Source of the DNA: an uncultured Micavibrio sp.
GTDB taxonomy: Bacteria; Pseudomonadota; Alphaproteobacteria; Micavibrionales; UBA2020
Direction of reading: 5' to 3'
Length of the DNA: 64,000 nucleotides
NCBI GenBank assembly: GCA_964534445.1
Contig: CAZHOE010000001.1
Location: 38,493 to 102,492 of the forward strand
The position numbers and the translations under genes are program-made. The notes below the pieces were generated by a model. It was not told where the DNA came from, ran no database searches, and saw only the letters and a program-made list of their open reading frames with translations. Of the stretch, positions 1-64,000 are shown one piece after another (positions within the stretch are counted from its first letter, which is position 1; each line of letters opens with the position of its first letter).

Positions 1-220
1 ACGATGCCCGAACAACTTTAAATTCCTCAACTCCGCTTATCTAAAAGCAGGCTTTGATGATATGCGTCCATCTATTTATAGCTCGTTATTAATAGATGTG
101 TATTAATGCGCGGCGATGGTTAACGTAATTCGCGAATACCGCAAGGGTCACACCTGCGACATGTTTAAGTTTAATTAACACGTATTCGTTATAATACTTG
201 CTTATTTATATGAGGAAATC

Positions 221-1834
221 TTGCGCCGTTTTGTTTTTATCCTTTCAGTCATTTTAGGCCTATCCACTGTCACAGGTGCGCGGGCAGAGATGCCGTTTCT
301 GCTCATAGAGCGGGAGAGTGAGGCTCGCGTTTGTACCGAGGTTTCCGGCAGCGCAAAGGACGTTTTTTTGCACTACCCGGTTATTGTAGAAGGACGTTTT
401 AACAGTGATAAATCTTTTTTGATTTCGAACGTATACAAAGGATTTCGCAACTGGCCGATAGAATTTTCGCCAGATGGTTTCGCCGGCGCGGCTATTAAAA
501 AAGATACGCCAGCGCTTGTTTTGGCGGAGTATACCGTGAGTGGTGCCACTGCGCGCTGCGGCAAGGTGCTCTATGCAGGGCAGGAGACAGGGGCTCCGAG
601 CTATGCTGCCCTTCTGGCGGAGGCAGCGGTATATGGGGCGGAGGTAACCGCGCGTCTGAAAGCGGAGGAAGGGGGGCAGAATAGTGAGCGTGTGCAGCAC
701 GCGCTTCCCAGGCTTCTTCGCACTCATGACGACTGGCTCGCAACGATGGAAGTTTCCGTTAAAAATACGCGTGAAGCGGTCGCCAAGAGTCAGGCGGCAC
801 AAACAGAAAGGGAGCGTATCCGTTATAAGCACTCTCTTGAAGGATATGAACATTGTGTGCGCGAATTTCAGGGGGGCTTACTGACAGCAGGCATGCGTGA
901 AACAGTGCTTATGGCCAGAGGCGTTCGGGCAGTAGAACAAAATCTGTCCGAATTTGCACAGGGCTTGATAAAGATGGGTGCATATGATGACGCCATGTTT
1001 GTTCTCTGTGGAGCCAGATCAGCGAATTTGTATATCGAGGCCGCTCTAAAAGCAGACAGGAAAGAAGAGCTGAATGGCGTCACGCTGGCAGGCGCCGGCC
1101 CGTTACACAACATTGATTTGAGTGGGCTGAATCTTAGAAAAATTCATGCAATCAAAGACTGGAAAAATGTGAACGTCGCAGGCACCGATTTTACAAATGC
1201 CAAATTCCATTCGGTTGTGTTTGAGAACGTCAATTTGCAGGATGCCCGGCTAGATATGGCTTTGTACGATTGCAAAACGAGATTTCCGGAGGGGTTTGAT
1301 CCTATTGCACACCATATGATACCGACTTGGACAAAAAGCAACGGCTGTGACGAGGATGCTATACCGAAAGTAGATTTATCAGGCGTCTCAGTCCAGCCGA
1401 TTCCCGCTGTGAACGCATACTCGAAATCCGGCCAAATCGATCTGGGATATTTTATTGTTTTAGACGGCGTCGCGGCCCGGCAGGCCCGTTTGGAGACGGT
1501 GCTCTGCTCAACGTGCAAGATCAAGAATGCTGATTTTACTGGCGTACAAATGTCTTTTCGTCAGGGAAGCGGGGCCGCAGAGTTCACGGATACGACGTTT
1601 AAAAATGCAGACCTGCGCGGGTCGAACATAAATACGGCCACGTTGACAAATGTGGATTTTTCTGGCGCAGACCTTTCGGGAGTCAATCTTGGAAACGCCA
1701 CCCTTTTGAATGTAAATTTTGAAGGTGCGATTCTTGAGGAAACTAGATTCGAAGGCGCCAAATACGACGCTGCGACAAAATTTCCGGATGGCTTTGATCC
1801 GGTTGCGGCAAAGGCAAGGAAAATAATTCAATGA
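221..1834 (+). CDS. secreted pentapeptide-repeat protein (537 aa)
   Basis: TTG start preceded by GAGGAA. Signal peptide MRRFVFILSVILGLSTVTGARA. Two pentapeptide-repeat tracts (e.g. NADLRGSNINTATLTNVDFSGADLSGVNLGNATLLNVNFEGAIL), each capped by a ..T(R/K)FPxGFDP motif. Confidence 0.75.
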   Translation: MRRFVFILSVILGLSTVTGARAEMPFLLIERESEARVCTEVSGSAKDVFLHYPVIVEGRFNSDKSFLISNVYKGFRNWPIEFSPDGFAGAAIKKDTPALVLAEYTVSGATARCGKVLYAGQETGAPSYAALLAEAAVYGAEVTARLKAEEGGQNSERVQHALPRLLRTHDDWLATMEVSVKNTREAVAKSQAAQTERERIRYKHSLEGYEHCVREFQGGLLTAGMRETVLMARGVRAVEQNLSEFAQGLIKMGAYDDAMFVLCGARSANLYIEAALKADRKEELNGVTLAGAGPLHNIDLSGLNLRKIHAIKDWKNVNVAGTDFTNAKFHSVVFENVNLQDARLDMALYDCKTRFPEGFDPIAHHMIPTWTKSNGCDEDAIPKVDLSGVSVQPIPAVNAYSKSGQIDLGYFIVLDGVAARQARLETVLCSTCKIKNADFTGVQMSFRQGSGAAEFTDTTFKNADLRGSNINTATLTNVDFSGADLSGVNLGNATLLNVNFEGAILEETRFEGAKYDAATKFPDGFDPVAAKARKIIQ

Positions 1835-4800
1835 GGTATGGGTTTATGCGTCTTATCGTTTTCTCAATCATTATTGGTTTGTCTCTTTCTTTTGCGCCAA
1901 AAGCACATGCTTTAAGCTGTTTTTTTCTGTCATGTTCTCAAAAGTTGATACAGAGCGATTTGGTGTTCAAGGGGCGGGCGGTTTTTAACGGCAACACGAC
2001 CCCCGAAATGCAGGATGAGTATAGTAAAAATAGAGGCGACAATTCAAAAGGCGTGAGAGCGCTTCCCAACGCCTATACGGACTTTGAAATCCAGACACTC
2101 TACAAGGGGGCGCCGCACGATAAAATCCGGATTTTTTATGAGGTGCGCCGCGCAGGGTTCATCGCAGGGGAAATTGAGGTGCGGCCTTATCCGGAGGGTG
2201 AAGAAACGGTCATTTACGCATCGGTGCAGGGCGGGTTTTATACGACAAGCCGAGGCTATTGCAGCCGCTGCGAGGGACCGCAAGAACTGGAAGTTATCAA
2301 AGCAAGATATGATGCCATCGAAGACCTTATCCGCGCTATGCCCAAGGCTCCCGAATTCTATCTGAAAAAAATTGATCTTTACGAGGCTAACAAAGATTTT
2401 GAGGCTTCGTTGCGAACATATAAACGGCTTTTTGAAGCCGCGCCGGAGATGACGCAAAAAAACGACATGATGCTTTCTTTCGGACGCAGCCTGTTTTTGT
2501 CAAGGCGTTATGAAGAGGCAATCAACGTTTTGGAACGGCTTAAGTCTGACGGGGAGGCCCTCTCGTATTTGCAGAAAAGCAAGCTCTACGCCGGGCAAGG
2601 TGATGATCTTGTGGGGCAAAAACTGCAGATGTCCGGGGCAGAATTGAACGGATTGACTATTCGGGATGCGGATTTTTCCGGTGCTGATTTTTCAGGTGCG
2701 CGGTTGAACGGCGTCAAGTTCGAGAATGTTGTTTTGCGCGGTGCGGATTTTACAAATGCCATCATGCAAGTCGAGTTTTCCGGCAGCGATTTGACCGGTG
2801 CAAAATTTGCAGGCGCGAAAATAAAAGGAAAGATAACGGATAGCAAGTTCGATAACGCGTCTCTGACGGGGGCTGAGGTCGATTTAAACGAGGCAGGGGG
2901 AAGCAGCTTCAAGGCCGCAGATTTTACCTCTGGAAAGCTTTATATATCGGATTGCCGCGGTCATAAAGACTGGCGCGGGAATGATTTTCGGCAAACCAAT
3001 TTTACGGACGCGACCGTAAGCGGGCTTCGGGAGTCAAAGACCGAAGGTGCGAATTTTACAAATACCAATTTCTATGCAAATAAATGTATGTCGCAAAATC
3101 AGGGGGTCGATCTGTCCGGGCGCAAGCTTGATAATACGGCATTTGATCTGGGAGACTATACAGGGGCCTCTTTCAAAGGTGCCAGCCTTCGCGGTGCTAC
3201 TTTTAAAGGAGCAAACCTGACAGACGTCGACTTCAGCGGTGCCGATTTGAGCGGCGCACGATTTGAGGTGTCGTCATATAGCAGCGCCGGTTTGGTTAAG
3301 CTGGAGGGCGCGAATTTTACTGGTGCAAAAACAGACGGCGTTTTTTGGCAAGGGAGCTCTTTTGACTGCAAAACGCAATTTCCCCCGGGCTTTAAGCCCG
3401 AAGATCATCAGATGCAGACGAAAGACCGCTCTTGCGATCTCGCTGCGACAAAAAATCCCGGCGTTGTGCACTATGATGCCGAAAGACTCAGAAGCGGATA
3501 TGTAACGGTATGCAACGGTGATTACCATGCGGATTGCATATATGGCTTCCTCGCCTCTTTTTACAGCATGCCCAAAAGCGGGTTCCGCAGGGAGGAACTG
3601 CTATCTTTCGCGCAAAGCTTTTTGGACGCAGGATATCCCCGTTTGGCAGAGACGATAGCTCTCGGCAAGATCGGGGGCATAGCGCTATCTCAAAAATCCT
3701 TAGATCCTGCGTTTTTTGCTGACTGGCTGCCGATTATGGAGCAGGTAGAAAATTCTCGGGAAGCTGGCGCAAACACAAAAGAAATGCCCGATGCCGCGAG
3801 CTTCCTTGTCGGCGACAAACGTACAGCAGATGCAAGATTGGCAGAAGCGGCAAAGAGGGCCCTTGACGCCGGGGATTTCGATCAGGCATTACGTTATGCC
3901 CGAAAAATCGGAGATAAAGAATTCAATCAAGCTATCCTTGAATGGGGGAATAAACAGGAAGCAGACGCGCACGAGTCTAGAATAAGTTACGGTCCGCGGT
4001 TGGCCCTGCAGTCACAAGCTCAGCTGCTGATCGCAATCGAGAAGTACCATCAGGGGCAGGATACCTCGGCTACGATAAAAGGTTTGATTGAAGACATAGA
4101 AAACGATAAGCCGCGTAACCAGCACGAGAAGATTTTTGCAGCCGCCCGGGGACTGGCCGGGATACATTCGGCAAATCCCGCTTTAATGGTCTATGCCCAT
4201 CTTTTGACGGGTAACACCCAGAAGGCATGGGATATATACACCGTAATAAAGACGGGAAGACATACGGAAGGCCGACTGCCTCTTTTGTCAGCGATGGCAG
4301 ATTACTATGCGCGTTATCCTGATGAGGCCGGGTCCAAAAAACTGACAGAAGAGATACATGCAATCGCGCGGGAGAGCCTGGCACTCAGGGGTAGTTTTAT
4401 ACATCCGGGAGCTGAAAAACTATTCCATGAAAGTCTTTTCAATATTCTGGGTACGTTGAAATCCGGGCCGATGATAAAAGAGGTTTTTTCGATTGTCGGT
4501 AACTATCAAAAGCCCGTGCTTGACGCTATTGTCAGCCTTTATGCGGCAGAGGCCTTTGTCAAAGCGGGTGATATAAAAAGCGCATTTGCGCATTTTGAAG
4601 ATTTCAGAAAAGCGGTAGTGGCAGAGTCTGCGACAGCACAAGAACAAGGTACGCTCTCCTGGTTCTTGACCTTAGGTGCCCAGGATGGAGAGGCTTTAAC
4701 CAAGGGCAAGGGAGGGTTTAAGCTTGAAGATAAAGAAGTCGGCAGCTTCATACTTAGTGTCGCGATGTCCGGAGCTTCGCAGCAAGATAAGGTTAAAGCC

Positions 4801-6432
4801 TTAAAGATTGCTGAAGATCTGGCGGCTTTGGGTATTGGGGCATCGCCGCTGTTTCGCGCTCAAATGGCTATTGCAGCCGCAGCCGTCCATCGTGACGCCG
4901 CAAGCGAGGAAAAAATAAAGGATGCGCATTACGGCGTTCCGGCATCGCAGCTTGCGGATTTATTGCACGAAGCCGGCTTTCATACGCTCGAGAAAGATTT
5001 TATAGAGGCTGCCTGGGCATCGTCAGATGCGCCGCCGTCTATAGGGCTGAACAGGCTTGGTGTTCATACGGGGCTTCAGGCCATGCAGCGCGCCCAGAGA
5101 ATAACAGCGTTGGCCGGTATGCTTGCGCGCGACGGGGAATTTGATCTGGCTGAACGTGCTGTAAAAAGCATCATCAATCCAGCGGCTGTTCTGCATGTCA
5201 GAGATACAAATTTTTCGGCCTATTTTTATCAGCAAAAAACATTACATGACATTGCTATTTCAGCGTTCCAGAGCGGGAAAAAAGAGCTGGCACTTGATAT
5301 TATCACCGCTGACTTATCGTATGCGCCCTATCAGGCCGCGGCCTATTTTGAAATAGCGCGCGCATATATCAGGGACGGCCAGAAAGAGGAAGCTAAACAA
5401 TATTACGATACCGGCTACGATCTATCTTCCTCTTTCGGCGCGGCGGTGGGGAGTCCCATGATTGATCCGGAAGGGGTGGCAGTCGAAGGATGGGTGGCGC
5501 GTGCTGCGGTTGAGGCCGAATTGGGGCTGCCAGAGCGATATGAGCAAACGCTATCCTACGCAAGGCATGCTTTAAGCCTGTCGCAAAACGATATTCAGCG
5601 TGGCAAGCTTGCTTCGGTTGTCGATAGAATTATGCAGCTAACGTCCACAAAAAACGGAAAAGAGCCAGCGCAAAGTCTTGACGATTTCATTGAGAGCTTG
5701 CGCGTAAGGGATGATCTGAACTCGACCTCGGTTGTGCGGCAGGCTGCCGAGAAATATTTGATGGAGGGAGATAGCGATAGGGCGCGTGCCTTGGCAATGT
5801 ATGGGTTTCGCAATATAGATCGTTATCCTCAGTCAAAAACCAAGGCGCATCTTTTGCGGCCTTTTGTTAGTATTATTGCGCGTACAGAAGCGCGCATGAG
5901 CGAAGAGACGCAAAGCAAAATCGAAGAAATTCTTAAGACCTATCCACCAGATAACACCAAGCAAAGCCCTGATATCAAACCGGCGGCGATAGATTTCGTA
6001 GAGGAAGGGCGTATTGCCTATAAGGAGTTAAAAAAACGTGCAGCGCTGGATAATGCGCCTCCAAATGAAGGGGATGTGTTGTCTCAGCTTCAGAAAAGTG
6101 GGGCTCTCATCCCCGGAGCTGCGAGCGACTATGCCAGAGTATGGATAGAGAATGCTGTGAAAAAGTACACGCAAAAAAATCCTGATGTAGATATCAAAGT
6201 CTCGGATTTTTTGAATGAAGGTCCGACGGGTAGATTGTGGACGCCTGATAATAGAGATTTCTGGCTTGTGAAAAGGGAGATCGTTCTTCCTACTCAGGTA
6301 CCGGGCTTTTCTGCCTATCTGGTGGTGCCGGCCGATGTCCCTCGGCCTAAAGGGCGACGTCATAATGCAACTATTCTTTACTTGTCGGACTTTACATGCG
6401 AGGGAAATTTTCCGCCATTCTGTAAATACTAG
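1831..6432 (+). CDS. giant secreted pentapeptide-repeat / TPR-like helical protein (1533 aa)
   Basis: The ATG overlaps the upstream stop (ATGA). Signal peptide ends ..APKAHA. TPR-like helices are followed by a ~240-aa pentapeptide tract (ADFSGADFSGARLNGVKFENVVLRGADFTNA..), the cap FDCKTQFPPGFKP, and ~1000 aa of helical sequence with no motif I recognise. Confidence 0.75.
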   Translation: MRYGFMRLIVFSIIIGLSLSFAPKAHALSCFFLSCSQKLIQSDLVFKGRAVFNGNTTPEMQDEYSKNRGDNSKGVRALPNAYTDFEIQTLYKGAPHDKIRIFYEVRRAGFIAGEIEVRPYPEGEETVIYASVQGGFYTTSRGYCSRCEGPQELEVIKARYDAIEDLIRAMPKAPEFYLKKIDLYEANKDFEASLRTYKRLFEAAPEMTQKNDMMLSFGRSLFLSRRYEEAINVLERLKSDGEALSYLQKSKLYAGQGDDLVGQKLQMSGAELNGLTIRDADFSGADFSGARLNGVKFENVVLRGADFTNAIMQVEFSGSDLTGAKFAGAKIKGKITDSKFDNASLTGAEVDLNEAGGSSFKAADFTSGKLYISDCRGHKDWRGNDFRQTNFTDATVSGLRESKTEGANFTNTNFYANKCMSQNQGVDLSGRKLDNTAFDLGDYTGASFKGASLRGATFKGANLTDVDFSGADLSGARFEVSSYSSAGLVKLEGANFTGAKTDGVFWQGSSFDCKTQFPPGFKPEDHQMQTKDRSCDLAATKNPGVVHYDAERLRSGYVTVCNGDYHADCIYGFLASFYSMPKSGFRREELLSFAQSFLDAGYPRLAETIALGKIGGIALSQKSLDPAFFADWLPIMEQVENSREAGANTKEMPDAASFLVGDKRTADARLAEAAKRALDAGDFDQALRYARKIGDKEFNQAILEWGNKQEADAHESRISYGPRLALQSQAQLLIAIEKYHQGQDTSATIKGLIEDIENDKPRNQHEKIFAAARGLAGIHSANPALMVYAHLLTGNTQKAWDIYTVIKTGRHTEGRLPLLSAMADYYARYPDEAGSKKLTEEIHAIARESLALRGSFIHPGAEKLFHESLFNILGTLKSGPMIKEVFSIVGNYQKPVLDAIVSLYAAEAFVKAGDIKSAFAHFEDFRKAVVAESATAQEQGTLSWFLTLGAQDGEALTKGKGGFKLEDKEVGSFILSVAMSGASQQDKVKALKIAEDLAALGIGASPLFRAQMAIAAAAVHRDAASEEKIKDAHYGVPASQLADLLHEAGFHTLEKDFIEAAWASSDAPPSIGLNRLGVHTGLQAMQRAQRITALAGMLARDGEFDLAERAVKSIINPAAVLHVRDTNFSAYFYQQKTLHDIAISAFQSGKKELALDIITADLSYAPYQAAAYFEIARAYIRDGQKEEAKQYYDTGYDLSSSFGAAVGSPMIDPEGVAVEGWVARAAVEAELGLPERYEQTLSYARHALSLSQNDIQRGKLASVVDRIMQLTSTKNGKEPAQSLDDFIESLRVRDDLNSTSVVRQAAEKYLMEGDSDRARALAMYGFRNIDRYPQSKTKAHLLRPFVSIIARTEARMSEETQSKIEEILKTYPPDNTKQSPDIKPAAIDFVEEGRIAYKELKKRAALDNAPPNEGDVLSQLQKSGALIPGAASDYARVWIENAVKKYTQKNPDVDIKVSDFLNEGPTGRLWTPDNRDFWLVKREIVLPTQVPGFSAYLVVPADVPRPKGRRHNATILYLSDFTCEGNFPPFCKY

Positions 6433-6601
6433 AGGGCATCCGATATCTATCTGACTTTGCTTGAGAACGTTAAAAAATTCCCTGTTCAGGCCTAAAATTT
6501 CGCTGTTAATTTGCGGGAGTTTTTTCTCTTGCGGGCCTTTTTATAAGGATTCCAAGGCTTTGCTGTATCATTTTATGATAGGGCCTTCGGAAACCAAAAA
6601 T

Positions 6602-6740
6602 TTCCCTGTATTTTCCCTGAAAAGCAGGGAAGTAATGGCAAGACGGGTTAGCACGACACTACCCCTTCCACCATCTTTTCTTCTGTTTCCTGACATTTCG
6701 AAATTTTGGCGCGAAAAGCCCGCTGTTGGCAGGGTTTTTG
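6602..6740 (+). ncRNA. candidate conserved intergenic RNA/regulatory module, copy A
   Basis: Blocks TTCCCTG (6602, 6613), CAAGACGGGTTA (6639) and CCACCAT (6668) have the same 19-nt and 17-nt spacings as copy B at 34108-34181. It ends in a bulged hairpin plus T5 (about 6718-6740). Confidence 0.25.
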
Positions 6741-7005
6741 GCTATATCATTTTTGGGACACTGCTGAGACGTACTGGTTTTAAGCGTATTTGAGGGTGTT
6801 GTCTTAACCTGAGTGAAGTGAGTGTTCCTGCTCCAACAGGAAGTAGAATTCCAAGCTATGCTCGTCTAGGGGCGGTCCTTGCCTCATGCTGTCGAACGCG
6901 GCAAATCAGGTGTGAATGGGTTTGTTTTTAAATATGGAAGCCTGAGTGGGATATCTTTTGCCAAGTCAAGCATAGGCTATTCAGGATACTTGAAAGCTCT
7001 TTTCA

Positions 7006-7260
7006 ATGAGCTGGATTACGAAAGAGCGGGAACATTTGTTTGCCGCGCCGATTTCTAAAAAGGACTTCCCGGCAAAATATTCATCTCTCCAAATAATACC
7101 TTTCACCAATTTTAGGGACTATATCGGCAAAAACGGCATCGAGTCTTTTCTTTTGGAGATAAAGGTGCGTTGGCCGATCGAGAAAGTGGCCATGAAATTT
7201 ATGATCGCCGTTCTGGAATCAGACAATACGCTGGTATGCAACAGTGACACGCTGCACTAA
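7006..7260 (+). CDS. hypothetical 84-aa ORF in AT-rich spacer (doubtful)
   Basis: ORF only. No recognisable motif or clear RBS. Confidence 0.2.
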   Translation: MSWITKEREHLFAAPISKKDFPAKYSSLQIIPFTNFRDYIGKNGIESFLLEIKVRWPIEKVAMKFMIAVLESDNTLVCNSDTLH

Positions 7261-7295
7261 AATTTTTTCTACAGTATGTTACGCAGGCCCATATC

Positions 7296-8318
7296 TCAGG
7301 TATGCATTGCGCCATCAGTGTCAGGCAACATTGTCTCCGCGCGCGCATCTCTTTTCATCTTTTCTGATTCAGGATCATTAGATGGAACGTGTACTTCCGA
7401 GGGGGCTCCGTTCAGGGCGTCCTTTATTTGCTTGTCATGCGTTTTTTTCTGAAGGGATGAATTATTCACCTGCTGGTACAAGATCAGCTGCGGATCTGTC
7501 GGATCAATATCATTGGCATCGAACCCTTCCTTGATCGCCTGTACCACGCGTGCACGTGAAACGATTTCGTGTGTCTTGTCAGACCTGATCCACCACCGTA
7601 CCTTTATTCCCAGAGATGTATCACCCAAGTTCCAGCACATAATTTGAGGGACGGGATCTTTCATGACTTCCTCGATATCGCTTAAAGAATTCTCAATGAT
7701 GGATCTAATGCGGCGGAATTCATAAGCGTAACCGACTGTGAAATCAATTTCAATGCGGCGTGTTTTTCTGGAGGTGTGGACAATGACCATACTCGTATAA
7801 ACGGTTGTATTCGGTATGACGATATCGCGGCCATCATAAGTCTGGATGATCGTAGCACGTGGTTCGATACGCTGCACTGTACCTTCAGCCTCATTGATCG
7901 AGATTTGGTCGCCGCGCCTAAAAGGTAAGCGAAGCAAGATCAGGAGCCCTGCCATCCAATTTTGCAATATTTCTTTAAATGCAAATCCTAACGCAAGCGA
8001 GCCTATGCCGAAGCTTGCCAAAAGATCGGCGGGACGAAGAGAAGGCAGGATAATGGTCAAAGCAATAAGAAAACCAAGAGAGAATATGGCCCAGAAAGAA
8101 AATCCTGCGAGAATTTTTCCCAAGTCTATACGATTTCTACGATTAAAATAGGTCGTTACGAACCGGCGCAAACCGTAGCCGATGGCCCATGCTATAAGAA
8201 GAAAAACCAGTCCGACAATTAAATTGGGAGACAGTTCATAAAAACTCTCTACCCAGCCCTCAATAGTAGAACGAGCAAGATCAAGGCCACTCTTTATCGT
8301 ATTATTTTTGGGTTCCAT
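7296..8318 (-). CDS. MscS-family mechanosensitive ion channel
   Basis: N-terminal TM helices plus the conserved beta-domain block GDQISINEAEGTVQRIEPRATIIQTYDGRDIVIPNTTV. Confidence 0.85.
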   Translation of the reverse strand: MEPKNNTIKSGLDLARSTIEGWVESFYELSPNLIVGLVFLLIAWAIGYGLRRFVTTYFNRRNRIDLGKILAGFSFWAIFSLGFLIALTIILPSLRPADLLASFGIGSLALGFAFKEILQNWMAGLLILLRLPFRRGDQISINEAEGTVQRIEPRATIIQTYDGRDIVIPNTTVYTSMVIVHTSRKTRRIEIDFTVGYAYEFRRIRSIIENSLSDIEEVMKDPVPQIMCWNLGDTSLGIKVRWWIRSDKTHEIVSRARVVQAIKEGFDANDIDPTDPQLILYQQVNNSSLQKKTHDKQIKDALNGAPSEVHVPSNDPESEKMKRDARAETMLPDTDGAMHT

Positions 8319-8355
8319 TAATAAGCCATGTTTACAATCTTAAACCAACGTTCCA

Positions 8356-8386
8356 AAAGGAAAAAAATCCTATGACAAAAGGATTT
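8356..8386 (-). terminator. intrinsic terminator after the yeeE-like operon
   Basis: AAATCCT/AGGATTT 7-bp stem (8365-8386), followed on the minus strand by a T-run (plus-strand A-run 8356-8364). Confidence 0.5.
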
Positions 8387-8396
8387 TAATAAAAAA

Positions 8397-9026
8397 TTAT
8401 TGCCCTCGTGCGTAGCGGTCAAGTGCGAGAAGTGCAATCAACAGGATCGGTATCCAGATAAACAGGAAGATCCGTAGACGCACACCGATGAGTTCAGGCA
8501 GCATCACTTTGCCGCGGTCTCCCCATTTCATGATGGTTCTGTCTAGCCAGCCGGACAATTCTGCGAATAGATAGGAGCCTGCAAGAAGTCCGGCGATTGC
8601 GGCGGCGGCGTCCCAGCTTCCTTGTCCAAGTGCCGCTGCGCTCGTGCCCGGACAATAACCGATGAGGCCAAAACCTACACCGAAGAGCAGCCCGCCAGAT
8701 ATATTGGCCGCGTAGCGGGTAGGCTTAATATGCAGCTTTACAAGCCCGAGACCATGAAGGCTGAAGATGCCGATGCTCCCGACGATGATGGCCGTGAGCA
8801 TCACTTGGATGGCGGTGAAATCTTCGAGCAAAAGAGCGCCGAGGAGAACATCGTATTTTGCAACGCCGCCTTTCTGAAGCAAAAAACCAAATAATACGCC
8901 GAAGATGAGGCCGAGAACGCGTTGCTTGGCAGAAAAATTCTTCTGCTCCGACGTATCTTTTTCAGGACCGCCTTTGTCCAATCGGGGCATTACTAGCTGG
9001 CCTTGCGATCTGTTAGGCGGCGTCAT
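8397..9026 (-). CDS. YeeE/YedE-family sulfur-compound transporter subunit
   Basis: Polytopic Gly-rich membrane protein (GYCPGTSAAALGQG). Paired with the paralogous upstream ORF. Confidence 0.8.
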   Translation of the reverse strand: MTPPNRSQGQLVMPRLDKGGPEKDTSEQKNFSAKQRVLGLIFGVLFGFLLQKGGVAKYDVLLGALLLEDFTAIQVMLTAIIVGSIGIFSLHGLGLVKLHIKPTRYAANISGGLLFGVGFGLIGYCPGTSAAALGQGSWDAAAAIAGLLAGSYLFAELSGWLDRTIMKWGDRGKVMLPELIGVRLRIFLFIWIPILLIALLALDRYARGQ

Positions 9027-9053
9027 GGAGATACTCCTCGTGAATAGCAGGGC

Positions 9054-9650
9054 TTAGAGGCGGAACATCAGCATCGCGACCGCAATGCCGCCTGCAAAAA
9101 AACAGATAACAGAAATCCAGGAGCCAAGAGACAACTGGAGCGTTCCGCTGATACCGTGGCCACTCGTGCAGCCTCCGGCAAGCCGCGCGCCAAAGGCCAT
9201 GAGTATTGCACCAAAAAATGCGGTGCCAAGACGGAGGAGGAGGCTATCATTCCCGAAACGGGCGATCCACAGGGGCGGCAGCCATTCAAAGGTGAGCTCG
9301 TTGCCGTGCCACGCTGCCAGAAATGCGCCGATGATCACCCCGAATAAAAGCATCACTCCCCAGTCAATGGCGGGTTTTTTTTCCTGATAGAACTTCAGGC
9401 CAGCGGTATGCTTGGGAGCCAGGCGTTTTCCGAGCATACCTGCTAACCGTGCATAGGCTGTCGAGGCGCCGAGGGGCTTGTCGGAAAAATAGAAGGTGAG
9501 CATGGAAAGTGCGCCGATCAGCCCGCCGACAACATAAGGTGACCAAGCGGCACCTGCTGAATCGTGAGGTAACGTCCGCGTGCCCCCAGCGAGGGCTGTC
9601 AAGGGCATCAGAAGGAAGACGACAAGACAGGTGAAATGAAGTCGTTTCAT
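9054..9650 (-). CDS. YeeE/YedE-family sulfur-compound transporter subunit
   Basis: Polytopic membrane protein with a GGCTSGHGISG motif typical of YeeE/YedE. Confidence 0.85.
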   Translation of the reverse strand: MKRLHFTCLVVFLLMPLTALAGGTRTLPHDSAGAAWSPYVVGGLIGALSMLTFYFSDKPLGASTAYARLAGMLGKRLAPKHTAGLKFYQEKKPAIDWGVMLLFGVIIGAFLAAWHGNELTFEWLPPLWIARFGNDSLLLRLGTAFFGAILMAFGARLAGGCTSGHGISGTLQLSLGSWISVICFFAGGIAVAMLMFRL

Positions 9651-9665
9651 GAAAGTCCTTCTACG

Positions 9666-11051
9666 TTATTTTTCAATCGGGTAGCCAGCGCTCAGCCAGG
9701 CTTGCCAGCTGCCCGGCACGTTGTAGACATCGAAGCCCATGGAATGCAGGAGGCTCGCCGCGATACTGGCGCGGTAACCGCTATCGCAGTAGACTGCAAA
9801 AGGTTTTTGCTTGCTCAAGTCCTCAGCCTTCTCGGGAATCTCGGGCAAGAAGATATGTTGCGCGCCCGGAATATGTCCTTTCTTCCATTCGTCAGGGGAG
9901 CGTACATCGAGAATTTGAATATTCTCCGCGTCCTCCTGAATTTCATGGACGGTTACTTGAGGGATTTCTTCCAGACGAAGGCCTGCGTTATTCCACGCTT
10001 TCATGCCGCCCACAAGATAGCCGGCGAATTTGGTGTATCCCGTGCGCACGAAGAGCGGCACTATTTTTCCCAGATCTTCATCGTGTTCGAGCACGAGGAG
10101 CAAGGGCTGATCCGGATCAAGTATCCATCCGGCCCAGAGCGAGAGTTCGGGAAGCCCGCCGATATTGAGGGCCTCTTCGATATGGCCGCCGCCAAAGGCA
10201 AGCATGGAGCGTGTATCGATAACCTTGGTATTTTGCTTCATCGCTTTATGGAAGGTCTCAGGGGGCAGGCCGGGCACGATGGGCAAGTTGCCCAATACCT
10301 CCGGCCCTTGCGCGTTCATGCGCTTCATTCTCTTGTAGTAAGTGGGCTCCGGCGGCGCAGAAGATAAGACATACTCCTTGAAGGCGCTCTTGTCGGGATA
10401 CTGGAGGAACGGGTTGAACTGTTGCTCGTATCCGATCGTGCTGGTGAGGCGATCGCCGATATCGGCTCCGCAAGGCGAACCCTTACCGTGAGCCGGATAG
10501 ATAACTGTCCCGGCTTCGAGGTTGAGGTAAAACATATAAAGAGTTTGGAATAGCTCCTCTGCCAGATGCTCCGTCTGATCTTCGCCCATGAGGTCCGGGC
10601 GGCCTGCCGAATTAACAAAAAGAGAATCTCCCGTGAAGACGCCCCAAGGCGTGCGCGCATGTTTCTTGTCGGCGGCGATGAAAGACATGTGTTCCGGCGT
10701 ATGGCCAGGTGTGTGGCGGGCAGTCAACAGAAGCTCGCCGAACTCGAAGGGCGCGCCATCACGGATACCTTCATGTGCGAATCCGTATTCCGCACCACCT
10801 TCTGTGCTGAGAAATATTTTGGCTGTTTCCACACGCGCCGACAACTCCCGTGCCCCGCTGACAAGGTCTGCGTGGATATGTGTCTCGAAGATGTGCGTGA
10901 TGGCGAGTTTCTTCCTCTGGGCAAGGTCGATGTAAACTTCCACATCGGCTCTGGGATCAATGACCGCCGCTGTTCCGGTCTTGTCGTCGCCAAGGAGATA
11001 GGACAATGCCGCGATGCCCCCCGTTTGGATCGTTTCGAGAATCATCGCCAT
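9666..11051 (-). CDS. MBL-fold persulfide dioxygenase fused to rhodanese (Blh/CstB-like)
   Basis: Metal-binding motifs ETHIHADLVSG and HTPGHTPEH. C-terminal rhodanese domain with active-site loop CDSGYRAS. Confidence 0.85.
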   Translation of the reverse strand: MAMILETIQTGGIAALSYLLGDDKTGTAAVIDPRADVEVYIDLAQRKKLAITHIFETHIHADLVSGARELSARVETAKIFLSTEGGAEYGFAHEGIRDGAPFEFGELLLTARHTPGHTPEHMSFIAADKKHARTPWGVFTGDSLFVNSAGRPDLMGEDQTEHLAEELFQTLYMFYLNLEAGTVIYPAHGKGSPCGADIGDRLTSTIGYEQQFNPFLQYPDKSAFKEYVLSSAPPEPTYYKRMKRMNAQGPEVLGNLPIVPGLPPETFHKAMKQNTKVIDTRSMLAFGGGHIEEALNIGGLPELSLWAGWILDPDQPLLLVLEHDEDLGKIVPLFVRTGYTKFAGYLVGGMKAWNNAGLRLEEIPQVTVHEIQEDAENIQILDVRSPDEWKKGHIPGAQHIFLPEIPEKAEDLSKQKPFAVYCDSGYRASIAASLLHSMGFDVYNVPGSWQAWLSAGYPIEK

Positions 11052-11106
11052 GGTGGATTGCCTTTCAGATGTGTGTCTTAAAGCTTAACGCCGTCTGCCA
11101 AAAAGG

Positions 11107-11135
11107 GTTCCGCAAGGCGGGGCAGTGTGCGGAAC
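11107..11135. promoter_or_regulatory. inverted repeat GTTCCGCA-N13-TGCGGAAC upstream of the sulfur operon
   Basis: Perfect 8-bp arms, 56-84 nt upstream of the start at 11051. Confidence 0.3.
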
Positions 11136-11314
11136 GGTTATAATTAAGAAAACACTATTGAAGAGCTGCTAAGTCGAGGTAGACGGCCCACAGCACATAC
11201 TATTGGTACGTGGATAGCTCGATCTGAACCCCGTATTTATCTTTTCCTTATAGGTTTAGAGATTTTTCGTATCGCTTCTTAGTGCCGCGCGCCCCACACT
11301 ATTATTCTTTATAA

Positions 11315-11352
11315 CCCTATTTAAGGAGGCACACCCTATTTAAGGAGGCACA
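11315..11352 (+). repeat. perfect 19-bp tandem duplication (CCCTATTTAAGGAGGCACA x2)
   Basis: Copies at 11315-11333 and 11334-11352 are identical, and each carries AAGGAGG. Confidence 0.95.
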
Positions 11353-11355
11353 GTC

Positions 11356-11535
11356 GTGCAAGGCAAGATTGTAGCTTATAGCAAAGCGGTAAATGCTGGA
11401 TTAATATTAGGTACGGATAGAAAACAATACCTCTTCGCACGCAGCGAATGGAGGGGGGAAGCACTCCCCCAGAACAATGGAATGGTTAGTTTCATTGGCG
11501 AAACAGGCCGTGCGCAACAAGTCAGTAACGATTAA
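11356..11535 (+). CDS. small 59-aa protein (below the ORF-track cutoff)
   Basis: GTG start 7 nt after AAGGAGG. Translation: VQGKIVAYSKAVNAGLILGTDRKQYLFARSEWRGEALPQNNGMVSFIGETGRAQQVSND, then TAA. Confidence 0.45.
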   Translation: MQGKIVAYSKAVNAGLILGTDRKQYLFARSEWRGEALPQNNGMVSFIGETGRAQQVSND

Positions 11536-11838
11536 TTTTTTGTCCTTCCGGCAAGCGTCTCCATCACAGCGAATACCTCTTGAACACCACTTCTCAACAC
11601 CGTTTGGCTCAGACCTGCGGCTTATGGAAGGGGGATCGTGTACTGCATGAGTAGTTTGCAATCTTTTTGCTGAGAAGCTTGATTTGGCCGCTTTCGCCTA
11701 ACTCTTTATATAAAAAATATATGTCAGAAAATTTGATGTATCTACTTATTACACGACATTGACTACTTCTGAACACATCAGCTTTCTCTTTTAACAATCA
11801 ACCGCCCCGCAGATTCTGGGGTAGCATAGGAAATTATC

Positions 11839-12195
11839 ATGATGAACAAAACATTGATCTCTACTTCAACGCTTAGCGGTGAAGATGTAAAAAATGCGCA
11901 AGGTGAAAGCCTTGGTCATGTGAAAGACATCATGCTGGACACGGAAAACAATCGTGTAGCGTATTATGTTTTGTCTTTTGGCGGCTTGCTCGGTATGGGC
12001 GATAAATTGTTTGCCCTCCCGCCAGAAGCTCTGAAGCTGAACACCGCGGATGAATGCTTTGTCCTGAATATCGACAAAGACCGCCTGAAAAATGCACAGG
12101 GTTTTGATAAAGACCAGTGGCCGAATATGGCGGATCCGACTTTCCGTACCAATCTTTACCAGCAATACGGCCTTACAGATCGTTTCGCCGCATAA
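11839..12195 (+). CDS. PRC-barrel domain protein
   Basis: GEDVKNAQGESLGHVKDIMLDTENNRVAYYVLSFGGLLGMGDKLFALP. Confidence 0.85.
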   Translation: MMNKTLISTSTLSGEDVKNAQGESLGHVKDIMLDTENNRVAYYVLSFGGLLGMGDKLFALPPEALKLNTADECFVLNIDKDRLKNAQGFDKDQWPNMADPTFRTNLYQQYGLTDRFAA

Positions 12196-12300
12196 TTCTC
12201 GCCTCATCGCTCTCCTTCATTGCATATGAAGGGGAGCGTGCGTGCGAGGCGTATGAAAGCTCTTTGCTACAATATAGCGACAACAAGAAAGGTTTCATTT

Positions 12301-12378
12301 ATGGGACGCGGAATTCTTCTTTGGCTGATCGGTGTGCCTATACCCATCATTCTTCTACTCGCCCTGTTTGTTAGTTAA
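12301..12378 (+). CDS. 25-aa single-TM peptide
   Basis: MGRGILLWLIGVPIPIILLLALFVS. A purine-rich stretch lies ~10 nt upstream. It sits directly ahead of the next membrane-protein gene. Confidence 0.4.
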   Translation: MGRGILLWLIGVPIPIILLLALFVS

Positions 12379-12401
12379 GTCACACATCGAAAGGAAATAA
12401 C

Positions 12402-13268
12402 ATGGAACCGACACTCGCTGAGAATAACAGGCCACCCTACGATACCCCGGCCTCTTCCGTCGCTTGGTCAGCCATTATTGCCGGTGCTTTTACGGCTGCC
12501 GCAGTGTCGCTTATCCTTTTATTGTTGGGTTCCGGTCTCGGACTTGCATCTGTATCCCCTTGGGAAAACGCTGGTATAACAATCACAACCTTCACCTTGA
12601 CCACGGCGGCATGGCTCATCGCTATGCAGTTGATCTCTGCGGGTCTCGGCGGGTATCTGACCGGACGACTGCGCAGAAAATGGGTGGGCATGCACACGGA
12701 TGAAGTATTCTTCCGTGATACAGCACATGGTTTCCTTGCCTGGGCTTTGGCCACCATCATTACAGCAACACTTCTGGCCTCTGCCGCTGCCTCTGTCATA
12801 GGCGGGAGTGCCAAGGCTGTAACAACGATCGCGGTTGGTGCGGCAGCCGGCACGGGTTATAGTGCCGCCGAGAATGCCGACGATGCATCGTATGACCCAG
12901 TGGCCTATTTTGTCGATCGTCTCTATCGCTCGGGCTTTGCCAGTCAAGACCCCACGGACGTCCGGGGAGAAACGATGCGCATCCTGATCAATGGTGCAAA
13001 AAATGATGCTATACCAGATGCGGATAAGGACTATCTCGCAAAGTTGGTCGCTGCAAAAACAGGATTTTCCGCCCCGGAAGCCGATGAACGTGTGGATAAC
13101 GTACTGAAGCAAATTGAAGCTGCAAAAATGACCCTTAAAGAAGAGGCGGACAAGGCGCGAAAGGTCACGGCAAGCGTTTCAATATTTACCTTCCTTTCCT
13201 TATTGATTGGTGCCTTTATTGCTTCTGCTGCGGCAGCTTTGGGCGGCAGACATCGGGATACGTATTGA
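12402..13268 (+). CDS. conserved hypothetical membrane protein (288 aa)
   Basis: Several Ala/Gly-rich TM helices at both ends flank a soluble central region. RBS GAAAGGAAA. Confidence 0.7.
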   Translation: MEPTLAENNRPPYDTPASSVAWSAIIAGAFTAAAVSLILLLLGSGLGLASVSPWENAGITITTFTLTTAAWLIAMQLISAGLGGYLTGRLRRKWVGMHTDEVFFRDTAHGFLAWALATIITATLLASAAASVIGGSAKAVTTIAVGAAAGTGYSAAENADDASYDPVAYFVDRLYRSGFASQDPTDVRGETMRILINGAKNDAIPDADKDYLAKLVAAKTGFSAPEADERVDNVLKQIEAAKMTLKEEADKARKVTASVSIFTFLSLLIGAFIASAAAALGGRHRDTY

Positions 13269-13269
13269 T

Positions 13270-13626
13270 ATGTATTTTAGATTATTCAATATCATGACGC
13301 GGCAGTATCTTTCCTCCATGCAAATGATGATGGCGGCGGCCGAAACGATCGGCCATCGCTCTTTGCTGCACAATCAGGGAAGCGCCGGACAGATACCTTA
13401 TCCCTACTTGGAAATGTCCAACATGTTTCTCGAAAAAGCACAAAATGTCTGGTTAACAGGAATGACGGCAATGCTGGAGGCTCAGAAAATGGCTACGAAG
13501 AATATGCTCGGTTCTGCACCCGTTATGCCATCTCTTTTAAGCACCCTCAATAGCTGGGAGCGGATAGCCGCGCCGACACGCAAAAAAGTGCTCGCCAATG
13601 CACGCCGTTTGAAAAAGAAAAAATAG
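13270..13626 (+). CDS. hypothetical helical protein with basic tail (start uncertain: 13207, 13270 or 13294)
   Basis: The ORF ends ..RKKVLANARRLKKKK. The ATG at 13270 follows the upstream TGA by one base. Confidence 0.5.
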   Translation: MYFRLFNIMTRQYLSSMQMMMAAAETIGHRSLLHNQGSAGQIPYPYLEMSNMFLEKAQNVWLTGMTAMLEAQKMATKNMLGSAPVMPSLLSTLNSWERIAAPTRKKVLANARRLKKKK

Positions 13627-13803
13627 CCCTTGTCCAAAACCACTTTTTTATTCTGGCAAGAAGATGCCGATATCAAAACACTTACGCAAAAGATATAAAA
13701 TAGAAGTTTCCCCTGATCGCTTTATAACTTGGTGAAAACTACTTTTTTAGAGGTGCGGAGAACTTTTCTACAAATATTTTAAACCTTTCTAAGGAGATAC
13801 TCC

Positions 13804-14304
13804 ATGACAACCAAAACCCTCGAAAACCTCTTCCATGATACGCTTAAAGATGTTTATTACGCCGAAAAGAAAATTCTCAAATCTTTGCCCAAAATGGCCA
13901 AAGCGGCGCAATCGGCAGAGCTGAAGGCAGCGTTTGAAAAGCACGAAACGGAAACCGAAGAGCAAATTGAGCGCCTGGAGGAAGTTTTTGAAATTCTGGG
14001 CAAACGCGCCCAAGGCAAGACCTGCCCGGCCATTGACGGCATTCTTGAGGAAGGTCAGGAAATCATGGAGGACTATAAAGGCACGCAAGCGCTGGATGCC
14101 GGTCTTCTGGCGGCGGCTCAAGCTGTCGAGCATTACGAAATCTCGCGCTATGGTTCGCTAAAACATTGGGCGGATCTCCTTGATATGGATGAAGTCGTCA
14201 AACTGCTGGATGAAACGCTGAAGCAGGAAGTTAAAACGGATGCAGCTCTCACAAAGCTTGCCGATAAAAGTATCAATGATAAAGCAATGAAGACGGCGGC
14301 TTAA
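13804..14304 (+). CDS. ferritin-like DUF892 (YciE/YciF family) protein
   Basis: RBS AAGGAG. LFHDTLKDVYYAEKKILKSLPKMAKAA..ELKAAFEKHETETEEQIERLE. Confidence 0.85.
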   Translation: MTTKTLENLFHDTLKDVYYAEKKILKSLPKMAKAAQSAELKAAFEKHETETEEQIERLEEVFEILGKRAQGKTCPAIDGILEEGQEIMEDYKGTQALDAGLLAAAQAVEHYEISRYGSLKHWADLLDMDEVVKLLDETLKQEVKTDAALTKLADKSINDKAMKTAA

Positions 14305-14547
14305 TCACCAGTCCCGCGCCGTTTACGGAAGCCGGAATGCAGAAACCTGTGTTTACGCAGGTGGTCTGCGTATGCGCCGGGCTTCAAAACCCGATCTATA
14401 CACGGCTGGCATCAGCCGTAATAGGTCTTCCCATCAACCTCTGCGACGAATGTTAGAATGGGATGTTTCATATCATATCTCCTTTTCTGTTCTGGTGTTT
14501 ATGGTAGAGGCACATTGGGATGGTTTCGATATTTATTGTATTCCCCT

Positions 14548-15294
14548 TTAAAACATGGTGCGTAAGCCAATCGTGCCGACCAGGGCATCGTTGTCTTCGC
14601 CGTTATTCTTTGCGATGGAAGATGTTTCACCGAATTTGCGCTCATACTTGATGTCCAGATAGGGGGCAAATTTTCGTGTGAACTCATACCGGGTTTGTAT
14701 GCCGATTTCAGCGCTGGCAATGCCTGCGCCGATTCCCAACTCTGCTACATCCTGTGCGAAGAGGTTTGCCTCTAGATAGGGCTGCGTAATCAGCCGCTGG
14801 GTGATTAGAAGGTCGTTTTCCTGCCGTAAACGCAAGCTGACATCGCCATCTTCGCTGAAGAAAAGATGTGCTTCCGTTTCAAAGAAATAGGGTGCTAATC
14901 CTTCAAAGCCGATGGCCAGATACGCTGTTGATTGCGGCTGCACGTCATAGCGTATGCCGGCCTGAATATCCCAGAAAGTGGCGATATTTCGGCTGTAAAG
15001 CGCCCATAGTTCGGCTTGCTCTGTTGTGCTGTCGGTACGTTCTCCTTCGCTTTTCAGCCAGAGCTTGTTTTCATCGGTGCCAATCCAACCGTCAAAATCC
15101 CAGTCGACTGTCTCAGCGCCATCCGAGGTGGTGCCAGCGCCTGCTTCAAGGCGGAACGCGTGAAAAATCTGCCCGCCATGTTCTTGCGCGTGGTCATTTC
15201 TCTCTTCTGCCGAAGCCGTCCCGGGTAGCACGAAGATACAGGAAATGAGGGCGGCTATTGTATAATGTTTAATGCGCATGATGTTGCTCCCCAT
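14548..15294 (-). CDS. copB: copper resistance outer-membrane protein CopB/PcoB
   Basis: Signal peptide, WDFDGWIGTDENKLWLKSEGER block and beta-barrel C-terminus ..GLRTMF. The start overlaps the multicopper oxidase stop. Confidence 0.85.
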   Translation of the reverse strand: MGSNIMRIKHYTIAALISCIFVLPGTASAEERNDHAQEHGGQIFHAFRLEAGAGTTSDGAETVDWDFDGWIGTDENKLWLKSEGERTDSTTEQAELWALYSRNIATFWDIQAGIRYDVQPQSTAYLAIGFEGLAPYFFETEAHLFFSEDGDVSLRLRQENDLLITQRLITQPYLEANLFAQDVAELGIGAGIASAEIGIQTRYEFTRKFAPYLDIKYERKFGETSSIAKNNGEDNDALVGTIGLRTMF

Positions 15295-17041
15295 GTGTAT
15301 TTGTATCGGTCTTGGTGGAGGGATCTGCCATATCCGTTTTCATGCTACCCATATCATGGCCGCTGTGGTCTATCGCAGGCATTTCTTGGATTGTCTTTTT
15401 AGCCTTGGGCTTTGCTGGAGCGGGTACTTTATCTGGATCCAGCTTTGCAACAACAACCTTATTCATCATGCCGGACATCATGTGATACAGCAGGTGGCAA
15501 TGAAATGCCCATTCTCCGGCTGCATCCGCTGTTAGTAGGACGGAGTAGGTGTCGCCCGGCGCAACAATGACGGTATGTTTGTTGGGCAGTTTTTGCATGG
15601 GCTGCCCGTTTTCCAGCTGTACAAACATACCATGCAGGTGCATGGGGTGAGCCATCATCGTATCGTTGATAAACCTCAACCGCACACGTTCGCCGTAATT
15701 GAGGTTAATGGGCCCCGCATCAGAGTATTTCTTTCCGTTGAGGGTCCAGATGTAATGCTCCATGTTACCGCCTAGACGGATTTCGATTTCACGTTCTGGT
15801 TGGCGTGTATCTTTCTGGATGCCAAGGTAGCGCAGGTCTTTGTACTCCAAAGCCCTTGCACCCTTGGGAACGCCTGCTTTCGCCCAGCCGCTACCGGCCA
15901 CGCCTGTTTTGAAATCATTGGCGGTAGGTTTAGGCATGGCGTGTTCCATTTTGCTATGCTCCATGCCTGCCATGTCGTGGTTCATTCCCATATCAGCCAT
16001 TGTCAGGAGGGCCCGTGGTCGTTGTATGGGCTTAGTGCCGCGCATGCCTTCACGCGCGGCAAGGGTGGCAAGGCCAAAGCCCGTGCGGTCAATCGGTTCA
16101 GCCACAATGGTGTAGGCTATGTCTTCCGTCGGTGTAACGATAACGTCATAGGTTTCGGCAACGCCAAAGCGGAATTCATCGATTTTAACGGGTTCGACGT
16201 TTTGTCCATCCGCGGCTACGACAGACATTTTAAGTCCTGGTATGCGTACATCGTAAATAGACATGGCGGAGGCGTTGATAAAACGCAGTCGTACACGCTC
16301 GCCAGGTTTAAAGATACCTGTCCAGTTCTGTGCGGGCGTCTTGCCGTTGATAAGAAATGTATATCCGGTTACATCAGACAGGTCTGTTGGCAGCATACGC
16401 ATTTGTCCCCACATCTTGGCGTTTTTCCAAGCCTTGGAAAACCCATCGGCTTTAACGTCGGCCATAAAGTCTCCTACTGTGCGGCGGGCGTATTGGTAAT
16501 ACTCTGAAGACATTTTCAGGTTAGCCAGAATGCTGTCTGATTCTTCATCTGTATAGTCAGACAGCAGGACAACATAGTCGCGGTCTGCGCGCACCGGATC
16601 TTTCCCCCTCGGCAGTAGCACCATAGAGCCATAGTGCCCATCTTGCTCCTGCCCTGCACTGTGGGCGTGATACCAATAAGTGCCCGTCTGACGAATTTTA
16701 AAACGATAGGTAAACGTCTTGCCCGGTTTGATACCGTGAAATCCGCCAAGGCCTGGTACGCCATCCATGGCATCTGGCAATAAAATGCCGTGCCAGTGAA
16801 TAGATGTATCCTCCTTCATGTTATTTTTGACATGAATGACCGCATCATCGCCCTCGGTGAAACGCAATGTCGGACCGGGGATTGTACCGTTAACGGTAAT
16901 TTTTTTGATCGTTTTGCCGGTGATATTCACGGGCTGACGTTCAATGGTGAGATGATATTCGGTTGTTTGGGCAAGAGCAGGGCTGGATATGAATATTCCA
17001 AGCAATGCGGCGACCATCCAGAGAGAATGGGTTTTCATCAT
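15269..17041 (-). CDS. pcoA: periplasmic multicopper oxidase CopA/PcoA
   Basis: Copper-site motifs HWHG and HCHLLYHMMSGM. Met/His-rich tract MADMGMNHDMAGMEHSKMEHAM. Signal peptide present. Confidence 0.9.
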   Translation of the reverse strand: MMKTHSLWMVAALLGIFISSPALAQTTEYHLTIERQPVNITGKTIKKITVNGTIPGPTLRFTEGDDAVIHVKNNMKEDTSIHWHGILLPDAMDGVPGLGGFHGIKPGKTFTYRFKIRQTGTYWYHAHSAGQEQDGHYGSMVLLPRGKDPVRADRDYVVLLSDYTDEESDSILANLKMSSEYYQYARRTVGDFMADVKADGFSKAWKNAKMWGQMRMLPTDLSDVTGYTFLINGKTPAQNWTGIFKPGERVRLRFINASAMSIYDVRIPGLKMSVVAADGQNVEPVKIDEFRFGVAETYDVIVTPTEDIAYTIVAEPIDRTGFGLATLAAREGMRGTKPIQRPRALLTMADMGMNHDMAGMEHSKMEHAMPKPTANDFKTGVAGSGWAKAGVPKGARALEYKDLRYLGIQKDTRQPEREIEIRLGGNMEHYIWTLNGKKYSDAGPINLNYGERVRLRFINDTMMAHPMHLHGMFVQLENGQPMQKLPNKHTVIVAPGDTYSVLLTADAAGEWAFHCHLLYHMMSGMMNKVVVAKLDPDKVPAPAKPKAKKTIQEMPAIDHSGHDMGSMKTDMADPSTKTDTNTHGEQHHAH

Positions 17042-17121
17042 TAAATCCTTTTTTGTAACTATCGCGTCATTATGTGCAGGCCAACGTTTATCGTGGCACG
17101 AGCGTTCATCATAAAAAGGAT

Positions 17122-17511
17122 TTAAGCGCGCGGGGGGCGTTTTATGTGGTACTGGAGCTTGGATAAAAAGCGGTTATCGCTCATCTCGGGTTTATAGACG
17201 GCCACGGCCCGATAAGGTAAATCAAGTGGGGCAGTGCCGAGTACTTTGAAAATTCCATTGCACATACCTGTAAAGCACTGACAGTCGTTGTCACAGCATT
17301 TGTTTTGCGTGGATTTGTTGTCTTGTGCCTGATCCGCAGGCTTTTGTGCTTTTCCCGCATGGGATGAAGCATGGCAATCCGGTATTGCGGTCTGTGCCTG
17401 CAGATCCGTCGATACGGCGGGTGGTGACGGCATCATACTATGCGATACAGTCGGCATCGTCATCATGACGAAAGCCAGTATCACACAAAAGTTGATCCAT
17501 TTACGCGTCAT
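17122..17511 (-). CDS. small secreted Cys/His-rich protein, putative copper-binding accessory
   Basis: Signal peptide, then DCHASSHAG and CCDNDCQCFTGMC clusters. First gene of the cop operon on the minus strand. Confidence 0.6.
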   Translation of the reverse strand: MTRKWINFCVILAFVMMTMPTVSHSMMPSPPAVSTDLQAQTAIPDCHASSHAGKAQKPADQAQDNKSTQNKCCDNDCQCFTGMCNGIFKVLGTAPLDLPYRAVAVYKPEMSDNRFLSKLQYHIKRPPRA

Positions 17512-17615
17512 TATCTTTCCATCCTAAATCGGAATCTCTCTTCGTTACGAAGCAAACTGCGGCTTGGAACTGTCCACCTTATCCTTCTGTTGGTTGTTTG
17601 CAGCAGAAGAAGATC

Positions 17616-17646
17616 TTGACAGCTATACCCCCCTAGAGTATATAAT
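17616..17646 (+). promoter_or_regulatory. sigma70-like promoter of csoR-copA
   Basis: TTGACA at 17616-17621, a 17-nt spacer, then TATATA/TATAAT at 17639-17646. Confidence 0.45.
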
Positions 17647-17661
17647 ACCCCTATAGGGTAT
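17625..17661. promoter_or_regulatory. two CsoR-type operator palindromes
   Basis: ATACCCCCCTAGAGTAT (17625-17641) and ATACCC-CTATA-GGGTAT (17645-17661, perfect 6-bp arms). The centres are 20 bp apart and overlap the -10 region. Confidence 0.55.
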
Positions 17662-17683
17662 ATTTGTCAAGGAGGCTTCGAGC

Positions 17684-17992
17684 TTGGAAAATTGTCATCA
17701 TTGCACAGAAGATGCACCAAAACATGCAGATGTGCAGCCGCTTATCAACCGTATTGGGGGACAAGTGGCCGGAATCGGAAAAATGGTCGAAGAAGGGCGC
17801 TATTGCCCCGATATTCTCAATCAAGTGAAGGCGGCGCGTTCTGCTTTACGCACATTGGAAGCGCGGATTCTGCGTACACACCTTCAGTCATGCGTACGTG
17901 AAGCGTTTAGCCATTCCAATCCAGCTGATCAGGATATGAAGATTGAGGAAATCGTCAAGCTGTTCGGCAAATACGATGAAGCAGACAATTAA
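17684..17992 (+). CDS. csoR: CsoR/RcnR-family copper-sensing repressor
   Basis: ~100-aa helical protein with the Cys..His..Cys pattern (RYCPDILNQVKAARSAL..HLQSCV). TTG start after GGAGG. Confidence 0.85.
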   Translation: MENCHHCTEDAPKHADVQPLINRIGGQVAGIGKMVEEGRYCPDILNQVKAARSALRTLEARILRTHLQSCVREAFSHSNPADQDMKIEEIVKLFGKYDEADN

Positions 17993-18035
17993 ATTCATAT
18001 ATTAGAAATAATTTTCAGGTTACGGGAGAATACAC

Positions 18036-20228
18036 ATGGCCGAATGCTGTCATCATGATCAGGCGGATAAAAAAGCAGCCTCCTTGCCAAAGGGTGTCGA
18101 TCCGCAGGACGTGACTTACACATGCCCTATGCACCCGGAAGTCGTGCAGCAAGGTCCTGGAAATTGCCCAAAATGCGGCATGGCTTTGGAACCTGTCGTA
18201 TCCACAGGAGATGAAGGCGAAAATCCGGAGCTCACAGATTTCAGGCGACGTTTTTGGCTGGGACTTGTTTTAACCTTGCCTGTTTTTGTGCTGGAGATGG
18301 GCGCGCACGTATTCAACATACATAAGTTTATTTCGCCGCAATTGTCAGTGTGGATTCAGCTGATATTCGCAACGCCTGTTGTTCTGTGGGCGGGGTTCCC
18401 GTTTTTTCAGCGGGGCTGGTCTTCCATTGTAAATCACAGTTTGAATATGTTTACGCTGATTGCTCTCGGCACCGGCGTTGCTTGGGGCTATAGCATGGTA
18501 GCGGCGTTGCTGCCCGGTATTTTTCCCGAGGCATTAAAGTCAGACGTGGGTATTGTACCTGTATATTTCGAGGCAGCGGCTGTGATTGTGGTGCTGGTGC
18601 TTTTGGGACAGGTTCTGGAATTGAAAGCGCGCGCACGCACGGGCGGTGCCATCAAGGCGTTGCTAGGGCTTGCGCCCAAAACGGCTTATCTGGTGGCGGG
18701 TGGCAATGAAACAAAAGAGATTGCGATCAATGACATCAATGTAGGCGATCTCCTGCGTATCCGCCCCGGAGATAAAATCCCTGTGGATGGGGTTGTTGTT
18801 GAAGGCACAAGCAGCATTGATGAGTCGATGGTAACGGGAGAACCCATGCCTGTTGAAAAAACAGACGGCGCTAAGGTTATCGGTGCCACAGTGAATGCAA
18901 ATGGATCTCTGATAATTCGCGCCGAAAAAGTCGGGCGGGATACGATGCTGTCGCAAATCGTCAAGATGGTTGCAGATGCACAACGCAGCCGTGCCCCCAT
19001 TCAACGTATGGCAGATAAGGTTGCCGGATGGTTTGTGCCGGTCGTTATGCTGGTGTCTTTACTTGCTTTCGCGGCATGGATGTTTTTTGGCCCGTCTCCT
19101 GCATTTAGTTATGCGCTGGTTGCTGCGGTCAGCGTTCTGATCATCGCTTGCCCTTGTGCGCTCGGGCTTGCAACGCCTATGTCAATTATGGTCGGCATTG
19201 GGCGCGGCTCGAAATCGGGCATTCTCATCAAGGATGCCGCCAGTCTCGAGATTCTGGAGAAAGTAGATACCTTGGTTGTCGATAAAACAGGCACGCTCAC
19301 GCAAGGTCGTCCGGCCTTGACCGAAGTTGTCAGTCTGGATGGCTTTAATGACAGTGATATTTTGACATTGTCCGCCGCCTTGGAAAAAGGCAGCGAACAC
19401 CCGCTGGCCGAAGCAATCCTACGCAGCGCAGAAGAAAAAGGCCTGGATTTACCCAAAGCATCGGATTTTGAATCCGTAACCGGCAAAGGTGTGCAAGGGC
19501 ATGTGAACGGAAAGTTGATTGCCCTTGGTAATAGTAAAATGATGGAAGCGGCCGGGGCAGATATTTCTGCCTTAAAAAAAGATGCCGAACGTTTGCAGTC
19601 GCAAGGAGCAACGGCAATGTTTTTGGCGGTCGATAAGCGGATCGCAGGGCTTATCGCCGTGTCCGATCCGATTAAGGATACAACAGAATCCGCTATTCGT
19701 GCATTGCATACGGCAGGGCTCCGGATCGTCATGTTGACAGGCGATAATGCGACAACAGCTAAAAGCGTCGCAGATAAGCTTGGCATAGACGAAGTGCATG
19801 CCGATGTCCTGCCGGAAGAAAAGAGCAAGATTGTCAAGCAGTTGCGTAAGGGTGGCGCGATTGTTGCGATGGTAGGGGATGGTGTCAACGATGCTCCCGC
19901 ACTGGCGGCCGCACATGTAGGCATTGCCATGGGCACGGGCACGGATGTTGCCATGGAAAGTGCGGGCCTTACTCTTTTAAAAGGTGACCTGAACGGTATT
20001 GTCGGTGCCATTCGTTTATCGCGTGCAACAATGCGCAACATTCGGCAAAATTTGTTTTTTGCGTTTGCTTATAACGCGGCTGGCGTACCGATTGCGGCAG
20101 GTCTTCTTTATCCATTTTTTGGCATTTTGCTTTCGCCTATGATTGCAGCAGCGGCAATGTCTTTATCTTCTGTTAGTGTTGTGGCAAATGCGCTGAGGCT
20201 TGGCGTTATCGTTAATAGCGAGACCTAA
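18036..20228 (+). CDS. copA: copper-translocating P1B-type ATPase
   Basis: CPC motif ([13 protein letters not shown]), DKTGTLT and GDGVNDAP. N-terminal CCHHD and [15 protein letters not shown] metal-binding module. Confidence 0.95.
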
Positions 20229-20502
20229 ACGGCTCTTCGGATGCGGCGTTCGGGCTAGACCGCAAATTTCTATCTGCTAAAATCGGGCGCTGGTTGCTCT
20301 ATACCGAACGGTAGTTCCGGCTATTCTTTTATGTGAGCCGGATGGTACCGGACCCGATGTCGCTACCGTTAAAGTATGACGCCTTTACCTCCTTCAGAGG
20401 GGGGGTAGGAAAGGGCTGCGATAATTCGCGCGGACTCCCACTTTATTGCAAGAGCGCAGTTATCATATCAAAGGAACATAGTCATTACGGCATTGATATG
20501 GG

Positions 20503-21405
20503 CTATATATAATCAGTAAGTGTTAATTGCAGGATTTTTGTTGAAATAGAGTAAGAGGCTTCAATCTGGGTTTCCAGATTTGTTAGTCTTACTAAAACTT
20601 CAGCGAGATCGACTTCTTTGATATCGCTGATTAATCCATCTAGTGTATTCAGTTCCTCTGTATTTTTGGTGATCTTATTATCTACCAGTGTTGCTTTGGA
20701 AGAAATATCGCTTAGCATGTTTGACATCTTGTCCAGGCTCTCGTCTAGCAAGCCGTAGGCTTCCTCCAGCGCAGCGGAATCCGACGAATTATTCAAGACA
20801 AGATTTAATGCACGCAACGCTTCTTCAAATGCCGGATTGTCCGCAGTGATGCCATATTTAAGGCTTGTATTCTCACTGATTTTCACGCTTTGTATATAAT
20901 CTCCGCCTTGGTAGTAGTCTGTATCTGCTGTTGAGCCGACCGTTGCGCTGCTGTAGTCTGCATCGCTCAGGTCTACAGGTATCGTATTTGTCGCTCCACC
21001 GCTAAACAAGTAATTGCCAGCCAATTGCGTGTTGAGTAGCGCGGCCAGCTCCGCCTGCGTACTTTCTGCATCTGCAGCAATCGTGCCATCGTCGGAGGCG
21101 CTTCCCATAGAGCTGCTTAAGGATGTTTTAAACGATGACATAAGTTCAATCATCGATTGGACAGATGAATACATACTATTCAATCGATCAAGGGCTGTCT
21201 GGTTTGCTTCTGAATTACTGGCAAGTTCACTATATTCTGTTTCAAGCGTCAGAAGTTTTTGTGTGGAACTGGATATACCTTGGTAGCTGGAAGATTTTAA
21301 TCCAGAAGATTCCTGCTCCACGCCCTTGGCATATTCACTTTGAAGGCGCATAAGGCTCCTGTTGATGGATACGCTTGTTGCATATGTTGCAATCCGATCT
21401 ACCAT
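20503..21405 (-). CDS. flgL: flagellar hook-associated protein 3 FlgL
   Basis: Flagellin-like N-terminus MVDRIATYATSVSINRSLMRLQSEY. Immediately downstream of flgK. Confidence 0.8.
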   Translation of the reverse strand: MVDRIATYATSVSINRSLMRLQSEYAKGVEQESSGLKSSSYQGISSSTQKLLTLETEYSELASNSEANQTALDRLNSMYSSVQSMIELMSSFKTSLSSSMGSASDDGTIAADAESTQAELAALLNTQLAGNYLFSGGATNTIPVDLSDADYSSATVGSTADTDYYQGGDYIQSVKISENTSLKYGITADNPAFEEALRALNLVLNNSSDSAALEEAYGLLDESLDKMSNMLSDISSKATLVDNKITKNTEELNTLDGLISDIKEVDLAEVLVRLTNLETQIEASYSISTKILQLTLTDYI

Positions 21406-21420
21406 TTTCTATACCTACTG

Positions 21421-23151
21421 TTAATTAACTGCGTCGAGCAAGCTATCGAACATATCCTGAACGGTCTGCAGCAGTGTTGCGGCTGCCTGATATTGGTTTT
21501 CAAGTGTTGTTAGCCGGATGGTTTCTTCGTCAATATTGACGCCCTGGCTGTTGTCAAGAAGGTCTTTTGTTTGGTTGTATACCGAAATGGCCACGTCACT
21601 ATTGCTTTCTGCTGTGGAGGCGCGTACCGCGATATCGGATACAATCTGCCCGGCATATGTCAGAATATCTGTCGTGCGTGCGCCAAAGTTTCCTGCTGCT
21701 GAAAAGCTTGTATTGTTATCTAATACGCTAGATAAGGCTGTTGCCGTGGTGCCATCACCAACGAGCGTGCCAGCGTCGCCGACGCTTAGTGCGGAATCTG
21801 CCGAAAGGTAGGAAGTACTCAGGTAATCAGCGTTATCCTGCAAATAGTCACTGACGCTAAGGCTTGCTGCCGTCGTGCCTGAGAGCAGGTTATTAAAACC
21901 GAACGAGGCTGAAAACCCCTGACCATTTATGCTACTGTCCATTTCGTTAATCGCGATGCCCATGTCGGTGTTGTCTGCAGAAATAACGAGTGCCCCGTCA
22001 CTGTTGAAGCTTGCGGATATGCCGCTAATGCCCTCAATTGCGGCGGCAAGATCATCGTATGTGCTATATGTACTCAAATCCAGATCGGCATAGGATTGTA
22101 CTGTACCAGTTGCATCAACAACGGCAATTCGCACGGTGCCGGTTGCGTTCAAGGCATCACTGGTATTCGCAATAAGTGTTTCGGCGGTCAAGATAGAGCG
22201 AGCCGGATAGGCTGTACCGCTATTGCTAACGCTGTTTATCGCTTCCGCGACAGTGCTGGCGAGTTCATCCAGTTTTTCTTGCTCTTCAACAAGATAAACA
22301 TCACGTATTTGAATGAGGCCACCAAGTGTGCCGCCGGAAAGGCTCTCGGTAATATCCTGCCCGTTCAGGTATATGCCAGATAACGAACCGGGGTATGTTG
22401 TTTGGTCATTGACTGTATACGTCGCATCAAAAGAAATCGTATGTGCCTGTGAATCCAGTAGGGTTTGACCGGAAGAGGTATAAATCCTCAGCTCGTTATT
22501 GCTTGTAAAATAATAATTCACATCTGTCATTTCCGACAGTTCTAGCAGTTTAGCCATTCGCTCGTCTTCCAGATCTGCGGTGCTGGCGCCTTGAGCGGAA
22601 AGCGTGGAAATGCTGTCGTTAAGCGTTTTTAAAGTCTCTAGCGTATCATTGATATCGTTAACAACTGTTGCAATTTCCTGATCAGCCTGTTGTCTGTATG
22701 TTTGCAATGTATCAGACATACTATTCAGGCTATCGGTAAATGTAATTGCGGCGTTTACAACTTCTGTTTTTACGCTGTTCTCTTCCGGGCTGGCAGCAAG
22801 CTGTTCGAGCGCTGATTGTAAGCTGTTGAGTGTGCTGCTAATTGAGCTGCTACTATCGGTGCTGCCTGTAGCGCTACTATAGAGAGAAAGATACTCCTCA
22901 ATTTTCCCGTAGAAGGCGGATTCACTGTAATCACTGATGGCGGCAGAGTAAAGGCTGGATGAAATGCTGCCAACCGTTATGCCTCCGCTGGGGCTGGTGA
23001 CGCCATTGCCGGTAATATAGGATGTTTCATAGGTTTTTGTCGTATAGCCTGCCTTATCCGCATTGGTTACGTTTGAGGAAACGGTCGACATTTGCGCCGA
23101 TATGTTTTTCAGGCTTGCAGATGTTGTATATAGCGACGTGGTTAATGACAT
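21421..23151 (-). CDS. flgK: flagellar hook-associated protein 1 FlgK
   Basis: N-terminus MSLTTSLYTTSASLKNISAQMSTVSSNVTNADKAGYT and C-terminus ..TLLQTVQDMFDSLLDAVN. Confidence 0.85.
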   Translation of the reverse strand: MSLTTSLYTTSASLKNISAQMSTVSSNVTNADKAGYTTKTYETSYITGNGVTSPSGGITVGSISSSLYSAAISDYSESAFYGKIEEYLSLYSSATGSTDSSSSISSTLNSLQSALEQLAASPEENSVKTEVVNAAITFTDSLNSMSDTLQTYRQQADQEIATVVNDINDTLETLKTLNDSISTLSAQGASTADLEDERMAKLLELSEMTDVNYYFTSNNELRIYTSSGQTLLDSQAHTISFDATYTVNDQTTYPGSLSGIYLNGQDITESLSGGTLGGLIQIRDVYLVEEQEKLDELASTVAEAINSVSNSGTAYPARSILTAETLIANTSDALNATGTVRIAVVDATGTVQSYADLDLSTYSTYDDLAAAIEGISGISASFNSDGALVISADNTDMGIAINEMDSSINGQGFSASFGFNNLLSGTTAASLSVSDYLQDNADYLSTSYLSADSALSVGDAGTLVGDGTTATALSSVLDNNTSFSAAGNFGARTTDILTYAGQIVSDIAVRASTAESNSDVAISVYNQTKDLLDNSQGVNIDEETIRLTTLENQYQAAATLLQTVQDMFDSLLDAVN

Positions 23152-23558
23152 GTAACGGCCTCGTTATCTTCTTGCGTGGAGGCGGCATAAATCTTGCCTT
23201 TAATACTCTCGATCCGTTTGGATCTGTTTTGCAAATCATTGACAAGCAAAGACGTATTAATTTTGAAAAGTTTTCTGAGAACATTTACTTCGCTGATCAA
23301 GTAGAGGCGCAGCCAAGTGTTTCTGGGGGCATGTTTTTCTACCAGTGGGAATATTGTTTTTGCGTCTTCTTCAAAGCGCTTTACCAAGGTGTTCTTTAAA
23401 TGAAATTGTTCATCAACCGTAAAGGTTTGATTATGCAGAAAATTTTCATTTTCGGTGCTGATAATGATAGAAATTTCCCGGCAAAGATCGATAAAGCATT
23501 CGATCTTGGAAACGACATTCATGGGTATATCCTTGATGATGGCTTCTGGCAGTCTCAT
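23142..23558 (-). CDS. hypothetical helical protein, possibly a FlgN-like export chaperone
   Basis: Sits directly upstream of flgK, overlapping it by 10 nt. Helical, with no diagnostic motif. Confidence 0.35.
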   Translation of the reverse strand: MRLPEAIIKDIPMNVVSKIECFIDLCREISIIISTENENFLHNQTFTVDEQFHLKNTLVKRFEEDAKTIFPLVEKHAPRNTWLRLYLISEVNVLRKLFKINTSLLVNDLQNRSKRIESIKGKIYAASTQEDNEAVTCH

Positions 23559-23884
23559 TCATGTTCTCCATTGCGGGTTGATTTTTTAGAGGCGCGGGGC
23601 GCTAGGGAGGTTTGTTTCGCATAGGCTCGGCAGGCGTTGTTATGCTCTTCGATCTGTTGCATATCTTGTTCGATCTTATCCAGATCTCTTAAAAGCTGAT
23701 CTCTCCAAGTGAAAAGTGTCTTGGTAAGATCTTTGAGCAGTTTTTTGACCTCGGCATCCTCGCGGGCCAGATCTTTTAGGGAAGAAAGGCGCTCTCTCTT
23801 TTCGCTGAGCGGGATGATGTTCCGAGCAAGGTCTCCATCCTGGCTCCGGTTGATTTTTTTTATCATGCTTAAAACGTCTTGCAT
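23555..23884 (-). CDS. hypothetical coiled-coil protein of the flagellar cluster
   Basis: 109 aa, charged and helical. ATGA overlap with the next ORF. Lies between flgE and flgK. Confidence 0.35.
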   Translation of the reverse strand: MQDVLSMIKKINRSQDGDLARNIIPLSEKRERLSSLKDLAREDAEVKKLLKDLTKTLFTWRDQLLRDLDKIEQDMQQIEEHNNACRAYAKQTSLAPRASKKSTRNGEHE

Positions 23885-23888
23885 GTGA

Positions 23889-25160
23889 TTACCTTGTGGC
23901 GCTGATTAGGGTGTCAAACATTTCTGTGGTCGTTGTAATGACTTGCGATGCGGCAGAATAAGCCTGCTGTGCAATAATCATTCTGCTGAATTCATCGGCC
24001 GTGTCTGTGGTAGAAAGCTCCAGGGCGCTGCTCGTGATACTGCCTGCCGAGCCGTCTCCGGGATTGTTAAGTGTTACGCTACCGGCGGCTTCGTTCTCGT
24101 CATAGATTGTTCCGTTGACCTGCGTCAGACCATTCGGGTTAGAAAAGGTTGCAATCTGGAGCTGGTAGAGCGCAATACTCATACCGTTCGTGAAAGATGC
24201 GCTGACAAGGCCGTCATCGCTGATATCAATGCTACTCAACTCGCCATAAGTCATGCCGTCCTGTGTTGCAGTGAAGTCGTCGATCTGTGGCGTGTCGGCG
24301 TTTGATGCATATTGTGTAACGTTTTCAACGTTCAACGCAAAGGTGCTATCTGCACCGCCAGTAGATAGCCCGCTGATGGAGATTTCTAGCGGGTCTGGCG
24401 TAGTCGTGGCAAGGCTGCCATCGGTATTAAATGTCAGGGTCAGTGTGTTGGGGGAGATTGTTCCGCTGCTTGAGCCAGATGAGTTTGTCTGGTACGGATC
24501 ATCTAATGATACTTCCCATTCATTTTCATTGGTGGTTGATTTTGTCCAAGTCATGCCGACCGTATGGCTTACGCCAAGGCTGTCAATGACTTCATAAGAT
24601 GTCGTATAGGTGGAGCCGTCCTCGGCATCGGCAGGTAAGTTCGCGTTGAGGCTGACTTCTGTCGTGGCTTTGGCCGTACCGGAAATTTCATTCACGTCGA
24701 TCAGTTCAAGGGAACTGAGCCCGCTTGCCGTAGACAGTACATTTCCCTCCGCGTCTGTTGGCTGTCCCATAAGATAATAGCCTTCACTGTTGACCAGATA
24801 GCCATCTGCATCTGTCGAGAAGCTACCATTGCGCGTGTAGTTATAATCAGTGGAGGTTGTATCATCCGTGCTGCCTGTCACCACGAAGAAGCCATCACCA
24901 CTGATGGCAAGGTTGGTGTTGACGTCGGTTGCCGAGACCGAGCCCTGGCTGTACATGTTCTGGAAGATGCTATAGGTCACACTACCGGAAGCGCCAGAAG
25001 TAGTTCCACCTGCGCCAGTTACAAGGGATTGGAACGAGACATCGCTTGTTTTATATGCCGTGGTGCTGGCATTGGCGATGTTTTGGGATACGGACGAGAT
25101 AGCGGCGCTTTGCGCGGACAATGCAGAGACTGCTGTATTCAGGGCACTTCCTAAGCTCAT
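23889..25160 (-). CDS. flgE: flagellar hook protein FlgE
   Basis: N-terminus MSLGSALNTAVSALSAQSAAISSVSQNIANASTTAYK. C-terminus MIIAQQAYSAASQVITTTTEMFDTLISATR. Confidence 0.9.
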   Translation of the reverse strand: MSLGSALNTAVSALSAQSAAISSVSQNIANASTTAYKTSDVSFQSLVTGAGGTTSGASGSVTYSIFQNMYSQGSVSATDVNTNLAISGDGFFVVTGSTDDTTSTDYNYTRNGSFSTDADGYLVNSEGYYLMGQPTDAEGNVLSTASGLSSLELIDVNEISGTAKATTEVSLNANLPADAEDGSTYTTSYEVIDSLGVSHTVGMTWTKSTTNENEWEVSLDDPYQTNSSGSSSGTISPNTLTLTFNTDGSLATTTPDPLEISISGLSTGGADSTFALNVENVTQYASNADTPQIDDFTATQDGMTYGELSSIDISDDGLVSASFTNGMSIALYQLQIATFSNPNGLTQVNGTIYDENEAAGSVTLNNPGDGSAGSITSSALELSTTDTADEFSRMIIAQQAYSAASQVITTTTEMFDTLISATR

Positions 25161-25190
25161 GACTTTACTCCTTAAAATATAGAGGTCTTT

Positions 25191-25889
25191 TTAGGACCCT
25201 TGGTAAATTGTTGTGACCTCGTTGGACGAAAAGCTGTAATCACCTGCTTGCAGGGTAATATTGCCCGAGCTATCCGTTTCGATGGTTTCAACTTTCATTT
25301 TTGCGGAAATGTCGGTTGCGACTTCATTACCATCTGCGTCTGAGGCAGCGAGAACGAGTGTCAATGCATCGCCATTTTCCAACCCTTCGTAGTCGTCAGC
25401 ATTTAGGGTAAATTCATATGTACCGGCAGAGGTGCTGCCCATATCAATCGTGTCGATAACATTACCGTTTTGATCCTGCACTTGCAGGGTCAGGTCGCTG
25501 GCGCTTTCTTCCAGAGCATATGTCCAGGTTGCAGAGCCTTCTTGGATCACGGATGAGCTGCTCTCCACATCAACGGTGGCACCCATAAAACTTAAAGCGG
25601 AAAAACTGGATGAGCTGCTGACTGCGGAGGTCAATTCATCAAGCTTTTCATTCGTCTCGATTTGCTGCTCTAGAGAAGAATAAGAAACCAGCTGATTGGT
25701 AAACTCTGTCGTATCGACTGGTTCCAGGGGATCTTGGTTTTCTAATTGTGTCAGCAGAAGCTTCAAAAACATTTCCTTGGTTTCGGCAGCTTCTTCTGCA
25801 GCAGTACTTGTTGTCGTGCTCGACGCCGCAGAGGCTTGGGAACTGGCAAGGCTGGTTTGGCTAGATACGAGTGATATGTCATAAGACAT
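25191..25889 (-). CDS. flgD: flagellar hook capping/assembly protein FlgD
   Basis: MFLKLLLTQLENQDPLEPVDTTEFTNQLVSYSSLEQ. Confidence 0.9.
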   Translation of the reverse strand: MSYDISLVSSQTSLASSQASAASSTTTSTAAEEAAETKEMFLKLLLTQLENQDPLEPVDTTEFTNQLVSYSSLEQQIETNEKLDELTSAVSSSSSFSALSFMGATVDVESSSSVIQEGSATWTYALEESASDLTLQVQDQNGNVIDTIDMGSTSAGTYEFTLNADDYEGLENGDALTLVLAASDADGNEVATDISAKMKVETIETDSSGNITLQAGDYSFSSNEVTTIYQGS

Positions 25890-25959
25890 GCGTCTTCTCC
25901 TAAGGTCTATGCAGCATGTTTGGCTGCGTTAACCTTTCACACGGGACAGGTATAGCTTT

Positions 25960-25993
25960 GGGGCGCAGAAAAAAACTTTTTTTCGTGCGCCCC
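25960..25993. other. long palindrome GGGGCGCAG-A7-C-T7-CGTGCGCCCC in the divergent flagellar promoter region
   Basis: GC clamp GGGGCGCA/TGCGCCCC plus A7:T7 pairing. Lies between flgD (-) and fliC (+). Confidence 0.4.
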
Positions 25994-26065
25994 ATTGTCA
26001 TAGGCGATGCGTGTAAGAGGGTATGGAGGGGATTCATCCTCTTGGGCGCATCTCCTTTACAGGTG

Positions 26066-26081
26066 TTAACGTTTTGTTAAC
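26066..26081 (+). promoter_or_regulatory. CtrA box TTAA-N7-TTAAC upstream of fliC
   Basis: TTAACGTTTTGTTAAC, about 40 nt upstream of the fliC ATG. Confidence 0.5.
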
Positions 26082-26118
26082 GTCCTGCACACGTAACAGG
26101 TATGAAAGGGAAAATGCT

Positions 26119-26937
26119 ATGCCAGTTATTGCAACAAACACGGCAGCAAATACGGCTTTGCTGTACTTGAACAAAAACTCAGAAGCACAAAGTGACTCGC
26201 TTGCGAAACTTTCCAGCGGTTCTAATATCGTGAAAGCATCCGATGATGCGGCGGGTCTTGCCGTATCGACGCGCTTGCAATCCGATATTACAGTATTGGA
26301 GCAATCCTCTAAAAACGCAACGCAAGCACAATCCGTTCTTAATACAGCAGATGGTGCGTTGTCGAACGCAGCTGATATTCTTCAGCGTATGAAGTCTCTG
26401 GCTGCGCAGGCGCAATCCGGTTCTGTAGACGCTGATTCCCGTGCATATATCGATGCGGAATATCAGCAACTAGTTGAGGAATTGGACGCAATTTCAACCT
26501 CTACCCGCTTTAATGGTACGAATCTTTTAGATGGTACGTACAATGAAACATATCTTGTCGGTACGGATGCCGCGACCGATAGTATTGATGTGGATCTGAG
26601 TGGGGTTGACGTATCAAGTACCACATTGGGTGTGACGGGCGATCTGACGACATCTGCGAACGCGGAAACCGAATCTGCAGCGATTGATACGGCACTCGAT
26701 TTGATCTCCGCAGCCCGTGCCGATGTTGGCGCGCTTGGATCTCGTTTCGACTTCCGTAGCGATATCATCAATACGTCCATTGAGAATCTGGAAGCCGCCA
26801 AGTCTTCCATAGTGGATGTTGATATTGCCTCCGAGCAGACCAACTATACCAACGCCCAGGTTCTGACGGAAACGGCGATCGCGGCGTTGTCTCAAGCGAA
26901 CGACATGAAAACGTCTCTCTTGAACCTTGTCAAGTAA
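26119..26937 (+). CDS. fliC: flagellin
   Basis: The ATG at 26119 follows AAGGGA. N-terminus MPVIATNTAANTALLYLNKNSEAQSDSLAKLSSGSNIVKASDDAAGLAV. C-terminus ..LSQANDMKTSLLNLVK. Confidence 0.9.
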   Translation: MPVIATNTAANTALLYLNKNSEAQSDSLAKLSSGSNIVKASDDAAGLAVSTRLQSDITVLEQSSKNATQAQSVLNTADGALSNAADILQRMKSLAAQAQSGSVDADSRAYIDAEYQQLVEELDAISTSTRFNGTNLLDGTYNETYLVGTDAATDSIDVDLSGVDVSSTTLGVTGDLTTSANAETESAAIDTALDLISAARADVGALGSRFDFRSDIINTSIENLEAAKSSIVDVDIASEQTNYTNAQVLTETAIAALSQANDMKTSLLNLVK

Positions 26938-26941
26938 ACGC

Positions 26942-26982
26942 AACCCTGAGGGCGCATCTTGTGGCCCTCAGGGTTCTTCTTT
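26942..26982 (+). terminator. intrinsic terminator after fliC
   Basis: 12-bp stem AACCCTGAGGGC/GCCCTCAGGGTT followed by CTTCTTT. Confidence 0.7.
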
Positions 26983-26998
26983 GTAAGAGAGACAGGAA

Positions 26999-28708
26999 AT
27001 GGCTGAAACAATTTCAACGGGAAGTGTTGCGCAAACGGGTAGTCGTACATATATTGTGGGGACGGCATCAGGTATTGATACGACGGCGTTGGTTGATGCC
27101 GCATACGCGCAAAAGACGGCTGTCGCTGATAGTATTGACGTAAAAATATCTGATAATACCGATAAAATATCCGCCTATACAGACTTGCAAAGTCTGACGG
27201 AAAGCCTCCAGGCTTCGTTGGAAAGTTTGAAGTCCTATTACGGAACTACGACGGCCGATGAAAGCATCTATGATACGAAGATGGCTTATATCGCGACCTC
27301 CGATTCAAGTGTTAACACAGATAATCTCCTATCAATGTCCGTCGATGATGATGCGGAAAATGGATCGTATCAGGTAACAATTGAGCAAGTCGCAACGGTG
27401 ATGAAGGTTGCGTCTAACAGCCAAACTTCAAAAACAGATGCTTTGGGGATTGAAGGGGATTTTGCGATTGGTCTGGGGGACGGAGAGAGCGTCACGGTTA
27501 CGGTTTCTGCGGATCAGTCACTTGAGGATATCGTTTCGAGCATTAACGCACTCACAGAAGATTCTGGCGTTTCCGCCTCCATTATTAAGACAGGAGATTC
27601 TTCCTACAGCCTTGTTTTGGCAGGCCAGAATACAGCAGAAGAAATTAGCTATGAAAGTCTTTCCGGAGATGATGTTTTCTCCGCAATCGGGTTGATCGAT
27701 GAAACTGGAAGCTTTGTCAATGTTACGCAAGCCGCGCAGGAGGCGATTATCACGATCGACGGGTTGCAGGTAACAAGCTCCACAAATGTGATAGAGGATG
27801 CGATTGAAGGGGTTACGTTTTCCCTGGTAGGCGCGAGCCCTGGTACAACGATGACGCTGGATATCGATTACGATTATAGTGGCCTGAAGGACGCAATCAC
27901 GTCTTTTGTGGAGGCCTATAACGCCCTCAGGGAATTTGTCATCAACCAGTCGTCGATGACGACGGATGAAGAGACCGGCGAAACGGAAACAGCAACGCTG
28001 TTTTCGGATACCATCATGAAATCCCTTTCCAACGAGCTTTCCAATATCGTTTCTACATTATACGCCTCCGGCAGTTTGTCGACTTTGGCGAATATCGGCA
28101 TTACATATGATGAAAATAACTATCTTGAGATTTCGGACGAAACAGCCTTGAACAACGCGCTTTTATCAAACTATGAAGATGTTCAGGCACTGTTTCAAAC
28201 AAGTGTTGAAATCAGCAGTGATAGTTTGTCTGTTTTAAGGAACGAGACGTCATCGGACAGCCTGAGTTTTGTGCTGGATATCGAAGTAGATGATACGGGG
28301 GCGATCACGTCAGTGTCTGTCAACGGTGATGAGAATGCCTTTACGGTCAGTGGTACGCGTCTTATCGGGCAGACCGGAACGGTATATGAAGGCCTGACAC
28401 TTGTATACTCCGGAACGGAGAGTGCTTCTGTGAGCGTGGAGGTGACCCAAGGTCTGGCAGATCGCCTTTATAATGCCATGGAAGCTTATACGTCCGACAC
28501 AGATGGTGTGATCCAAGGTGCCATCGAGGATCTGGATGGGCGTAATTCCACCTTGGAGACGGAAGCCAGCCGGATACGCGAACGGGCGGATGCCTATCGC
28601 GAAAAACTTATTGAGAAATATGCCGCCATGGAAAGTAATATTAGTGCCGCAGAGCTATTGTTAAAGCAGGTGCAAGCTATTTTGGGGACAGGTGATGATG
28701 ACGACTAA
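26999..28708 (+). CDS. fliD: flagellar filament cap protein FliD
   Basis: The N-terminal and C-terminal coiled coils (..EKYAAMESNISAAELLLKQVQAIL) and the position between fliC and fliS fit FliD. Confidence 0.85.
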   Translation: MAETISTGSVAQTGSRTYIVGTASGIDTTALVDAAYAQKTAVADSIDVKISDNTDKISAYTDLQSLTESLQASLESLKSYYGTTTADESIYDTKMAYIATSDSSVNTDNLLSMSVDDDAENGSYQVTIEQVATVMKVASNSQTSKTDALGIEGDFAIGLGDGESVTVTVSADQSLEDIVSSINALTEDSGVSASIIKTGDSSYSLVLAGQNTAEEISYESLSGDDVFSAIGLIDETGSFVNVTQAAQEAIITIDGLQVTSSTNVIEDAIEGVTFSLVGASPGTTMTLDIDYDYSGLKDAITSFVEAYNALREFVINQSSMTTDEETGETETATLFSDTIMKSLSNELSNIVSTLYASGSLSTLANIGITYDENNYLEISDETALNNALLSNYEDVQALFQTSVEISSDSLSVLRNETSSDSLSFVLDIEVDDTGAITSVSVNGDENAFTVSGTRLIGQTGTVYEGLTLVYSGTESASVSVEVTQGLADRLYNAMEAYTSDTDGVIQGAIEDLDGRNSTLETEASRIRERADAYREKLIEKYAAMESNISAAELLLKQVQAILGTGDDDD

Positions 28709-29114
28709 TCCTTATGATGCAGCTACGTCGGCGTATGGCATGGCGCAGAGTCGATCAATGTCAAAGATTGATATTCTGTTGTCATTGTACAGAGGGTTAT
28801 TGCGATACATTGATCTGGCAACGGAAGCGCATCAAAGAAAAAATAATGGAGAAGTCGTAGGCTACGTCGATAAAGCGATCTCTGTACTGATTGCTTTACA
28901 GTCGAGTATAGATCACGATATCGGCGGCAAATATGCACGGGATCTTGATACCTTTTACACTGGCGCATACATCAGGCTACGTCGCGCGGCCTCTGTTGGT
29001 GGTGATACAGAAACAGAGCTACGTTACGTCTACAAAAATGTACGTGATATATACAATCATTGGCATAGGTTATCTTCGCAACATCCCGAACTTTTTTCTT
29101 CTCTCAATCAATAA
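28692..29114 (+). CDS. fliS: flagellin export chaperone FliS
   Basis: NPYDAATSAYG..IDILLSLYRGLLRYIDLA. Overlaps the fliD stop. Confidence 0.85.
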   Translation: MMMTTNPYDAATSAYGMAQSRSMSKIDILLSLYRGLLRYIDLATEAHQRKNNGEVVGYVDKAISVLIALQSSIDHDIGGKYARDLDTFYTGAYIRLRRAASVGGDTETELRYVYKNVRDIYNHWHRLSSQHPELFSSLNQ

Positions 29115-29189
29115 TAATTCACTTTATCTGGTATATTTTTTGCATGTATATCCTTTATAATAAGGAAGTTTTTTCCTTTTGAGGGTAGA

Positions 29190-29867
29190 ATGGGCATGCA
29201 AGAAAACTCACAAGAATACGCCGAATGGGAAGACGAGAAATTGATAGCTTTAGTCTCCAGTGGAGATCACAAAGCATATCAGATCATTGTTAAACGCTAC
29301 CTGCCCAAATTGTGGCGATTTGCTTCCAACGTTTTGCGCAATGGTGAAGAGGCAGAGGACGTTGTGCAGGAGGTTTTGCTCTCCTTTTGGAAAAATAAAG
29401 AGAAGTGGGACAGTAATGGCCCGGCAAAATTTTCCACCTGGATATACAGGATCACCCTGAACCGTTGTATCGATGTTAAACGAAAAAAACAAAACACAGG
29501 CGTGCATGTCGAGCTGCAACCTGAACTTTTAGAGTCTAGCGATCCTCGGCCGGATAGTGGGATCGAATATCAGCAAAAGCGCTATGGCCTACTAAATCTT
29601 CTGAAGGATTTGTCAGAAAACCAGAGAATTGCGCTTCTCCTTTACTATTATGAAGATTTAAGCATAATTGAGATATCCCTTAGAATGAGGGTGACAGAGC
29701 AGTCTGTCCGGTCTTTGTTAAAAAGAGCCAGAAAAACGCTACGAGAGAAACTTGAGGGTGAAGCTTGCCATGACAATGCAGGAGCTATTGGAGGCATTGG
29801 AGACATACGGCGCGGACATGCGCCGCTGGCCGGAAGAGTTGATACAGCCAGCGAAGACGCTGATTGA
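29190..29867 (+). CDS. ECF-type sigma-70 family sigma factor
   Basis: Region 2 (DVVQEVLLSFW..FSTWIYRITLNRCIDVKRK) and region 4 (LSENQRIALLLYYYEDLSIIEIS..LKRARKTLREKL). The 3' end overlaps the next ORF by 98 nt. Confidence 0.8.
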   Translation: MGMQENSQEYAEWEDEKLIALVSSGDHKAYQIIVKRYLPKLWRFASNVLRNGEEAEDVVQEVLLSFWKNKEKWDSNGPAKFSTWIYRITLNRCIDVKRKKQNTGVHVELQPELLESSDPRPDSGIEYQQKRYGLLNLLKDLSENQRIALLLYYYEDLSIIEISLRMRVTEQSVRSLLKRARKTLREKLEGEACHDNAGAIGGIGDIRRGHAPLAGRVDTASEDAD

Positions 29868-29997
29868 TAAGTCTGAAGAAGCGCGAAAGGCTTTTGTATC
29901 TTTTCAAAATGTAGATGCGCTTTTCTCCGTGGATAAAACTGCAGAAGTTCCGGAAGGATTGCTCCAAGACATCCTTCAAAAATCAAAAAAAGATTAA
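29770..29997 (+). CDS. small 75-aa protein, possible anti-sigma partner
   Basis: Position after the ECF sigma gene. MTMQELLEALETYGADMRRWPEE... No TM segment. Confidence 0.3.
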   Translation: MTMQELLEALETYGADMRRWPEELIQPAKTLIDKSEEARKAFVSFQNVDALFSVDKTAEVPEGLLQDILQKSKKD

Positions 29998-29998
29998 T

Positions 29999-30466
29999 TT
30001 ACGCAATCAGTAGATTGTTTAAGGTACGGCGTGCGATGCGCAGTAGTTCTTGTGCGGCATTTGGTTCTATTTGCAGCGTTTCTGCGATTTCACCTATATT
30101 CATTTCTTCATAGTAATAGAGCGCAAGGGCGATTGCTTGATCTGTGGGGAGCTGGGCAAGAGCAGCAAGGGCATCTGTATTTTCAGCCTCTGTGTCGAAT
30201 GTTTTTTTGCAGGCGCGTATCAGAAATTCGTATAGCAGACGTAATTTTCTTTGTTCTTCGGAATCAATGATCTTGTTGCAGGCTCGGGCGTGGGTAAATA
30301 CTTTGTGGCAAAGGGTTTCTGCGCTTTCGGGGCTGTTGGTGAGCGATAAGCATATACGCCATATTTTTCCGATATATTGCTCCGCCCACATGACGTATGG
30401 TTGCAGACTTTCCGGCATTATTTTTTTGTGGCCATGTTTAGTTTGGCTGAGTTCTGTTTTTTTCAT
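29999..30466 (-). CDS. short, degenerate ECF-sigma-like protein (155 aa)
   Basis: Clear region 4 (LPTDQAIALALYYYEEMNIGEIAETLQIEPNAAQELLRIARRTL) but weak region 2. Confidence 0.55.
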   Translation of the reverse strand: MKKTELSQTKHGHKKIMPESLQPYVMWAEQYIGKIWRICLSLTNSPESAETLCHKVFTHARACNKIIDSEEQRKLRLLYEFLIRACKKTFDTEAENTDALAALAQLPTDQAIALALYYYEEMNIGEIAETLQIEPNAAQELLRIARRTLNNLLIA

Positions 30467-30651
30467 ATTTTCTTCTGCTGGGGCGGGAACCTTCGATTAT
30501 GTACCAGCTTTTTTAGCTACAAGGGCAAAAGGTAATTTCTTAGTCAGATGACAGTGACAACTAGCTGAATGAGCAAACCCTGAGAAAGCCAGCCAATGCG
30601 GGGCGGATGAATATTCGATAGCACAAGGAGCAGGGTAGAGGCTCAGTACTT

Positions 30652-31215
30652 TTAAGGGAGGGGATGCTCAAATGGCGAACGTTGTTCCTTTAATCTTCTA
30701 CCAAATCTTTTTCGTTCTTCATCTGACATACCGCCGATTTTCTCCGCAGCCTTTTCCTGCATGTCCGTCCTAACGGCATTCATTACCTTGTCTATGTCTT
30801 CAAAATGCTTCAAAACTTGCTCTTTACTGACGCGCCCGGTCTCCAGCTTCGCTGCGAAATCTATTCGCGCCTTCTCGATTTTTTCAAATGTTTCTTCCAT
30901 TTCAGAAAACTTGTCTTTCATCTCCCGGGGAGAAAAAAGGTCGTCCGGACGAAACATCGGCGGCGGTGGCGGCATCGCACCGCTCTTCATAGGGAATTGT
31001 CCGTCAGGAACCATATATCCTGCTCCGTCCTTCAATTCAGGCGGGAATGAGAAGCGTGCATTAGGGCTATTATTTAGCATCATCTTACCCGGCGGGAAAT
31101 TAGAGGGAGGCAAGGGTGGCCCGGACATTTTCCCCATGAAAAATGCTACAAAGAAAATGTTAGCGCCCATGGAAATCAAAAGAGCGATATTTTTTAATGC
31201 GCTGTTCCCATCCAT
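30652..31215 (-). CDS. membrane-anchored periplasmic Pro-rich/coiled-coil protein (Spy/CpxP-like role possible)
   Basis: N-terminal TM anchor, PPPPPM tract and charged helical C-terminus. Third gene of the sigma/anti-sigma operon. The start could also be 31251. Confidence 0.45.
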   Translation of the reverse strand: MDGNSALKNIALLISMGANIFFVAFFMGKMSGPPLPPSNFPPGKMMLNNSPNARFSFPPELKDGAGYMVPDGQFPMKSGAMPPPPPMFRPDDLFSPREMKDKFSEMEETFEKIEKARIDFAAKLETGRVSKEQVLKHFEDIDKVMNAVRTDMQEKAAEKIGGMSDEERKRFGRRLKEQRSPFEHPLP

Positions 31216-31240
31216 ATGTCTATCTCCATACTTGCAAAAA

Positions 31241-31558
31241 TTACAGTTCAATGTTGTTCAGTGCGCGCGGGCCAAGAATAATGTGGTCAAGATAATATTC
31301 TTGTGATGAAACGCTTTGAGGTTTCATTTCAATAGAGTAATTCGGCCGTTCGCTGACAATGTTACCTAGACAGAATCCTATAGTTGCTATTACAGCGGCC
31401 GTAGCAACTCGATAGGCTGGAGAAAACAATACGTTTTCATTTGCACTCCTATGCTTTTTGTCTTGCTCTGCCCGAGCGACAATTTTTTCCACAAGGATTC
31501 TATCCACAGTGGTGTGAACTGCATAGTCGTCGAGTAGTTTATCGAGTTCATCTTTCAC
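31241..31558 (-). CDS. single-pass membrane protein, putative anti-sigma factor
   Basis: Overlaps the upstream ECF sigma stop by 11 nt. Central TM helix VATAAVIATIGFCLGNIV. Confidence 0.5.
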   Translation of the reverse strand: MKDELDKLLDDYAVHTTVDRILVEKIVARAEQDKKHRSANENVLFSPAYRVATAAVIATIGFCLGNIVSERPNYSIEMKPQSVSSQEYYLDHIILGPRALNNIEL

Positions 31559-32111
31559 TTTTTTTCTCCTTATCTCCTTCCAGCAAAGAACGGCGTAATA
31601 CTTTTCTTGCGTTAGACAGTAAATGATAAAAATAATCGTAATTAACGCCTATAATTTCCGCAGCTTCCTTTCCTTGTATCCCTTCATAGTAGCTTAGTAT
31701 GATAGCCGCACGCTGCGTTTTATGGAGGCTATCAAGCGCAATGCGAACTTGTTCTGCGCGCTGTTTATACATCACTCCATCTTCAGCGTTAAAGGTACTA
31801 TCTGGGTATGCCTCTAAGTCTACTGGAGTGAACTGCACCACTTTGCGTTTATAGTCGATGCAGCGATTATAAAGTACTCGATAGAGCCAAGTTGAAAACT
31901 GCGCTTTATCGGGCTTCCAATTTGGTGCCTCTTGCCAGATTTTGAAGCATACATCTTGAGCGATATCTTCTGCATCTTGGCGATTTCCAGTCATACGTTC
32001 GGCAAACCTTATACAATAAGGCAGGTGCTTGGTAACAAGCTGACGATATGCCTGCGTATCTTTCCTTGCTATACGCGCTATTAAATAGTGATCGTCGTCA
32101 GCCTGTGTCAA
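31548..32111 (-). CDS. ECF-type sigma-70 family sigma factor
   Basis: Region 2 (DIAQDVCFKIW..FSTWLYRVLYNRCIDYKRK) and region 4 (LHKTQRAAIILSYYEGIQGKEAAEIIG). Confidence 0.85.
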   Translation of the reverse strand: MTQADDDHYLIARIARKDTQAYRQLVTKHLPYCIRFAERMTGNRQDAEDIAQDVCFKIWQEAPNWKPDKAQFSTWLYRVLYNRCIDYKRKVVQFTPVDLEAYPDSTFNAEDGVMYKQRAEQVRIALDSLHKTQRAAIILSYYEGIQGKEAAEIIGVNYDYFYHLLSNARKVLRRSLLEGDKEKKSER

Positions 32112-32181
32112 AGACTTCCCCCATTCGGTGGCGTTAGCCTCTTATTTATTAAACGCGCGACTGAGTAAAATCTGATAATCA

Positions 32182-32832
32182 TTATTCGTTTTCAATTTCA
32201 ATAGGCATATTCTTGAAGCCACTTAGGGCTAGAAGCATTATCATGTTCACAAGAAAGGGCTTAGTTTTGTCTAAACTAGCCGACAAATCTGCGGGCAGTA
32301 GCGGAATGATCTTATGCGCCTGCCTGAGCATGGAGCATTGTGCAATAAGCCAGAAGGCAGCCCAGGCGACTTGATACTCAGGAGTATTATTGGGCAAAAA
32401 GGGGCGAATAACGTTCATCACTTTCATGTGACATTTTATAGGCCCTTCGGTTTCAATCTGCTCTATTAATCCCGTGGGATCAATCATTTCCCACGCAAGG
32501 AGTTTACGAAACTGTTGTTCGGGAAAAGTTTTCCCTTCGGGAGGGTTTAATAAATCTTCTATTACCATCTTAAGGCGATCTTCCTTTGAAGAAATATTAT
32601 CGCCAACCTCATCTTCTACCTCATGAAACTGATTGAAAGCATTTCGGATAACTTCCAAATATAGAGCGTCCTTGCCCTTGAAATGATAGTTGACCGCGGC
32701 TTGATTAACATGGGCGCGCTGAACAATCGCCCGTATGGTTGTTTTCCCATAGCCTACTTCAGAGAAAATTTCGGTCGCAGCATTCATAAGCTTTTTTCGG
32801 GTCAAGTCACTTGAAGAGAGTTTCATGTCCAT
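32182..32832 (-). CDS. TetR-family transcriptional regulator
   Basis: HTH GYGKTTIRAIVQRAHVNQAAVNYHFKGKDALY. Start taken at MDMKLS. Confidence 0.85.
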   Translation of the reverse strand: MDMKLSSSDLTRKKLMNAATEIFSEVGYGKTTIRAIVQRAHVNQAAVNYHFKGKDALYLEVIRNAFNQFHEVEDEVGDNISSKEDRLKMVIEDLLNPPEGKTFPEQQFRKLLAWEMIDPTGLIEQIETEGPIKCHMKVMNVIRPFLPNNTPEYQVAWAAFWLIAQCSMLRQAHKIIPLLPADLSASLDKTKPFLVNMIMLLALSGFKNMPIEIENE

Positions 32833-33151
32833 ACTAGGTAATATTGGTATAAAAAAACTGCCTATTATTTTAACGTAGCAGGGCATGGATATCTGATATA
32901 AATCCTCAAATTTATTTTTTAAGGGAAAAATTTGCCTATGCGGCTGATATTACCGGGCAAAATAAAGATTTTCCGATCAAGAGTCGCCTTTATTTCTAGT
33001 TTTTGGATTAGCGCTCTCAAATTATTTTTAGCTATCAAAAGTAAAATTCACAATTAATTTCAATTGAATAGCCATTTAAAACTCAAAAGTCTCTTGCCCA
33101 AGTAATAAAAAATCATAAGCCATATAGTTTTTTGTATCAATGTTCGGCGAT

Positions 33152-33188
33152 CCAATTGTTTCAAACAATAGTTTGAAACAATAATTGG
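33152..33188. promoter_or_regulatory. large inverted repeat, candidate TetR operator
   Basis: TTGTTTCAAAC-aata-GTTTGAAACAA (11-bp perfect arms, 33156-33181), flanked by CCAA../..TTGG. Confidence 0.4.
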
Positions 33189-33286
33189 CGTTGTCTTTGC
33201 GAGAATGAAGCGTGCAGCCCAAAAGCTGGGGTGCCCACCTTTTTCTTAAAGGGGGAATGTTTACCACTGATAGAAAGGAGATAACT

Positions 33287-33973
33287 ATGACAAGCGTATC
33301 TGCATCTGGCGCAGGAAACGCCTCATTGATCCAGCAGATGCTGCAGCAAAGATTCCAGCAAGCTGATACCGACAGTAATGGCGGTCTTAGCCTAGCAGAA
33401 TTTCAAGCTGCAGCTCCGCAGGGGGCAGGGGATGCATCTGCATCCAGTAAAGCTCCCGATCCTTCCAAAATCTTTGAGAAAATGGACTCCAACGGAGATG
33501 GATCTGTTTCCCAAGATGAGTTCAAGACTGCCTTCGAGCAATTTAAGACAGAGTCTAAGGCTGCTCTGCTCAGCGCTCAAGAACAGTCTGGAATGGCTTC
33601 TCTTGATGAACTATTCGAAAATGCTGATACTGACGATGACGGCAGTATCAGTGAAGACGAGTTCAAAGCAGCAGCGCCTAAAGGCCCTCCTCCAGGGCCG
33701 CCTCCAGGTGCTAATGCAGAATCTCAAGAGACTTCCGACCTTTCTAGCCTCTTTGAGGCGATGGACGTTAATGCCGACGGGTTTGTCACTGAAGATGAAC
33801 TGATGGCTGCTTTGGAAAAACAAAGTGAAAGTAGCGGCGAGGCTTCAGAAGAGGATCAAAAAGATACAGCTCTTTTGAATGCCCTTAAGAAGGCATCCGA
33901 TCTCTATCAATCTCTGCTCCAGCAAAAAGAAGAAGCTTCACAGGAAGTTTCCACTGACGCGGTCTTCGCTTAA
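33287..33973 (+). CDS. four-EF-hand calcium-binding protein
   Basis: The ATG follows AAGGAG. Loops DTDSNGGLSLAEF, DSNGDGSVSQDEF, DTDDDGSISEDEF and DVNADGFVTEDEL. Confidence 0.85.
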   Translation: MTSVSASGAGNASLIQQMLQQRFQQADTDSNGGLSLAEFQAAAPQGAGDASASSKAPDPSKIFEKMDSNGDGSVSQDEFKTAFEQFKTESKAALLSAQEQSGMASLDELFENADTDDDGSISEDEFKAAAPKGPPPGPPPGANAESQETSDLSSLFEAMDVNADGFVTEDELMAALEKQSESSGEASEEDQKDTALLNALKKASDLYQSLLQQKEEASQEVSTDAVFA

Positions 33974-33988
33974 CGCCTTTAAACTAAG

Positions 33989-34020
33989 CAGGCAGGGCTC
34001 AGGCTCTGCCTGTTTTTTTT
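33989..34020 (+). terminator. intrinsic terminator after the EF-hand gene
   Basis: CAGGCAG/CTGCCTG stem followed by T8. Confidence 0.75.
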
Positions 34021-34082
34021 GTGGATTATTTCCGCGATAATTTTAGTGGTACTAGGTGAGGAGCGCACGTAACGCTGGTGAT

Positions 34083-34212
34083 TTGACGTCCGCTTTTTGA
34101 GTGTAGATTCCCTGCATTTTTCCCTGTTCTCAGCCGATTCTTGTCCAAGACGGGTTATCTACATACGGCCTGCACCACCATTTTTTCCCACTCGCCCGAT
34201 GGCGGGTTTTTT
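34083..34212 (+). ncRNA. candidate conserved intergenic RNA/regulatory module, copy B
   Basis: TTGACG-N15-TAGATT, then TTCCCTG x2 (34108, 34120), CAAGACGGGTTA (34146) and CCACCAT (34175), ending in a short GC hairpin plus T6 (34193-34212). Confidence 0.3.
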
Positions 34213-34292
34213 GATATAAGGGGCGGGTTTGCTTTATACAAGAGCCCCCTTGATTTAATCATAAATACAGAGAATTCGGTTTAAACGGTCAT

Positions 34293-34742
34293 ATGTCTAA
34301 TAAAGAAATCTACAAGCTCGACCGTAAAAAAGGCATTTATCTGAAGCAGACAGCCGCAAAAGGGCGCGGCGTATTTTGCGTCAGCGATATTGAAGAGGGG
34401 GAGATCATCGAGATGTCACCCGCCATCCTTCTGGACGATAAGGAAACGGTGCATGCCGATAAAACCATTTTGTATGATTACAAATTTAAGATCAGCACGC
34501 TTTCAAATAGCCAGCGCGCGCTGTTTCATATCGAAGACCCGAAGAAGAGCTGCTGCATTGTCATGGGGGTTATGTCCTTTTGTAACCATAGCGAAAATCC
34601 TAACGCGGATATTTTCTGGGAGGAAGATGAAGGCAGTATCTACCACTTTCTGGAAGCTACACGCCGGATTCCAAAAAACACCGAAATATGTACAAACTAT
34701 GGCAGGGGCTGGTTTGCAAAGCGCAAGCAAGTCCGCAAGTAA
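34293..34742 (+). CDS. SET-domain protein (putative lysine methyltransferase)
   Basis: GRGVFCVSDIEEGEII, FCNHSENPN and EICTNYG motifs in SET order. Confidence 0.8.
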   Translation: MSNKEIYKLDRKKGIYLKQTAAKGRGVFCVSDIEEGEIIEMSPAILLDDKETVHADKTILYDYKFKISTLSNSQRALFHIEDPKKSCCIVMGVMSFCNHSENPNADIFWEEDEGSIYHFLEATRRIPKNTEICTNYGRGWFAKRKQVRK

Positions 34743-34819
34743 AGATGACAACCCTCTCAAACGCTTGCGGTGCGGCGCTTGCGTCGCGGTGCGGTGACGA
34801 GGCGTATTTGAGGAGATAC

Positions 34820-36490
34820 TTACGACCAATTCTTCCGTTTCGAAGTGCGCCCAATGCCCGGATTAAAGCAGTTGCAGGGGTCTATTTCTTTGTAAAATTT
34901 TTGCAAGGCGGGTTTGGCGGTGTAGAGGTGGCCGACATTGTGCTCGGCGGGGTATTCGGCGCCTTTCTGATCCAGCAGATTGCACATGCTATGTTCGATT
35001 TTCCTGCAATCATAGCCTTTTTTGACGATGTAATCCTGATGGAAAACGTGACAGAAAAAATGCCCGTAATAAAGTTTGACGGCAATCTTTTGGTCAATAT
35101 CTGCGGGCAGCCTTTCGACCCAATCCGTCTCGTTGCGTTTTAAGGCGATATCGAGGGCAATGATATCCTCCACTTCTTTTGGATACAGCGCGCGATAGCG
35201 TACGGCGGCGGCAGCGGCGGCAAAGCGGTGCAGGAAGGCCTTCTTTGCCTCTGCCCCCTCGCATTCAAAGAAAGCGCCGCTGGCAGAACCTGCGAAAAAA
35301 TCTTTGAGAAAACCGCGCGTTTCCTCGACGCCTGCGCCGGCTGTTTTGAGCAGCAGGTGGTGTTCAAAGCGCGCGCGAAAATCCTTCATCCGTTTCGGCA
35401 GATGGGCGGGGAATAACCGCGCCAGCCCTTGCAAAAAACGGTCGGATAAATTGGCCGGCAGCAAGGCATCCAGTTTGCTCTTCAAGCTGAAGAAGAGGGG
35501 CATGCGATCTGTGCCCAGCAGGTGTAGAGCCAGAAAAACATCCTTGCCATAGGTTTCGGCTATATCGAAGGCATCGCGGTGCAGGTATTCGGCCGACACG
35601 GGCAGCGATTTAAAACGGGTCAGGACGTGACGGCGCACACGGGTCAAATCATCGGGATCGTTCGTGCCGATATAAAAGACTTTCGTTTGCTCTTCCTTCG
35701 GGAAGGTATCGAGCCGCGCGGCAAAAAGAATGACCTTGCCTGCACAGCCCGATGCTTCGTAAAGCCTGCGCGGGTCGGCATTAAAACGGGCAGGCGTATC
35801 GGCATCGACATCGCGGACATGGTTTTGATAGTCCGGGTCGGAGGCAAGACCCGCGGCGTCCTCAATATGGCTGTCGATGTGGTCGTGCGCCTCAAGACGC
35901 TTTAGCATTTCTTCAGGCGTGGTGCCAAGCGCGATCCCGAGATGATTGACAAGCCGCAGCGTGCCATCCGCCGTGACTTGTGCAAAAAGGCAAAGCTGCG
36001 TATAGGCTGGCCCCCGCTGCAGTAAAGCGCCCCCTGAATTATTGCAGATACCGCCGAAAACAGAGGCACCGATGCAGGAAGATCCGATCACCGAATGCGG
36101 TTCGCGCCCCAGTGGCGCAAGTGTTTTTTCCAGCCGGTCCAGCGTGGTGCCCGGAAAGCAGATGACTTGTTTGCCGTTTTGGATGACCTGTACTTTGTTC
36201 ATCCGCAGGGTACTGATGATGACGATATCGCGGTCGTAATCATCGCCATCCGGCGTTGATCCGCCGGTAAGGCCGGTATTGGCCGCTTGCATGATGACGA
36301 TTTTTTGCGCGGCGACGCAGGCTTTCAAAATCTGCCATTGCTCCAGCAGCGTGCCGGGTCTGGCGACTGCCAAAACCTTGCCGCGGCCAAACCTGTAACC
36401 GGTCGCATAGCGGCGTGTTTGGCTTTCTTTTGTCAGCACGTATTTATCGCCGATGAGGTTTTTGAGGGTATCAATAAAATCGGCGCTCAC
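34820..36490 (-). CDS. dld: quinone-dependent D-lactate dehydrogenase
   Basis: Long collinear similarity to E. coli Dld, e.g. IMQAANTGLTGGSTP, HSVIGSSCIGASVFGGICNNSGGALLQRGPAYT, YPAEHNVGHLY, NPGIGRTSKRKNW. Confidence 0.9.
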   Translation of the reverse strand: MSADFIDTLKNLIGDKYVLTKESQTRRYATGYRFGRGKVLAVARPGTLLEQWQILKACVAAQKIVIMQAANTGLTGGSTPDGDDYDRDIVIISTLRMNKVQVIQNGKQVICFPGTTLDRLEKTLAPLGREPHSVIGSSCIGASVFGGICNNSGGALLQRGPAYTQLCLFAQVTADGTLRLVNHLGIALGTTPEEMLKRLEAHDHIDSHIEDAAGLASDPDYQNHVRDVDADTPARFNADPRRLYEASGCAGKVILFAARLDTFPKEEQTKVFYIGTNDPDDLTRVRRHVLTRFKSLPVSAEYLHRDAFDIAETYGKDVFLALHLLGTDRMPLFFSLKSKLDALLPANLSDRFLQGLARLFPAHLPKRMKDFRARFEHHLLLKTAGAGVEETRGFLKDFFAGSASGAFFECEGAEAKKAFLHRFAAAAAAVRYRALYPKEVEDIIALDIALKRNETDWVERLPADIDQKIAVKLYYGHFFCHVFHQDYIVKKGYDCRKIEHSMCNLLDQKGAEYPAEHNVGHLYTAKPALQKFYKEIDPCNCFNPGIGRTSKRKNWS

Positions 36491-37486
36491 TTAAACCTCG
36501 TTTCCGACCTTGCGAGCGTGCAAGGGCTTATCGAGATTGACGCCGCGGGCAAGGCCTGCGGCCACCAGAATATTCCAGCCGGCCATCATTTGCAGGTAAG
36601 CATCGAACCCGCCGAGCACAGGAATTTTAATGGTGGGAAAGGGCGTGTCGAAAGAGGCAATCGCAATAACGCGAATACCTGCCTTTACCGACAGGATATC
36701 GCGGTATTTTTCGATTTCTTCCTGAAAGGGTTCGATCAGGATAAGGGTTTCATCCCGATGCATGACTTCCTCTATACCGTGCAGGGCATAGGTGCCTTCA
36801 AGGAAAACGCTTTTCTGGCGGGCAATTTCGTTCGTCTTGAGTGTGAGTTCTTCCGCGACGCCGTTATTGCGGCCGGCAAAATAGAGAAGCGGGGCGCCGG
36901 CGACCGCATCGATCATTTCCGGCGCCAGCGTGGCTGACAGAATTTCCGCGCAATAATCCGCCGCCTGATTTTGATGCTGCCATTCAGGACCGTTTAACAG
37001 AGATTGCAGGATGAGTGCCTGCTCGATAACGCTTTTTGTTGCGGCTATTGCTTTTTCAGCACCGCAAGACAAAAGGCGGCTGTCATCCGATAACGCGACA
37101 ACGGGGCTGCCCGCCGCTGCCGTGATGCTATAGCGGGGAATATCCGCCTGTTTTAGTTTTTCAAACAGGGAGACCAGTTCTCGCGTGCGTCCGCTGTTAC
37201 TGCTGCCAACGACGATGCAGTCGTCGAGATTATATTCTGCCGCCTGCCGCGCGCCTTCGGTAAAAATATGCCAGTCCATGTTTTGATGTCGTGCGCGGTC
37301 GATGGTGTTTTTCGCAGGGAAAATCCGGCTGGAGCCTTCGCCTGTCAGCAGCAGCCCTTTTTTGTTTTTGATGGCCGCTGACCAGTCCCGCGTTTGCGTG
37401 CTGTCAAAACGGCGCATTATGCCGGGTGTTTCCAGCATTTCATCAATCAGGGCATAGGGCGATCCGGATAACATGGCAGGCTCCAT
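36491..37486 (-). CDS. double-SIS sugar-phosphate isomerase/deaminase (GlmS-C / AgaS / FrlB-like)
   Basis: SIS signatures GEGSSRI, SNSGRTRE and AEKAIAATKS. The stop abuts the dld start. Confidence 0.8.
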   Translation of the reverse strand: MEPAMLSGSPYALIDEMLETPGIMRRFDSTQTRDWSAAIKNKKGLLLTGEGSSRIFPAKNTIDRARHQNMDWHIFTEGARQAAEYNLDDCIVVGSSNSGRTRELVSLFEKLKQADIPRYSITAAAGSPVVALSDDSRLLSCGAEKAIAATKSVIEQALILQSLLNGPEWQHQNQAADYCAEILSATLAPEMIDAVAGAPLLYFAGRNNGVAEELTLKTNEIARQKSVFLEGTYALHGIEEVMHRDETLILIEPFQEEIEKYRDILSVKAGIRVIAIASFDTPFPTIKIPVLGGFDAYLQMMAGWNILVAAGLARGVNLDKPLHARKVGNEV

Positions 37487-37599
37487 TTCTATCGGGATTT
37501 TACGGGTTTAGAGCGGGGAACGCAAAGGACTGTTTTCATGTCCCGTCTTGGAGTAATCTGGGGGAGGCTTATATGGTCGGTTTACCTTGGGTTCTGTAA

Positions 37600-38445
37600 A
37601 TGAAAATATGTATCGTTTCTCCACATCTCGATGATGCGCTGCTGTCCTGCGGTATTCTGATGCAGCGCGAAAAAGCGCTGGCCAACGATATCCTTGTCTT
37701 GAATATCTTTACGGCAGGCACAAATGCGGCCAACCGGCGCGTGGAGGAACAGAACGCGATCGGTAAAGCGGGTGCGCAGCCGTTTTTTTTGGATGAGCTT
37801 GACGCGCCTGACCGCAACCCGATCTATTGGTCGAATGAGAAGCTTTTTTTCGGCGCGCTCGAAGACGTTCCTGAAGCCTATATTTCAAAAGTAGAAGACC
37901 GCCTGAACGCATTTTTTGCCGAACACCAGATCGACGTGGCGTATTTCCCCTTGGGCGCGGGCAACCATATCGACCATCGCATTACCTTTAAAGTGGGCAT
38001 GAGCATCAAGAATGTGCCCGTCAAGTTCTATGAGGACCGGCCCTATATCCTCTGGCCGGGTGTGCTGCAAGGGCGCATGCAGCAGATCGGCAGCGATGCC
38101 GCTCTGCCGGTTGTTACCGAGCAGATGATGCGCGACAGCCTTGGCTCCTACCATTACATGAAGCATTTCGTGCCCGAAGGGAAATATCAAGAAGCCTGTC
38201 TGCCGCTTTATTTTCAGGCTTTGAATCAGAAATCATCGAATATTTTGAAATCCGACAGTGAAACGCTTGTGGCAACGGAAAGCGAGCTCAGGCACCTTTA
38301 CGATTGCCTGTCGCTGTATGACAGTCAGATGAAGCTGATTTATGCCGATTATGATACCTTTGTCAAAGATAGTCTGCATTCGGAACACGCGCAGTCGGGG
38401 CGCGAGATTTATGCCGAACGGTCATGGACATTCAAACAGGTTTGA
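37600..38445 (+). CDS. PIG-L/LmbE-family N-deacetylase
   Basis: MKICIVSPHLDDALLSCG and GNHIDH motifs. Confidence 0.8.
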   Translation: MKICIVSPHLDDALLSCGILMQREKALANDILVLNIFTAGTNAANRRVEEQNAIGKAGAQPFFLDELDAPDRNPIYWSNEKLFFGALEDVPEAYISKVEDRLNAFFAEHQIDVAYFPLGAGNHIDHRITFKVGMSIKNVPVKFYEDRPYILWPGVLQGRMQQIGSDAALPVVTEQMMRDSLGSYHYMKHFVPEGKYQEACLPLYFQALNQKSSNILKSDSETLVATESELRHLYDCLSLYDSQMKLIYADYDTFVKDSLHSEHAQSGREIYAERSWTFKQV

Positions 38446-39988
38446 TTTTCTTTTTAAGGCTATCCACGGTCATCAAGACGACAGACTGTGCGGGTGCCAT
38501 ATGCTGTATTTCTTCGAACAATTGATAACAAATATCCGCATACGAAAATGCGGTTATGTTCTGGTGATGCAAAAGATATTCCACATAACGGATCGCGCGA
38601 TCGATCAGTTTTTTATTGCTGGGTTTGACCCATGTCATGATGTTGCTCTCGAAACGGCCGCAGCGCCCCATAATCAGCGTTGAATGCATATTGAGCGCTA
38701 TTTTGAGGAAAAGATGCTCGAAAAAAGGATGCAGGCCTTTTACATTCACGCGGTGAGTGCAATTGTTCAGCGTAAAAACAATATCATCTCCCTGCCGCTC
38801 GATCATGAAGCGGTAAAGTTTTTGCGGGGCGATAAGCGTTTCGCGCTGCTGCCGCGCTTGTGCCGAAAAATCGAACCCCATCAGTCTTTTGCGCCCGGCG
38901 ATGGCCTTCAATTCATCCCATTCAATCGTGAGCGGATCCCGCAGCAAAATCTCGTGCCAGGCCTCGGCAGCATCGGATGTCTGCGGCAAACAGAAATAGG
39001 ATAAAGAAGGTGTACGTGCGGGATTATTCTGGTTTTCAAAACCCAAGAGAGAGAAGGTCGGTGCGCGTTCCGTTGTATCTGTCAGTATCGTGATGCCGTA
39101 GTCATTCGTTTCATAAAGAACAAAATCCCCTGCGGTGTAAATTCTCGATTCTTCTTCGATGAAAGGGGCGAGGAAGGAAAAATCGGTTTTTTGCACGAAG
39201 TCGATCAGGTCCGTGATGGCCGGCGCGGCAATGCCGGTATCCGCTGCCCGTAACAGCGCGGCACCGGCACCGAGCATCAGCACCGTGCTGGCCTGCAAGC
39301 GCGTACTGCCGGAGAGTGCCATCGGCCCGACATAAAGACAGATTTTCTCGATGGCAGGGTTTTCAAGCACAAGGCGCGACCGTTCGACCTGTTCGTGCAG
39401 AACTTCATCGGGGTTGCAGTAAAGAAAGAAGGGCTTGCGGGATGATATACGCGTCGCTTCCTCTGTCGCACCAATCACAGAGGGCGTTTCTCCACCTTCT
39501 GTACAACTTACGAGGAGATCATGGCTGCCGAAACCGATTTCCCGCAGCTGTCTGGCACCAAATTCGGGGTGGTCTTCGAAATTTTCGATCGAGTGCACCA
39601 GCGCAAGATCTCCGCCGCTCATGAAACCCAAAACGTTATCGGCTTCGGGGCGGCCTCGGTGCAAATGGCGCCAGATATATTCGATGGCCATGGAAAGCCG
39701 GCCCGTCGCGCCGCAGCCATAGAAAAAAACACGGTTTCCGGTGCGCAGCGTGTCACGTATGGCCGCTTCCAGCCGCTCCAGCTCGGGAGCACGCGCGTCA
39801 ACGGCAGCAAGCACGCCGAGATCAATGTCCTTTAGAATATCGAGTGCGGCGGGAATGTCCCGTCTGGACAGATCAGCCAGCTCAAATGTCAGGGGATGCC
39901 GTTGCTCGGTCGGTAGGGTACCCAGTTGAAACTGATAGGCGACCTTCAGAAATTCTTCGGCTTTAAGCCGTGCCTCATTTTGCATCAT
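38432..39988 (-). CDS. MurQ/GCKR-family SIS protein (etherase-like core plus ~220-aa C-terminal extension)
   Basis: LPTEQRHP.., GCGATGRLS, GFMSGGDLALVHSIENFED, TEGGETPSV and GSTRLQAS are collinear with MurQ SIS signatures. At 518 aa it is much longer than a typical ~300-aa MurQ. Confidence 0.7.
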   Translation of the reverse strand: MMQNEARLKAEEFLKVAYQFQLGTLPTEQRHPLTFELADLSRRDIPAALDILKDIDLGVLAAVDARAPELERLEAAIRDTLRTGNRVFFYGCGATGRLSMAIEYIWRHLHRGRPEADNVLGFMSGGDLALVHSIENFEDHPEFGARQLREIGFGSHDLLVSCTEGGETPSVIGATEEATRISSRKPFFLYCNPDEVLHEQVERSRLVLENPAIEKICLYVGPMALSGSTRLQASTVLMLGAGAALLRAADTGIAAPAITDLIDFVQKTDFSFLAPFIEEESRIYTAGDFVLYETNDYGITILTDTTERAPTFSLLGFENQNNPARTPSLSYFCLPQTSDAAEAWHEILLRDPLTIEWDELKAIAGRKRLMGFDFSAQARQQRETLIAPQKLYRFMIERQGDDIVFTLNNCTHRVNVKGLHPFFEHLFLKIALNMHSTLIMGRCGRFESNIMTWVKPSNKKLIDRAIRYVEYLLHHQNITAFSYADICYQLFEEIQHMAPAQSVVLMTVDSLKKKIKPV

Positions 39989-40293
39989 TTAATAATGATC
40001 CTGCGCATGATCTTTTACAATTGCGCCACCCTTGACGCCGGTTTCAGTTCAATGCCAAGTATCATGTATTCAAGCGTGCGGCGCAATATGCATAATTTTC
40101 GCCTCCGGGAGATTTCTATGAATCATTTTTTCTAAAAAGCGTGAATTTTCATGCGTTCGGGCGTGCTGGGCTCCTGCTATCGAGCGCGGCTAATCAGGCG
40201 TGAACGGGTTCATTTTTGAATAGGGCAGCCGGAGCGGGATAGTTATCTATCTAGATCGAAATAAGTGAATACCACCGGCAAACTTTTTGTTTT

Positions 40294-40941
40294 CTAGCGC
40301 ACTTTTTTTCCTGCGGCCCAATGCGCCTTGAACTGTTGGCGGAAACACTCTGTAATCTCTGCGTTTTCGATTAAAACGACTTTTTGCGGCGGTCCCCACA
40401 GCAAAATGGCGTATTTATTCTCGTATATATAGAACGGCGTTCGGCTGAAAAATTCTTTTGGTACTTGGCGGTAGTGGCTTTCGGGTTCCAGCAAATTTGT
40501 ATCGCCCTCGCAAATCAACAGCTGCGTTTTAATGCCGTACTTAATTCTTTTTTTGATCTCGTTGACAATGCGCTCTCCGCCGATCTTCTGATATTGCGTT
40601 TCGGACACGCCTGAAACCATCAGTGTATGATCTGTGCCATTGAGCGTTTCAAATACATCCCGCAGCAAGCGCAAAAGACTATCGCTGCCTTCAAAGATTT
40701 GGGTTTTGAGGGCAGATCCCCTTAACTTAACGCCCGGCCCTTCTGTAAATTCTATCCCTGCTTCTGCCAGCGCGTTGTGTATAGCGCTTAATGTCTCTTT
40801 CGTCGGGTTAGAGACGCGGCGCTCTATCTTGTTGATCGACAGCTTGGAGACACCGGATGACTGAGCCAAATCCTCTTGTGTCCATTCCAAAAGCCCGCGG
40901 GCGGCTTTCATTTGCTCTACAGAAATCATGTTCTTCTCCAA
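40294..40941 (-). CDS. XRE-family HTH transcriptional regulator
   Basis: WTQEDLAQSSGVSKLSINKIERR at the N-terminus, plus a ~140-aa C-terminal domain. Confidence 0.8.
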   Translation of the reverse strand: MEKNMISVEQMKAARGLLEWTQEDLAQSSGVSKLSINKIERRVSNPTKETLSAIHNALAEAGIEFTEGPGVKLRGSALKTQIFEGSDSLLRLLRDVFETLNGTDHTLMVSGVSETQYQKIGGERIVNEIKKRIKYGIKTQLLICEGDTNLLEPESHYRQVPKEFFSRTPFYIYENKYAILLWGPPQKVVLIENAEITECFRQQFKAHWAAGKKVR

Positions 40942-41108
40942 TCTCTTGCGTCAGGCATCATAACGCGACAAAGAAATTATATATCATGAAAGGCATTCTC
41001 AGGGTGTATGTATAAAACATATTTAAGTATACAGTAAATATTGACTGGCGAGAAAGGGGGCTGGTATATTGGCGTATCCCATAAAGGGTATTTTGAAACA
41101 TATTCATA

Positions 41109-41420
41109 ATGGAGCGGAAAATGAAAAAACTATCAGAACTGGAGCGGCAATTTTTTATGGCGGCCCAAAAACCTGATCTGGACACTCTCAAGCTTTGTAT
41201 TCAAAAGGGCGTAGATGTCGGTGTGCAGGATGACCAAGGTTTAACAGCGCTAGACCACGCAAAATCTTTGTCAGACCCGCAGGATGTGATTGTCAAGCAA
41301 GGGGCGATAGGTACAAGAAATGCCGGTGGCACATACACTGTACTCTCCTCCAAACAATCCCAGCGTGAACAGGTTATTGCGGTGTTGGAAAAAGCACGCC
41401 GGCAGCCTAAAGGCCCATAA
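41109..41420 (+). CDS. small ankyrin-repeat protein
   Basis: LKLCIQKGVDVGVQDDQGLTALDHAKSL fits the ankyrin consensus. Confidence 0.65.
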   Translation: MERKMKKLSELERQFFMAAQKPDLDTLKLCIQKGVDVGVQDDQGLTALDHAKSLSDPQDVIVKQGAIGTRNAGGTYTVLSSKQSQREQVIAVLEKARRQPKGP

Positions 41421-41423
41421 ATT

Positions 41424-41457
41424 AAAAATAGCTTTCTTTTCAAAGAAAGCTATTTTT
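41424..41457. terminator. bidirectional hairpin terminator
   Basis: Perfect 16-bp stem AAAAATAGCTTTCTTT/AAAGAAAGCTATTTTT, with the A and T runs forming part of the arms. Confidence 0.7.
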
Positions 41458-41675
41458 AATTTATGGACGAAAATTTGTCAGGCGAACTTGATATTTTTTG
41501 AAGACTGACTATCGCGGCACAGGTCATGCCCCTTCGCCTCATCAAATGCGCTGTCGGTACGAAAAACTTTGCGGATTTTCGGGATCGGCAGCGGACGCAC
41601 CGCTGAAACACATATCGAGCACTTCCCGCAATAGGTCGGATACGCCACGATTTTTTCCCGTCCGCAGGCGGATTT

Positions 41676-43652
41676 TTATTTGTCCGGTTTATCTTTTGCG
41701 GCGAGTTTGGCGGGTTTGTATTTGCGCAAGGCTTCTTTTATTTTTGCGCCGACAAAAATCTGCGGGTTTGAGGCAGGGGTGATGTTTTGCGTTTTCTCGC
41801 GTCTTTCGATTTCCGCTTTTGCCAGCACAAAGGCCTCTTCAATATCCGTCGTTTCTTCCAGTCCCACCTTGAAATAAGACTCGGTGAAATAGGTCAGGTT
41901 ATATTCGTCTGAACAGCCAAAAGAGGTTCTGTCCTTGGCGGCCGCGGCGATGATCATCGTATTGTCGTCCTGCAAATGCGGAATGAACGTGCCGCTATGG
42001 CAGGCGGAAATGATGATGATCTTGTTCTTGATTCCGCTGTCGTCGAGGATTTTTTTTAAGCGCGCCGGCGAGATGCTCAGCTGGCTGAAGTCATGACCAA
42101 GGCCGACAGAAAGGCCTGCTTCGGGGTCTCCGTGGCTGGTCATGAAAATCAAGGCGATATCTTCGTCAGGTTGCATGTAATCGGCAGACAGTTTTTGCAA
42201 ATAGGCATTGAGGTTCGATGTATTGGCAAGTGCGGTGGTTTTGACGGTGTCTTCGTTACTGATCATTTGAATCACGTTGGTGATGCCCAGTTTTTCCTGC
42301 AACCGCTTGCCGACGTAATGCGCCTCCCGCATAAAAATATCCTGATAGCCATAGGGGGCAAGAGCGACGGCGTAAATATCCGTCGCGCCCTTCTTGGATG
42401 GTTTTATGCTCTGTAGCGCCTTTTCCCGCAAGTCAGCCTGCATCGAGAACATTTCTTCGTTTGTCATTTCGTCGAGGATCGAGGCTTGAGCATCATCGGG
42501 CTGGTATACGTAGTATATGGGGCTGAAGTGCACGGTATTGATAAAAGCATAGATCAAAATAGCGCCTGCGGCGCCCGCAACGGCAGGCTTCAACAGGGTC
42601 TGTATACCAAAGAGCGTCTTGCATAGGGACAGCATCGCCATAAACGTCCAGACGGTGAAGATGCCCTTTGTAAGGCTATAGCCATCGTGCGCGTAGAACG
42701 CATCCGGAAAAACAGTGCGGGCGATGGTATAGGGCACGAACAGGAAATAAAAACTGTTCAAAAACGTAACGGCGATGTCCAGTGCGCGATTGGTTTTGTA
42801 GATATGGCTGCTGATGATATAGGCCATCACGAATGTGACGGCGGAGAGGATCGTAATGTACAAATACCAGTAGTATGTGAGTTCTCCGCCCCATCCGTGC
42901 GTCCAAAGTTCGACCAGCCCCTGTGAGGCAAAGAAGGTAATGATAATCGCCACCAGCGCGTGGCTGGAGGCGATGACGCGTTTTTGCGACGGCACAAAAA
43001 CCGCTTGCCGCAAGCCGCAGAGCAAGTTGTGAAAGTACCACTTGCTGAAGGGGATTTGGGGTGTGGTGTCTGCAGCGGTATCCGCCTGCGCAATTTTTGT
43101 ATTCCCCCAAGGCGGCAGCGGGTTGGCCGCGATCCAGTATTCGAGCGCTTGCGTATAAAACTGCGTTGCAGCTGTCTCGTTCTCGAAAAATCGCTTGGGG
43201 ATCAAAAAGGCGGCTGAGGTATCTATATATAGCAAAATCGTATGCTTATCTTCTTCAACGCTGTGAATGGCAGACCATTTAAAGAAAGTTTTGTCTTTGT
43301 CGCAGGTCTGATGCAAGCCTTCCGCATTGATGAGAATGTCTCTGGGGCGGCGCAGTGATCCATTCTCGTCGTTGTATTCGATAGGTTTTATTTTTGTAAT
43401 TATTTTAAGAAAAAGAACGAGGGTGAAGACGAAAATCCAAGGCGTTGACAGGCCAAGTAGCACGGGCGGAAATTTACTATAAAAGTCTGTTTCGCCGATC
43501 AGGAAAAGGAGCGCTGCCATAAAGATTGTTGTCAGCACGGCAGCAAGGCTTTGTGCGGATGCTGTTTTGCTGCTTTGGCGCGAGATGAGAGGTTCCATCC
43601 CCTTCGTAATGTCTGCCTGACTCATTTCTATATGGACACGCAACTCTTCCAT
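41676..43652 (-). CDS. polytopic membrane protein with C-terminal peptidase C13 (legumain/caspase-like) domain
   Basis: His..Cys dyad context FMTSHGD and IIISACHSG. About 8 TM helices. N-terminal YcxB-like segment (FLIPKRFFENETAATQF). Confidence 0.75.
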   Translation of the reverse strand: MEELRVHIEMSQADITKGMEPLISRQSSKTASAQSLAAVLTTIFMAALLFLIGETDFYSKFPPVLLGLSTPWIFVFTLVLFLKIITKIKPIEYNDENGSLRRPRDILINAEGLHQTCDKDKTFFKWSAIHSVEEDKHTILLYIDTSAAFLIPKRFFENETAATQFYTQALEYWIAANPLPPWGNTKIAQADTAADTTPQIPFSKWYFHNLLCGLRQAVFVPSQKRVIASSHALVAIIITFFASQGLVELWTHGWGGELTYYWYLYITILSAVTFVMAYIISSHIYKTNRALDIAVTFLNSFYFLFVPYTIARTVFPDAFYAHDGYSLTKGIFTVWTFMAMLSLCKTLFGIQTLLKPAVAGAAGAILIYAFINTVHFSPIYYVYQPDDAQASILDEMTNEEMFSMQADLREKALQSIKPSKKGATDIYAVALAPYGYQDIFMREAHYVGKRLQEKLGITNVIQMISNEDTVKTTALANTSNLNAYLQKLSADYMQPDEDIALIFMTSHGDPEAGLSVGLGHDFSQLSISPARLKKILDDSGIKNKIIIISACHSGTFIPHLQDDNTMIIAAAAKDRTSFGCSDEYNLTYFTESYFKVGLEETTDIEEAFVLAKAEIERREKTQNITPASNPQIFVGAKIKEALRKYKPAKLAAKDKPDK

Positions 43653-43912
43653 GCCTTTTTCCCCTCTCGCGCAGAAATCGCCGCATTTTAGATTAGGGGC
43701 ATTTGTTTAAGAAAGGATTATTGGCGTGGATGTCCTTCTTTTGTTCTGGTGTCTTGACGACAGCGGGCGCAAATCTGCGGCCTTTATGAAACCATCAGGA
43801 AGATTGCGTATATCTGTCGATCTGGTCGGAAGCGAGGGGCAGATGTAATGCGGGATCAATCTGCGGATGCGCGAGGCTTCCAGCTTCGGGTTGTGCAGGG
43901 GATAGTGGCTTC

Positions 43913-44515
43913 TTAAGGACGGCGGACACGCGTTTCACGATACCAATGCGGATGTTCGTGCGCTTCGTCGTGATAGCCATGCTGCCTCATTTCCTCTTCA
44001 AACGCAGGGCTGCTGCGGCCCTGTGCTGGCGTGCCTTTATTTTGCCATTCCTCCACATCGTCTTGTGAAAGTTTGCGCGCTTTTTGACGATTGCGCGGCA
44101 GGTATTCTGCCGAACGCAGAAAAACGCCACCCTCCTCAACTTCCTCATGCAGGATATAATTGTCATCGCCGCCATCATATTGATATTGCGAGAGGTCTGG
44201 GGAAGAAAGCGGCTTGCCGGCGCGCTCCTCCGGTGGCGGCTCATCACGATACTCCGGCGGCTCGGACGGCGTGGGGGTATCTTCGCGCGGCGGATCTTCG
44301 CGGGGCGGCTCATTCTCGCGGCGCGGTTTACCGCCAGCGTGTTCAACCTTATGTCCGATATGTCGTGCGCCGATCTTTTCGCCAAGTTCAAGCTTAGGCG
44401 CGAAAGGCGTTGTGTCGCGTTCTTTTTCGCCGTCGTAGGCATCATACTTATCCTGCGCATGCATGCGCTTCGTGCTTGCCGCGCTCTTTTTCCGGTTTGA
44501 CGGTGTCTTGGGCAT
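43913..44515 (-). CDS. hypothetical charged, Pro/Glu-rich protein (200 aa)
   Basis: RBS GGAGG. Low-complexity PPREDPPREDTPTPSEPPEYRDEPPPEE. Preceded by an EcfG-type promoter. Confidence 0.6.
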   Translation of the reverse strand: MPKTPSNRKKSAASTKRMHAQDKYDAYDGEKERDTTPFAPKLELGEKIGARHIGHKVEHAGGKPRRENEPPREDPPREDTPTPSEPPEYRDEPPPEERAGKPLSSPDLSQYQYDGGDDNYILHEEVEEGGVFLRSAEYLPRNRQKARKLSQDDVEEWQNKGTPAQGRSSPAFEEEMRQHGYHDEAHEHPHWYRETRVRRP

Positions 44516-44551
44516 CTAAGCCTCCTGATTTCTTGTTGTTTCTAAAAAACC

Positions 44552-44576
44552 AACGGCGTTGAAAGGGGAATGTTCC
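44552..44576 (-). promoter_or_regulatory. EcfG-type general-stress promoter GGAAC-N16-CGTT
   Basis: Minus strand reads GGAAC(attcccctttcaacgc)CGTT. The -10 element lies ~37 nt upstream of the ATG at 44515. Confidence 0.55.
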
Positions 44577-44790
44577 GGCCGCTGTTTAAACGTGGGTATA
44601 AAACTGCGAAACTTTATTCAGTATTGATATGTTGGCGACAGGTCAATCGAAGCGAATTTCAGAATATTTCAAATGATGGGGGGATAAAATGTGGCCCGTA
44701 TCTTTATTAACGGTTGATATTCACAGGGAATTCAGACGTCTGCACAGCATGGAGCTAACCTCCTGCCGTTTAATCAAAAGTTTTATTGAT

Positions 44791-44827
44791 AAAGGAGAGG
44801 CGTTTTAATGCCTCTCCTTTTTTTTTT
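44791..44827. terminator. hairpin terminator, 11-bp stem flanked by A-run and T-run
   Basis: AAAGGAGAGGC/GCCTCTCCTTT stem followed by T7. Abuts the stop of the 44826-45329 gene. Confidence 0.6.
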
Positions 44828-45329
44828 AGCGGATATCGCGGGTATTCGTCGTGGAAATATTCAGTTCCGACAACGTATTGGTATCCAGTCTGCCGGTAAC
44901 CGACAGATTGCGTTCTTGCTGGAATTCGCGCACTGCGCTTGCCGTTTCGGGACCCCAGACACCGTCAACCGAAATGGAATGACCGGCATCACGCAAACGA
45001 CGCTGTACCAGTTGCAGCTGGCCGGCGCTCAGATTGTTCCTTTGTTGGTGAGCGGTTGATCCCCAGCGGATATTGCTGTTGGTATTATCGACGCGATCCG
45101 CCCGATATGGGCGCTGATCGGTATTATACTGCGCGCCTTGATGGTGGTAATCTCGGCTTCGGATTTGGTTTCTGTTGTTTTGGTTCATCTCGTCCGCAGG
45201 GGTTCGGTATTCCAGTTGCTGGTCATTGCTTCTGGAATAGGAATTGTAATCCGCCTGCGCGGCGGCGGAAGAAAGGCACAATGCTGCTGCGGTGGCGGAT
45301 GTCATCATAAATGTTTTAATGTTTTTCAT
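44826..45329 (-). CDS. secreted protein with peptidoglycan-binding (PG_binding_1) domain
   Basis: Signal peptide. C-terminal LVQRRLRDAGHSISVDGVWGPETASAVREFQQERNLSVTGRLDTNT. Confidence 0.8.
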   Translation of the reverse strand: MKNIKTFMMTSATAAALCLSSAAAQADYNSYSRSNDQQLEYRTPADEMNQNNRNQIRSRDYHHQGAQYNTDQRPYRADRVDNTNSNIRWGSTAHQQRNNLSAGQLQLVQRRLRDAGHSISVDGVWGPETASAVREFQQERNLSVTGRLDTNTLSELNISTTNTRDIR

Positions 45330-45375
45330 TTTATGCTCCTTTTATTTTTTGCATGTAATTTGCGTGTAATTAGCG

Positions 45376-45400
45376 AACAAATTGTTTTTGCAATGGTTCC
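45376..45400 (-). promoter_or_regulatory. near-consensus EcfG-type promoter GGAAC-N16-TGTT
   Basis: Minus strand reads GGAAC(cattgcaaaaacaatt)TGTT, about 47 nt upstream of the ATG at 45329. Confidence 0.3.
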
Positions 45401-45583
45401 TTGCGGAAAAACGCGGGAAAACTACTTGGAATAGGAAAGAGGCTTGTCCGGGACTTTTCCGGTGGCATAGGGGGGGGCAACAAATTCGTTTCCGGCCGTG
45501 GCAAGAAGGATAACCGCAGCGCCAGCCGCAAGGGCGGCAAGAAAAGCCATTAAAGTGCTGTCGGGTGGTAGGGGATTTTGCGG

Positions 45584-45904
45584 CTATGCTTTGTGCCGCA
45601 TCCTTTCGGATAAGTCTTTTGCCGCTTTTTCAAAGCAATCCCAATCGACGGCGGGCCATACTTCCGTATGCGCATCACCGTAAAAACGCACGAGTGCGGA
45701 CAGCTTGATCGCCGTCATCATGTTCGGCGCCTGCACGACATCCATATAATCCCACGGACCCAGCAGGGCGTAATTCGACACCCATTTCACTTCCGGAATC
45801 ATTTCCTGTACTTTTATCACAACAGATTGTTCTTTCCGGGAGACAGAAAAAGAGGTATCGCTTTCCTCCCTGTTCAGGCGCGTCAAAAGAATAAAGCTTT
45901 GCAT
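45584..45904 (-). CDS. GYD-domain protein
   Basis: SNYALLGPWDYMDVVQAPNMMTAIKLSALVRFYGDAHTEVWPAV. Confidence 0.8.
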   Translation of the reverse strand: MQSFILLTRLNREESDTSFSVSRKEQSVVIKVQEMIPEVKWVSNYALLGPWDYMDVVQAPNMMTAIKLSALVRFYGDAHTEVWPAVDWDCFEKAAKDLSERMRHKA

Positions 45905-46074
45905 CTTTTTCTCCCGTTTTTTGGCGATTGATTGCCTTCCGGCGCCTTGTTTGTCTGTCTCATAAGGGCTAATCCCCCGTGGCTTCGAAGGTTCCCTGTA
46001 CGGTATTGCCGCGCGGCTGTACGGCAGGGAACTTTACCTGCAGCACATCGGTTTGTTTTGACAAGGAGAAAATC

Positions 46075-46641
46075 ATGACGCAAACAGGCACGGATACGGT
46101 CATTGTGCGCGAGGCTGTCGGTGTGTTTAAGGATCCGGAAGCTCTGCAGGCCGCGCTTGACGCGCTTGAACTCCACGGGTTTCGCCGCGAAGAAATCAGC
46201 GTTCTGGCACCGCATTCCAAGGTCAAGGAAAAGCTGAAGACGGATAATCCGGATCTTCTCAACATCATGGATAATCCCGACACGCCGCGCGCCGTTTTTA
46301 TTCCGAAGGAAATCATGGGAGAGATCATAGGATCACTCGTCGGGTTGCCATTGTATCTTGGCACCATCATCGGCGGCCTGATCGCGATTATAGAGCGTGC
46401 GGGATGGGCCTACATTTTTCTGGGCATCGCGCTGGGCGGCGCGATCGGGGCGATGTTGGGCGGTATGGTCACAATCATCACCACAAAATGGTGGAATAGC
46501 CATCTGCGCAGGCAAATCCGTAACGGTGGTCTGGTGCTGTGGGTGAATATCCGCAGCCCGGATCAGGAATCCAAAGCCTGGCATGTTCTATCGGATAACA
46601 AAGCCCGCTATCTGCATGTACACGACATTCCTGCGGGATGA
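46075..46641 (+). CDS. hypothetical membrane protein with Gly-zipper helices
   Basis: The ATG follows AAGGAG. N-terminal soluble domain REAVGVFKDPEALQAALDALELHGF, then GGAIGAMLGGM helices. Confidence 0.65.
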   Translation: MTQTGTDTVIVREAVGVFKDPEALQAALDALELHGFRREEISVLAPHSKVKEKLKTDNPDLLNIMDNPDTPRAVFIPKEIMGEIIGSLVGLPLYLGTIIGGLIAIIERAGWAYIFLGIALGGAIGAMLGGMVTIITTKWWNSHLRRQIRNGGLVLWVNIRSPDQESKAWHVLSDNKARYLHVHDIPAG

Positions 46642-46806
46642 CGATGCCGCCGCATGCTGCGCGGCATCTCGCTCTTTCATCAAGGCTTTGAGGAGAACAA
46701 AGTCTCTCTTGAAACGTGAATATCTGGCCGGACAGCAGCTGCGCGCGTGCAAAATTAGCCACTTAAAAACCGCACTGGATAAAAACAAAACGGATAGAAC
46801 CGGCGG

Positions 46807-47436
46807 TCAGCACCGAACCGCGGGGGCTTGGGCCAAGACAGGATTGGCGTTTTGCGCTTTGGCGTTAAAGCCGTCTGCGGGTTTCCACTTTATCGCGTTT
46901 TGCGACTGGATGCCGTTTTGCATTTTTTCAGATGAAAAATAATGTACGGGCTGGCTCTGATCCAGCGTCCCGTTTTTTATGGCGCGCACAAGTTCGGACA
47001 CAGAGCGCGCGGCATAATCTTGATGGTCTGTACTGCCAAACCGTGTTTCGTTTGTGCCGTCATCCCAGAGGGATAAAACTTTTTGACCGGGCGCCGTATA
47101 ATAGGCGCCGAGAATTTCCGTGCCAAAAGAAACCTTTTCCTGCGCGCCCAAACGGCCATCCAGAACGACAGAGATATTATTATCTTTAAGGTAACCAAGA
47201 TCTTTTGTATTGCAGAGCAGGAGCACATGCTTCAGACGCGTTTGATAGGCCGCATCTGCATAATGGATGTCCGTATCTTTGGCTGTGTTTTGAGAAACAC
47301 TGGCGGCGGTATTTTCAATCAGGTTGTCGACAATATCGTTTTTGAAATCTTTGTCGGCCTTGCTGCCGCACCCGACAACGGCCGCCATGGTAAAGGCGAT
47401 GCTGAGCGTTTTTAGGTATTTATCCAGTTTTGACAC
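46807..47436 (-). CDS. lipoprotein, function unknown
   Basis: Lipobox AAVVGC after an N-terminal hydrophobic segment. Confidence 0.7.
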   Translation of the reverse strand: MSKLDKYLKTLSIAFTMAAVVGCGSKADKDFKNDIVDNLIENTAASVSQNTAKDTDIHYADAAYQTRLKHVLLLCNTKDLGYLKDNNISVVLDGRLGAQEKVSFGTEILGAYYTAPGQKVLSLWDDGTNETRFGSTDHQDYAARSVSELVRAIKNGTLDQSQPVHYFSSEKMQNGIQSQNAIKWKPADGFNAKAQNANPVLAQAPAVRC

Positions 47437-47608
47437 GATGTATTCCCCCCGCCGAACGTCTCACCCATTTAGCCAATATTACCAGAGGTATTATATTATG
47501 TCAATAAATCTTGACCTAAGGCATTGTTTTATAATAATATACAGGCTGCACAATGTATCGGGCGATGAATAAGCGTGATGCCCGAAAAAAAAAAGAAAAA
47601 TAGGCATA

Positions 47609-48040
47609 ATGACCATTCACATCATCAAACTCTCTGTCGGCACGGAAAGCTTTGCGGATCTGCGGGATCGGCAGCGGGCGCGGCTGGAGGCGTTGCGCGC
47701 GGCGGGCAAGGCGGCGGAGTTGATACATGTCACGCGCCAGACGCCCAAACGCGCGGCAGAGGTGCTGGATGGAGGCTCGATTTATTGGGTGGTGAAGGGC
47801 TTTGTGGTCGCACGGCAAAAAATGCTGGAGCTGCGCCCGCTGGAAATCGACGGCATCGCGCATTGCGGGTTGATTTACGCGTCCGAGCTGATCCCCGTGC
47901 GCAGCCAGCCGCGGCGCGCGTTTCAGGGCTGGCGGTATCTCAAACCCGAAGATGCCCCCGAAGACATTCCGGAGGGCAGCGGCCACGAAGACCTGCCCGA
48001 ACATATGCGGCAGGAGCTGCGCGCACTGGGCTTATTATGA
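47609..48040 (+). CDS. DUF1489-family protein
   Basis: MTIHIIKLSVGTESFADL..IYWVVKG..RRAFQGWRYLKPEDAP resembles the alphaproteobacterial DUF1489 pattern as I recall it. Confidence 0.7.
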   Translation: MTIHIIKLSVGTESFADLRDRQRARLEALRAAGKAAELIHVTRQTPKRAAEVLDGGSIYWVVKGFVVARQKMLELRPLEIDGIAHCGLIYASELIPVRSQPRRAFQGWRYLKPEDAPEDIPEGSGHEDLPEHMRQELRALGLL

Positions 48041-48130
48041 GTTTTTCTTCCACCGGCCTTTTCCGCGCAGGGTTTTCTTTTCCGCCGCAGTAGTATTCAA
48101 TATGTATCCGCATTTTTTTGGAAAGGGGAT

Positions 48131-49123
48131 GTGATGCATTCGTATAAAACTTTTTTGAGTGCTGTTTTCTTTGCCTTTTTGACTGTTTGCAGCTTTGCGG
48201 TGCAGGCGGCGGAAACGGGAGCCTTGACGCAGCACAGCTTGCAGCAGGGTGACCTTGCGCGCGAATATCTGGTCTATGATCCGCGTGCGGGCAGCGAGGG
48301 TGCGGCCGCGCAGGATAAAAAGCGGGCGCTGGTGATTGCGCTGCACGGCGGCGGCGGGACGGCCAAAAGATATGCAGCGGCGAAGAAGGATGATGCGTCT
48401 TTCACCAAGCTGGCGGACCGCGAAGACATTCTGGTTGTTTTTCCGCAAGGGGTGGAGAAAAACTGGAGCGACGGGCGCGATGTGGCGCATATTTCTGCGC
48501 ATGCAAAGGGTATTGATGATGTGGGTTTTATTTCCCGCCTGATTGACGAGATGGTCGCCACACGCAACGTCGACCCTGCACGCATCTATGCCACGGGGCC
48601 ATCGAACGGCGGTTTCATGTCGAACCGCCTTGCCTGCGATCTGGCCGATAAAATTGCCGCCGTCGGTATTGTGATTGCCACGATGCAGAAAAATGTTTTG
48701 CCGAAATGCAAACCGTCGCATCCGGTTTCCGTCCTGATCATGAACGGCACGGAAGATCCGCTGGTGCCCTTTGACGGCGGATCGGTGCAAGGGATCGGCA
48801 AACGCAGCAAACCGCGCGGGGAGATTTTATCCACCGCCGATACGTTTGATTTCTGGTTGGCGCAGGCAGGTTATATAGGCAAGGGGGCAGACCTGCCCGT
48901 GACCGACCTGCCCGATGTAGATCCCAAGGATAAAACCCGCGTTTATTTGCAGCAATACAAGGGCGATGGGGCAGAGGTGCGTTTATATACCGTCAAAGGC
49001 GGCGGTCATACATGGCCGGGTGCGCGCGATACGCTGCTGCGGTTCGTTGTCAGCACCATATCGCAGGACATCAATGCCACGCAAACCATCTGGGATTTTT
49101 TTAAAGACAAGCGGCGCGACTGA
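48131..49123 (+). CDS. secreted PHB-depolymerase-family (LpqC-like) esterase
   Basis: Signal peptide, LVIALHGGGGTA and nucleophile elbow ATGPSNGGFMS. Confidence 0.8.
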   Translation: MMHSYKTFLSAVFFAFLTVCSFAVQAAETGALTQHSLQQGDLAREYLVYDPRAGSEGAAAQDKKRALVIALHGGGGTAKRYAAAKKDDASFTKLADREDILVVFPQGVEKNWSDGRDVAHISAHAKGIDDVGFISRLIDEMVATRNVDPARIYATGPSNGGFMSNRLACDLADKIAAVGIVIATMQKNVLPKCKPSHPVSVLIMNGTEDPLVPFDGGSVQGIGKRSKPRGEILSTADTFDFWLAQAGYIGKGADLPVTDLPDVDPKDKTRVYLQQYKGDGAEVRLYTVKGGGHTWPGARDTLLRFVVSTISQDINATQTIWDFFKDKRRD

Positions 49124-49129
49124 GCGGAT

Positions 49130-49480
49130 CTAGTCGGTGACTTTTTTGACAAATTCGGATTTCAGCCCCATTTCGCCGATGCCGGGGACTTTGCAGTCGA
49201 TGTTATGATCCCCCTCCACAAGGCGGATGTTTTTGACCTTCGTGCCGACCTTGACAACGGTGGATGACCCTTTGGCGCGTAAATCCTTGATCACGGTTAC
49301 CGTATCGCCGTCTTGCAGCAAGACGCCGTTGGCATCGCGTACAACGGCTTTGCCGTCACTCGCATCCCCCGCCTGTGCCGCAGCCGACCATTCATGCCCG
49401 CAGGTCGGGCAATTGAAAAAGCCGCGATCTTCATACGTAAAGGTGGACTGGCATTCAGGGCAGGGTGGTAGCGTGCTCAT
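49130..49480 (-). CDS. yjdM: zinc-ribbon protein YjdM/PhnA
   Basis: [25 protein letters not shown] plus the C-terminal SH3-like block [35 protein letters not shown]. Confidence 0.9.
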
Positions 49481-49680
49481 GGGTTTATGCTTTCATAAGA
49501 TGGGGCAAAAAATTGTTGTGCCATTCTACGGCATTTGTGAAGGTGCGGGCAAGCAAAGGTATATTCGTACGGTTCCGGTGCGATTAACGGGTTGACCTTG
49601 GCGCCGAATTTTTGTTCTCTGGAATCAGGGAAAATCCCAGGGGGCAAGGTTTGGCACAGCAAAAAAGAGTAGGCATCATC

Positions 49681-50589
49681 ATGCCCGTCCGTGATCCGCA
49701 AAAAGCCGTCGTGAACGGCAGCGGCATCGTATCCGCCGCCGTGCGGGATGATTTTCTGGCGCAGTTGCAGGATGTAGACGTTATTCCAGTGACGCTTGAC
49801 GGCGCCTGCGTCAAGAACGGCAAGGTTTATGCGGGCGGCGTGTGCCTCTCCGATCTCGATCTTGTTTTCTGGCTCTATTACGTCGGCGATAACTTTTTTG
49901 AATGGGACATGCTGCAGATGCTGGCGCAGGTAACGACGGTATTGCCAAACCCCGAGGCGGCTTTTCACGCCCGCAACAAATTTTATGCCCATACGCAAAT
50001 TCGCAATGCCGGTGTGCTCACGGCAGATTTTTGCGCTTTCCCAGCGGCCGATGCCGAAGCGATGGCGGAAAAGCTGCAAGACTGGGGCGATGTGGTATTA
50101 AAACCCGTGCACGGCGATTTCGGCCACGGCATTTGCAAAGTGTCCAATATCCGCAGCTTTGTCGATACGATTGCCTATGCGCAGTCTTTTTCGCGCGAAC
50201 CGCTGCAAATTTTTTGCGAGCGTTTCGAGAAAAACGATATCGCCCAATGGATCAGCGCCACGGTGATCGACGGCACGGTTGTTTTCGGTTATCGCAAGCG
50301 CCCCAATGCTTTTGTGGAGGGCTGGAAAGTTTATGATGCGGGGCGTATCGGCGGCAATGCCGATTATGTCGACCCCGCGCCCGTGCGGGATCTTGCGGCG
50401 GCGGCAGCAAAGGCGCTCGGCTGCGACATTATCGGCTTTGATCTTATTTTCTCCGAGCGGCATCAGGGCTATGTGATCGTGGATGAAAACACACTGCCCG
50501 GCATGTATGCCGATTGCTTCGAAGCAGCAGGTACGGGCACGCTCGCCGACCATCTCGCGCGTATGGTGCTTAAACGTATTGGCGAATAA
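49681..50589 (+). CDS. ATP-grasp (RimK-like) ligase
   Basis: VVLKPVHGDFGHGICKV and GFDLIFSERHQGYVIVDENTLPG. Start taken at MPVRDP. Confidence 0.7.
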   Translation: MPVRDPQKAVVNGSGIVSAAVRDDFLAQLQDVDVIPVTLDGACVKNGKVYAGGVCLSDLDLVFWLYYVGDNFFEWDMLQMLAQVTTVLPNPEAAFHARNKFYAHTQIRNAGVLTADFCAFPAADAEAMAEKLQDWGDVVLKPVHGDFGHGICKVSNIRSFVDTIAYAQSFSREPLQIFCERFEKNDIAQWISATVIDGTVVFGYRKRPNAFVEGWKVYDAGRIGGNADYVDPAPVRDLAAAAAKALGCDIIGFDLIFSERHQGYVIVDENTLPGMYADCFEAAGTGTLADHLARMVLKRIGE

Positions 50590-52393
50590 CGTCGATAAAC
50601 GTTTGCCCGTATTTTTTCAATTTACGCTCCCCGATGCCATGCACCAGCGCCATTGTTGACATGTTATCGGGTTTCAGCGCGACCATATCGGCGAGCGTTT
50701 TGTCGTGAAAAATCACATAGGGCGGCACGTTTTGCGCGCGCGCCAGTTGCATGCGGGCTTCTTTCAGCGCGGCAAACAGGCGCTGGCTGTCGGCATCGTC
50801 GGCAAAAACATCGGCAGCCATGCGGCGGCCGTCGCGGCGCGTGGCGCTGGCTTTTTCCGGCTTGCGCAAGTGCAGGGACTGTTTTTCCTTCAGGAAGGCA
50901 CGGCCTTCCGCCGTCAAATGTAATCCGCCGTGCTGTACGTCGGCGGCCAGCAGGTTATAGGCGATCAGCTGACGGAAGATCGCCTGCCATTCCTGTTTGG
51001 TATGTTCCGTGCCGATGCCGAAGGTGCTGAGGCTGTCATGTCCGTTTTCCTGCACGCGCGGGTCGAGCGCGCCGAGCAAAACGGTAATGAGATAGCCCAT
51101 GCCGTAGCGCTGTCCCGTGCGGTACACGGTCGACAACGCCTTTTGCGCGGCAATGGTGCCGTCAAAGGTTTCGGGCGGCGCAAGGCAGGTATCGCAATTG
51201 CCGCAGGGCGTGCCTTGATCGCCGAAATAGTCGAGGATGATCTGCCGGCGGCAGGTCGGCGTTTCACACAGGCCGAGCAGGGCGTTCAGCTTTTGATGCT
51301 CGATCCGCTTTTGTGTATCGGGCGCGCCGGATTCTTCGATGAAATTGCGCTGCATGGCGGCATCCTGCGCGCCGTAAATCATCAGGGCTTCGGCGGGCAT
51401 GCCGTCGCGCCCCGCGCGGCCGGTTTCCTGATAATAGGCTTCGATATTCTTCGGGATGGTCATATGCACCACAAACCGCACATCGGGTTTGTCGATCCCC
51501 ATGCCAAAGGCGATGGTGGCGACCATGATGACTTTTTCTTCTTTTAAAAAAACTTCCTGATTTTTTGTGCGTACCTCGGCCGGCAGACCGGCGTGATAGG
51601 GCAGGGCCTTGAATCCCTCGCTTTGCAGCCATTCAGCCGTTTCTTCGGTCAGGCGGCGCGACAGGCAATACACAATGCCGCTGCTGTCGGGGTGGTTATC
51701 GCGGATAAAGCGCAGCACCTGCGTGCGCGCGTTGTTTTTGACGGCAATGCTGTAATGAATATTCGGCCGGTCAAACCCGGCAATGAACTGGCGCCCGTTT
51801 TCCAGCTTCAGGCATTCCACAATATCGCGGCGCGTGGGCGCATCGGCGGTGGCGGTCAGCGCAATGCGCGGCACTGCGGGGTAACGCTCCGCCAGCACGG
51901 ACAGCTGTTTGTAATGCGGGCGGAAATCATGCCCCCATTGCGAGACGCAATGCGCCTCGTCAATCGCAAACAGGGCAACGGGTGCTTCGTCCAGCAAATG
52001 CAGAAAGTCATCCATCAACAAACGCTCAGGCGCGACATAGAGCAGGTCAAGCCCGCCTGCCATCAACGCATCTTTGGCGGCGATAATCTCGCCCCCTGCC
52101 AGCCCCGAATGGATCGCAGCGGCGCGGATGCCCAGTTCTTTCAAGGCATCCACCTGGTTTTGCATCAGCGCGATCAGCGGCGAGACGATAATGCCGACCC
52201 CGCTGCGCAGAAGAGAGGGGATCTGGTAACACAGCGACTTCCCGCCGCCCGTCGGCATCAAGACAAAGGCATGCCCGCCCGCGGTGACATGGTCAATGAC
52301 CGCCGCCTGCTCCCCGCGGAAATCGGCATAGCCGTAGGTTTTTTGCAGGATGCGAATGGCGTCATCGCGGGAATTTTGAGTTTTTTGGGGCAT
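50570..52393 (-). CDS. recQ: ATP-dependent DNA helicase RecQ
   Basis: PTGGGKSLCYQIP, DEAH box FAIDEAHCVSQWGHDFRP, zinc cluster CETPTCRR..CGNCDTC and an HRDC-like C-terminus. Confidence 0.95.
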   Translation of the reverse strand: MPQKTQNSRDDAIRILQKTYGYADFRGEQAAVIDHVTAGGHAFVLMPTGGGKSLCYQIPSLLRSGVGIIVSPLIALMQNQVDALKELGIRAAAIHSGLAGGEIIAAKDALMAGGLDLLYVAPERLLMDDFLHLLDEAPVALFAIDEAHCVSQWGHDFRPHYKQLSVLAERYPAVPRIALTATADAPTRRDIVECLKLENGRQFIAGFDRPNIHYSIAVKNNARTQVLRFIRDNHPDSSGIVYCLSRRLTEETAEWLQSEGFKALPYHAGLPAEVRTKNQEVFLKEEKVIMVATIAFGMGIDKPDVRFVVHMTIPKNIEAYYQETGRAGRDGMPAEALMIYGAQDAAMQRNFIEESGAPDTQKRIEHQKLNALLGLCETPTCRRQIILDYFGDQGTPCGNCDTCLAPPETFDGTIAAQKALSTVYRTGQRYGMGYLITVLLGALDPRVQENGHDSLSTFGIGTEHTKQEWQAIFRQLIAYNLLAADVQHGGLHLTAEGRAFLKEKQSLHLRKPEKASATRRDGRRMAADVFADDADSQRLFAALKEARMQLARAQNVPPYVIFHDKTLADMVALKPDNMSTMALVHGIGERKLKKYGQTFIDVIRQYV

Positions 52394-54464
52394 AGCTGAA
52401 CCAATGGCGTGTCATTTTTGAATAGCACTGAAGAAGTTTCATTCTTTCACTGCGTTTTTCATGTGAAAACCTATTATCGCACATAAATTCTTTATGTTCT
52501 GCCCATATCTGATTTAAAAGCGCAGGCGGTATATGGATGCCATGATACGCAGCCGCAAAGGGTTTTATAAGAATGTTACGTTCAACATTCTTTTTATTAT
52601 CTTTATCCTTGGCTTTTGTTTTTCGTATGAGTGACAGGTATTTTTTGTAGAGGTCTATTTGCCCTTTTTCAAGCAAGATTGCATCTAGGGTGGGGAAGAA
52701 TACTGTATTACTGCTGATTTCCAGATACTGCTTGGCAGCTTTGGGAAGTTGTTTTTCCAACAGCAGCCAATTTTCTTCTTTGGCGTAGGTTTCGGCGGTT
52801 TTATATTCGGCCATGTCGTTTTCGATTTTGTATACACCCCAAAAGTCTGGGCTCACGGCTGAAAATATCGTTTCTCCTGTGCGTCTCGATATTTTGTCTG
52901 TAATCGGACGGTGCTTGTTGCGACGGGGTTTGAGCCATTCGCGCGCGGCTTTCTCTCCATCGGTAAGGGACTTTAGAGTCGCAATGCCGGCATATAACCG
53001 TTGGAATTCAAATTCAGGATCGGCAATGATTGTTTCCACGGTTTCATGCATGCGATATTCCCTTTTCTTGTTTAAAAAGTTTGCAGGGCGAAGAATGTCC
53101 AGCAAGCTTACAAGATACTCGGAAATGGAACGGGATACATCGGGGGATGCCGCTGCTGCGAATTTGCCGATGTCTACATATATGCGCAGCGTGTCAGGCA
53201 CATCACTGTAGGGCGGGTAGGTGCCTGATTCTTCCGAATAAAGAGCCGGATCGGTTGCATGTCTCGCTTTTATTTCCTCCCGGAAAAGAGCATCGTCTTG
53301 CATGTCTTCGAGTGTTTTTTTTGCAATAACATTTGCATCTTCTTTGTTCTCCAAGGCGCGCAGAACTTTGTGGTATGACCGCATACGATTTTTATAAAAG
53401 GCGAGGGGATCTTGGCGCTGGCTTTCTATACTTTCATATTGCCCTTCGGTGTTTCCTTTAATCAGCTCTATGGCCTTTTCCGGCTCACCGCCGAGCGCAT
53501 AAAAATACGCGGCATCCAGCGGGTGAAAATACTTTGGTTTTGCCGAAGGATCAGCGGCAATTTTTTTGAACTGAGCAAGGTTATGCTGTACTGCCGTTTC
53601 TGCCATCCATAAAGAAACTTCGAGATTGCCTGCTTTTGCTGCAGTGAGGGCATTCCTCTCAAGGGTATGCTGTTTGCTTGTGGTAAATAAATGTAAGCTT
53701 TCATCCATCTGTTCGAAGAGTCTTTTAAGCGCGGGCTGTGCATTTTCAGGATCGGATTCCAACGTATAGATGAACACGCGGCTGAGAAATTCTTCGTAAA
53801 GGCTTTGCGCATGATAGTGAAAGCAACGGGCGTAATGCTGAACAAGCGGATCTTCCCAATAGTTTTTAAGAAAATCGGCCGTATCAAATGCTTTTATGAT
53901 GTCGTTGTTTTTGAGGTGGACTAGTGCGACATCTTGAACCATGGTGGGGTGGTTATATTCTTTGTTGGTGCACGATGCTCGAAATCCTTTGGGCACATCC
54001 TTCTCCTGCCACTGGGTATAGGTCTTTTTGATGAGATCCATGGCTTGGTCGAGTTGATTTGTGGCAATAAGTACTTTCACAACAGCGTCAACAGGGGCAT
54101 TTTTTGTTTCGATGACCATCTGCTGTAATGCTGGCATATCCTCTTCCTGTCGGCTAACCAGAAAACGCATTTGAAGATGCTGTGCACTCGGTTTATCAGG
54201 TTTTACCGAGAGCCTGTCTAAATAAGCCTGTGCCAAGGCAGGGCTCTTGGCTTGCAAAGCCATGCCTGCGATTTTTGAAGCGATGCTCTTCCGTTCTTTT
54301 TCTGTACTGCCATCGGCAAGCAACATGATTTGTTCCGCTATGCAATCCGGATTCATGCGTTCGGCGCAGGGGAATTTTTCTTTTTCGGTAAAGAAGGGAT
54401 AGATTTGAAATGCCAAGGCAAGTATGGATGCCAATAATAGAGCAAGAGTGGCTGTGATGCGCAT
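52362..54464 (-). CDS. hypothetical secreted helical-repeat protein (700 aa), AT-rich gene
   Basis: Signal peptide MRITATLALLLASILALA, then all-helical TPR-like composition. The stop lies 32 nt inside the recQ start. Confidence 0.6.
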   Translation of the reverse strand: MRITATLALLLASILALAFQIYPFFTEKEKFPCAERMNPDCIAEQIMLLADGSTEKERKSIASKIAGMALQAKSPALAQAYLDRLSVKPDKPSAQHLQMRFLVSRQEEDMPALQQMVIETKNAPVDAVVKVLIATNQLDQAMDLIKKTYTQWQEKDVPKGFRASCTNKEYNHPTMVQDVALVHLKNNDIIKAFDTADFLKNYWEDPLVQHYARCFHYHAQSLYEEFLSRVFIYTLESDPENAQPALKRLFEQMDESLHLFTTSKQHTLERNALTAAKAGNLEVSLWMAETAVQHNLAQFKKIAADPSAKPKYFHPLDAAYFYALGGEPEKAIELIKGNTEGQYESIESQRQDPLAFYKNRMRSYHKVLRALENKEDANVIAKKTLEDMQDDALFREEIKARHATDPALYSEESGTYPPYSDVPDTLRIYVDIGKFAAAASPDVSRSISEYLVSLLDILRPANFLNKKREYRMHETVETIIADPEFEFQRLYAGIATLKSLTDGEKAAREWLKPRRNKHRPITDKISRRTGETIFSAVSPDFWGVYKIENDMAEYKTAETYAKEENWLLLEKQLPKAAKQYLEISSNTVFFPTLDAILLEKGQIDLYKKYLSLIRKTKAKDKDNKKNVERNILIKPFAAAYHGIHIPPALLNQIWAEHKEFMCDNRFSHEKRSERMKLLQCYSKMTRHWFSYAPKNSKFPR

Positions 54465-54615
54465 GTCGGCCTGCTGTGAATTGGGGCTAATCTATTCATT
54501 ATACGGCAAAAAAGCACAAAGGTGATGCCTTAATATCGCTTGAACCGCGCGCGTCATCTGCTTGTCATTTGATTATTTTTCTTTTATAGTCAAAGCCTTA
54601 CAACAGAGGTGCGGG

Positions 54616-55584
54616 ATGTCTGACAACAAGCAAAAAGAAAACGAGACGAAGGCGGCGCTGCCGCTGAGTGATCCGGAAATCGCGGCAGATAAACTTAAAA
54701 CCGTGCGCGATTTTTTGCGGCATGCCGTCAGCCGCTTTACCGAGGCGGAATTGTTTTACGGTCACGGCACGTTTACGCCCTATGACGAAGCGGCCTATCT
54801 GGTGCTGCAGGGCTTGAACTTGCCGGTTGATCAGCTGGAGCCGTATCTCGATGCGCGGCTCTTGCCGCAGGAGCGGCAAAAGCTGGCGGAACTGATCCAT
54901 GCGCGCGTGACCACGCGGAAGCCCTTGCCGTATTTGCTGAACCGCGCCTGGCTCGCGGGCGTGCCGTTTTATGTGGATGAACGCGTGATCGTGCCGCGCT
55001 CTTATATTGCCGAGCTTTTGCATACGGAGATTGTGACCGAAGGAGATTTCGGCCTGATTGCCGACCCGTGGGATGTTTCAGCGGTGCTGGATTTATGCAC
55101 GGGTTCGGGCTGTCTTGCCATTCTGGCCGCGCATACCTTTCCCGCCGCGACGGTCGATGCGGTGGATCTCTCGCCCGATGCGCTGGCGGTGGCCGAGATC
55201 AACGTCAATGACAGTTTGCACAAAGACCGCATCGCGCTTTATCAAGGGGATCTCTTCGCGCCGCTCGCGGGCAAGAAATATGATCTCATCATCACCAACC
55301 CGCCCTATGTGGATGCGGAAGATATGGAAGACATGCCGCCCGAATACCTGTTCGAGCCGCGCATGGCGCTGGCCGCCGGTGACGACGGGCTGGATATCGT
55401 GCATCGCATTCTCAAAGAAGCGCCCCTCTATATGAACGACGGCGCGATCATGGTGCTGGAACTGGGCTATGGCGGCGAGGCGCTGCAAGAAGCCTATCCC
55501 GATGCGCCGTTCAACTGGATGGATACCGAAAACAGCACCGGCGAGGTGTTCTGGATCACCAAGGAACAACTGGAAGCCCTGTAA
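54616..55584 (+). CDS. prmB: ribosomal protein L3 glutamine N5-methyltransferase PrmB
   Basis: Collinear with E. coli PrmB: FYGHGT, FYVDERVIVPRS, LDLCTGSGCLAI, ITNPPYVDAEDM. Confidence 0.85.
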   Translation: MSDNKQKENETKAALPLSDPEIAADKLKTVRDFLRHAVSRFTEAELFYGHGTFTPYDEAAYLVLQGLNLPVDQLEPYLDARLLPQERQKLAELIHARVTTRKPLPYLLNRAWLAGVPFYVDERVIVPRSYIAELLHTEIVTEGDFGLIADPWDVSAVLDLCTGSGCLAILAAHTFPAATVDAVDLSPDALAVAEINVNDSLHKDRIALYQGDLFAPLAGKKYDLIITNPPYVDAEDMEDMPPEYLFEPRMALAAGDDGLDIVHRILKEAPLYMNDGAIMVLELGYGGEALQEAYPDAPFNWMDTENSTGEVFWITKEQLEAL

Positions 55585-55664
55585 ACAGGCCTCTCGCGCC
55601 GCCCCGTTTTGCGGCGGGCGCGGTTTGCGGTATAATGGGACAAGGGACAGGGGAAGGAATTTTC

Positions 55665-56117
55665 ATGCAAAAACTGGAACTGACGAATGCGGATCATGAC
55701 CTGATTGCCGCGGCTTTTGCCACCGTCAAAAAACCGATCCGCCAGATCGAGGGATACAAAGCGCCCGCCAAGGTCTGCGCGGCGCTGCGGCTGGATGACG
55801 GGGAGATTGTGACCTCCCTCAACATGACCGCCGATGTCGGCAGCCTGTCCATGTGCGCCGAACCGCAGGCGATTGCCGAAGCAAACCGCCGTCTGGAGCG
55901 CACGATTGAAACTGTCGTCGCCGTTTATTATCCCGCAACAGGCATCCCTAAAGTCATCCCGCCCTGCGGCCGCTGCCGCGAGATCATCACCGATTTCTCC
56001 CCCGGCGGTTTCGTCATCATGCGCGACCCCGGATCGGAAGACATCTACAAAGTCCGCTCCGTCGACCTGCTGCCCTATAAATACGGCGATTACTGGCAGG
56101 ATGGGGAGTTGGTTTAA
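55665..56117 (+). CDS. cytidine/blasticidin-S deaminase-family protein
   Basis: Zinc ligand motifs CAEPQA and PCGRCRE. About 150 aa. Confidence 0.75.
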   Translation: MQKLELTNADHDLIAAAFATVKKPIRQIEGYKAPAKVCAALRLDDGEIVTSLNMTADVGSLSMCAEPQAIAEANRRLERTIETVVAVYYPATGIPKVIPPCGRCREIITDFSPGGFVIMRDPGSEDIYKVRSVDLLPYKYGDYWQDGELV

Positions 56118-56127
56118 TTAGTATTTC

Positions 56128-56844
56128 TTAACTCGGGGCTCTTTTTAGAAGATCAATCATAGCTTTTTTTCTCTTCATTGGTTCCTCTTCGAGCCTGTTG
56201 AAAATTATATGGGGATGTTCAATAAGAGACTTTAACGGCTCTGGAGAGCTTCTTTTATCAATTTTGATGTGAAAAATTAAATTGACGAAGTTTAATTCGT
56301 AAAAGAGCCTGTCGCCATAATGGTCTGTTTTTAACTTTCGTGGATAAAGATTGCCGGTATGCTTTTCAAGTCTAAATGCAGAGAAGCTATATTCATCAAA
56401 GTCGAAGTCTTTATCGCTTATTAGGTCTTCTTTTATTCTATCTTCATAAGGGCCTAGACTGATTTGAGCGAACTCTGGGAGCCTCGACACAGAAGCTTTC
56501 CACAGTGTGTAGATTAAAAATTGTTTAACTGCCTTTTTATATTTCCCATCAAGTTGGAAAGCAACCTCATCTTTTTTATCGTTAAACGGGATAAGGTTCT
56601 TCTCGAATTGGTGAAGCAGAATCTTGGCAGCTTCTGAATCTATATCTTTGAAATCATCTTCGCATTTTCTGCATAAAATTTTATTATCCCATGAGCCTGT
56701 ACGCCTTCTTTTGGGGTGCTGACCAAGGCCGTATATTTTGCGGTCATTTTGTCCGTCGTGGTTGAAAAAAGCTTTGGGTATGATATGGGATTCCGCAAAA
56801 GTGGGGTCGGGTATACCGCACCACCTGCATTGTACAGTTTCCAT
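56128..56844 (-). CDS. AT-rich orphan with an N-terminal CxxC..H..CxxC (HNH-like) module
   Basis: Start taken at METVQCRWCGIPDPTFAESHIIPKAFF..ILCRKCEDDF. The longer ORF-track start would overlap the upstream gene. Confidence 0.5.
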   Translation of the reverse strand: METVQCRWCGIPDPTFAESHIIPKAFFNHDGQNDRKIYGLGQHPKRRRTGSWDNKILCRKCEDDFKDIDSEAAKILLHQFEKNLIPFNDKKDEVAFQLDGKYKKAVKQFLIYTLWKASVSRLPEFAQISLGPYEDRIKEDLISDKDFDFDEYSFSAFRLEKHTGNLYPRKLKTDHYGDRLFYELNFVNLIFHIKIDKRSSPEPLKSLIEHPHIIFNRLEEEPMKRKKAMIDLLKRAPS

Positions 56845-56887
56845 TATAAATTGTCCGCTCTGTCCAAGGTTATATGCGGTCTCAATA

Positions 56888-58057
56888 TTAAATCCTAACC
56901 TTCTCCGGCACGATCGCTTTGGCGATTTTCTGGTTGTAGCTGGCGACTTCTTCTGCGGCAACGCCATTGGGCGGGGCGAGCATTTGCATGGGGGTGATGG
57001 TTTTTCCGTCGCCCTCTGCACGGTTGATCGCATTGGTCAGGCTGTATTGTACGATCTTGGCAAACTGGCTGAGGTTTTCATCATGCGTAATGTAATGCGG
57101 CAGTTCGTGATAGCTTTTGATCATCGTCCATGACGGAATGAGCGGCTTGATCTTTTCCTTCCACGTTTTACCGTCGCGCATGCGCCATTCAAATTTCTCG
57201 CGTGTCACGGCGGCAGAAATAAACGCGCTGGTGGCCGACAGTGCCTTGATATTCAAATTACGTGCAAAGCGGGCGAAAAGGGTTTTGAGCGGACGCCAGA
57301 TGCGGTTCTTGGCGCGGATGATGCGGTCATTGCTGGCGACAAGGTACAGCGTCGTAAAACGGTCTTTTTCCTTCGTCGGGCGCGACACGTTGCCGGTGGA
57401 AACCAGCGCGACCTCGTGCAGCACGTCGCGTGCCTGATCGGCCGTATAGCCGATTTTTTGCATCATTTTCATACTGGCGTTAAAACATTCCTGCGCCACA
57501 ATCGTCCCCGCGCTATAGGCAAAGAAAGTGATGTTGCGCAAATTCTTTTTGGCTTCGTCGGCGGGCAGGGGCGTGCCGGTCATCTGCCCGTTGCCGTCAA
57601 AACCGAAGTCCTTCGCGACCAGCGGCATGATCACGGCCTGCGCCAGATTCTGCGCGGGCTGGGAGGCGCGGCTGCCCGGCATGACGTTATAGGCCGCCAT
57701 GTTAAAAATATTCGCAAGACTGGTATGCGACCATGTGTAGAGATCCACGGGTTTGTCGGCATTGCGGATGCGGCGTGCTTCGGCAGGCGCAGGCGTGCTG
57801 CCGTCTGCGCCCATGGCCACAGGTTTCTGTTCCACTGCCGCATCATTGGCGGGCAGGTCATCATGGCCCGGGCGGTTGTGCATCATTTCTTCCAGACGCT
57901 TCAGCGCGCCGGCGATATAGCCGGGCTGGTCATCCGTTGTGAAATAGCCGGAGAGGAAAATAACGCTCGGCTTTTCGATGCGCAGATCCGTCAGGCTGAT
58001 GTCGTGCAGTTGTGATTTGCCGCTTGCATCGCGGGTACGTTGCCACAATTTGGCCAT
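56888..58057 (-). CDS. hypothetical protein, possible alpha/beta-hydrolase-like (389 aa)
   Basis: FFAYSAGT resembles a nucleophile elbow. Nothing else is recognisable. Confidence 0.5.
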   Translation of the reverse strand: MAKLWQRTRDASGKSQLHDISLTDLRIEKPSVIFLSGYFTTDDQPGYIAGALKRLEEMMHNRPGHDDLPANDAAVEQKPVAMGADGSTPAPAEARRIRNADKPVDLYTWSHTSLANIFNMAAYNVMPGSRASQPAQNLAQAVIMPLVAKDFGFDGNGQMTGTPLPADEAKKNLRNITFFAYSAGTIVAQECFNASMKMMQKIGYTADQARDVLHEVALVSTGNVSRPTKEKDRFTTLYLVASNDRIIRAKNRIWRPLKTLFARFARNLNIKALSATSAFISAAVTREKFEWRMRDGKTWKEKIKPLIPSWTMIKSYHELPHYITHDENLSQFAKIVQYSLTNAINRAEGDGKTITPMQMLAPPNGVAAEEVASYNQKIAKAIVPEKVRI

Positions 58058-58204
58058 GGTCTTGTCTCTTTAATCCGTTGCGTGAATGGCGGGACTATAG
58101 CCAATGCCGGCCGCGCGGTCAACCCGTTATGAAAATGTCATGAAACGGACTGAAACAGGCGGAAAATGCTGGCTTTCGGGGATCAAAATAGGTATATTCT
58201 TATT

Positions 58205-58279
58205 ATGATAAACGACGTGTCCCTTATCGCCTGCGTGGCGGCCTATAACGGCCAGAATTATTCCCCCCAAGGGGAATAA
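58205..58279 (+). other. 24-codon mini-ORF in the tyrS leader (speculative leader peptide)
   Basis: MINDVSLIACVAAYNGQNYSPQGE. Two TAT codons, the second inside the 5' arm of terminator 1. No SD. Confidence 0.2.
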
Positions 58280-58288
58280 CGTTTTTTT
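58258..58288 (+). terminator. intrinsic terminator 1 in the tyrS leader
   Basis: 9-bp stem TTATTCCCC/GGGGAATAA followed by CG and T7. Confidence 0.65.
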
Positions 58289-58308
58289 GTGCCTTTTGGC
58301 ACCTTTTT
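58289..58308 (+). terminator. intrinsic terminator-like hairpin 2 in the tyrS leader
   Basis: GTGCC-tttt-GGCAC followed by CTTTTT. Confidence 0.45.
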
Positions 58309-58363
58309 CATCATCAAATTCGGTTACAATATTCTCACGGGTTAAGGAGTGGGGCATAGCGCC

Positions 58364-60445
58364 ATGAGCGATCATATCAACGTCATTCTTAAACGGTTCG
58401 AGCGCACCTCGGACCAGTTTTTCTCCAAAGGCGAATTCCGCGCCAAGCTGCGGTCGGGCAAAAAGCTGCGCATCAAATACGGCGTGGATGTGACCGCGCC
58501 GACGCTGCACATCGGCCATGCGGTCAACCTGTGGCTGCTCCGCAGTTTGCAAAACATGGGGCACAAGGTGGTTTTCGTCATCGGCGATTTCACCACGCGC
58601 ATCGGCGATCCCGACGGGCGCATGGAAACGCGCCCCGTGATCCCGCAGGACGAGATCGAGCGCAACGCCGAAGAATTCATCAAACAGGCCAAGATGGTCT
58701 TGCGTTTTGATGATCCGGAGCTGCTGGAAATCCGCCGCAATTCCGAATGGCTGGATAAAATGCCGATGCAGGAGTTTATGAGCCTGCTGTCGATTGTGAC
58801 GCATAAACGCCTCTTGTCACGCGATATGTTCCAGCTGCGCATGGCGGCGGAGCAGGATATCTACATGCACGAGATTATATACCCCGTGCTGCAGGGCTAT
58901 GATTCCGTGGCGATTGAATCGGATCTGACGATTATCGGCTCCGACCAGTTGTTCAACGAAATGATGGGCCGCCTGTTTCAGGAACGCCTGGGGCAAAAAC
59001 CGCAAACGATCATCACCACCAAAATCACGGCGGGGATCGACGGCAAGCTGAAACAGTCCAAAAGCATCGGCAATTACATCGGCCTTGCCCATTCGCCGCG
59101 CGATAAATTCGGGCGGGTGATGAGCATCCCCGATGTGCTGATCGAGGAATACTTCCGCATCTACACCGACATCCCGCTCGACGAGATCGACCGGATGAAA
59201 GACCTGTTCAATCACAGCCCGCGGGAAGCCAAGCTGAAGCTCGCCTATGCCATCGTCGGCCGCTATCACGGGCACGATATTGCCGTGGCCGAGCGCGAAT
59301 GGTTCGAACATACGGTTTCCAAGGGGCTCGTGCCGGATGATATTCCGGAACTGGCCATTTTGAACCCGCGTCAGGAATTGCAGGAACTGGTCTTTCAGGC
59401 CCGTCCCGGCAAGAGCAAGAGCGATTCCCGCCGCCTGATCACACAGGGCGCGGTCGAAATCAACGGCGAGAAAAAGCAGGACCCCGAAGAAGAACTGGTT
59501 TTGCGCACCAACGACGTTTTGAAGGTCGGCAAGCGCAACTGGTTCCGTATCGAGATCGTGCATCTGAACGAGCTGGATACCGAACAGCTGTCGATGAAGC
59601 CCATGCGCGTCGAAGACGTGGACATGATCCAGCAGTTTTTGCCGGAATGGGAAATCGTCAAGCACCTGTCGCGGCCGATGCCGGCCAAGGTTATCAGCGA
59701 AGTCGCGCGCGATGTGTTCCGCCGTATCCTGATGCAGCCGGAGCCGAAGGATGACTGGCTGTGGAAAATCTCCGCCAAGCGTGATCCGGATAAAGTCATC
59801 GGCGTGGCGCACCTGCGCCGCGACGGCGATACCGCCAAGCAAAGCCTGTGGATCAACCCGGAGGAAAAAGGCAAGGGCTACGCCAAGGAAGCCATTGCCG
59901 CCGTCACCGTGCAGGCGTTCAATTCGCTGAGCTTTGATAAAATGATTTTCGAAGGCGCGCTGCCGCATGCCGGCGAGCCGCAGGAGCTGGAGATATTGAA
60001 AGAACACTTCATGTTCATGGAGGAAACCTTCCGCAACCGCGAAAATCCGGAAGGCATTTTCGGTTTCACCAAAGACGGGTGGGAGCGCATGAAGGAATGG
60101 TGGCTGAAGCACCGCCCCGATGCCAACCTGCCCAGCAAGCACCGCCGTAACGAAGCGCGTCTGGATAAAATCGAGGATGCACACGAAGAGCGTCTGGAAG
60201 ATATCATGGAACGCTTTGCCGCAAAACGCGAGGTAAAGAAGGAACTGGTGATCGAGGAGCATCTGGAACAAAAACAGGAAGTGATCGCGGAACTGACGAG
60301 CGAGAAAGCGGAGATCGAGGCGGAGCATGAAAAGAAAATGAGCTTTAATGACGCGATGGCCAAAACAGCCGCCCCGCCAAAACGCCCGCCGGTGAAGCTC
60401 AAACTGCCCCAGTTGCAAACGCCCAAACCGCGTGGAAAGACTTAA
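58364..60445 (+). CDS. tyrS: tyrosyl-tRNA synthetase fused to a GNAT-like domain and a charged C-terminal tail
   Basis: HIGH (TLHIGHA), KMSKS variant (KLKQSKS) and S4 domain (SRRLITQGAVEINGEK..WFRIEIV). From ~59566, a domain paralogous to the downstream GNATs (FLPEWEIVKHL, VIGVAHLRRD, KGKGYAKEA). From ~60110, an E/K-rich tail ending KRPPVKLKLPQLQTPKPRGKT. Confidence 0.85.
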   Translation: MSDHINVILKRFERTSDQFFSKGEFRAKLRSGKKLRIKYGVDVTAPTLHIGHAVNLWLLRSLQNMGHKVVFVIGDFTTRIGDPDGRMETRPVIPQDEIERNAEEFIKQAKMVLRFDDPELLEIRRNSEWLDKMPMQEFMSLLSIVTHKRLLSRDMFQLRMAAEQDIYMHEIIYPVLQGYDSVAIESDLTIIGSDQLFNEMMGRLFQERLGQKPQTIITTKITAGIDGKLKQSKSIGNYIGLAHSPRDKFGRVMSIPDVLIEEYFRIYTDIPLDEIDRMKDLFNHSPREAKLKLAYAIVGRYHGHDIAVAEREWFEHTVSKGLVPDDIPELAILNPRQELQELVFQARPGKSKSDSRRLITQGAVEINGEKKQDPEEELVLRTNDVLKVGKRNWFRIEIVHLNELDTEQLSMKPMRVEDVDMIQQFLPEWEIVKHLSRPMPAKVISEVARDVFRRILMQPEPKDDWLWKISAKRDPDKVIGVAHLRRDGDTAKQSLWINPEEKGKGYAKEAIAAVTVQAFNSLSFDKMIFEGALPHAGEPQELEILKEHFMFMEETFRNRENPEGIFGFTKDGWERMKEWWLKHRPDANLPSKHRRNEARLDKIEDAHEERLEDIMERFAAKREVKKELVIEEHLEQKQEVIAELTSEKAEIEAEHEKKMSFNDAMAKTAAPPKRPPVKLKLPQLQTPKPRGKT

Positions 60446-60450
60446 AAGCC

Positions 60451-61038
60451 ATGGCGGATTTGGAAACAGAGCGGCTGGTGCTGCGCCCGATTGTGCGGGC
60501 AGATGCAAAGGCGATCCAGAAACATTTCCCGCATTGGGAGATTGTGAAATATCTGACCAATGCCGTGCCGTGGCCGTATCCCGCCGACGGCGCGGAGAAA
60601 TACATGGATATATATTTGCCCAAGGTGGCGGCGGGTATCGACCATATCTGGGGCATACGGCTGAAGGCGCACCGGGATGATCCGGCGCGCGATGAAGTTA
60701 TCGGCCTTGTGCATTATCATGGCGCGGATCCTGCTGATCCCGCCGATGTGCCGACACGCGGTTTTTGGCTGGCGCAGGATTTTCACGGGCAGGGCTATAT
60801 GACGGAGGCTGTGTTTGCCGTCAATACCTATATCTTCGACGTGCTGGGCGTGGAAAGATTGATCATCAAAAACGCACGCGATAACAAGGGATCGCACCGC
60901 GTGAAGGCCAAAACGGGCGCCGTCTTGCTGGGTGTGGAATCTTCTACCGGTAAATACCTTGGCGATTTTAACGAGCAGGAAATATGGGAGCTGACGGCCG
61001 ATAACTTCCGTCGCGCCAGGGACGGCACCGGAACATGA
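60451..61038 (+). CDS. GNAT-family (RimJ/RimL-like) N-acetyltransferase
   Basis: ETERLVLRP..FPHWEIVKYL..WPYPADGA..QGQGYMTEA. Starts 6 nt after the tyrS stop. Confidence 0.85.
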   Translation: MADLETERLVLRPIVRADAKAIQKHFPHWEIVKYLTNAVPWPYPADGAEKYMDIYLPKVAAGIDHIWGIRLKAHRDDPARDEVIGLVHYHGADPADPADVPTRGFWLAQDFHGQGYMTEAVFAVNTYIFDVLGVERLIIKNARDNKGSHRVKAKTGAVLLGVESSTGKYLGDFNEQEIWELTADNFRRARDGTGT

Positions 61039-61589
61039 ACAAGCTGGATCGCATCGAAACGCAAAGGCTCATCCTGCGCCGCTGGCGGGAGACCGACCGC
61101 GCCCCCTTTGCCGCCATCAATGCCGACCCCAAGGTCATGGAATATTTCAAGACGCCGCTGACCCGCGCCGAAAGCGACAGCTTTATCGACCGTATGGAAG
61201 ACGTGTTCGAGCAAAACGGCTACAGCTTCTGGGCGGTGGAGGAAAAGATCAGCGGCAAGCTGCTCGGCCTTACCGGGCTTGCCCCTGTGATGTTCGATGC
61301 GCCGTTTACGCCGGCGGTAGAGATCGGCTGGCGCATCGCATCCGACAGCTGGGGCAAAGGCTATGCGCCGGAAGCTGCGCGTATGGCCTTCGATATCGGT
61401 TTTCGCTATCTTGATTTGCCGGAGATTGTATCCTTTACCGCCGTCATTAACCAAAAATCCCGCAGCGTGATGGAAAAACTGGGCATGACGCAGGATGTCG
61501 CCGGCAGCTTCGATCACCCGAACCTTCCCGAAGGCCACATGCTCCGCCCCCACGTCCTCTACCGCATGAAAACACCGGCGAAGCATTAG
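61035..61589 (+). CDS. GNAT-family N-acetyltransferase
   Basis: ETQRLILRRW..GWRIASDSWGKGYAPEAA. ATGA overlap with the upstream GNAT. Confidence 0.85.
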   Translation: MNKLDRIETQRLILRRWRETDRAPFAAINADPKVMEYFKTPLTRAESDSFIDRMEDVFEQNGYSFWAVEEKISGKLLGLTGLAPVMFDAPFTPAVEIGWRIASDSWGKGYAPEAARMAFDIGFRYLDLPEIVSFTAVINQKSRSVMEKLGMTQDVAGSFDHPNLPEGHMLRPHVLYRMKTPAKH

Positions 61590-61745
61590 AATCTATTTGA
61601 CAGAAGTCTGGAATAGCGGTACTTTCGTACCCTATCTGCCACTGCCGAAAGTAAAAGCCATGCGACGACCAAAAGGATTGTTTGTTTAACCGCCCGTGCC
61701 TGCACGCGGCTTGTCGCTTTTGCTTTTGTTTTAGGCTTCCCCCAT

Positions 61746-62546
61746 ATGAAACGGATTGAGACCGAACGGCTGGTTTTGCGGCCGCTTGCCATGGCAGACC
61801 ATGCTGCTATCCAAAAACATTTCCCGCATTGGGAAATTGTACAGCATTTATCCGGCCATGCCATCAAATGGCCGTATCCCGCCGATGGTGCGCAAAAATT
61901 TTTGCAAAACATCGCGCTGCCCGCCATGGCGCGCGGCGATGACTGGTATTTCGGCATCACCGAAAAGGGCGGGGATGGCGAGGTGATCGGCGTTGTGCAT
62001 TTGCGCCGTGATACGGCATCGGGCAATCGCGGCGTCTGGCTGGCATCGGCGTATCAGGGCAAGGGCTATATGAAGGAAGCCGTCGCGGCGCTCAACGATT
62101 ACGCCTTTGCCGAACTGGGGTTTGAAAAACTGGTTATCAAGAATGCGGAAGAAAACGTGGCCTCCCGCCGCCTGAAGGAAAAAACCGGCGCGCGGCTTTT
62201 GGAAACACGCCCCGCCAGCCACTACCTTGGCGGCTGCCCCGTGCAGGAGATTTGGGAGCTGACCGCCGCCGATTGGCATGCCTATCGCGCCGCACAAAAG
62301 CTGCTGGCGCAACAAAGCCAGCAAAAACAACCGCATCCGTGGCGTTTGCGCGATGCGGCGACAGTCTTGACGGCGCGGCCCGCAGTGCCTATACAGGGGC
62401 ATTGTCAGCCAAATGCCTATCGGGGGATCCGCCGCGCCTATGTCTTATCGGCGGCCTTTAAAAAATCCCGTACGCGTCCGCTGGTGTGCAAACCCTGTCC
62501 TGCCTATCAGGGTTTCAAACCGGTCAGGATGGCGCAGGCGGGCTGA
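61746..62546 (+). CDS. GNAT-family N-acetyltransferase with an atypical ~85-codon 3' extension
   Basis: ETERLVLRP..FPHWEIVQHL..WPYPADGA..VIGVVHLRRD..QGKGYMKEA. The tail after ~62290 is R/P/C/Q-rich and unlike a GNAT. Confidence 0.75.
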   Translation: MKRIETERLVLRPLAMADHAAIQKHFPHWEIVQHLSGHAIKWPYPADGAQKFLQNIALPAMARGDDWYFGITEKGGDGEVIGVVHLRRDTASGNRGVWLASAYQGKGYMKEAVAALNDYAFAELGFEKLVIKNAEENVASRRLKEKTGARLLETRPASHYLGGCPVQEIWELTAADWHAYRAAQKLLAQQSQQKQPHPWRLRDAATVLTARPAVPIQGHCQPNAYRGIRRAYVLSAAFKKSRTRPLVCKPCPAYQGFKPVRMAQAG

Positions 62547-62575
62547 AGGTTATAATCACGAACAGGAATTTTAAA

Positions 62576-63547
62576 ATGCCGTTTTACCGTGGAATTGCCC
62601 AAGAAGATATCGTCAAGTCTATCAACAATGCGATTGACCTGCTGGAAACGCACAGCACGGGCATCGAATGCAAAAAAATGCTGTCGCGTTTGACAACGGC
62701 GGGAGAGAACGGGCAATCCCCCCTTGAAATCATCGCCAAGGCGAAAGATGACAAAGCACTGACCGAAGCCGTCAGCGTATCGGGTGCGGCGGGCGTGTTT
62801 TCGCAATTACGTGATCTGCTGCAGTATCACGCCCATGCCGATACGGATGGCAAGGGCGGCGCGGTATATGACGGCCTTGCCGCATGGGACGGGATGAGCG
62901 CGGCGACCTTTGCCGTTTATACGCCGTTGAACGAAGAAATGGACAGCTGGCTGGCGGCTGCCTATGCCAAGCATATTCCCTTCACGGCTGAAAATACGCA
63001 AAAAATCACGCAGTTTCTGGATGCGCTGGGCGCCGAGCGCCGCTCGAGCCCCGATGCCATTCAAATGGCGAAAGACGGCGCGCTGATGTTTGTGGAGCAG
63101 GCGGCGCTGGGCGATGCAAAATCCATTCGTCAGTCCTTCAAGGAAATGGATCTGCATGAGCGCCATTTGATGACACTGGCGCTGCAGGTGCACTCCGGTC
63201 TTTTCGATGCGCCGCGCAAGGCACCGTCCGCGCTGTCGGGATACGGTATTCATCTGGGCGCACTGGCGGCTCAAGTCAATTTGCATGACCCGTCGGTCGA
63301 GGCGCTGCGTTTGAAAATGGATGAAGTTCTGGCACCGTTTTATGAAGCCGACGAAGTCACCCGAACCGGTCTTGGCATGATCACGGAAGATCGCAAGGAA
63401 GTCGGCATCATGTTCGTTGCCACCCGCCGCGCGGCGGAAGCGGTAGCCGCGGCCATGCCCGACCAGACCATTCTGGATTATAAAGGCCAGCGCGTGCTGC
63501 CGCCGGGTACGCCTGCGATGCCGAAAAACGGCGGGTTCAAGCTGTAA
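62576..63547 (+). CDS. hypothetical protein (323 aa)
   Basis: ORF starting at MPFYRGIAQ. No motif recognised. Confidence 0.55.
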   Translation: MPFYRGIAQEDIVKSINNAIDLLETHSTGIECKKMLSRLTTAGENGQSPLEIIAKAKDDKALTEAVSVSGAAGVFSQLRDLLQYHAHADTDGKGGAVYDGLAAWDGMSAATFAVYTPLNEEMDSWLAAAYAKHIPFTAENTQKITQFLDALGAERRSSPDAIQMAKDGALMFVEQAALGDAKSIRQSFKEMDLHERHLMTLALQVHSGLFDAPRKAPSALSGYGIHLGALAAQVNLHDPSVEALRLKMDEVLAPFYEADEVTRTGLGMITEDRKEVGIMFVATRRAAEAVAAAMPDQTILDYKGQRVLPPGTPAMPKNGGFKL

Positions 63548-63637
63548 AAAAAAAGCCGAAGATTACTTGACGATATGCGATGAGCCGCAGGCATCGGATG
63601 CCTTCGGATCATATTGCACCAGCACGTAATCGTTCAC

Positions 63638-64000
63638 CTACAACGTCGCCGTTTCCCCCATGTATTGGTGGAAAAAGCAGTTCATGTTGCTGTCCTTAAT
63701 ATAAAACTCGGTACGTGCATAAAGATTTTTTCGCTGGCTGCCGTCGGTCATCCGGTCGGTACGCGGCGCAATCGCGGTGACAATGCCGCGCACGGTGCGC
63801 CACTTCGGATCACTGTCATAAGGACCGACCGGCAGGTCATAGGCATGACGCGGATTTTTTAACTGCAATGTATCGGCAGGCTGAGAAACCGGCTGCGGCG
63901 GCGCGCCGTCAATGCCGCTTTCCTGCGGCATGTCAATCACGGACGTTGGCGGGGCAGGTGTGCCGGGTGCCGCTTCGGGATCATCGGATTGTGTTGCGGG
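63638..64000 (-). CDS. partial ORF, open to the window edge, Pro-rich linker plus C-terminal domain
   Basis: The reading frame stays open from 64000. It ends at a TAG (63638-63640) followed by 24 further in-frame sense codons. Confidence 0.4.
   Translation of the reverse strand, partial: PATQSDDPEAAPGTPAPPTSVIDMPQESGIDGAPPQPVSQPADTLQLKNPRHAYDLPVGPYDSDPKWRTVRGIVTAIAPRTDRMTDGSQRKNLYARTEFYIKDSNMNCFFHQYMGETATL

Follow-up and report, generated by a model that had tools for sequence, protein, structure and literature searches.

A putative MurNAc-6-phosphate catabolic gene cluster with a GKRP-like, MurQ-related protein in an uncultured alphaproteobacterium

Results

Gene content and layout

The window is a 64-kb stretch of DNA from an uncultured groundwater alphaproteobacterium. 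Four neighbouring open reading frames, which an initial annotation had described as adjacent genes, are confirmed here, together with three features of their layout:

38432-39988, minus strand: gene A, 518 aa, two-repeat MurQ/GKRP-type SIS protein, putative MurNAc-6-P lactyl etherase
37600-38445, plus strand: gene B, 281 aa, PIG-L/LmbE zinc deacetylase, putative GlcNAc-6-P (or MurNAc-6-P) de-N-acetylase
36491-37486, minus strand: gene C, 331 aa, double-SIS protein, putative GlcN-6-P deaminase/isomerase (NagB-II-like)
34820-36490, minus strand: gene D (dld), 556 aa, respiratory FAD D-lactate dehydrogenase (Dld)
38432-38445: convergent 3'-end overlap of A and B, 14 nt
37487-37599: divergent intergenic region between B and C, where both promoters are presumed to lie
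36488-36493, minus strand: C/dld junction, the TAA stop of C directly before the GTG start of dld

Each of the four proteins matches a family strongly, and many other genomes have conserved copies of A, B and C, so chance open reading frames can be excluded. The abutting stop and start at 36491/36490 had been pointed out before and are as described, with a GAGG a few bases upstream of the GTG. The strand of the deacetylase gene, however, had been misdescribed. Gene B lies on the plus strand, opposite to the other three, convergent with A and divergent from C, and therefore the four genes do not form one operon. The convergent overlap of A and B recurs in about 12 related loci, and wherever B and C both occur they diverge from each other. 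A search of the B/C intergenic region for an inverted repeat found none.

The Pfam gene lists for the whole 64-kb window contain no kinase, PTS or permease, in agreement with what had been noted near the cluster, and canonical murQ, nagA, nagB and anmK are all absent from them.

Gene A has the architecture of a GKRP

Gene A matches the Pfam family GKRP_SIS_N with 40 bits (cutoff 27). The NCBIfam MurQ models score it at 106-136 bits, under every curated cutoff (168-302). Relatives are numerous, with about 425 clusters (50% identity) at E<=1e-30. The initial annotation placed an extra region of about 220 aa at the C-terminus, which is not borne out. MurQ residues 4-203 align to residues 20-236 of A, and MurQ residues 205-245, the lid, align to residues 429-469. 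As the alignment flanks both sides, the roughly 190 extra residues (237-428) must be an insertion that separates the SIS domain from the lid. This region is collinear with the second SIS domain (SIS-2) of GKRP, and hhalign matches residues 241-518 to MurQ along its full length (probability 98.4). The insertion is thus a degenerate second MurQ repeat, which gives gene A the SIS-1/SIS-2/lid architecture of GKRP. The elements of gene A are:

39698-39718, minus strand: SIS-1 phosphate loop GCGATGR, residues 91-97
39575-39586, minus strand: SIS-1 motif E135-x-F-E138-D139
38705-39280, minus strand: inserted degenerate second MurQ repeat (SIS-2), residues 237-428
39053-39082, minus strand: SIS-2 motif T303-D-T-T-E307-R-A-P-T-F312
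38588-38704, minus strand: lid-helix motif K429..N..ST..M....R...N.M..V...N.KL.DR..R467, common to the C-terminal region of MurQ

The A-family profile is collinear with GKRP-type proteins across residues 19-315 of A (E 5e-27). An AlphaFold2 model (pLDDT 81, pTM 0.85, with low confidence at residues 305-331) has GKRP as its best Foldseek matches (TM 0.57-0.61). Gene A does not match the Pfam models of the GKRP SIS-2 and GKRP C-terminus (PF22198, PF20741).

Both etherase glutamates are kept

The initial annotation had singled out the two catalytic glutamates of MurQ for checking. Both are present in gene A, divided between the repeats in the manner of eukaryotic GKRP-type proteins: Glu138 in SIS-1 and Glu307 in SIS-2. 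Glu138 aligns to the second glutamate of the MurQ motif 'EGAED' (Glu114 in E. coli). The counterparts of the Glu307 motif are 'DASECPPTF' in MurQ (with Glu83 in E. coli) and, in human GKRP, 'DGVECIHTF' (with Glu348); local hhalign matches connect it to GKRP (E 1.3e-4) and MurQ (E 1.1e-3). A profile of SIS-2 alone found nothing in the PDB with HMMER, so the Glu307 assignment depends on profile-profile alignments and a motif of 10 residues. The low-confidence stretch of the AlphaFold2 model, residues 305-331, takes in Glu307. MurQ itself matches GKRP twice, yet the ECxxT[FY] motif is confined to the SIS-2 of GKRP, and gene A is laid out alike.

Conservation is high at these positions. Both glutamates are invariant in 16 diverse A members (37-76% identity), as are T303, D304, R308, P310, T311 and F312, and each glutamate is at least 90% conserved among 136 members. 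The phosphate loop, which aligns to GAGTSGR in MurQ and GCGTSGR in GKRP, is invariant in the same 16 members at G91, C92, G93, T95, G96 and R97, while A94 is at least 90% conserved.

Genes B and C as possible stand-ins for NagA and NagB

Gene B matches Pfam PIG-L with 41 bits (cutoff 28.2), and all ten of the orthologues examined exceed the cutoff. The PIG-L zinc site is intact, and the motifs SPH9-x-D11-D12 and H123-I-D125-H126 do not vary. Among solved structures, its closest relatives are the GlcNAc deacetylases Dbv21 and Orf2*. In another organism B and A are fused into one protein (P0092), which was found on three contigs. To our knowledge, every known PIG-L member de-N-acetylates GlcNAc moieties, and a limited literature search found no PIG-L enzyme acting on a 6-phosphorylated sugar. 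The earlier idea that a PIG-L/LmbE deacetylase replaces NagA gains from the intact zinc site and from the fusion to A elsewhere, while the substrate itself stays a prediction.

The best PDB matches of the gene C profile are the NagB-II entries 7kqa, 8eol and 3hba (E~6e-11). Residues E213, K217, E220, H236 and K326 are invariant and align, with identical spacing, to E481, K485, E488, H504 and K603 of GlmS, and the protein carries an SNSGxTxE phosphate loop. It has invariant motifs of its own, GEGSSRIFPAKN and LEGTYxLHGxEEVM, and scores 26 bits against the NagB-II model NF046059, far under the 430-bit cutoff. Judging from these residues, gene C appears to encode a functional GlcN-6-P deaminase/isomerase. 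A complete set of GlmS/NagB-II catalytic residues, with NagB-II as closest solved relative, is what one would expect of the proposed double-SIS substitute for NagB, although GlcN-6-P is again a predicted substrate.

Linkage of gene A to D-lactate oxidation

Gene D is a clear Dld, with 932 bits over the full length of NCBIfam NF008387 (cutoff 391) and a match to Pfam Lact-deh-memb at 2e-135. Our comparison set consists of 116 loci related to the window's cluster. Within it, an A-B-C core with Dld after it is restricted to the window and to two loci, L004 and L047, whose A is 84-86% identical. Linkage to oxidases in general is much broader. FAD-linked GlcD/Dld-like oxidases account for 11 of the 201 open reading frames directly beside A, against 2 of 712 elsewhere in the 116 loci (Fisher p = 2e-6, uncorrected for phylogeny), and those two are Dld genes that terminate A-B-C-Dld clusters. 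At least five kinds of dehydrogenase take part in this linkage (Dld, X3, the L021 type, the L111 type and a 972-aa FAD and Fe-S type), and a sixth kind lies 1 kb from A in L028. The A and dehydrogenase genes overlap by 1-4 nt, in both gene orders. That A abuts several different FAD-linked D-2-hydroxyacid dehydrogenases in other lineages argues that it releases D-lactate. The role first given to Dld as the D-lactate oxidiser of the cluster is consistent with the abutting start and with the other FAD dehydrogenases operonic with A, but the association with Dld in particular is lineage-specific. The 3' end of gene C contains a promoter-like site, so dld could also have its own transcription.

Distribution of the cluster

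The A-B-C trio is adjacent in about 23 of the 116 loci, in three gene orders. Where A and B are co-directional, and in the fusion, B precedes A, which it overlaps by 16 nt. In three loci (L006, L016 and L037) an A that is 73-78% identical occurs without B and C nearby, and in the wider family A is mostly solitary among housekeeping genes; the substrate of A is therefore probably independent of B. The related loci were scanned for a linked kinase, transporter, NagZ or amidase, and none was found in any locus. The taxon labels of the carriers are rich in predatory lineages (Micavibrio, Bdellovibrionota, Bacteriovoracaceae and Myxococcales).

Discussion

We propose that the cluster encodes a self-contained cytoplasmic route from the cell-wall sugar MurNAc-6-P to fructose-6-P and pyruvate that uses stand-in enzymes, a proposal to which we give about an even chance. 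Gene A would be a fused 'pseudo-dimer' of MurQ, that is, a bacterial etherase with GKRP architecture, whose single active site would combine the SIS-1 phosphate loop and Glu138 with Glu307 from the degenerate SIS-2. It would cleave the D-lactyl ether of MurNAc-6-P to give GlcNAc-6-P and D-lactate. Gene B, in place of NagA, would then convert GlcNAc-6-P to GlcN-6-P and acetate, and gene C, in place of NagB, would convert GlcN-6-P to fructose-6-P and ammonium. Dld would be translationally coupled to C and would oxidize D-lactate to pyruvate. The MurNAc-6-P is probably supplied by AnmK or another kinase encoded elsewhere. Computation shows how A is built, which catalytic residues are conserved, how the genes are linked and that a fusion exists, whereas every substrate, the order of the A and B steps and the source of MurNAc-6-P are inferred.

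Several known systems resemble parts of this scheme. One is the E. coli pathway (AnmK/MurP-MurQ-NagA-NagB), which shares the proposed products GlcNAc-6-P and D-lactate and the deacetylation and deamination that follow. Homology to MurQ (EC 4.2.1.126; E 4e-25 against 4s12) covers the SIS-1 and lid of A, which retains the two catalytic glutamates and the phosphate loop. However, MurQ is a homodimer of roughly 300-aa, one-SIS subunits, whereas A is a fused two-repeat protein that splits the glutamates and scores below the MurQ cutoffs. Furthermore, here a PIG-L protein takes the place of NagA, which has an amidohydrolase fold, an SIS protein takes that of NagB, and the cluster includes a D-lactate dehydrogenase and lacks murP and murR.

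In its order of SIS-1, SIS-2 and lid, with the phosphate loop and E..ED in SIS-1 and D..E...T[FY] only in SIS-2, gene A is like vertebrate GKRP and the GKRP-type etherases of Naegleria gruberi and lancelet. GKRP is its best structural match, and the characterised non-vertebrate members cleave MurNAc-6-P; the Naegleria and lancelet proteins, of the same architecture, are reported to be good MurNAc-6-P etherases (bioRxiv 10.64898/2026.05.08.723886). Unlike GKRP, A is bacterial, about 100 aa shorter, far more degenerate in SIS-2 and without a glucokinase-binding role.

Gene C resembles NagB-II (Shewanella SO3506, 8eol; Stenotrophomonas, 7kqa) and archaeal GlmD in its length of about 330 aa, its double-SIS layout and its catalytic residues (Glu, Lys, Glu, His and a C-terminal Lys), although its identity to NagB-II is low. 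Gene B has the Pfam domain and the zinc and base motifs of the PIG-L/LmbE enzymes (MshB, BshB, Tk-Dac of the archaeal chitin pathway, and teicoplanin Orf2*/Dbv21), and its C-terminal extension of about 130 aa is similar to that of Orf2*/Dbv21. The known members use unphosphorylated GlcNAc or GlcNAc conjugates. The Dac and GlmD pathway of Thermococcus is a parallel pairing of a PIG-L deacetylase with an SIS-type GlcN-6-P deaminase.

Other readings of the cluster must be weighed. The trio may act on another acetamido-sugar phosphate. Gene A might then free some D-2-hydroxy acid that is not lactate, or take lactate from a compound different from MurNAc-6-P. Candidates include another O-lactyl or O-carboxyalkyl hexosamine, derived from prey or environmental polysaccharide, and a substrate in anhydro or unphosphorylated form. 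All three proteins score under the curated cutoffs of named families, the adjoining GlcD-like oxidases might just as well be glycolate or D-2-hydroxyglutarate dehydrogenases, linkage to a MurNAc-specific kinase or transporter is absent, and one A member stands among ABC permease genes. Nevertheless, the partner in the window is a bona fide D-lactate-specific Dld, the phosphate loops of A and C are conserved and the abundance of predatory carriers fits a peptidoglycan substrate, so we consider this reading unlikely. The order of the first two steps could also be reversed, with B deacetylating MurNAc-6-P to muramic acid 6-phosphate, A then yielding GlcN-6-P, and C and Dld unchanged. The position of B before A in the fusion and in the co-directional loci, the divergence of A from canonical MurQ and the acceptance of substituted GlcNAc by PIG-L enzymes are in favour of this. 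It is made rather improbable by the occurrence of A without B and C, by the use of MurNAc-6-P by GKRP-type etherases with the same motifs, and by the deamination-prone enamine that elimination on a free amine would produce.

The fold and Pfam match of gene A would also suit a non-catalytic sugar-phosphate sensor that regulates another protein, as vertebrate GKRP does. We think this very unlikely: the catalytic glutamates and phosphate loop are invariant or nearly so down to 37% identity, A is operonic with dehydrogenases and fused to a deacetylase, a kinase partner is absent nearby, and the control of glucokinase by GKRP arose in jawed vertebrates only. Even less credible is the degradation of fructosamine (Amadori) or galactosamine-type compounds, a reading that makes C a deglycase or isomerase akin to FrlB or AgaS and leaves A and B as unrelated helpers. 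Weaker PDB matches of C do include the FrlB-like and AgaS-like entries 8glr and 2a3n (E~3e-4), but the NagB-II matches are about 10^7-fold better, the cluster is without an amino-acid transporter or kinase, and the gene A protein, the PIG-L fusion and the D-lactate dehydrogenase linkage would all be left unexplained.

The MurNAc-6-P pathway, a variant of one already known, is in our view the best explanation, and one that is evenly poised between right and wrong. The initial proposal of a MurNAc-6-P catabolic cluster has kept its core, with catalytic residues and linkage in its favour and nothing found that refutes it, while the architecture of A, the strand of B and the conservation of Dld have had to be revised.

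If B acts on GlcNAc-6-P or MurNAc-6-P, this would be a new specificity for PIG-L enzymes. In epibiotic members of the Pseudobdellovibrionaceae, anmK is reported to be present and a recognisable murQ to be missing (PMC11870529). A-family genes are present in Pseudobdellovibrio MAGs (L033 and L038), and these may fill the murQ gap in that group. If our reading is true, the bacterium would break down muramic acid with a look-alike of the glucokinase regulatory protein of animals, encoded by gene A.

Gene organization

The stretch of DNA studied here was drawn from a groundwater metagenome, where it lies on a 624-kb contig. The initial annotation proposed that a MurNAc-6-phosphate catabolic cluster is built here from non-canonical enzymes. 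By coordinates and family matches the four genes are genuine, and we refer to them as A to D:

38432-39988 (-): gene A, 518 aa, a MurQ/GKRP-type SIS protein with a match to Pfam GKRP_SIS_N
37600-38445 (+): gene B, 281 aa, a PIG-L protein
36491-37486 (-): gene C, 331 aa, a SIS protein
34820-36490 (-): gene D (dld), 556 aa, matching Dld at 932 bits

As had been noted, the stop codon of C (TAA) directly adjoins the dld start codon (GTG); a GAGG lies a short way upstream. The deacetylase gene B is on the opposite strand, divergent from C and convergent with A, and the 3′ ends of A and B overlap by 14 nt. A promoter and terminator scan of the region gave no matches above noise, and no operator-like palindrome was found between B and C. 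One sigma-70-like match (10/12) lies at 36624-36651 (-), inside the 3′ end of C and ~130 nt before dld begins, in a region in which such matches do not clearly outnumber those in shuffled controls. At related loci the HTH_3 gene that lies upstream of A in the window is not conserved.

Pfam gene lists for the whole 64-kb window contain no canonical murQ, nagA, nagB or anmK, and the reported absence of a PTS or sugar permease near the cluster extends over this full length. Several other genes in the window deserve mention. Proteins with eukaryote-like domains flank the cluster at 33287-33973 (+), 34293-34742 (+), 41121-41420 (+) and 41676-43652 (-). This set comprises EF-hand, SET-domain and ankyrin-repeat proteins, along with a membrane protein of 658 aa that combines YcxB and legumain-like Peptidase_C13 domains, a repertoire that recalls host- or prey-associated bacteria. 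At 44826-45329 (-), ~5 kb from the cluster, there is a gene for a small protein (167 aa) with a PG_binding_1 peptidoglycan-binding domain. Neighbouring genes at 221-1834 (+) and 1831-6432 (+) encode very large pentapeptide-repeat proteins (537 and ~1530 aa). There is also an unusual fusion and gene cluster, in which a 693-aa tyrosyl-tRNA synthetase with a C-terminal GNAT domain (tRNA-synt_1b, S4 and Acetyltransf_3; 58364-60445 (+)) is directly followed by three separate GNAT acetyltransferase genes (60451-62546 (+)).

Architecture of the putative etherase

Judged by its sequence, A is a putative bacterial etherase with the architecture of GKRP. It stays below the cutoff of every MurQ model: TIGR00274 (106 bits, cutoff 302), NF003915 (136 bits, cutoff 168) and NF009222 (112 bits, cutoff 255). 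The canonical MurQ layout has ~300 aa, with one SIS domain and a C-terminal helical lid, whereas A has 518 aa and a second repeat of ~190 aa. This extra part had been described as a C-terminal region. However, residues 4-203 of MurQ align to residues 20-236 of A and those of its lid (205-245) to 429-469, which places the additional ~190 aa, as an insertion, after the SIS domain and before the lid. Residues 241-518 of A are themselves a MurQ-like unit in a profile-profile alignment (probability 98.4, E 5e-14).

GKRP likewise combines SIS-1, SIS-2 and lid, in this order, in a single chain. An AlphaFold2 model of A (pLDDT 81, pTM 0.85, with low confidence at residues 305-331) has GKRP as its closest structural match, with a TM score of 0.57-0.61 over ~600 columns (Foldseek against 4bb9, 3w0l and 4ly9), while MurQ spans just half of the model. 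The A-family profile is collinear with GKRP-type proteins from SIS-1 as far as the SIS-2 motif (hhalign, E 5e-27). In Pfam, A and its relatives match PF22645 and SIS_2 only, and not the GKRP second-SIS model PF22198 or the C-terminal model PF20741; eukaryotic GKRPs carry all three GKRP models. When SIS-2 was used alone, a HMMER profile search of the PDB recovered neither MurQ nor GKRP and global hhalign gave no meaningful alignment. Local matches on the motif region were obtained to GKRP (E 1.3e-4) and MurQ (E 1.1e-3).

The family is large, with ~425 clusters at 50% identity (match E<=1e-30), and almost wholly uncultured. Its members are named 'hypothetical' or 'SIS domain-containing' at NCBI and MurQ at JGI. 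One member, P0124 (849 aa), has a ~330-aa C-terminal extension with a weak, below-cutoff match to S1/P1-nuclease.

Predicted split of the catalytic glutamates

E. coli MurQ reportedly has two catalytic glutamates, Glu83 in the motif DASECPPTF and Glu114 in EGAED. The check on these residues that the initial annotation called for found both in A, distributed over the two repeats: Glu138 in SIS-1 and Glu307 in SIS-2. Glu138 lies opposite Glu114, in an E-x-F-E138-D motif equivalent to EGAED. In a profile-profile alignment the A segment FVLYETND-YGITILTDTTERAPTFS falls opposite a 26-residue segment of MurQ, and therefore SIS-1 retains the phosphate loop (GCGATGR) and the Glu138 motif; its DASECPPTF motif is lost. 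SIS-2 has lost the phosphate loop and carries a D304-x-x-E307-x-x-P-T-F motif. Both glutamates are invariant among 16 members of 37-76% identity and at least 90% conserved in 136 representatives. We had considered that A lacks MurQ Glu83, the position of which aligns to Ile105 or Trp106 in SIS-1. This was dropped when DxxExxPTF was found in SIS-2 and the same split was found in GKRP.

MurQ matches GKRP twice, and the GKRP motif 'D(A/G)VEC(V/I)(P/H)T(Y/F)' is located in SIS-2, its glutamate in human GKRP being Glu360 in 4ly9 numbering (Glu348 native). In 19 sequences of GKRP type, which come from animals, protists and metagenomes, ECxxT[FY] occurs only ~240 residues past the phosphate loop. The GKRP layout, with the phosphate loop and E..ED in SIS-1 and the ECxxT[FY] glutamate in SIS-2 only, is also the layout of A.

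Putative partner enzymes

Gene B matches Pfam PF02585 at 41 bits (cutoff 28.2), and 10/10 of its orthologues match this model too. In its zinc/base motifs, SPH9-x-D11-D12 and H123-I-D125-H126, residues H9, D11, D12, H123, D125 and H126 are invariant. Among solved structures, B comes nearest to the GlcNAc de-N-acetylases Dbv21 and Orf2* (E 4e-10). A limited literature search found no published PIG-L enzyme that de-N-acetylates GlcNAc-6-P. From its gene context and its fusion with A, we infer that B may act as a NagA-like GlcNAc-6-P deacetylase, which would make it a PIG-L enzyme with a new phosphosugar specificity.

For C, the closest matches of known structure are two SIS-fold GlcN-6-P deaminases, 7kqa and 8eol (E ~6e-11). 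It is a double-SIS protein with the GlmS/NagB-II catalytic set and an SNSGxTxE phosphate loop; E213, K217, E220, H236, K326 and S96-N-S-G-R-T101 are invariant in 10 orthologues. The first five lie opposite the catalytic set of E. coli GlmS (Glu481, Lys485, Glu488, His504 and Lys603). The spacing is identical in the two proteins, with 16 residues from Glu to His and Lys 5 residues from the C-terminus. An earlier reading, that C lacks a catalytic Glu (Tyr233 in 'LEGTYxLHG'), was dropped, as GlmS Glu488 lies in 'LKxxE', which is E220 of C, and all five catalytic residues are present. The match to the NagB_SO3506 equivalog is just 26 bits, against a cutoff of 430, and C is best classed, on sequence grounds, in a new NagB-II-like subfamily. 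Gene D is a member of Dld, matching NF008387 over residues 3-556 (932 bits, cutoff 391) and containing FAD_binding_4 and Lact-deh-memb.

Conservation of the gene neighbourhood

We compared loci from species-representative genomes (35) and metagenomes (80), plus several exact-protein look-ups. Genes A, B and C are adjacent in ~23 loci, all of an alphaproteobacterial branch in which A has 64% identity or more. Three arrangements are seen, A> <B C>, <C B> A> and <B C> A>, with short overlaps between neighbours. A direct B::A fusion of 281 + 518 aa is found as one protein on three contigs. Dld follows C in the window and two further loci only (L004 and L047).

In other lineages A lies directly beside FAD-linked oxidases other than Dld, of the GlcD/D-2-hydroxyacid dehydrogenase type, which often share 1-4 nt with A at start and stop codons, whichever gene comes first (e.g. 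loci L033, L034 and L021). These belong to several subfamilies: one that we call X3, the L021 type, the type of locus L111 and a 972-aa FAD+Fe-S type. Another one, in locus L028, is 1 kb from A. Such oxidases account for 11/201 ORFs adjacent to A and 2/712 elsewhere (Fisher p = 2e-6, uncorrected for phylogeny), the latter two being Dld genes that close A-B-C-Dld clusters. That such oxidases were recruited repeatedly and independently is the best evidence for the release of a D-2-hydroxy acid by A, with D-lactate as the simplest candidate. The recurrent linkage to D-lactate/D-2-hydroxyacid dehydrogenases is indirect support for a conversion of MurNAc-6-P to GlcNAc-6-P and D-lactate by A.

Near A there is no conserved kinase, transporter, NagZ, amidase or regulator gene in 116 loci, and in most of the distant members A is solitary among housekeeping genes. 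A linked uptake system is hinted at in one place only, locus L042 (5978-11692 of the locus, on a 6.56-Mb contig), where an A-family gene of 49% identity (protein P0122) lies between two ABC permease gene pairs (BPD_transp_1 x4), with a Peptidase_C15 gene within 8 kb. A pyroglutamyl peptidase gene (Peptidase_C15) is also convergent with A and directly downstream of it in L008, L010, L011, L014 and L015 (e.g. L008:9509-10216). In 10 loci (L055-L064 and related, e.g. L061:5368-6264), a subclade in which A is ~49% identical, a different PIG-L gene (~300 aa, Pfam E 6e-26) follows A at a distance of 3-5 genes, with SSB, unknown and DUF4251 genes in between. Either A has a second and less strict association with PIG-L here, or the gene order is simply inherited (perhaps BshB).

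Proposed pathway and alternatives

In the most likely order of reactions, MurNAc-6-P would be produced elsewhere, e.g. by AnmK, and cleaved by A to GlcNAc-6-P and D-lactate. The acetyl group would then be taken off by B, and the resulting GlcN-6-P would be deaminated and isomerised by C to fructose-6-P, while Dld would oxidise the D-lactate. This chemistry is the same as that of the known MurQ-NagA-NagB route, but A, B and C all fall short of the curated thresholds for membership in those families. The architecture, residue conservation, linkage and fusion are observed; the substrates and the order of A and B are our interpretation of them.

The diversity of oxidases beside A is consistent with another lactyl or carboxyalkyl amino sugar as the substrate, which we consider unlikely; the partner in the window is a respiratory D-lactate dehydrogenase. 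Somewhat less likely again is the reversed order, in which B would act before A. The GKRP-like architecture might suggest that A is a non-catalytic, GKRP-like sensor. This is very improbable, as A has both catalytic glutamates. GKRP-type proteins of Naegleria and lancelet are reported to be efficient MurNAc-6-P etherases, a result that comes in part from earlier work (bioRxiv 10.64898/2026.05.08.723886). The lowest probability goes to an Amadori or galactosamine pathway; the closest solved relatives of C are GlcN-6-P deaminases. The MurNAc-6-P route through A, B and C is the reading that we prefer.

Evolution and significance

Family A and eukaryotic GKRP have several characters in common: GCG, (M/I)(S/A)GGD, an SIS-1 that aligns without gaps (to Xenopus GKRP), and motifs lost in the same asymmetric way. 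These characters are suggestive of a shared fusion, and an origin of both families from one fusion event is a tentative proposal, which we hold to be possible and not probable. A wider scenario, in which all of the following would hold jointly, is similarly doubtful. Family A would be the prokaryotic counterpart of GKRP, as its sister or source. Duplication of MurQ, unequal fusion and splitting of the catalytic dyad would have taken place in bacteria, and the fused gene would later have been acquired by bacterivorous eukaryotes. The alphaproteobacterial etherase would have recruited a phosphosugar-specific PIG-L deacetylase and a new NagB-II-like deaminase, resulting in a MurNAc-6-P pathway without need for NagA or NagB. 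A bacterial fused MurQ with GKRP architecture is a concrete comparator for the emergence of GKRP from an etherase, and would make that question testable with a simple enzyme.

MurNAc recycling and scavenging are usually annotated via MurQ, NagA and NagB. Here, all three steps are apparently carried out by proteins that escape the curated models. If B does act on GlcNAc-6-P or MurNAc-6-P, this would be a new specificity for the PIG-L family. The taxon labels of the carriers, the sampling of which was guided by sequence patterns, are rich in predators: Micavibrio, Bdellovibrionales/Bdellovibrionota, Pseudobdellovibrio, Bacteriovoracaceae, Oligoflexia and Myxococcales. Epibiotic Pseudobdellovibrionaceae are reported to have anmK and no recognisable murQ (PMC11870529), and family A is a candidate for the missing enzyme. 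The genomes of predatory and uncultured bacteria, such as these, may wrongly look unable to use muramic acid.

Follow-up and report, generated by a model that had tools for sequence, protein, structure and literature searches.

A gene on the forward strand of the 64-kb stretch of DNA analysed here (the window) encodes a tyrosyl-tRNA synthetase (TyrRS) that continues in frame into a domain derived from GNAT acetyltransferases. As we read the sequence, this tyrS::GNAT gene (58364..60445) would specify a working TyrRS carrying a GNAT-derived module that is under selection and that, in the subgroup to which the window protein belongs, probably binds acyl-CoA; to this reading as a whole we give an even chance. 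Appended domains are rare among bacterial aminoacyl-tRNA synthetases (aaRSs) and, once understood, usually link translation to another process, as in lipid aminoacylation (LysX), sterol aminoacylation (ErdS) and editing. The architecture had been suspected to be new in a preliminary description of this DNA, and our search of the literature likewise found no description of a TyrRS-GNAT protein.

The complete fusion gene consists of 693 codons and a stop, and the synthetase runs into the extra domain within a single open reading frame, as had been proposed. This frame is stop-free from either 58349 (GTG) or 58364 (ATG) through 60445. We take the ATG at 58364 to be the true start because homologues begin with MSDHIN or MSDRIN and the codon is preceded, at 13 nt, by AAGGAG. 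The protein opens with a Thermus-type TyrRS, to which a GNAT domain is joined with hardly any linker; after these come a predicted helix of 74 residues and a Pro-rich, basic end.

The fusion is also genuine, as the preliminary description had supposed. Six contigs, which come from independent sources and runs, encode an identical 693-aa protein, the corresponding 90% cluster has 17 members of 693-696 aa, and the same architecture recurs, at identities as low as 44%, in >100 protein clusters and at 32 genome loci, all in Alphaproteobacteria-type MAGs (Micavibrio sp. and relatives). Common to the 32 loci is the gene order prmB-cda-orf389-fusion-GNATs-orf353, and some related genomes have two fused copies in tandem. 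A sequencing or assembly artefact, in which a frameshift or lost stop merged two genes, would account for the homology of the fused domain to the genes just downstream, as expected of a misread stop, but has next to no chance of being correct, since the product is identical on independent contigs, the frame is kept in the diverged clusters and at all 32 loci, and dN/dS across the TyrRS-GNAT junction is much lower than 1; the independent contigs and the >100 diverged in-frame homologues rule out a recent stop loss as well. The fusion is fixed, and every segment of it is under purifying selection: within the clade, dN/dS of the GNAT domain is 0.004-0.135 as compared with 0.07-0.08 for the TyrRS core, and in the clade of the window protein the C-terminal third of the GNAT domain has values of 0.004-0.06. 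In an entire clade of relatives of Micavibrio, a predatory genus, TyrRS is permanently fused to an acetyltransferase-derived domain, a putative spacer and a putative anchor.

The TyrRS portion is complete, in agreement with the initial assignment. Its class I catalytic domain (residues 32-314; 58457..59305) matches Pfam tRNA-synt_1b (PF00579, E 1e-57) and the TyrRS of Thermus thermophilus (1H3E, E 5e-75), and the NCBIfam tyrS model TIGR00234 covers residues 12-398 with 292.5 bits (cut-off 113.8 bits). The HIGH motif is present as H49-I-G-H52 (58508-58519), and the KMSKS motif takes the form KQSKS (residues 230-234; 59051-59065), which is common to the unfused TyrRS orthologues of seven other genomes from diverse phyla, including CPR/Patescibacteria. 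Also present are the tyrosine-pocket residues Y39, D82, Y173, Q177 and D180, which we take to be equivalent to Y34, D78, Y169, Q173 and D176 of the Bacillus stearothermophilus enzyme; D180 is invariant across 102 homologues, and the other four are nearly so. An S4-like C-terminal tRNA-binding domain (residues 325-398; 59336..59557; Pfam SYY_C/S4 at residues 325-379) follows and ends in WFRIEIVHL. Catalytic, helical and S4-like domains are shared with the Thermus enzyme and with unfused orthologues from Nitrospina, CPR/Patescibacteria and Ktedonobacter, which are 55-61% identical and have the HIGH, Tyr-pocket and KQSKS residues in common with the fusion. Unlike the fusion, which extends ~295 residues past the S4-like domain (GNAT domain, helix and basic tip), these proteins terminate after that domain (...VGKRTWFRVxxx, then the stop) at ~390-432 aa. 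Judged by its motifs, the TyrRS active site and tRNA-binding region of the fusion are intact; no second tyrS was found within the window, and the fused protein looks like the housekeeping TyrRS of the clade.

The extra domain (residues 401-585; 59564..60118) is assigned to the RimJ/RimL type of GNAT fold by Pfam, AlphaFold2, Foldseek and alignments. Pfam Acetyltransf_3 (PF13302) matches residues 409-529 (E 1e-12; 49.2 bits against a gathering cut-off of 25.4 bits), and nothing besides Acetyltransf_3/_1 was found by Pfam in the fused domain. The AlphaFold2 model has the order beta-alpha-alpha-beta3-alpha-beta-alpha-beta (pLDDT 73-81). Foldseek returned as best matches the RimJ/L-like GNATs 2Z10, PA3270, FdhC, BlmB and SpeG (E 4e-9, TM ~0.6, probability 1.00), with the Fem, MprF/DUF2156 and L/F-transferase families absent from the top 50 structural matches. 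At the level of sequence, searches of the PDB with the domain or with the family profile gave marginal matches only (E 0.015-0.04).

That the domain is akin to the genes immediately downstream, with which it aligns from their first residue, had been recognised in the preliminary description and is borne out here. The first of these, GNAT1 (Acetyltransf_3; 60451..61038, forward strand), begins 5 nt past the fusion stop; GNAT2 (61035..61589, forward strand) belongs to a different subfamily of Acetyltransf_3, with a 4-nt overlap between its start and the stop of GNAT1; GNAT3 (61746..62546, forward strand), a paralogue of GNAT1 at 51% identity, has a C-terminal extension of ~80 aa and complete canonical motifs (QGKGY, N-V-A-S and KEKTGA). 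The fused domain is most closely related to GNAT3 (36% identity over 141 aa, E 8e-28) and is 26% identical to GNAT1 over 191 aa (E 2e-18). With the standalone "FPHW(E/D)IVKYL...WPYP" GNATs (GNAT1, GNAT3 and, elsewhere, proteins P0131-P0140) the fused copy shares TE.L.L.P, PEWEIVK.L, IGV.HLRRD and G.GY..EA, but it has diverged after beta5, whereas the standalone proteins have complete acetyl-CoA motifs. In an exhaustive profile search of 1.84 billion proteins, the nearest non-fused relatives were GNAT3-type standalone enzymes, and the matches included no fusion to any other aaRS, making the association TyrRS-specific; nor was a GNAT found within 10 kb of unfused tyrS genes elsewhere. By sequence similarity, then, the fused domain descends from standalone GNATs of the downstream type. 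The ancestor of the clade would have had a TyrRS core of Thermus/CPR/Nitrospina type, and loss of an intergenic stop would have joined its tyrS to a GNAT gene of RimJ/RimL type, similar to the ones that remain just downstream.

The PF13302 match extends over no more than positions 2-119 of the 138 in the profile, which makes the C-terminal third of the fused GNAT domain atypical, and AlphaFold2 confidence is ~50-69 in this last third, precisely where motif B is replaced. The GNAT P-loop has the form Q/R-x-x-G-x-G/A (PMC4964394). In the window protein this pyrophosphate loop reads E500-E-K-G503-K-G505 (59861-59878), with both glycines kept and E500, not Q/R, at the first position; the standalone neighbours likewise have G-[KQ]-G-Y. 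The catalytic residues are S141 and E160 in RimL and S553 and E572 in MccE (PMC4964394). When the fusion is aligned with the standalone paralogues, the N-x-x-S of motif B becomes H535-A-G-E538, with no Ser or Asn, the family consensus at this position being A-F-A-H-A-x-A-P; the counterpart of the catalytic acidic residue is ambiguous, and the basic KEKTGA helix is replaced by ...LKEHF. The fused domain therefore resembles the RimJ/RimL N-alpha-acetyltransferases, including the C-terminal domain of MccE (MccE-CTD), in its fold, its N-terminal two thirds and the G-x-G loop of the window protein, and differs from them in both elements of motif B, in the loss of the loop from most orthologues and in never being free-standing. 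Given the replacement of motif B, CoA binding may be weak or absent even in the window protein.

Among 113 homologues, the G-x-G loop is kept in 17, including the window protein, and missing in 96. A set of nine polar residues (E428, K462, D463, H483, R486, D487, Q493, H535 and E543) is conserved at 94-100% in the 17 G-x-G members and at 34-68% in the loop-less ones, a comparison biased by the close relationship of 7 of the 17. The G-x-G members fall in four separate sub-clades that are ~40% identical in the GNAT domain. Loss of the loop had no clear link to nearby standalone GNATs, as loop-keeping and loop-less fusions both adjoin GNAT3-type genes. On these sequences, full selection on the module does not require a canonical CoA loop, since the loop-less members are equally constrained (dN/dS of the GNAT domain 0.00-0.20). 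With the CoA loop kept in some lineages and lost in most, and the domain selected in all, the family amounts to a natural experiment in which catalytic and scaffold roles of a GNAT could be told apart.

We infer from these patterns that the GNAT-derived module is functional yet no longer a standard RimJ/L enzyme. Because the G-x-G loop and the nine polar residues are kept, we propose that in the subgroup of the window protein the domain probably still binds an acyl-CoA and passes the acyl group on to an amine. This acceptor would probably be linked to translation, candidates being the N-terminus or a lysine of a protein and the alpha-amine of a tyrosyl compound, and H535 may replace the lost serine of RimL and MccE. 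Most other lineages have lost the loop but remain under selection, and the family-wide role would therefore be non-catalytic, for example as a dimer scaffold or in partner binding. Were the domain active, acetyl-CoA status or amine acylation would be tied directly to the charging of tyrosine.

It is also possible, if somewhat unlikely in our estimation, that the GNAT domain is non-catalytic in every lineage and has a purely structural or binding role, for example dimerising the C-termini of the TyrRS dimer or docking a partner, with the helix and basic tip as a tether. Consistent with a pseudo-enzyme are the loss of the P-loop in 85% of the family with no weakening of purifying selection, the replacement, here and in the family consensus, of the motif B that holds the RimL/MccE catalytic Ser, the early end of the Pfam match, the many homologues that no longer match PF13302 at all, and the difficulty with which the family profile recognises solved GNATs by sequence (best E 0.015). 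However, unless there is a ligand site, it is difficult to see why four such divergent sub-clades should retain G-x-G and the nine polar residues, and the strong constraint on the C-terminal third in the clade of the window protein also counts against a pure pseudo-enzyme.

The fused domain could in principle protect its own synthetase by acetylating the alpha-amine of non-hydrolysable Tyr-adenylate mimics, which are Trojan-horse inhibitors of aaRSs, or that of a wrong tyrosine analogue such as D-Tyr, much as RimL and MccE-CTD, which belong to the same GNAT branch, detoxify aminoacyl-nucleotide analogues (PMC4964394, PMC3817062). The TyrRS specificity of the fusion among the profile matches and the retained P-loop of the window protein are in keeping with such a role, as is an NCBIfam model for IleRS with GNAT (NF040702, ileS_w_GNAT), another class I aaRS bearing an Acetyltransf_3-like domain. 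The GNAT segment of that model, which window GNAT2 matches, is internal to IleRS (model positions ~281-419 of 1100), unlike the C-terminal domain of the TyrRS fusion, and the literature search found no functional study of the IleRS protein. We consider self-protection improbable, as the S553/E572-type motif of MccE is not kept, the function would be gone in most of the family, and no transporter, peptidase or biosynthetic genes of the conflict-locus type lie nearby.

Aminoacyl-tRNA could alternatively serve as donor, as the preliminary description had suggested by reference to Fem and L/F-transferases. The domain would then use its own Tyr-AMP or Tyr-tRNATyr in place of acyl-CoA to transfer tyrosine to an amine, be it on a small molecule or at the N-terminus of a protein (for instance to make an N-degron), as a one-polypeptide analogue of LysX or ErdS. 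Under this scheme CoA motifs would decay while selection matches that on the synthetase core because the donor is no longer acyl-CoA; the TyrRS fusion is obligatory, and the tandem fused paralogues of some genomes could split housekeeping and transfer roles. Precedent exists in LysX (LysRS-MprF) and fungal ErdS (AspRS-DUF2156), in which an aaRS is fused to a GNAT-fold aminoacyl-tRNA transferase that could use its product in cis (PMC8913301, PMC2922099). Those proteins, however, have tandem-GNAT DUF2156/MprF domains, an aminoacyl-tRNA donor and lipid targets, and known aminoacyl-tRNA transferases are double-GNAT, Fem/MprF-like proteins with a basic tRNA-binding helix (PMC12945691), whereas the fused domain is a single, acidic GNAT without Pfam or fold similarity to them, lies within the acetyl-CoA-dependent RimJ/L branch, is attached to the anticodon-side S4-like domain and keeps its G-x-G loop in the subgroup of the window protein. 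A switch of donor is accordingly quite improbable; if true, it would define a new class of single-GNAT aminoacyl transferase derived from a RimJ/RimL acetyltransferase.

A further proposal of the preliminary description, acetylation of the kind catalysed by TacT and AtaT, fared worse. The domain would in this case N-acetylate Tyr-tRNATyr as it departs, throttling translation or making N-acetyl-tyrosine; the GNAT fold is present and its P-loop retained, the domain sits beside the only source of Tyr-tRNATyr, and ItaT-type toxins demonstrate that GNATs can acetylate aminoacyl-tRNA (PMC6125619). Yet the toxins are of another GNAT subfamily than this Acetyltransf_3 domain, the function would be missing in 85% of the family, and a constitutive toxin activity fused to an essential enzyme would be harmful. 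Toxins of this type are small standalone GNATs paired with an adjacent antitoxin gene, whereas the domain is part of a fusion and no antitoxin gene was found: the neighbours of the fusion are Acetyltransf_3 GNATs and ORFs without a family match, none of them a small antitoxin-like ORF that matches a family. We regard this reading as very unlikely. By analogy with Thermus TyrRS, the S4-like domain to which the GNAT domain is directly joined would hold the anticodon/variable-arm end of tRNATyr and not the acceptor end, and direct tRNA binding by the GNAT domain was judged unlikely because the domain is acidic (net charge -6). The more general suggestion that the fusion channels or acetylates Tyr-tRNA is weakened to a possibility by the RimJ/RimL affiliation, the incomplete CoA motifs, the S4-like attachment and the acidity of the domain.

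The tail is 103 aa long. Its E/K-rich character and basic, Pro-rich end were described correctly at the outset, but in place of the coiled coil then envisaged AlphaFold2 predicts one long E/K/R-rich alpha-helix (residues 593-666; 60140..60361; pLDDT 68-81; net charge -8), followed by a disordered basic, Pro-rich end (residues 667-693; 60362..60442) with a net charge of +8 over the last 27 aa and PKPRGKT at its terminus. In our reading the helix would be a spacer, and the tip would anchor the protein to some acidic partner. In other lineages P/G/Q-rich low-complexity spacers take the place of the helix, and a PP.PKP.GK-like C-terminus is semi-conserved across many homologues.

The fusion and its GNAT neighbours are flanked by two further conserved genes. 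The divergent orf389 (56888..58057, reverse strand) is next to the fusion at almost every related locus and is duplicated at three of them (L007, L008 and L022), while orf353 (62576..63547, forward strand; likely start at M31 of the ORF) is also found downstream of the fusion in L007, L008, L019 and L020. Neither has a match in Pfam, NCBIfam or the PDB, so they offer no guilt-by-association clue.

Upstream of the fusion gene lies a short leader ORF, MINDVSLIACVAAYNGQNYSPQGE followed by a stop (58205..58279, forward strand), with Tyr codons at 58244-58246 and 58259-58261. In 12 related loci the fused tyrS is preceded, at a distance of ~140-180 nt, by a homologous ORF of 18-24 codons that includes 2-5 Tyr codons, and Tyr content is ~16% over the 13 loci including the window. 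Two terminator-like hairpins occupy 58258..58309 of the same strand, and both are retained in the minimum free energy fold (z = -2.6). The first, TTATTCCCC-CCAA-GGGGAATAA followed by T7 (58258-58288), overlaps the last 8 leader codons, and the second is GTGCC-TTTT-GGCAC followed by CTTTTTC (58289-58309). When sequences were folded singly, an equivalent hairpin was found at the end of the leader ORF in each relative, followed by a U-run only in the window and L011, where it is U7, and in part in L005, and lacking one in several relatives; an alignment-based consensus fold was uninformative owing to register shifts. The arrangement recalls pheM-pheST of E. coli PheRS, where an aaRS gene is preceded by a short ORF that is rich in cognate codons and has an intrinsic terminator at or beside its end. 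It differs in concerning tyrosine and tyrS in Alphaproteobacteria, in the placement of the ORF stop inside the hairpin, and in having no clear antiterminator and no Rfam match to a T-box or other known RNA element. By this analogy, a Tyr-codon leader with a terminator-like hairpin fits expression of the fused gene tuned to the supply of Tyr-tRNA, and if it works in this manner it would be a leader-peptide attenuator for tyrS, apparently undescribed, as our literature search found no paper on a tyrS leader peptide. A longer, 37-codon version of the leader starts at 58166, and a 37-aa form is also predicted by the gene caller (L083, 803-916).

The tyrS::GNAT fusion lies at 58364-60445 of the window on the forward strand as a single uninterrupted ORF of 693 codons, whose start at ATG 58364 is supported by an AAGGAG 13 nt upstream and by the same first residues in homologues. 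In Pfam, residues 32-314 match the class I Tyr/Trp synthetase domain (E 1e-57), residues 325-379 the TyrRS C-terminal/S4 domain, and residues 409-529 a RimJ/RimL-type GNAT domain (Acetyltransf_3), the last with E 1e-12 and a score above the gathering threshold, in a match spanning only profile positions 2-119 of 138. The NCBI tyrS equivalog model scores 292 bits (cut-off 114), and the synthetase motifs are as the preliminary description had them, with HIGH at residues 49-52, KQSKS at 230-234, and an S4-like domain ending in WFRIEIVHL. In a full-length AlphaFold2 model built on a 102-sequence alignment (mean pLDDT 81), the synthetase part exceeds pLDDT 90 and a linker of ~10 residues leads from the last S4 strand to beta1 of the GNAT domain, which is modelled at pLDDT 70-88, falling to 52-69 in its final third. 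Residues 593-666 form one unbroken helix (pLDDT 68-81; net charge -8), followed by a disordered stretch (residues 667-693) whose Pro-rich 27 residues carry a net charge of +8. Of the charged coiled-coil tail proposed earlier, the model and the charge count uphold a long, charged helix that leads to a basic, Pro-rich tip, but do not show a coiled coil.

The fusion is real and widespread within one clade. An identical protein is present in NCBI, ENA and Logan assemblies; independent sequencing runs have yielded six contigs that encode it, including one of 2.64 Mb. Seventeen proteins make up its 90% cluster, almost all 693-696 aa in length, and more than 100 clusters found in a database search combine TyrRS with PF13302, at identities down to 44% and lengths of 600-824 aa. 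The named clusters are annotated solely 'tyrosine--tRNA ligase'. Recurrence on independent contigs and in so many clusters excludes a frameshift or lost stop, and we reject a sequencing or assembly artefact as virtually impossible given the same product on all six contigs. In GTDB, with one genome per species, the fused form occurs at 32 loci labelled, with few exceptions, Alphaproteobacteria, Micavibrio sp. or Rhodospirillaceae; the exceptions have vaguer or contradictory labels (Proteobacteria, 'bacterium', Bdellovibrionales, Patescibacteria). Complete or near-complete genome sequences with the fusion are the 2.64-Mb contig to which the window belongs, OZ257145.1, CBIHNF010000001.1 and JAICWS01. 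Two fused genes stand in tandem, 2-4 kb apart, at eight loci of relatives (L012, L013, L014, L016, L019, L020, L021 and L056), and one MAG has two fused copies on separate contigs (L011 and L023). In a deep branch of the family the KMSKS-type motif is altered to KQSQR, KQSHR or KQSPR, and one member has HIGQ. Together, the paired paralogues and altered motifs hint at sub- or neofunctionalised copies.

Full-text literature searches yielded no description of a TyrRS-GNAT protein, in keeping with the preliminary description, which was not aware of one. Aravind's survey of aaRS-GNAT associations reports MprF/Fem-type partners only (PMC2922099), and the nearest curated precedent, an NCBIfam model of IleRS with GNAT, differs in topology from the TyrRS fusion. 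We classify the fusion as a combination of known kinds, namely an aaRS extended by an extra domain and a GNAT that derives from RimJ/L.

The synthetase core belongs to the Thermus thermophilus type (it matches 1H3E at E 5e-75 and E. coli TyrRS at about 1e-19) and is 55-61% identical to unfused TyrRS proteins of about 390-400 aa from Nitrospina, CPR/Patescibacteria, Saccharibacteria, Ktedonobacter, Kribbella and others. These relatives share KQSKS with the fusion but end a few residues past ...VGKRTWFRV, where the fusion continues into the GNAT domain, and no GNAT gene was found within 10 kb of the unfused tyrS loci. Among 102 fused homologues, HIGH, K230, Q231, D180 and the remaining tyrosine-pocket positions vary little or not at all, a conservation from which we conclude that the synthetase is probably functional. 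No second tyrS occurs elsewhere in the 64-kb window.

The 306-nt region upstream of the fusion contains, at 58166-58309 on the forward strand, a leader ORF with hairpins. The ORF itself (58205-58279, forward strand; 24 codons; MINDVSLIACVAAYNGQNYSPQGE) is rich in Tyr codons, and its last eight codons fold into a 9-bp hairpin with T7 behind it, after which lies a second, small terminator-like hairpin with a T-run. Homologous leader ORFs lie ~140-180 nt upstream of the fused tyrS in 12 related loci (L001-L005, L007-L009, L011, L017, L080 and L082), with two to five Tyr in 18-24 codons (for example, MMTKRVQNPAVYYSYSPQGN, MLETTVQNPAVYDYPASYYCGY and MKNLSATYYTTVYSPARGY), each ending in its own hairpin, behind which a U-run is present in some loci only. 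The leader looks like a candidate pheM/pheST-style attenuator that would sense Tyr-tRNA supply, a reading that fits a working TyrRS. We found no clear antiterminator in the leader, no Rfam family matching it, and no paper on a tyrS leader attenuator in a literature search.

As had been noted, the added domain aligns with the downstream standalone GNATs from their residue 1 over ~140-190 residues, at 36% identity to GNAT3 (61746-62546, forward strand; 141 aa, E 8e-28) and 26% to GNAT1 (60451-61038, forward strand; 191 aa, E 2e-18). When 1.84 billion representative proteins were searched exhaustively with a profile, the 15 very strong matches were the fused family and its fragments, and the next best were standalone GNAT3-type proteins with the motifs FPHW(D/E)(I/V)VKYL, WPYP, NRGFWL, G.GYMTEA and N..N.AS.R.KEKTGA; in no match was the domain joined to a different synthetase. 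Most simply, tyrS and a neighbouring gene of the GNAT3 type would have fused long ago, in the clade ancestor. Modelled in isolation (pLDDT 73, pTM 0.69), the domain has a GNAT fold, its best structural matches being RimJ/L-like acetyltransferases (probability 1.00, TM 0.55-0.60), including 2Z10, PA3270/1YRE, FdhC, BlmB, SpeG and PA3944; the top 50 included no structure of a Fem, MprF or L/F-transferase protein. By sequence, the family profile recognised barely any solved GNAT (best E 0.015).

GNATs hold the CoA pyrophosphate in a loop of consensus Q/R-x-x-G-x-G/A, and RimL and MccE use S141/E160 and S553/E572, respectively (PMC4964394). The fusion's loop, E-E-K-G503-K-G505-Y-A-K-E-A, differs little from QGKGYMKEA of the neighbours; in place of the N-x-x-S...KEKTGA segment it has H535-A-G-E...LKEHF, and the RimL/MccE-type catalytic serine is missing. 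Among 113 full-length homologues, 17 have G-x-G and span several sub-clades, the window's included, 45 have x-x-G, one has G-x-x, and 50 have neither glycine (for example, RTPELMEQ, the type of L001, or EDEEILRE). E428, K462, D463, H483, R486, D487, Q493, H535 and E543 are conserved in 94-100% of G-x-G members versus 34-68% of loop-less homologues, a comparison biased by the close relatedness of 7 of the 17. At the sequence level, the window's subgroup carries an extra, ligand-site-like layer of conservation.

By the Nei-Gojobori method, dN/dS of the window's fusion against two clade members, L080 and L082, respectively, was 0.07 and 0.08 for the TyrRS core, 0.07 and 0.135 for the N-terminal two thirds of the GNAT domain, 0.004 and 0.06 for its C-terminal third, 0.10 and 0.25 for the helix, and 0.26 and 0.28 for the basic tip. 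Within a loop-less clade (L001-L004 and L017), values were 0.00-0.20 for the GNAT domain versus 0.02-0.11 for the synthetase. This equal constraint indicates that the GNAT-derived domain is functional in all lineages and that a function common to the family cannot rely on a canonical CoA loop.

We weigh two readings most seriously. The one we favour, with middling confidence, is a working TyrRS carrying a selected GNAT-derived module that, in the window's subgroup, would still bind an acyl-CoA and acylate an amine that is probably translation-linked, and that would have turned non-catalytic in most relatives; the long helix would be a spacer and the basic tip an anchor. A module that is non-catalytic throughout is possible, if doubtful. 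In the 1H3E complex, the S4-like domain holds the tRNA on its anticodon/variable-arm side. Channeling, raised in the preliminary description, is countered as a direct handling of the aminoacyl end by the attachment of the GNAT to the S4-like domain, which by analogy with 1H3E would place it on that side, by the acidic charge count of the GNAT domain, and by the absent serine. Detoxification of tyrosyl-adenylate mimics or D-Tyr, as by MccE or RimL, has precedent (PMC4964394, PMC3817062) and would here be an improbable analogue. That the domain has switched its donor to Tyr-AMP or Tyr-tRNA, in analogy with LysX/ErdS (PMC8913301, PMC2922099, PMC12945691), is slightly less probable still, and TacT-like acetylation of Tyr-tRNA is very improbable.

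Fused loci share the order recQ, prmB, a cytidine-deaminase-like gene, a variable ORF, orf389 on the opposite strand, the fusion, one to three standalone GNATs, and orf353. Both the conserved divergent neighbour orf389 (56888-58057, reverse strand) and the conserved orf353 downstream of the GNATs (62576-63547, forward strand) have no sequence match in Pfam, NCBIfam or the PDB; L007, L008 and L022 carry orf389 in duplicate. Between the cytidine-deaminase-like gene and orf389 lies a 301-aa ORF (56128-57033, reverse strand) with a faint HNH_5 match only and no counterpart in any related locus. Because the same slot holds different unannotated ORFs on the forward strand in L080 and L082 (242 and 354 aa), it is a variable insertion site.

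Pro-rich basic C-terminal tails are found in the fusion (PKPRGKT, 60362-60442), GNAT2 (61035-61589, forward strand; MKTPAKH, 61560-61586), GNAT3 (QGFKPVR..., 62470-62543) and orf353 (PKNGGFKL, 63490-63544), and standalone GNAT3-type proteins elsewhere (P0132, P0134) have basic G-G-F-K/R-like ends; the tails may be a common C-terminal anchor, or chance. GNAT3 has a ~80-aa C-terminal extension past its GNAT domain that reaches and overlaps the longest possible orf353 start (62486) and is also present in orthologues (P0133, 254 aa; L080, 266 aa; L082, 258 aa). No tRNA genes or Rfam matches were found across the 64-kb window. Two large, adjacent pentapeptide-repeat proteins of 537 and 1533 aa are encoded at 221-1834 and 1831-6432 (forward strand), the stop of one gene overlapping the start of the other. 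Finally, 15269-20228 and 20503-28708 are ordinary chromosomal context, with genes that include those for a multicopper oxidase, a heavy-metal P-type ATPase and, after these, a flagellar cluster (FlgK, FlgE, FliD), consistent with a motile Micavibrio-like bacterium.
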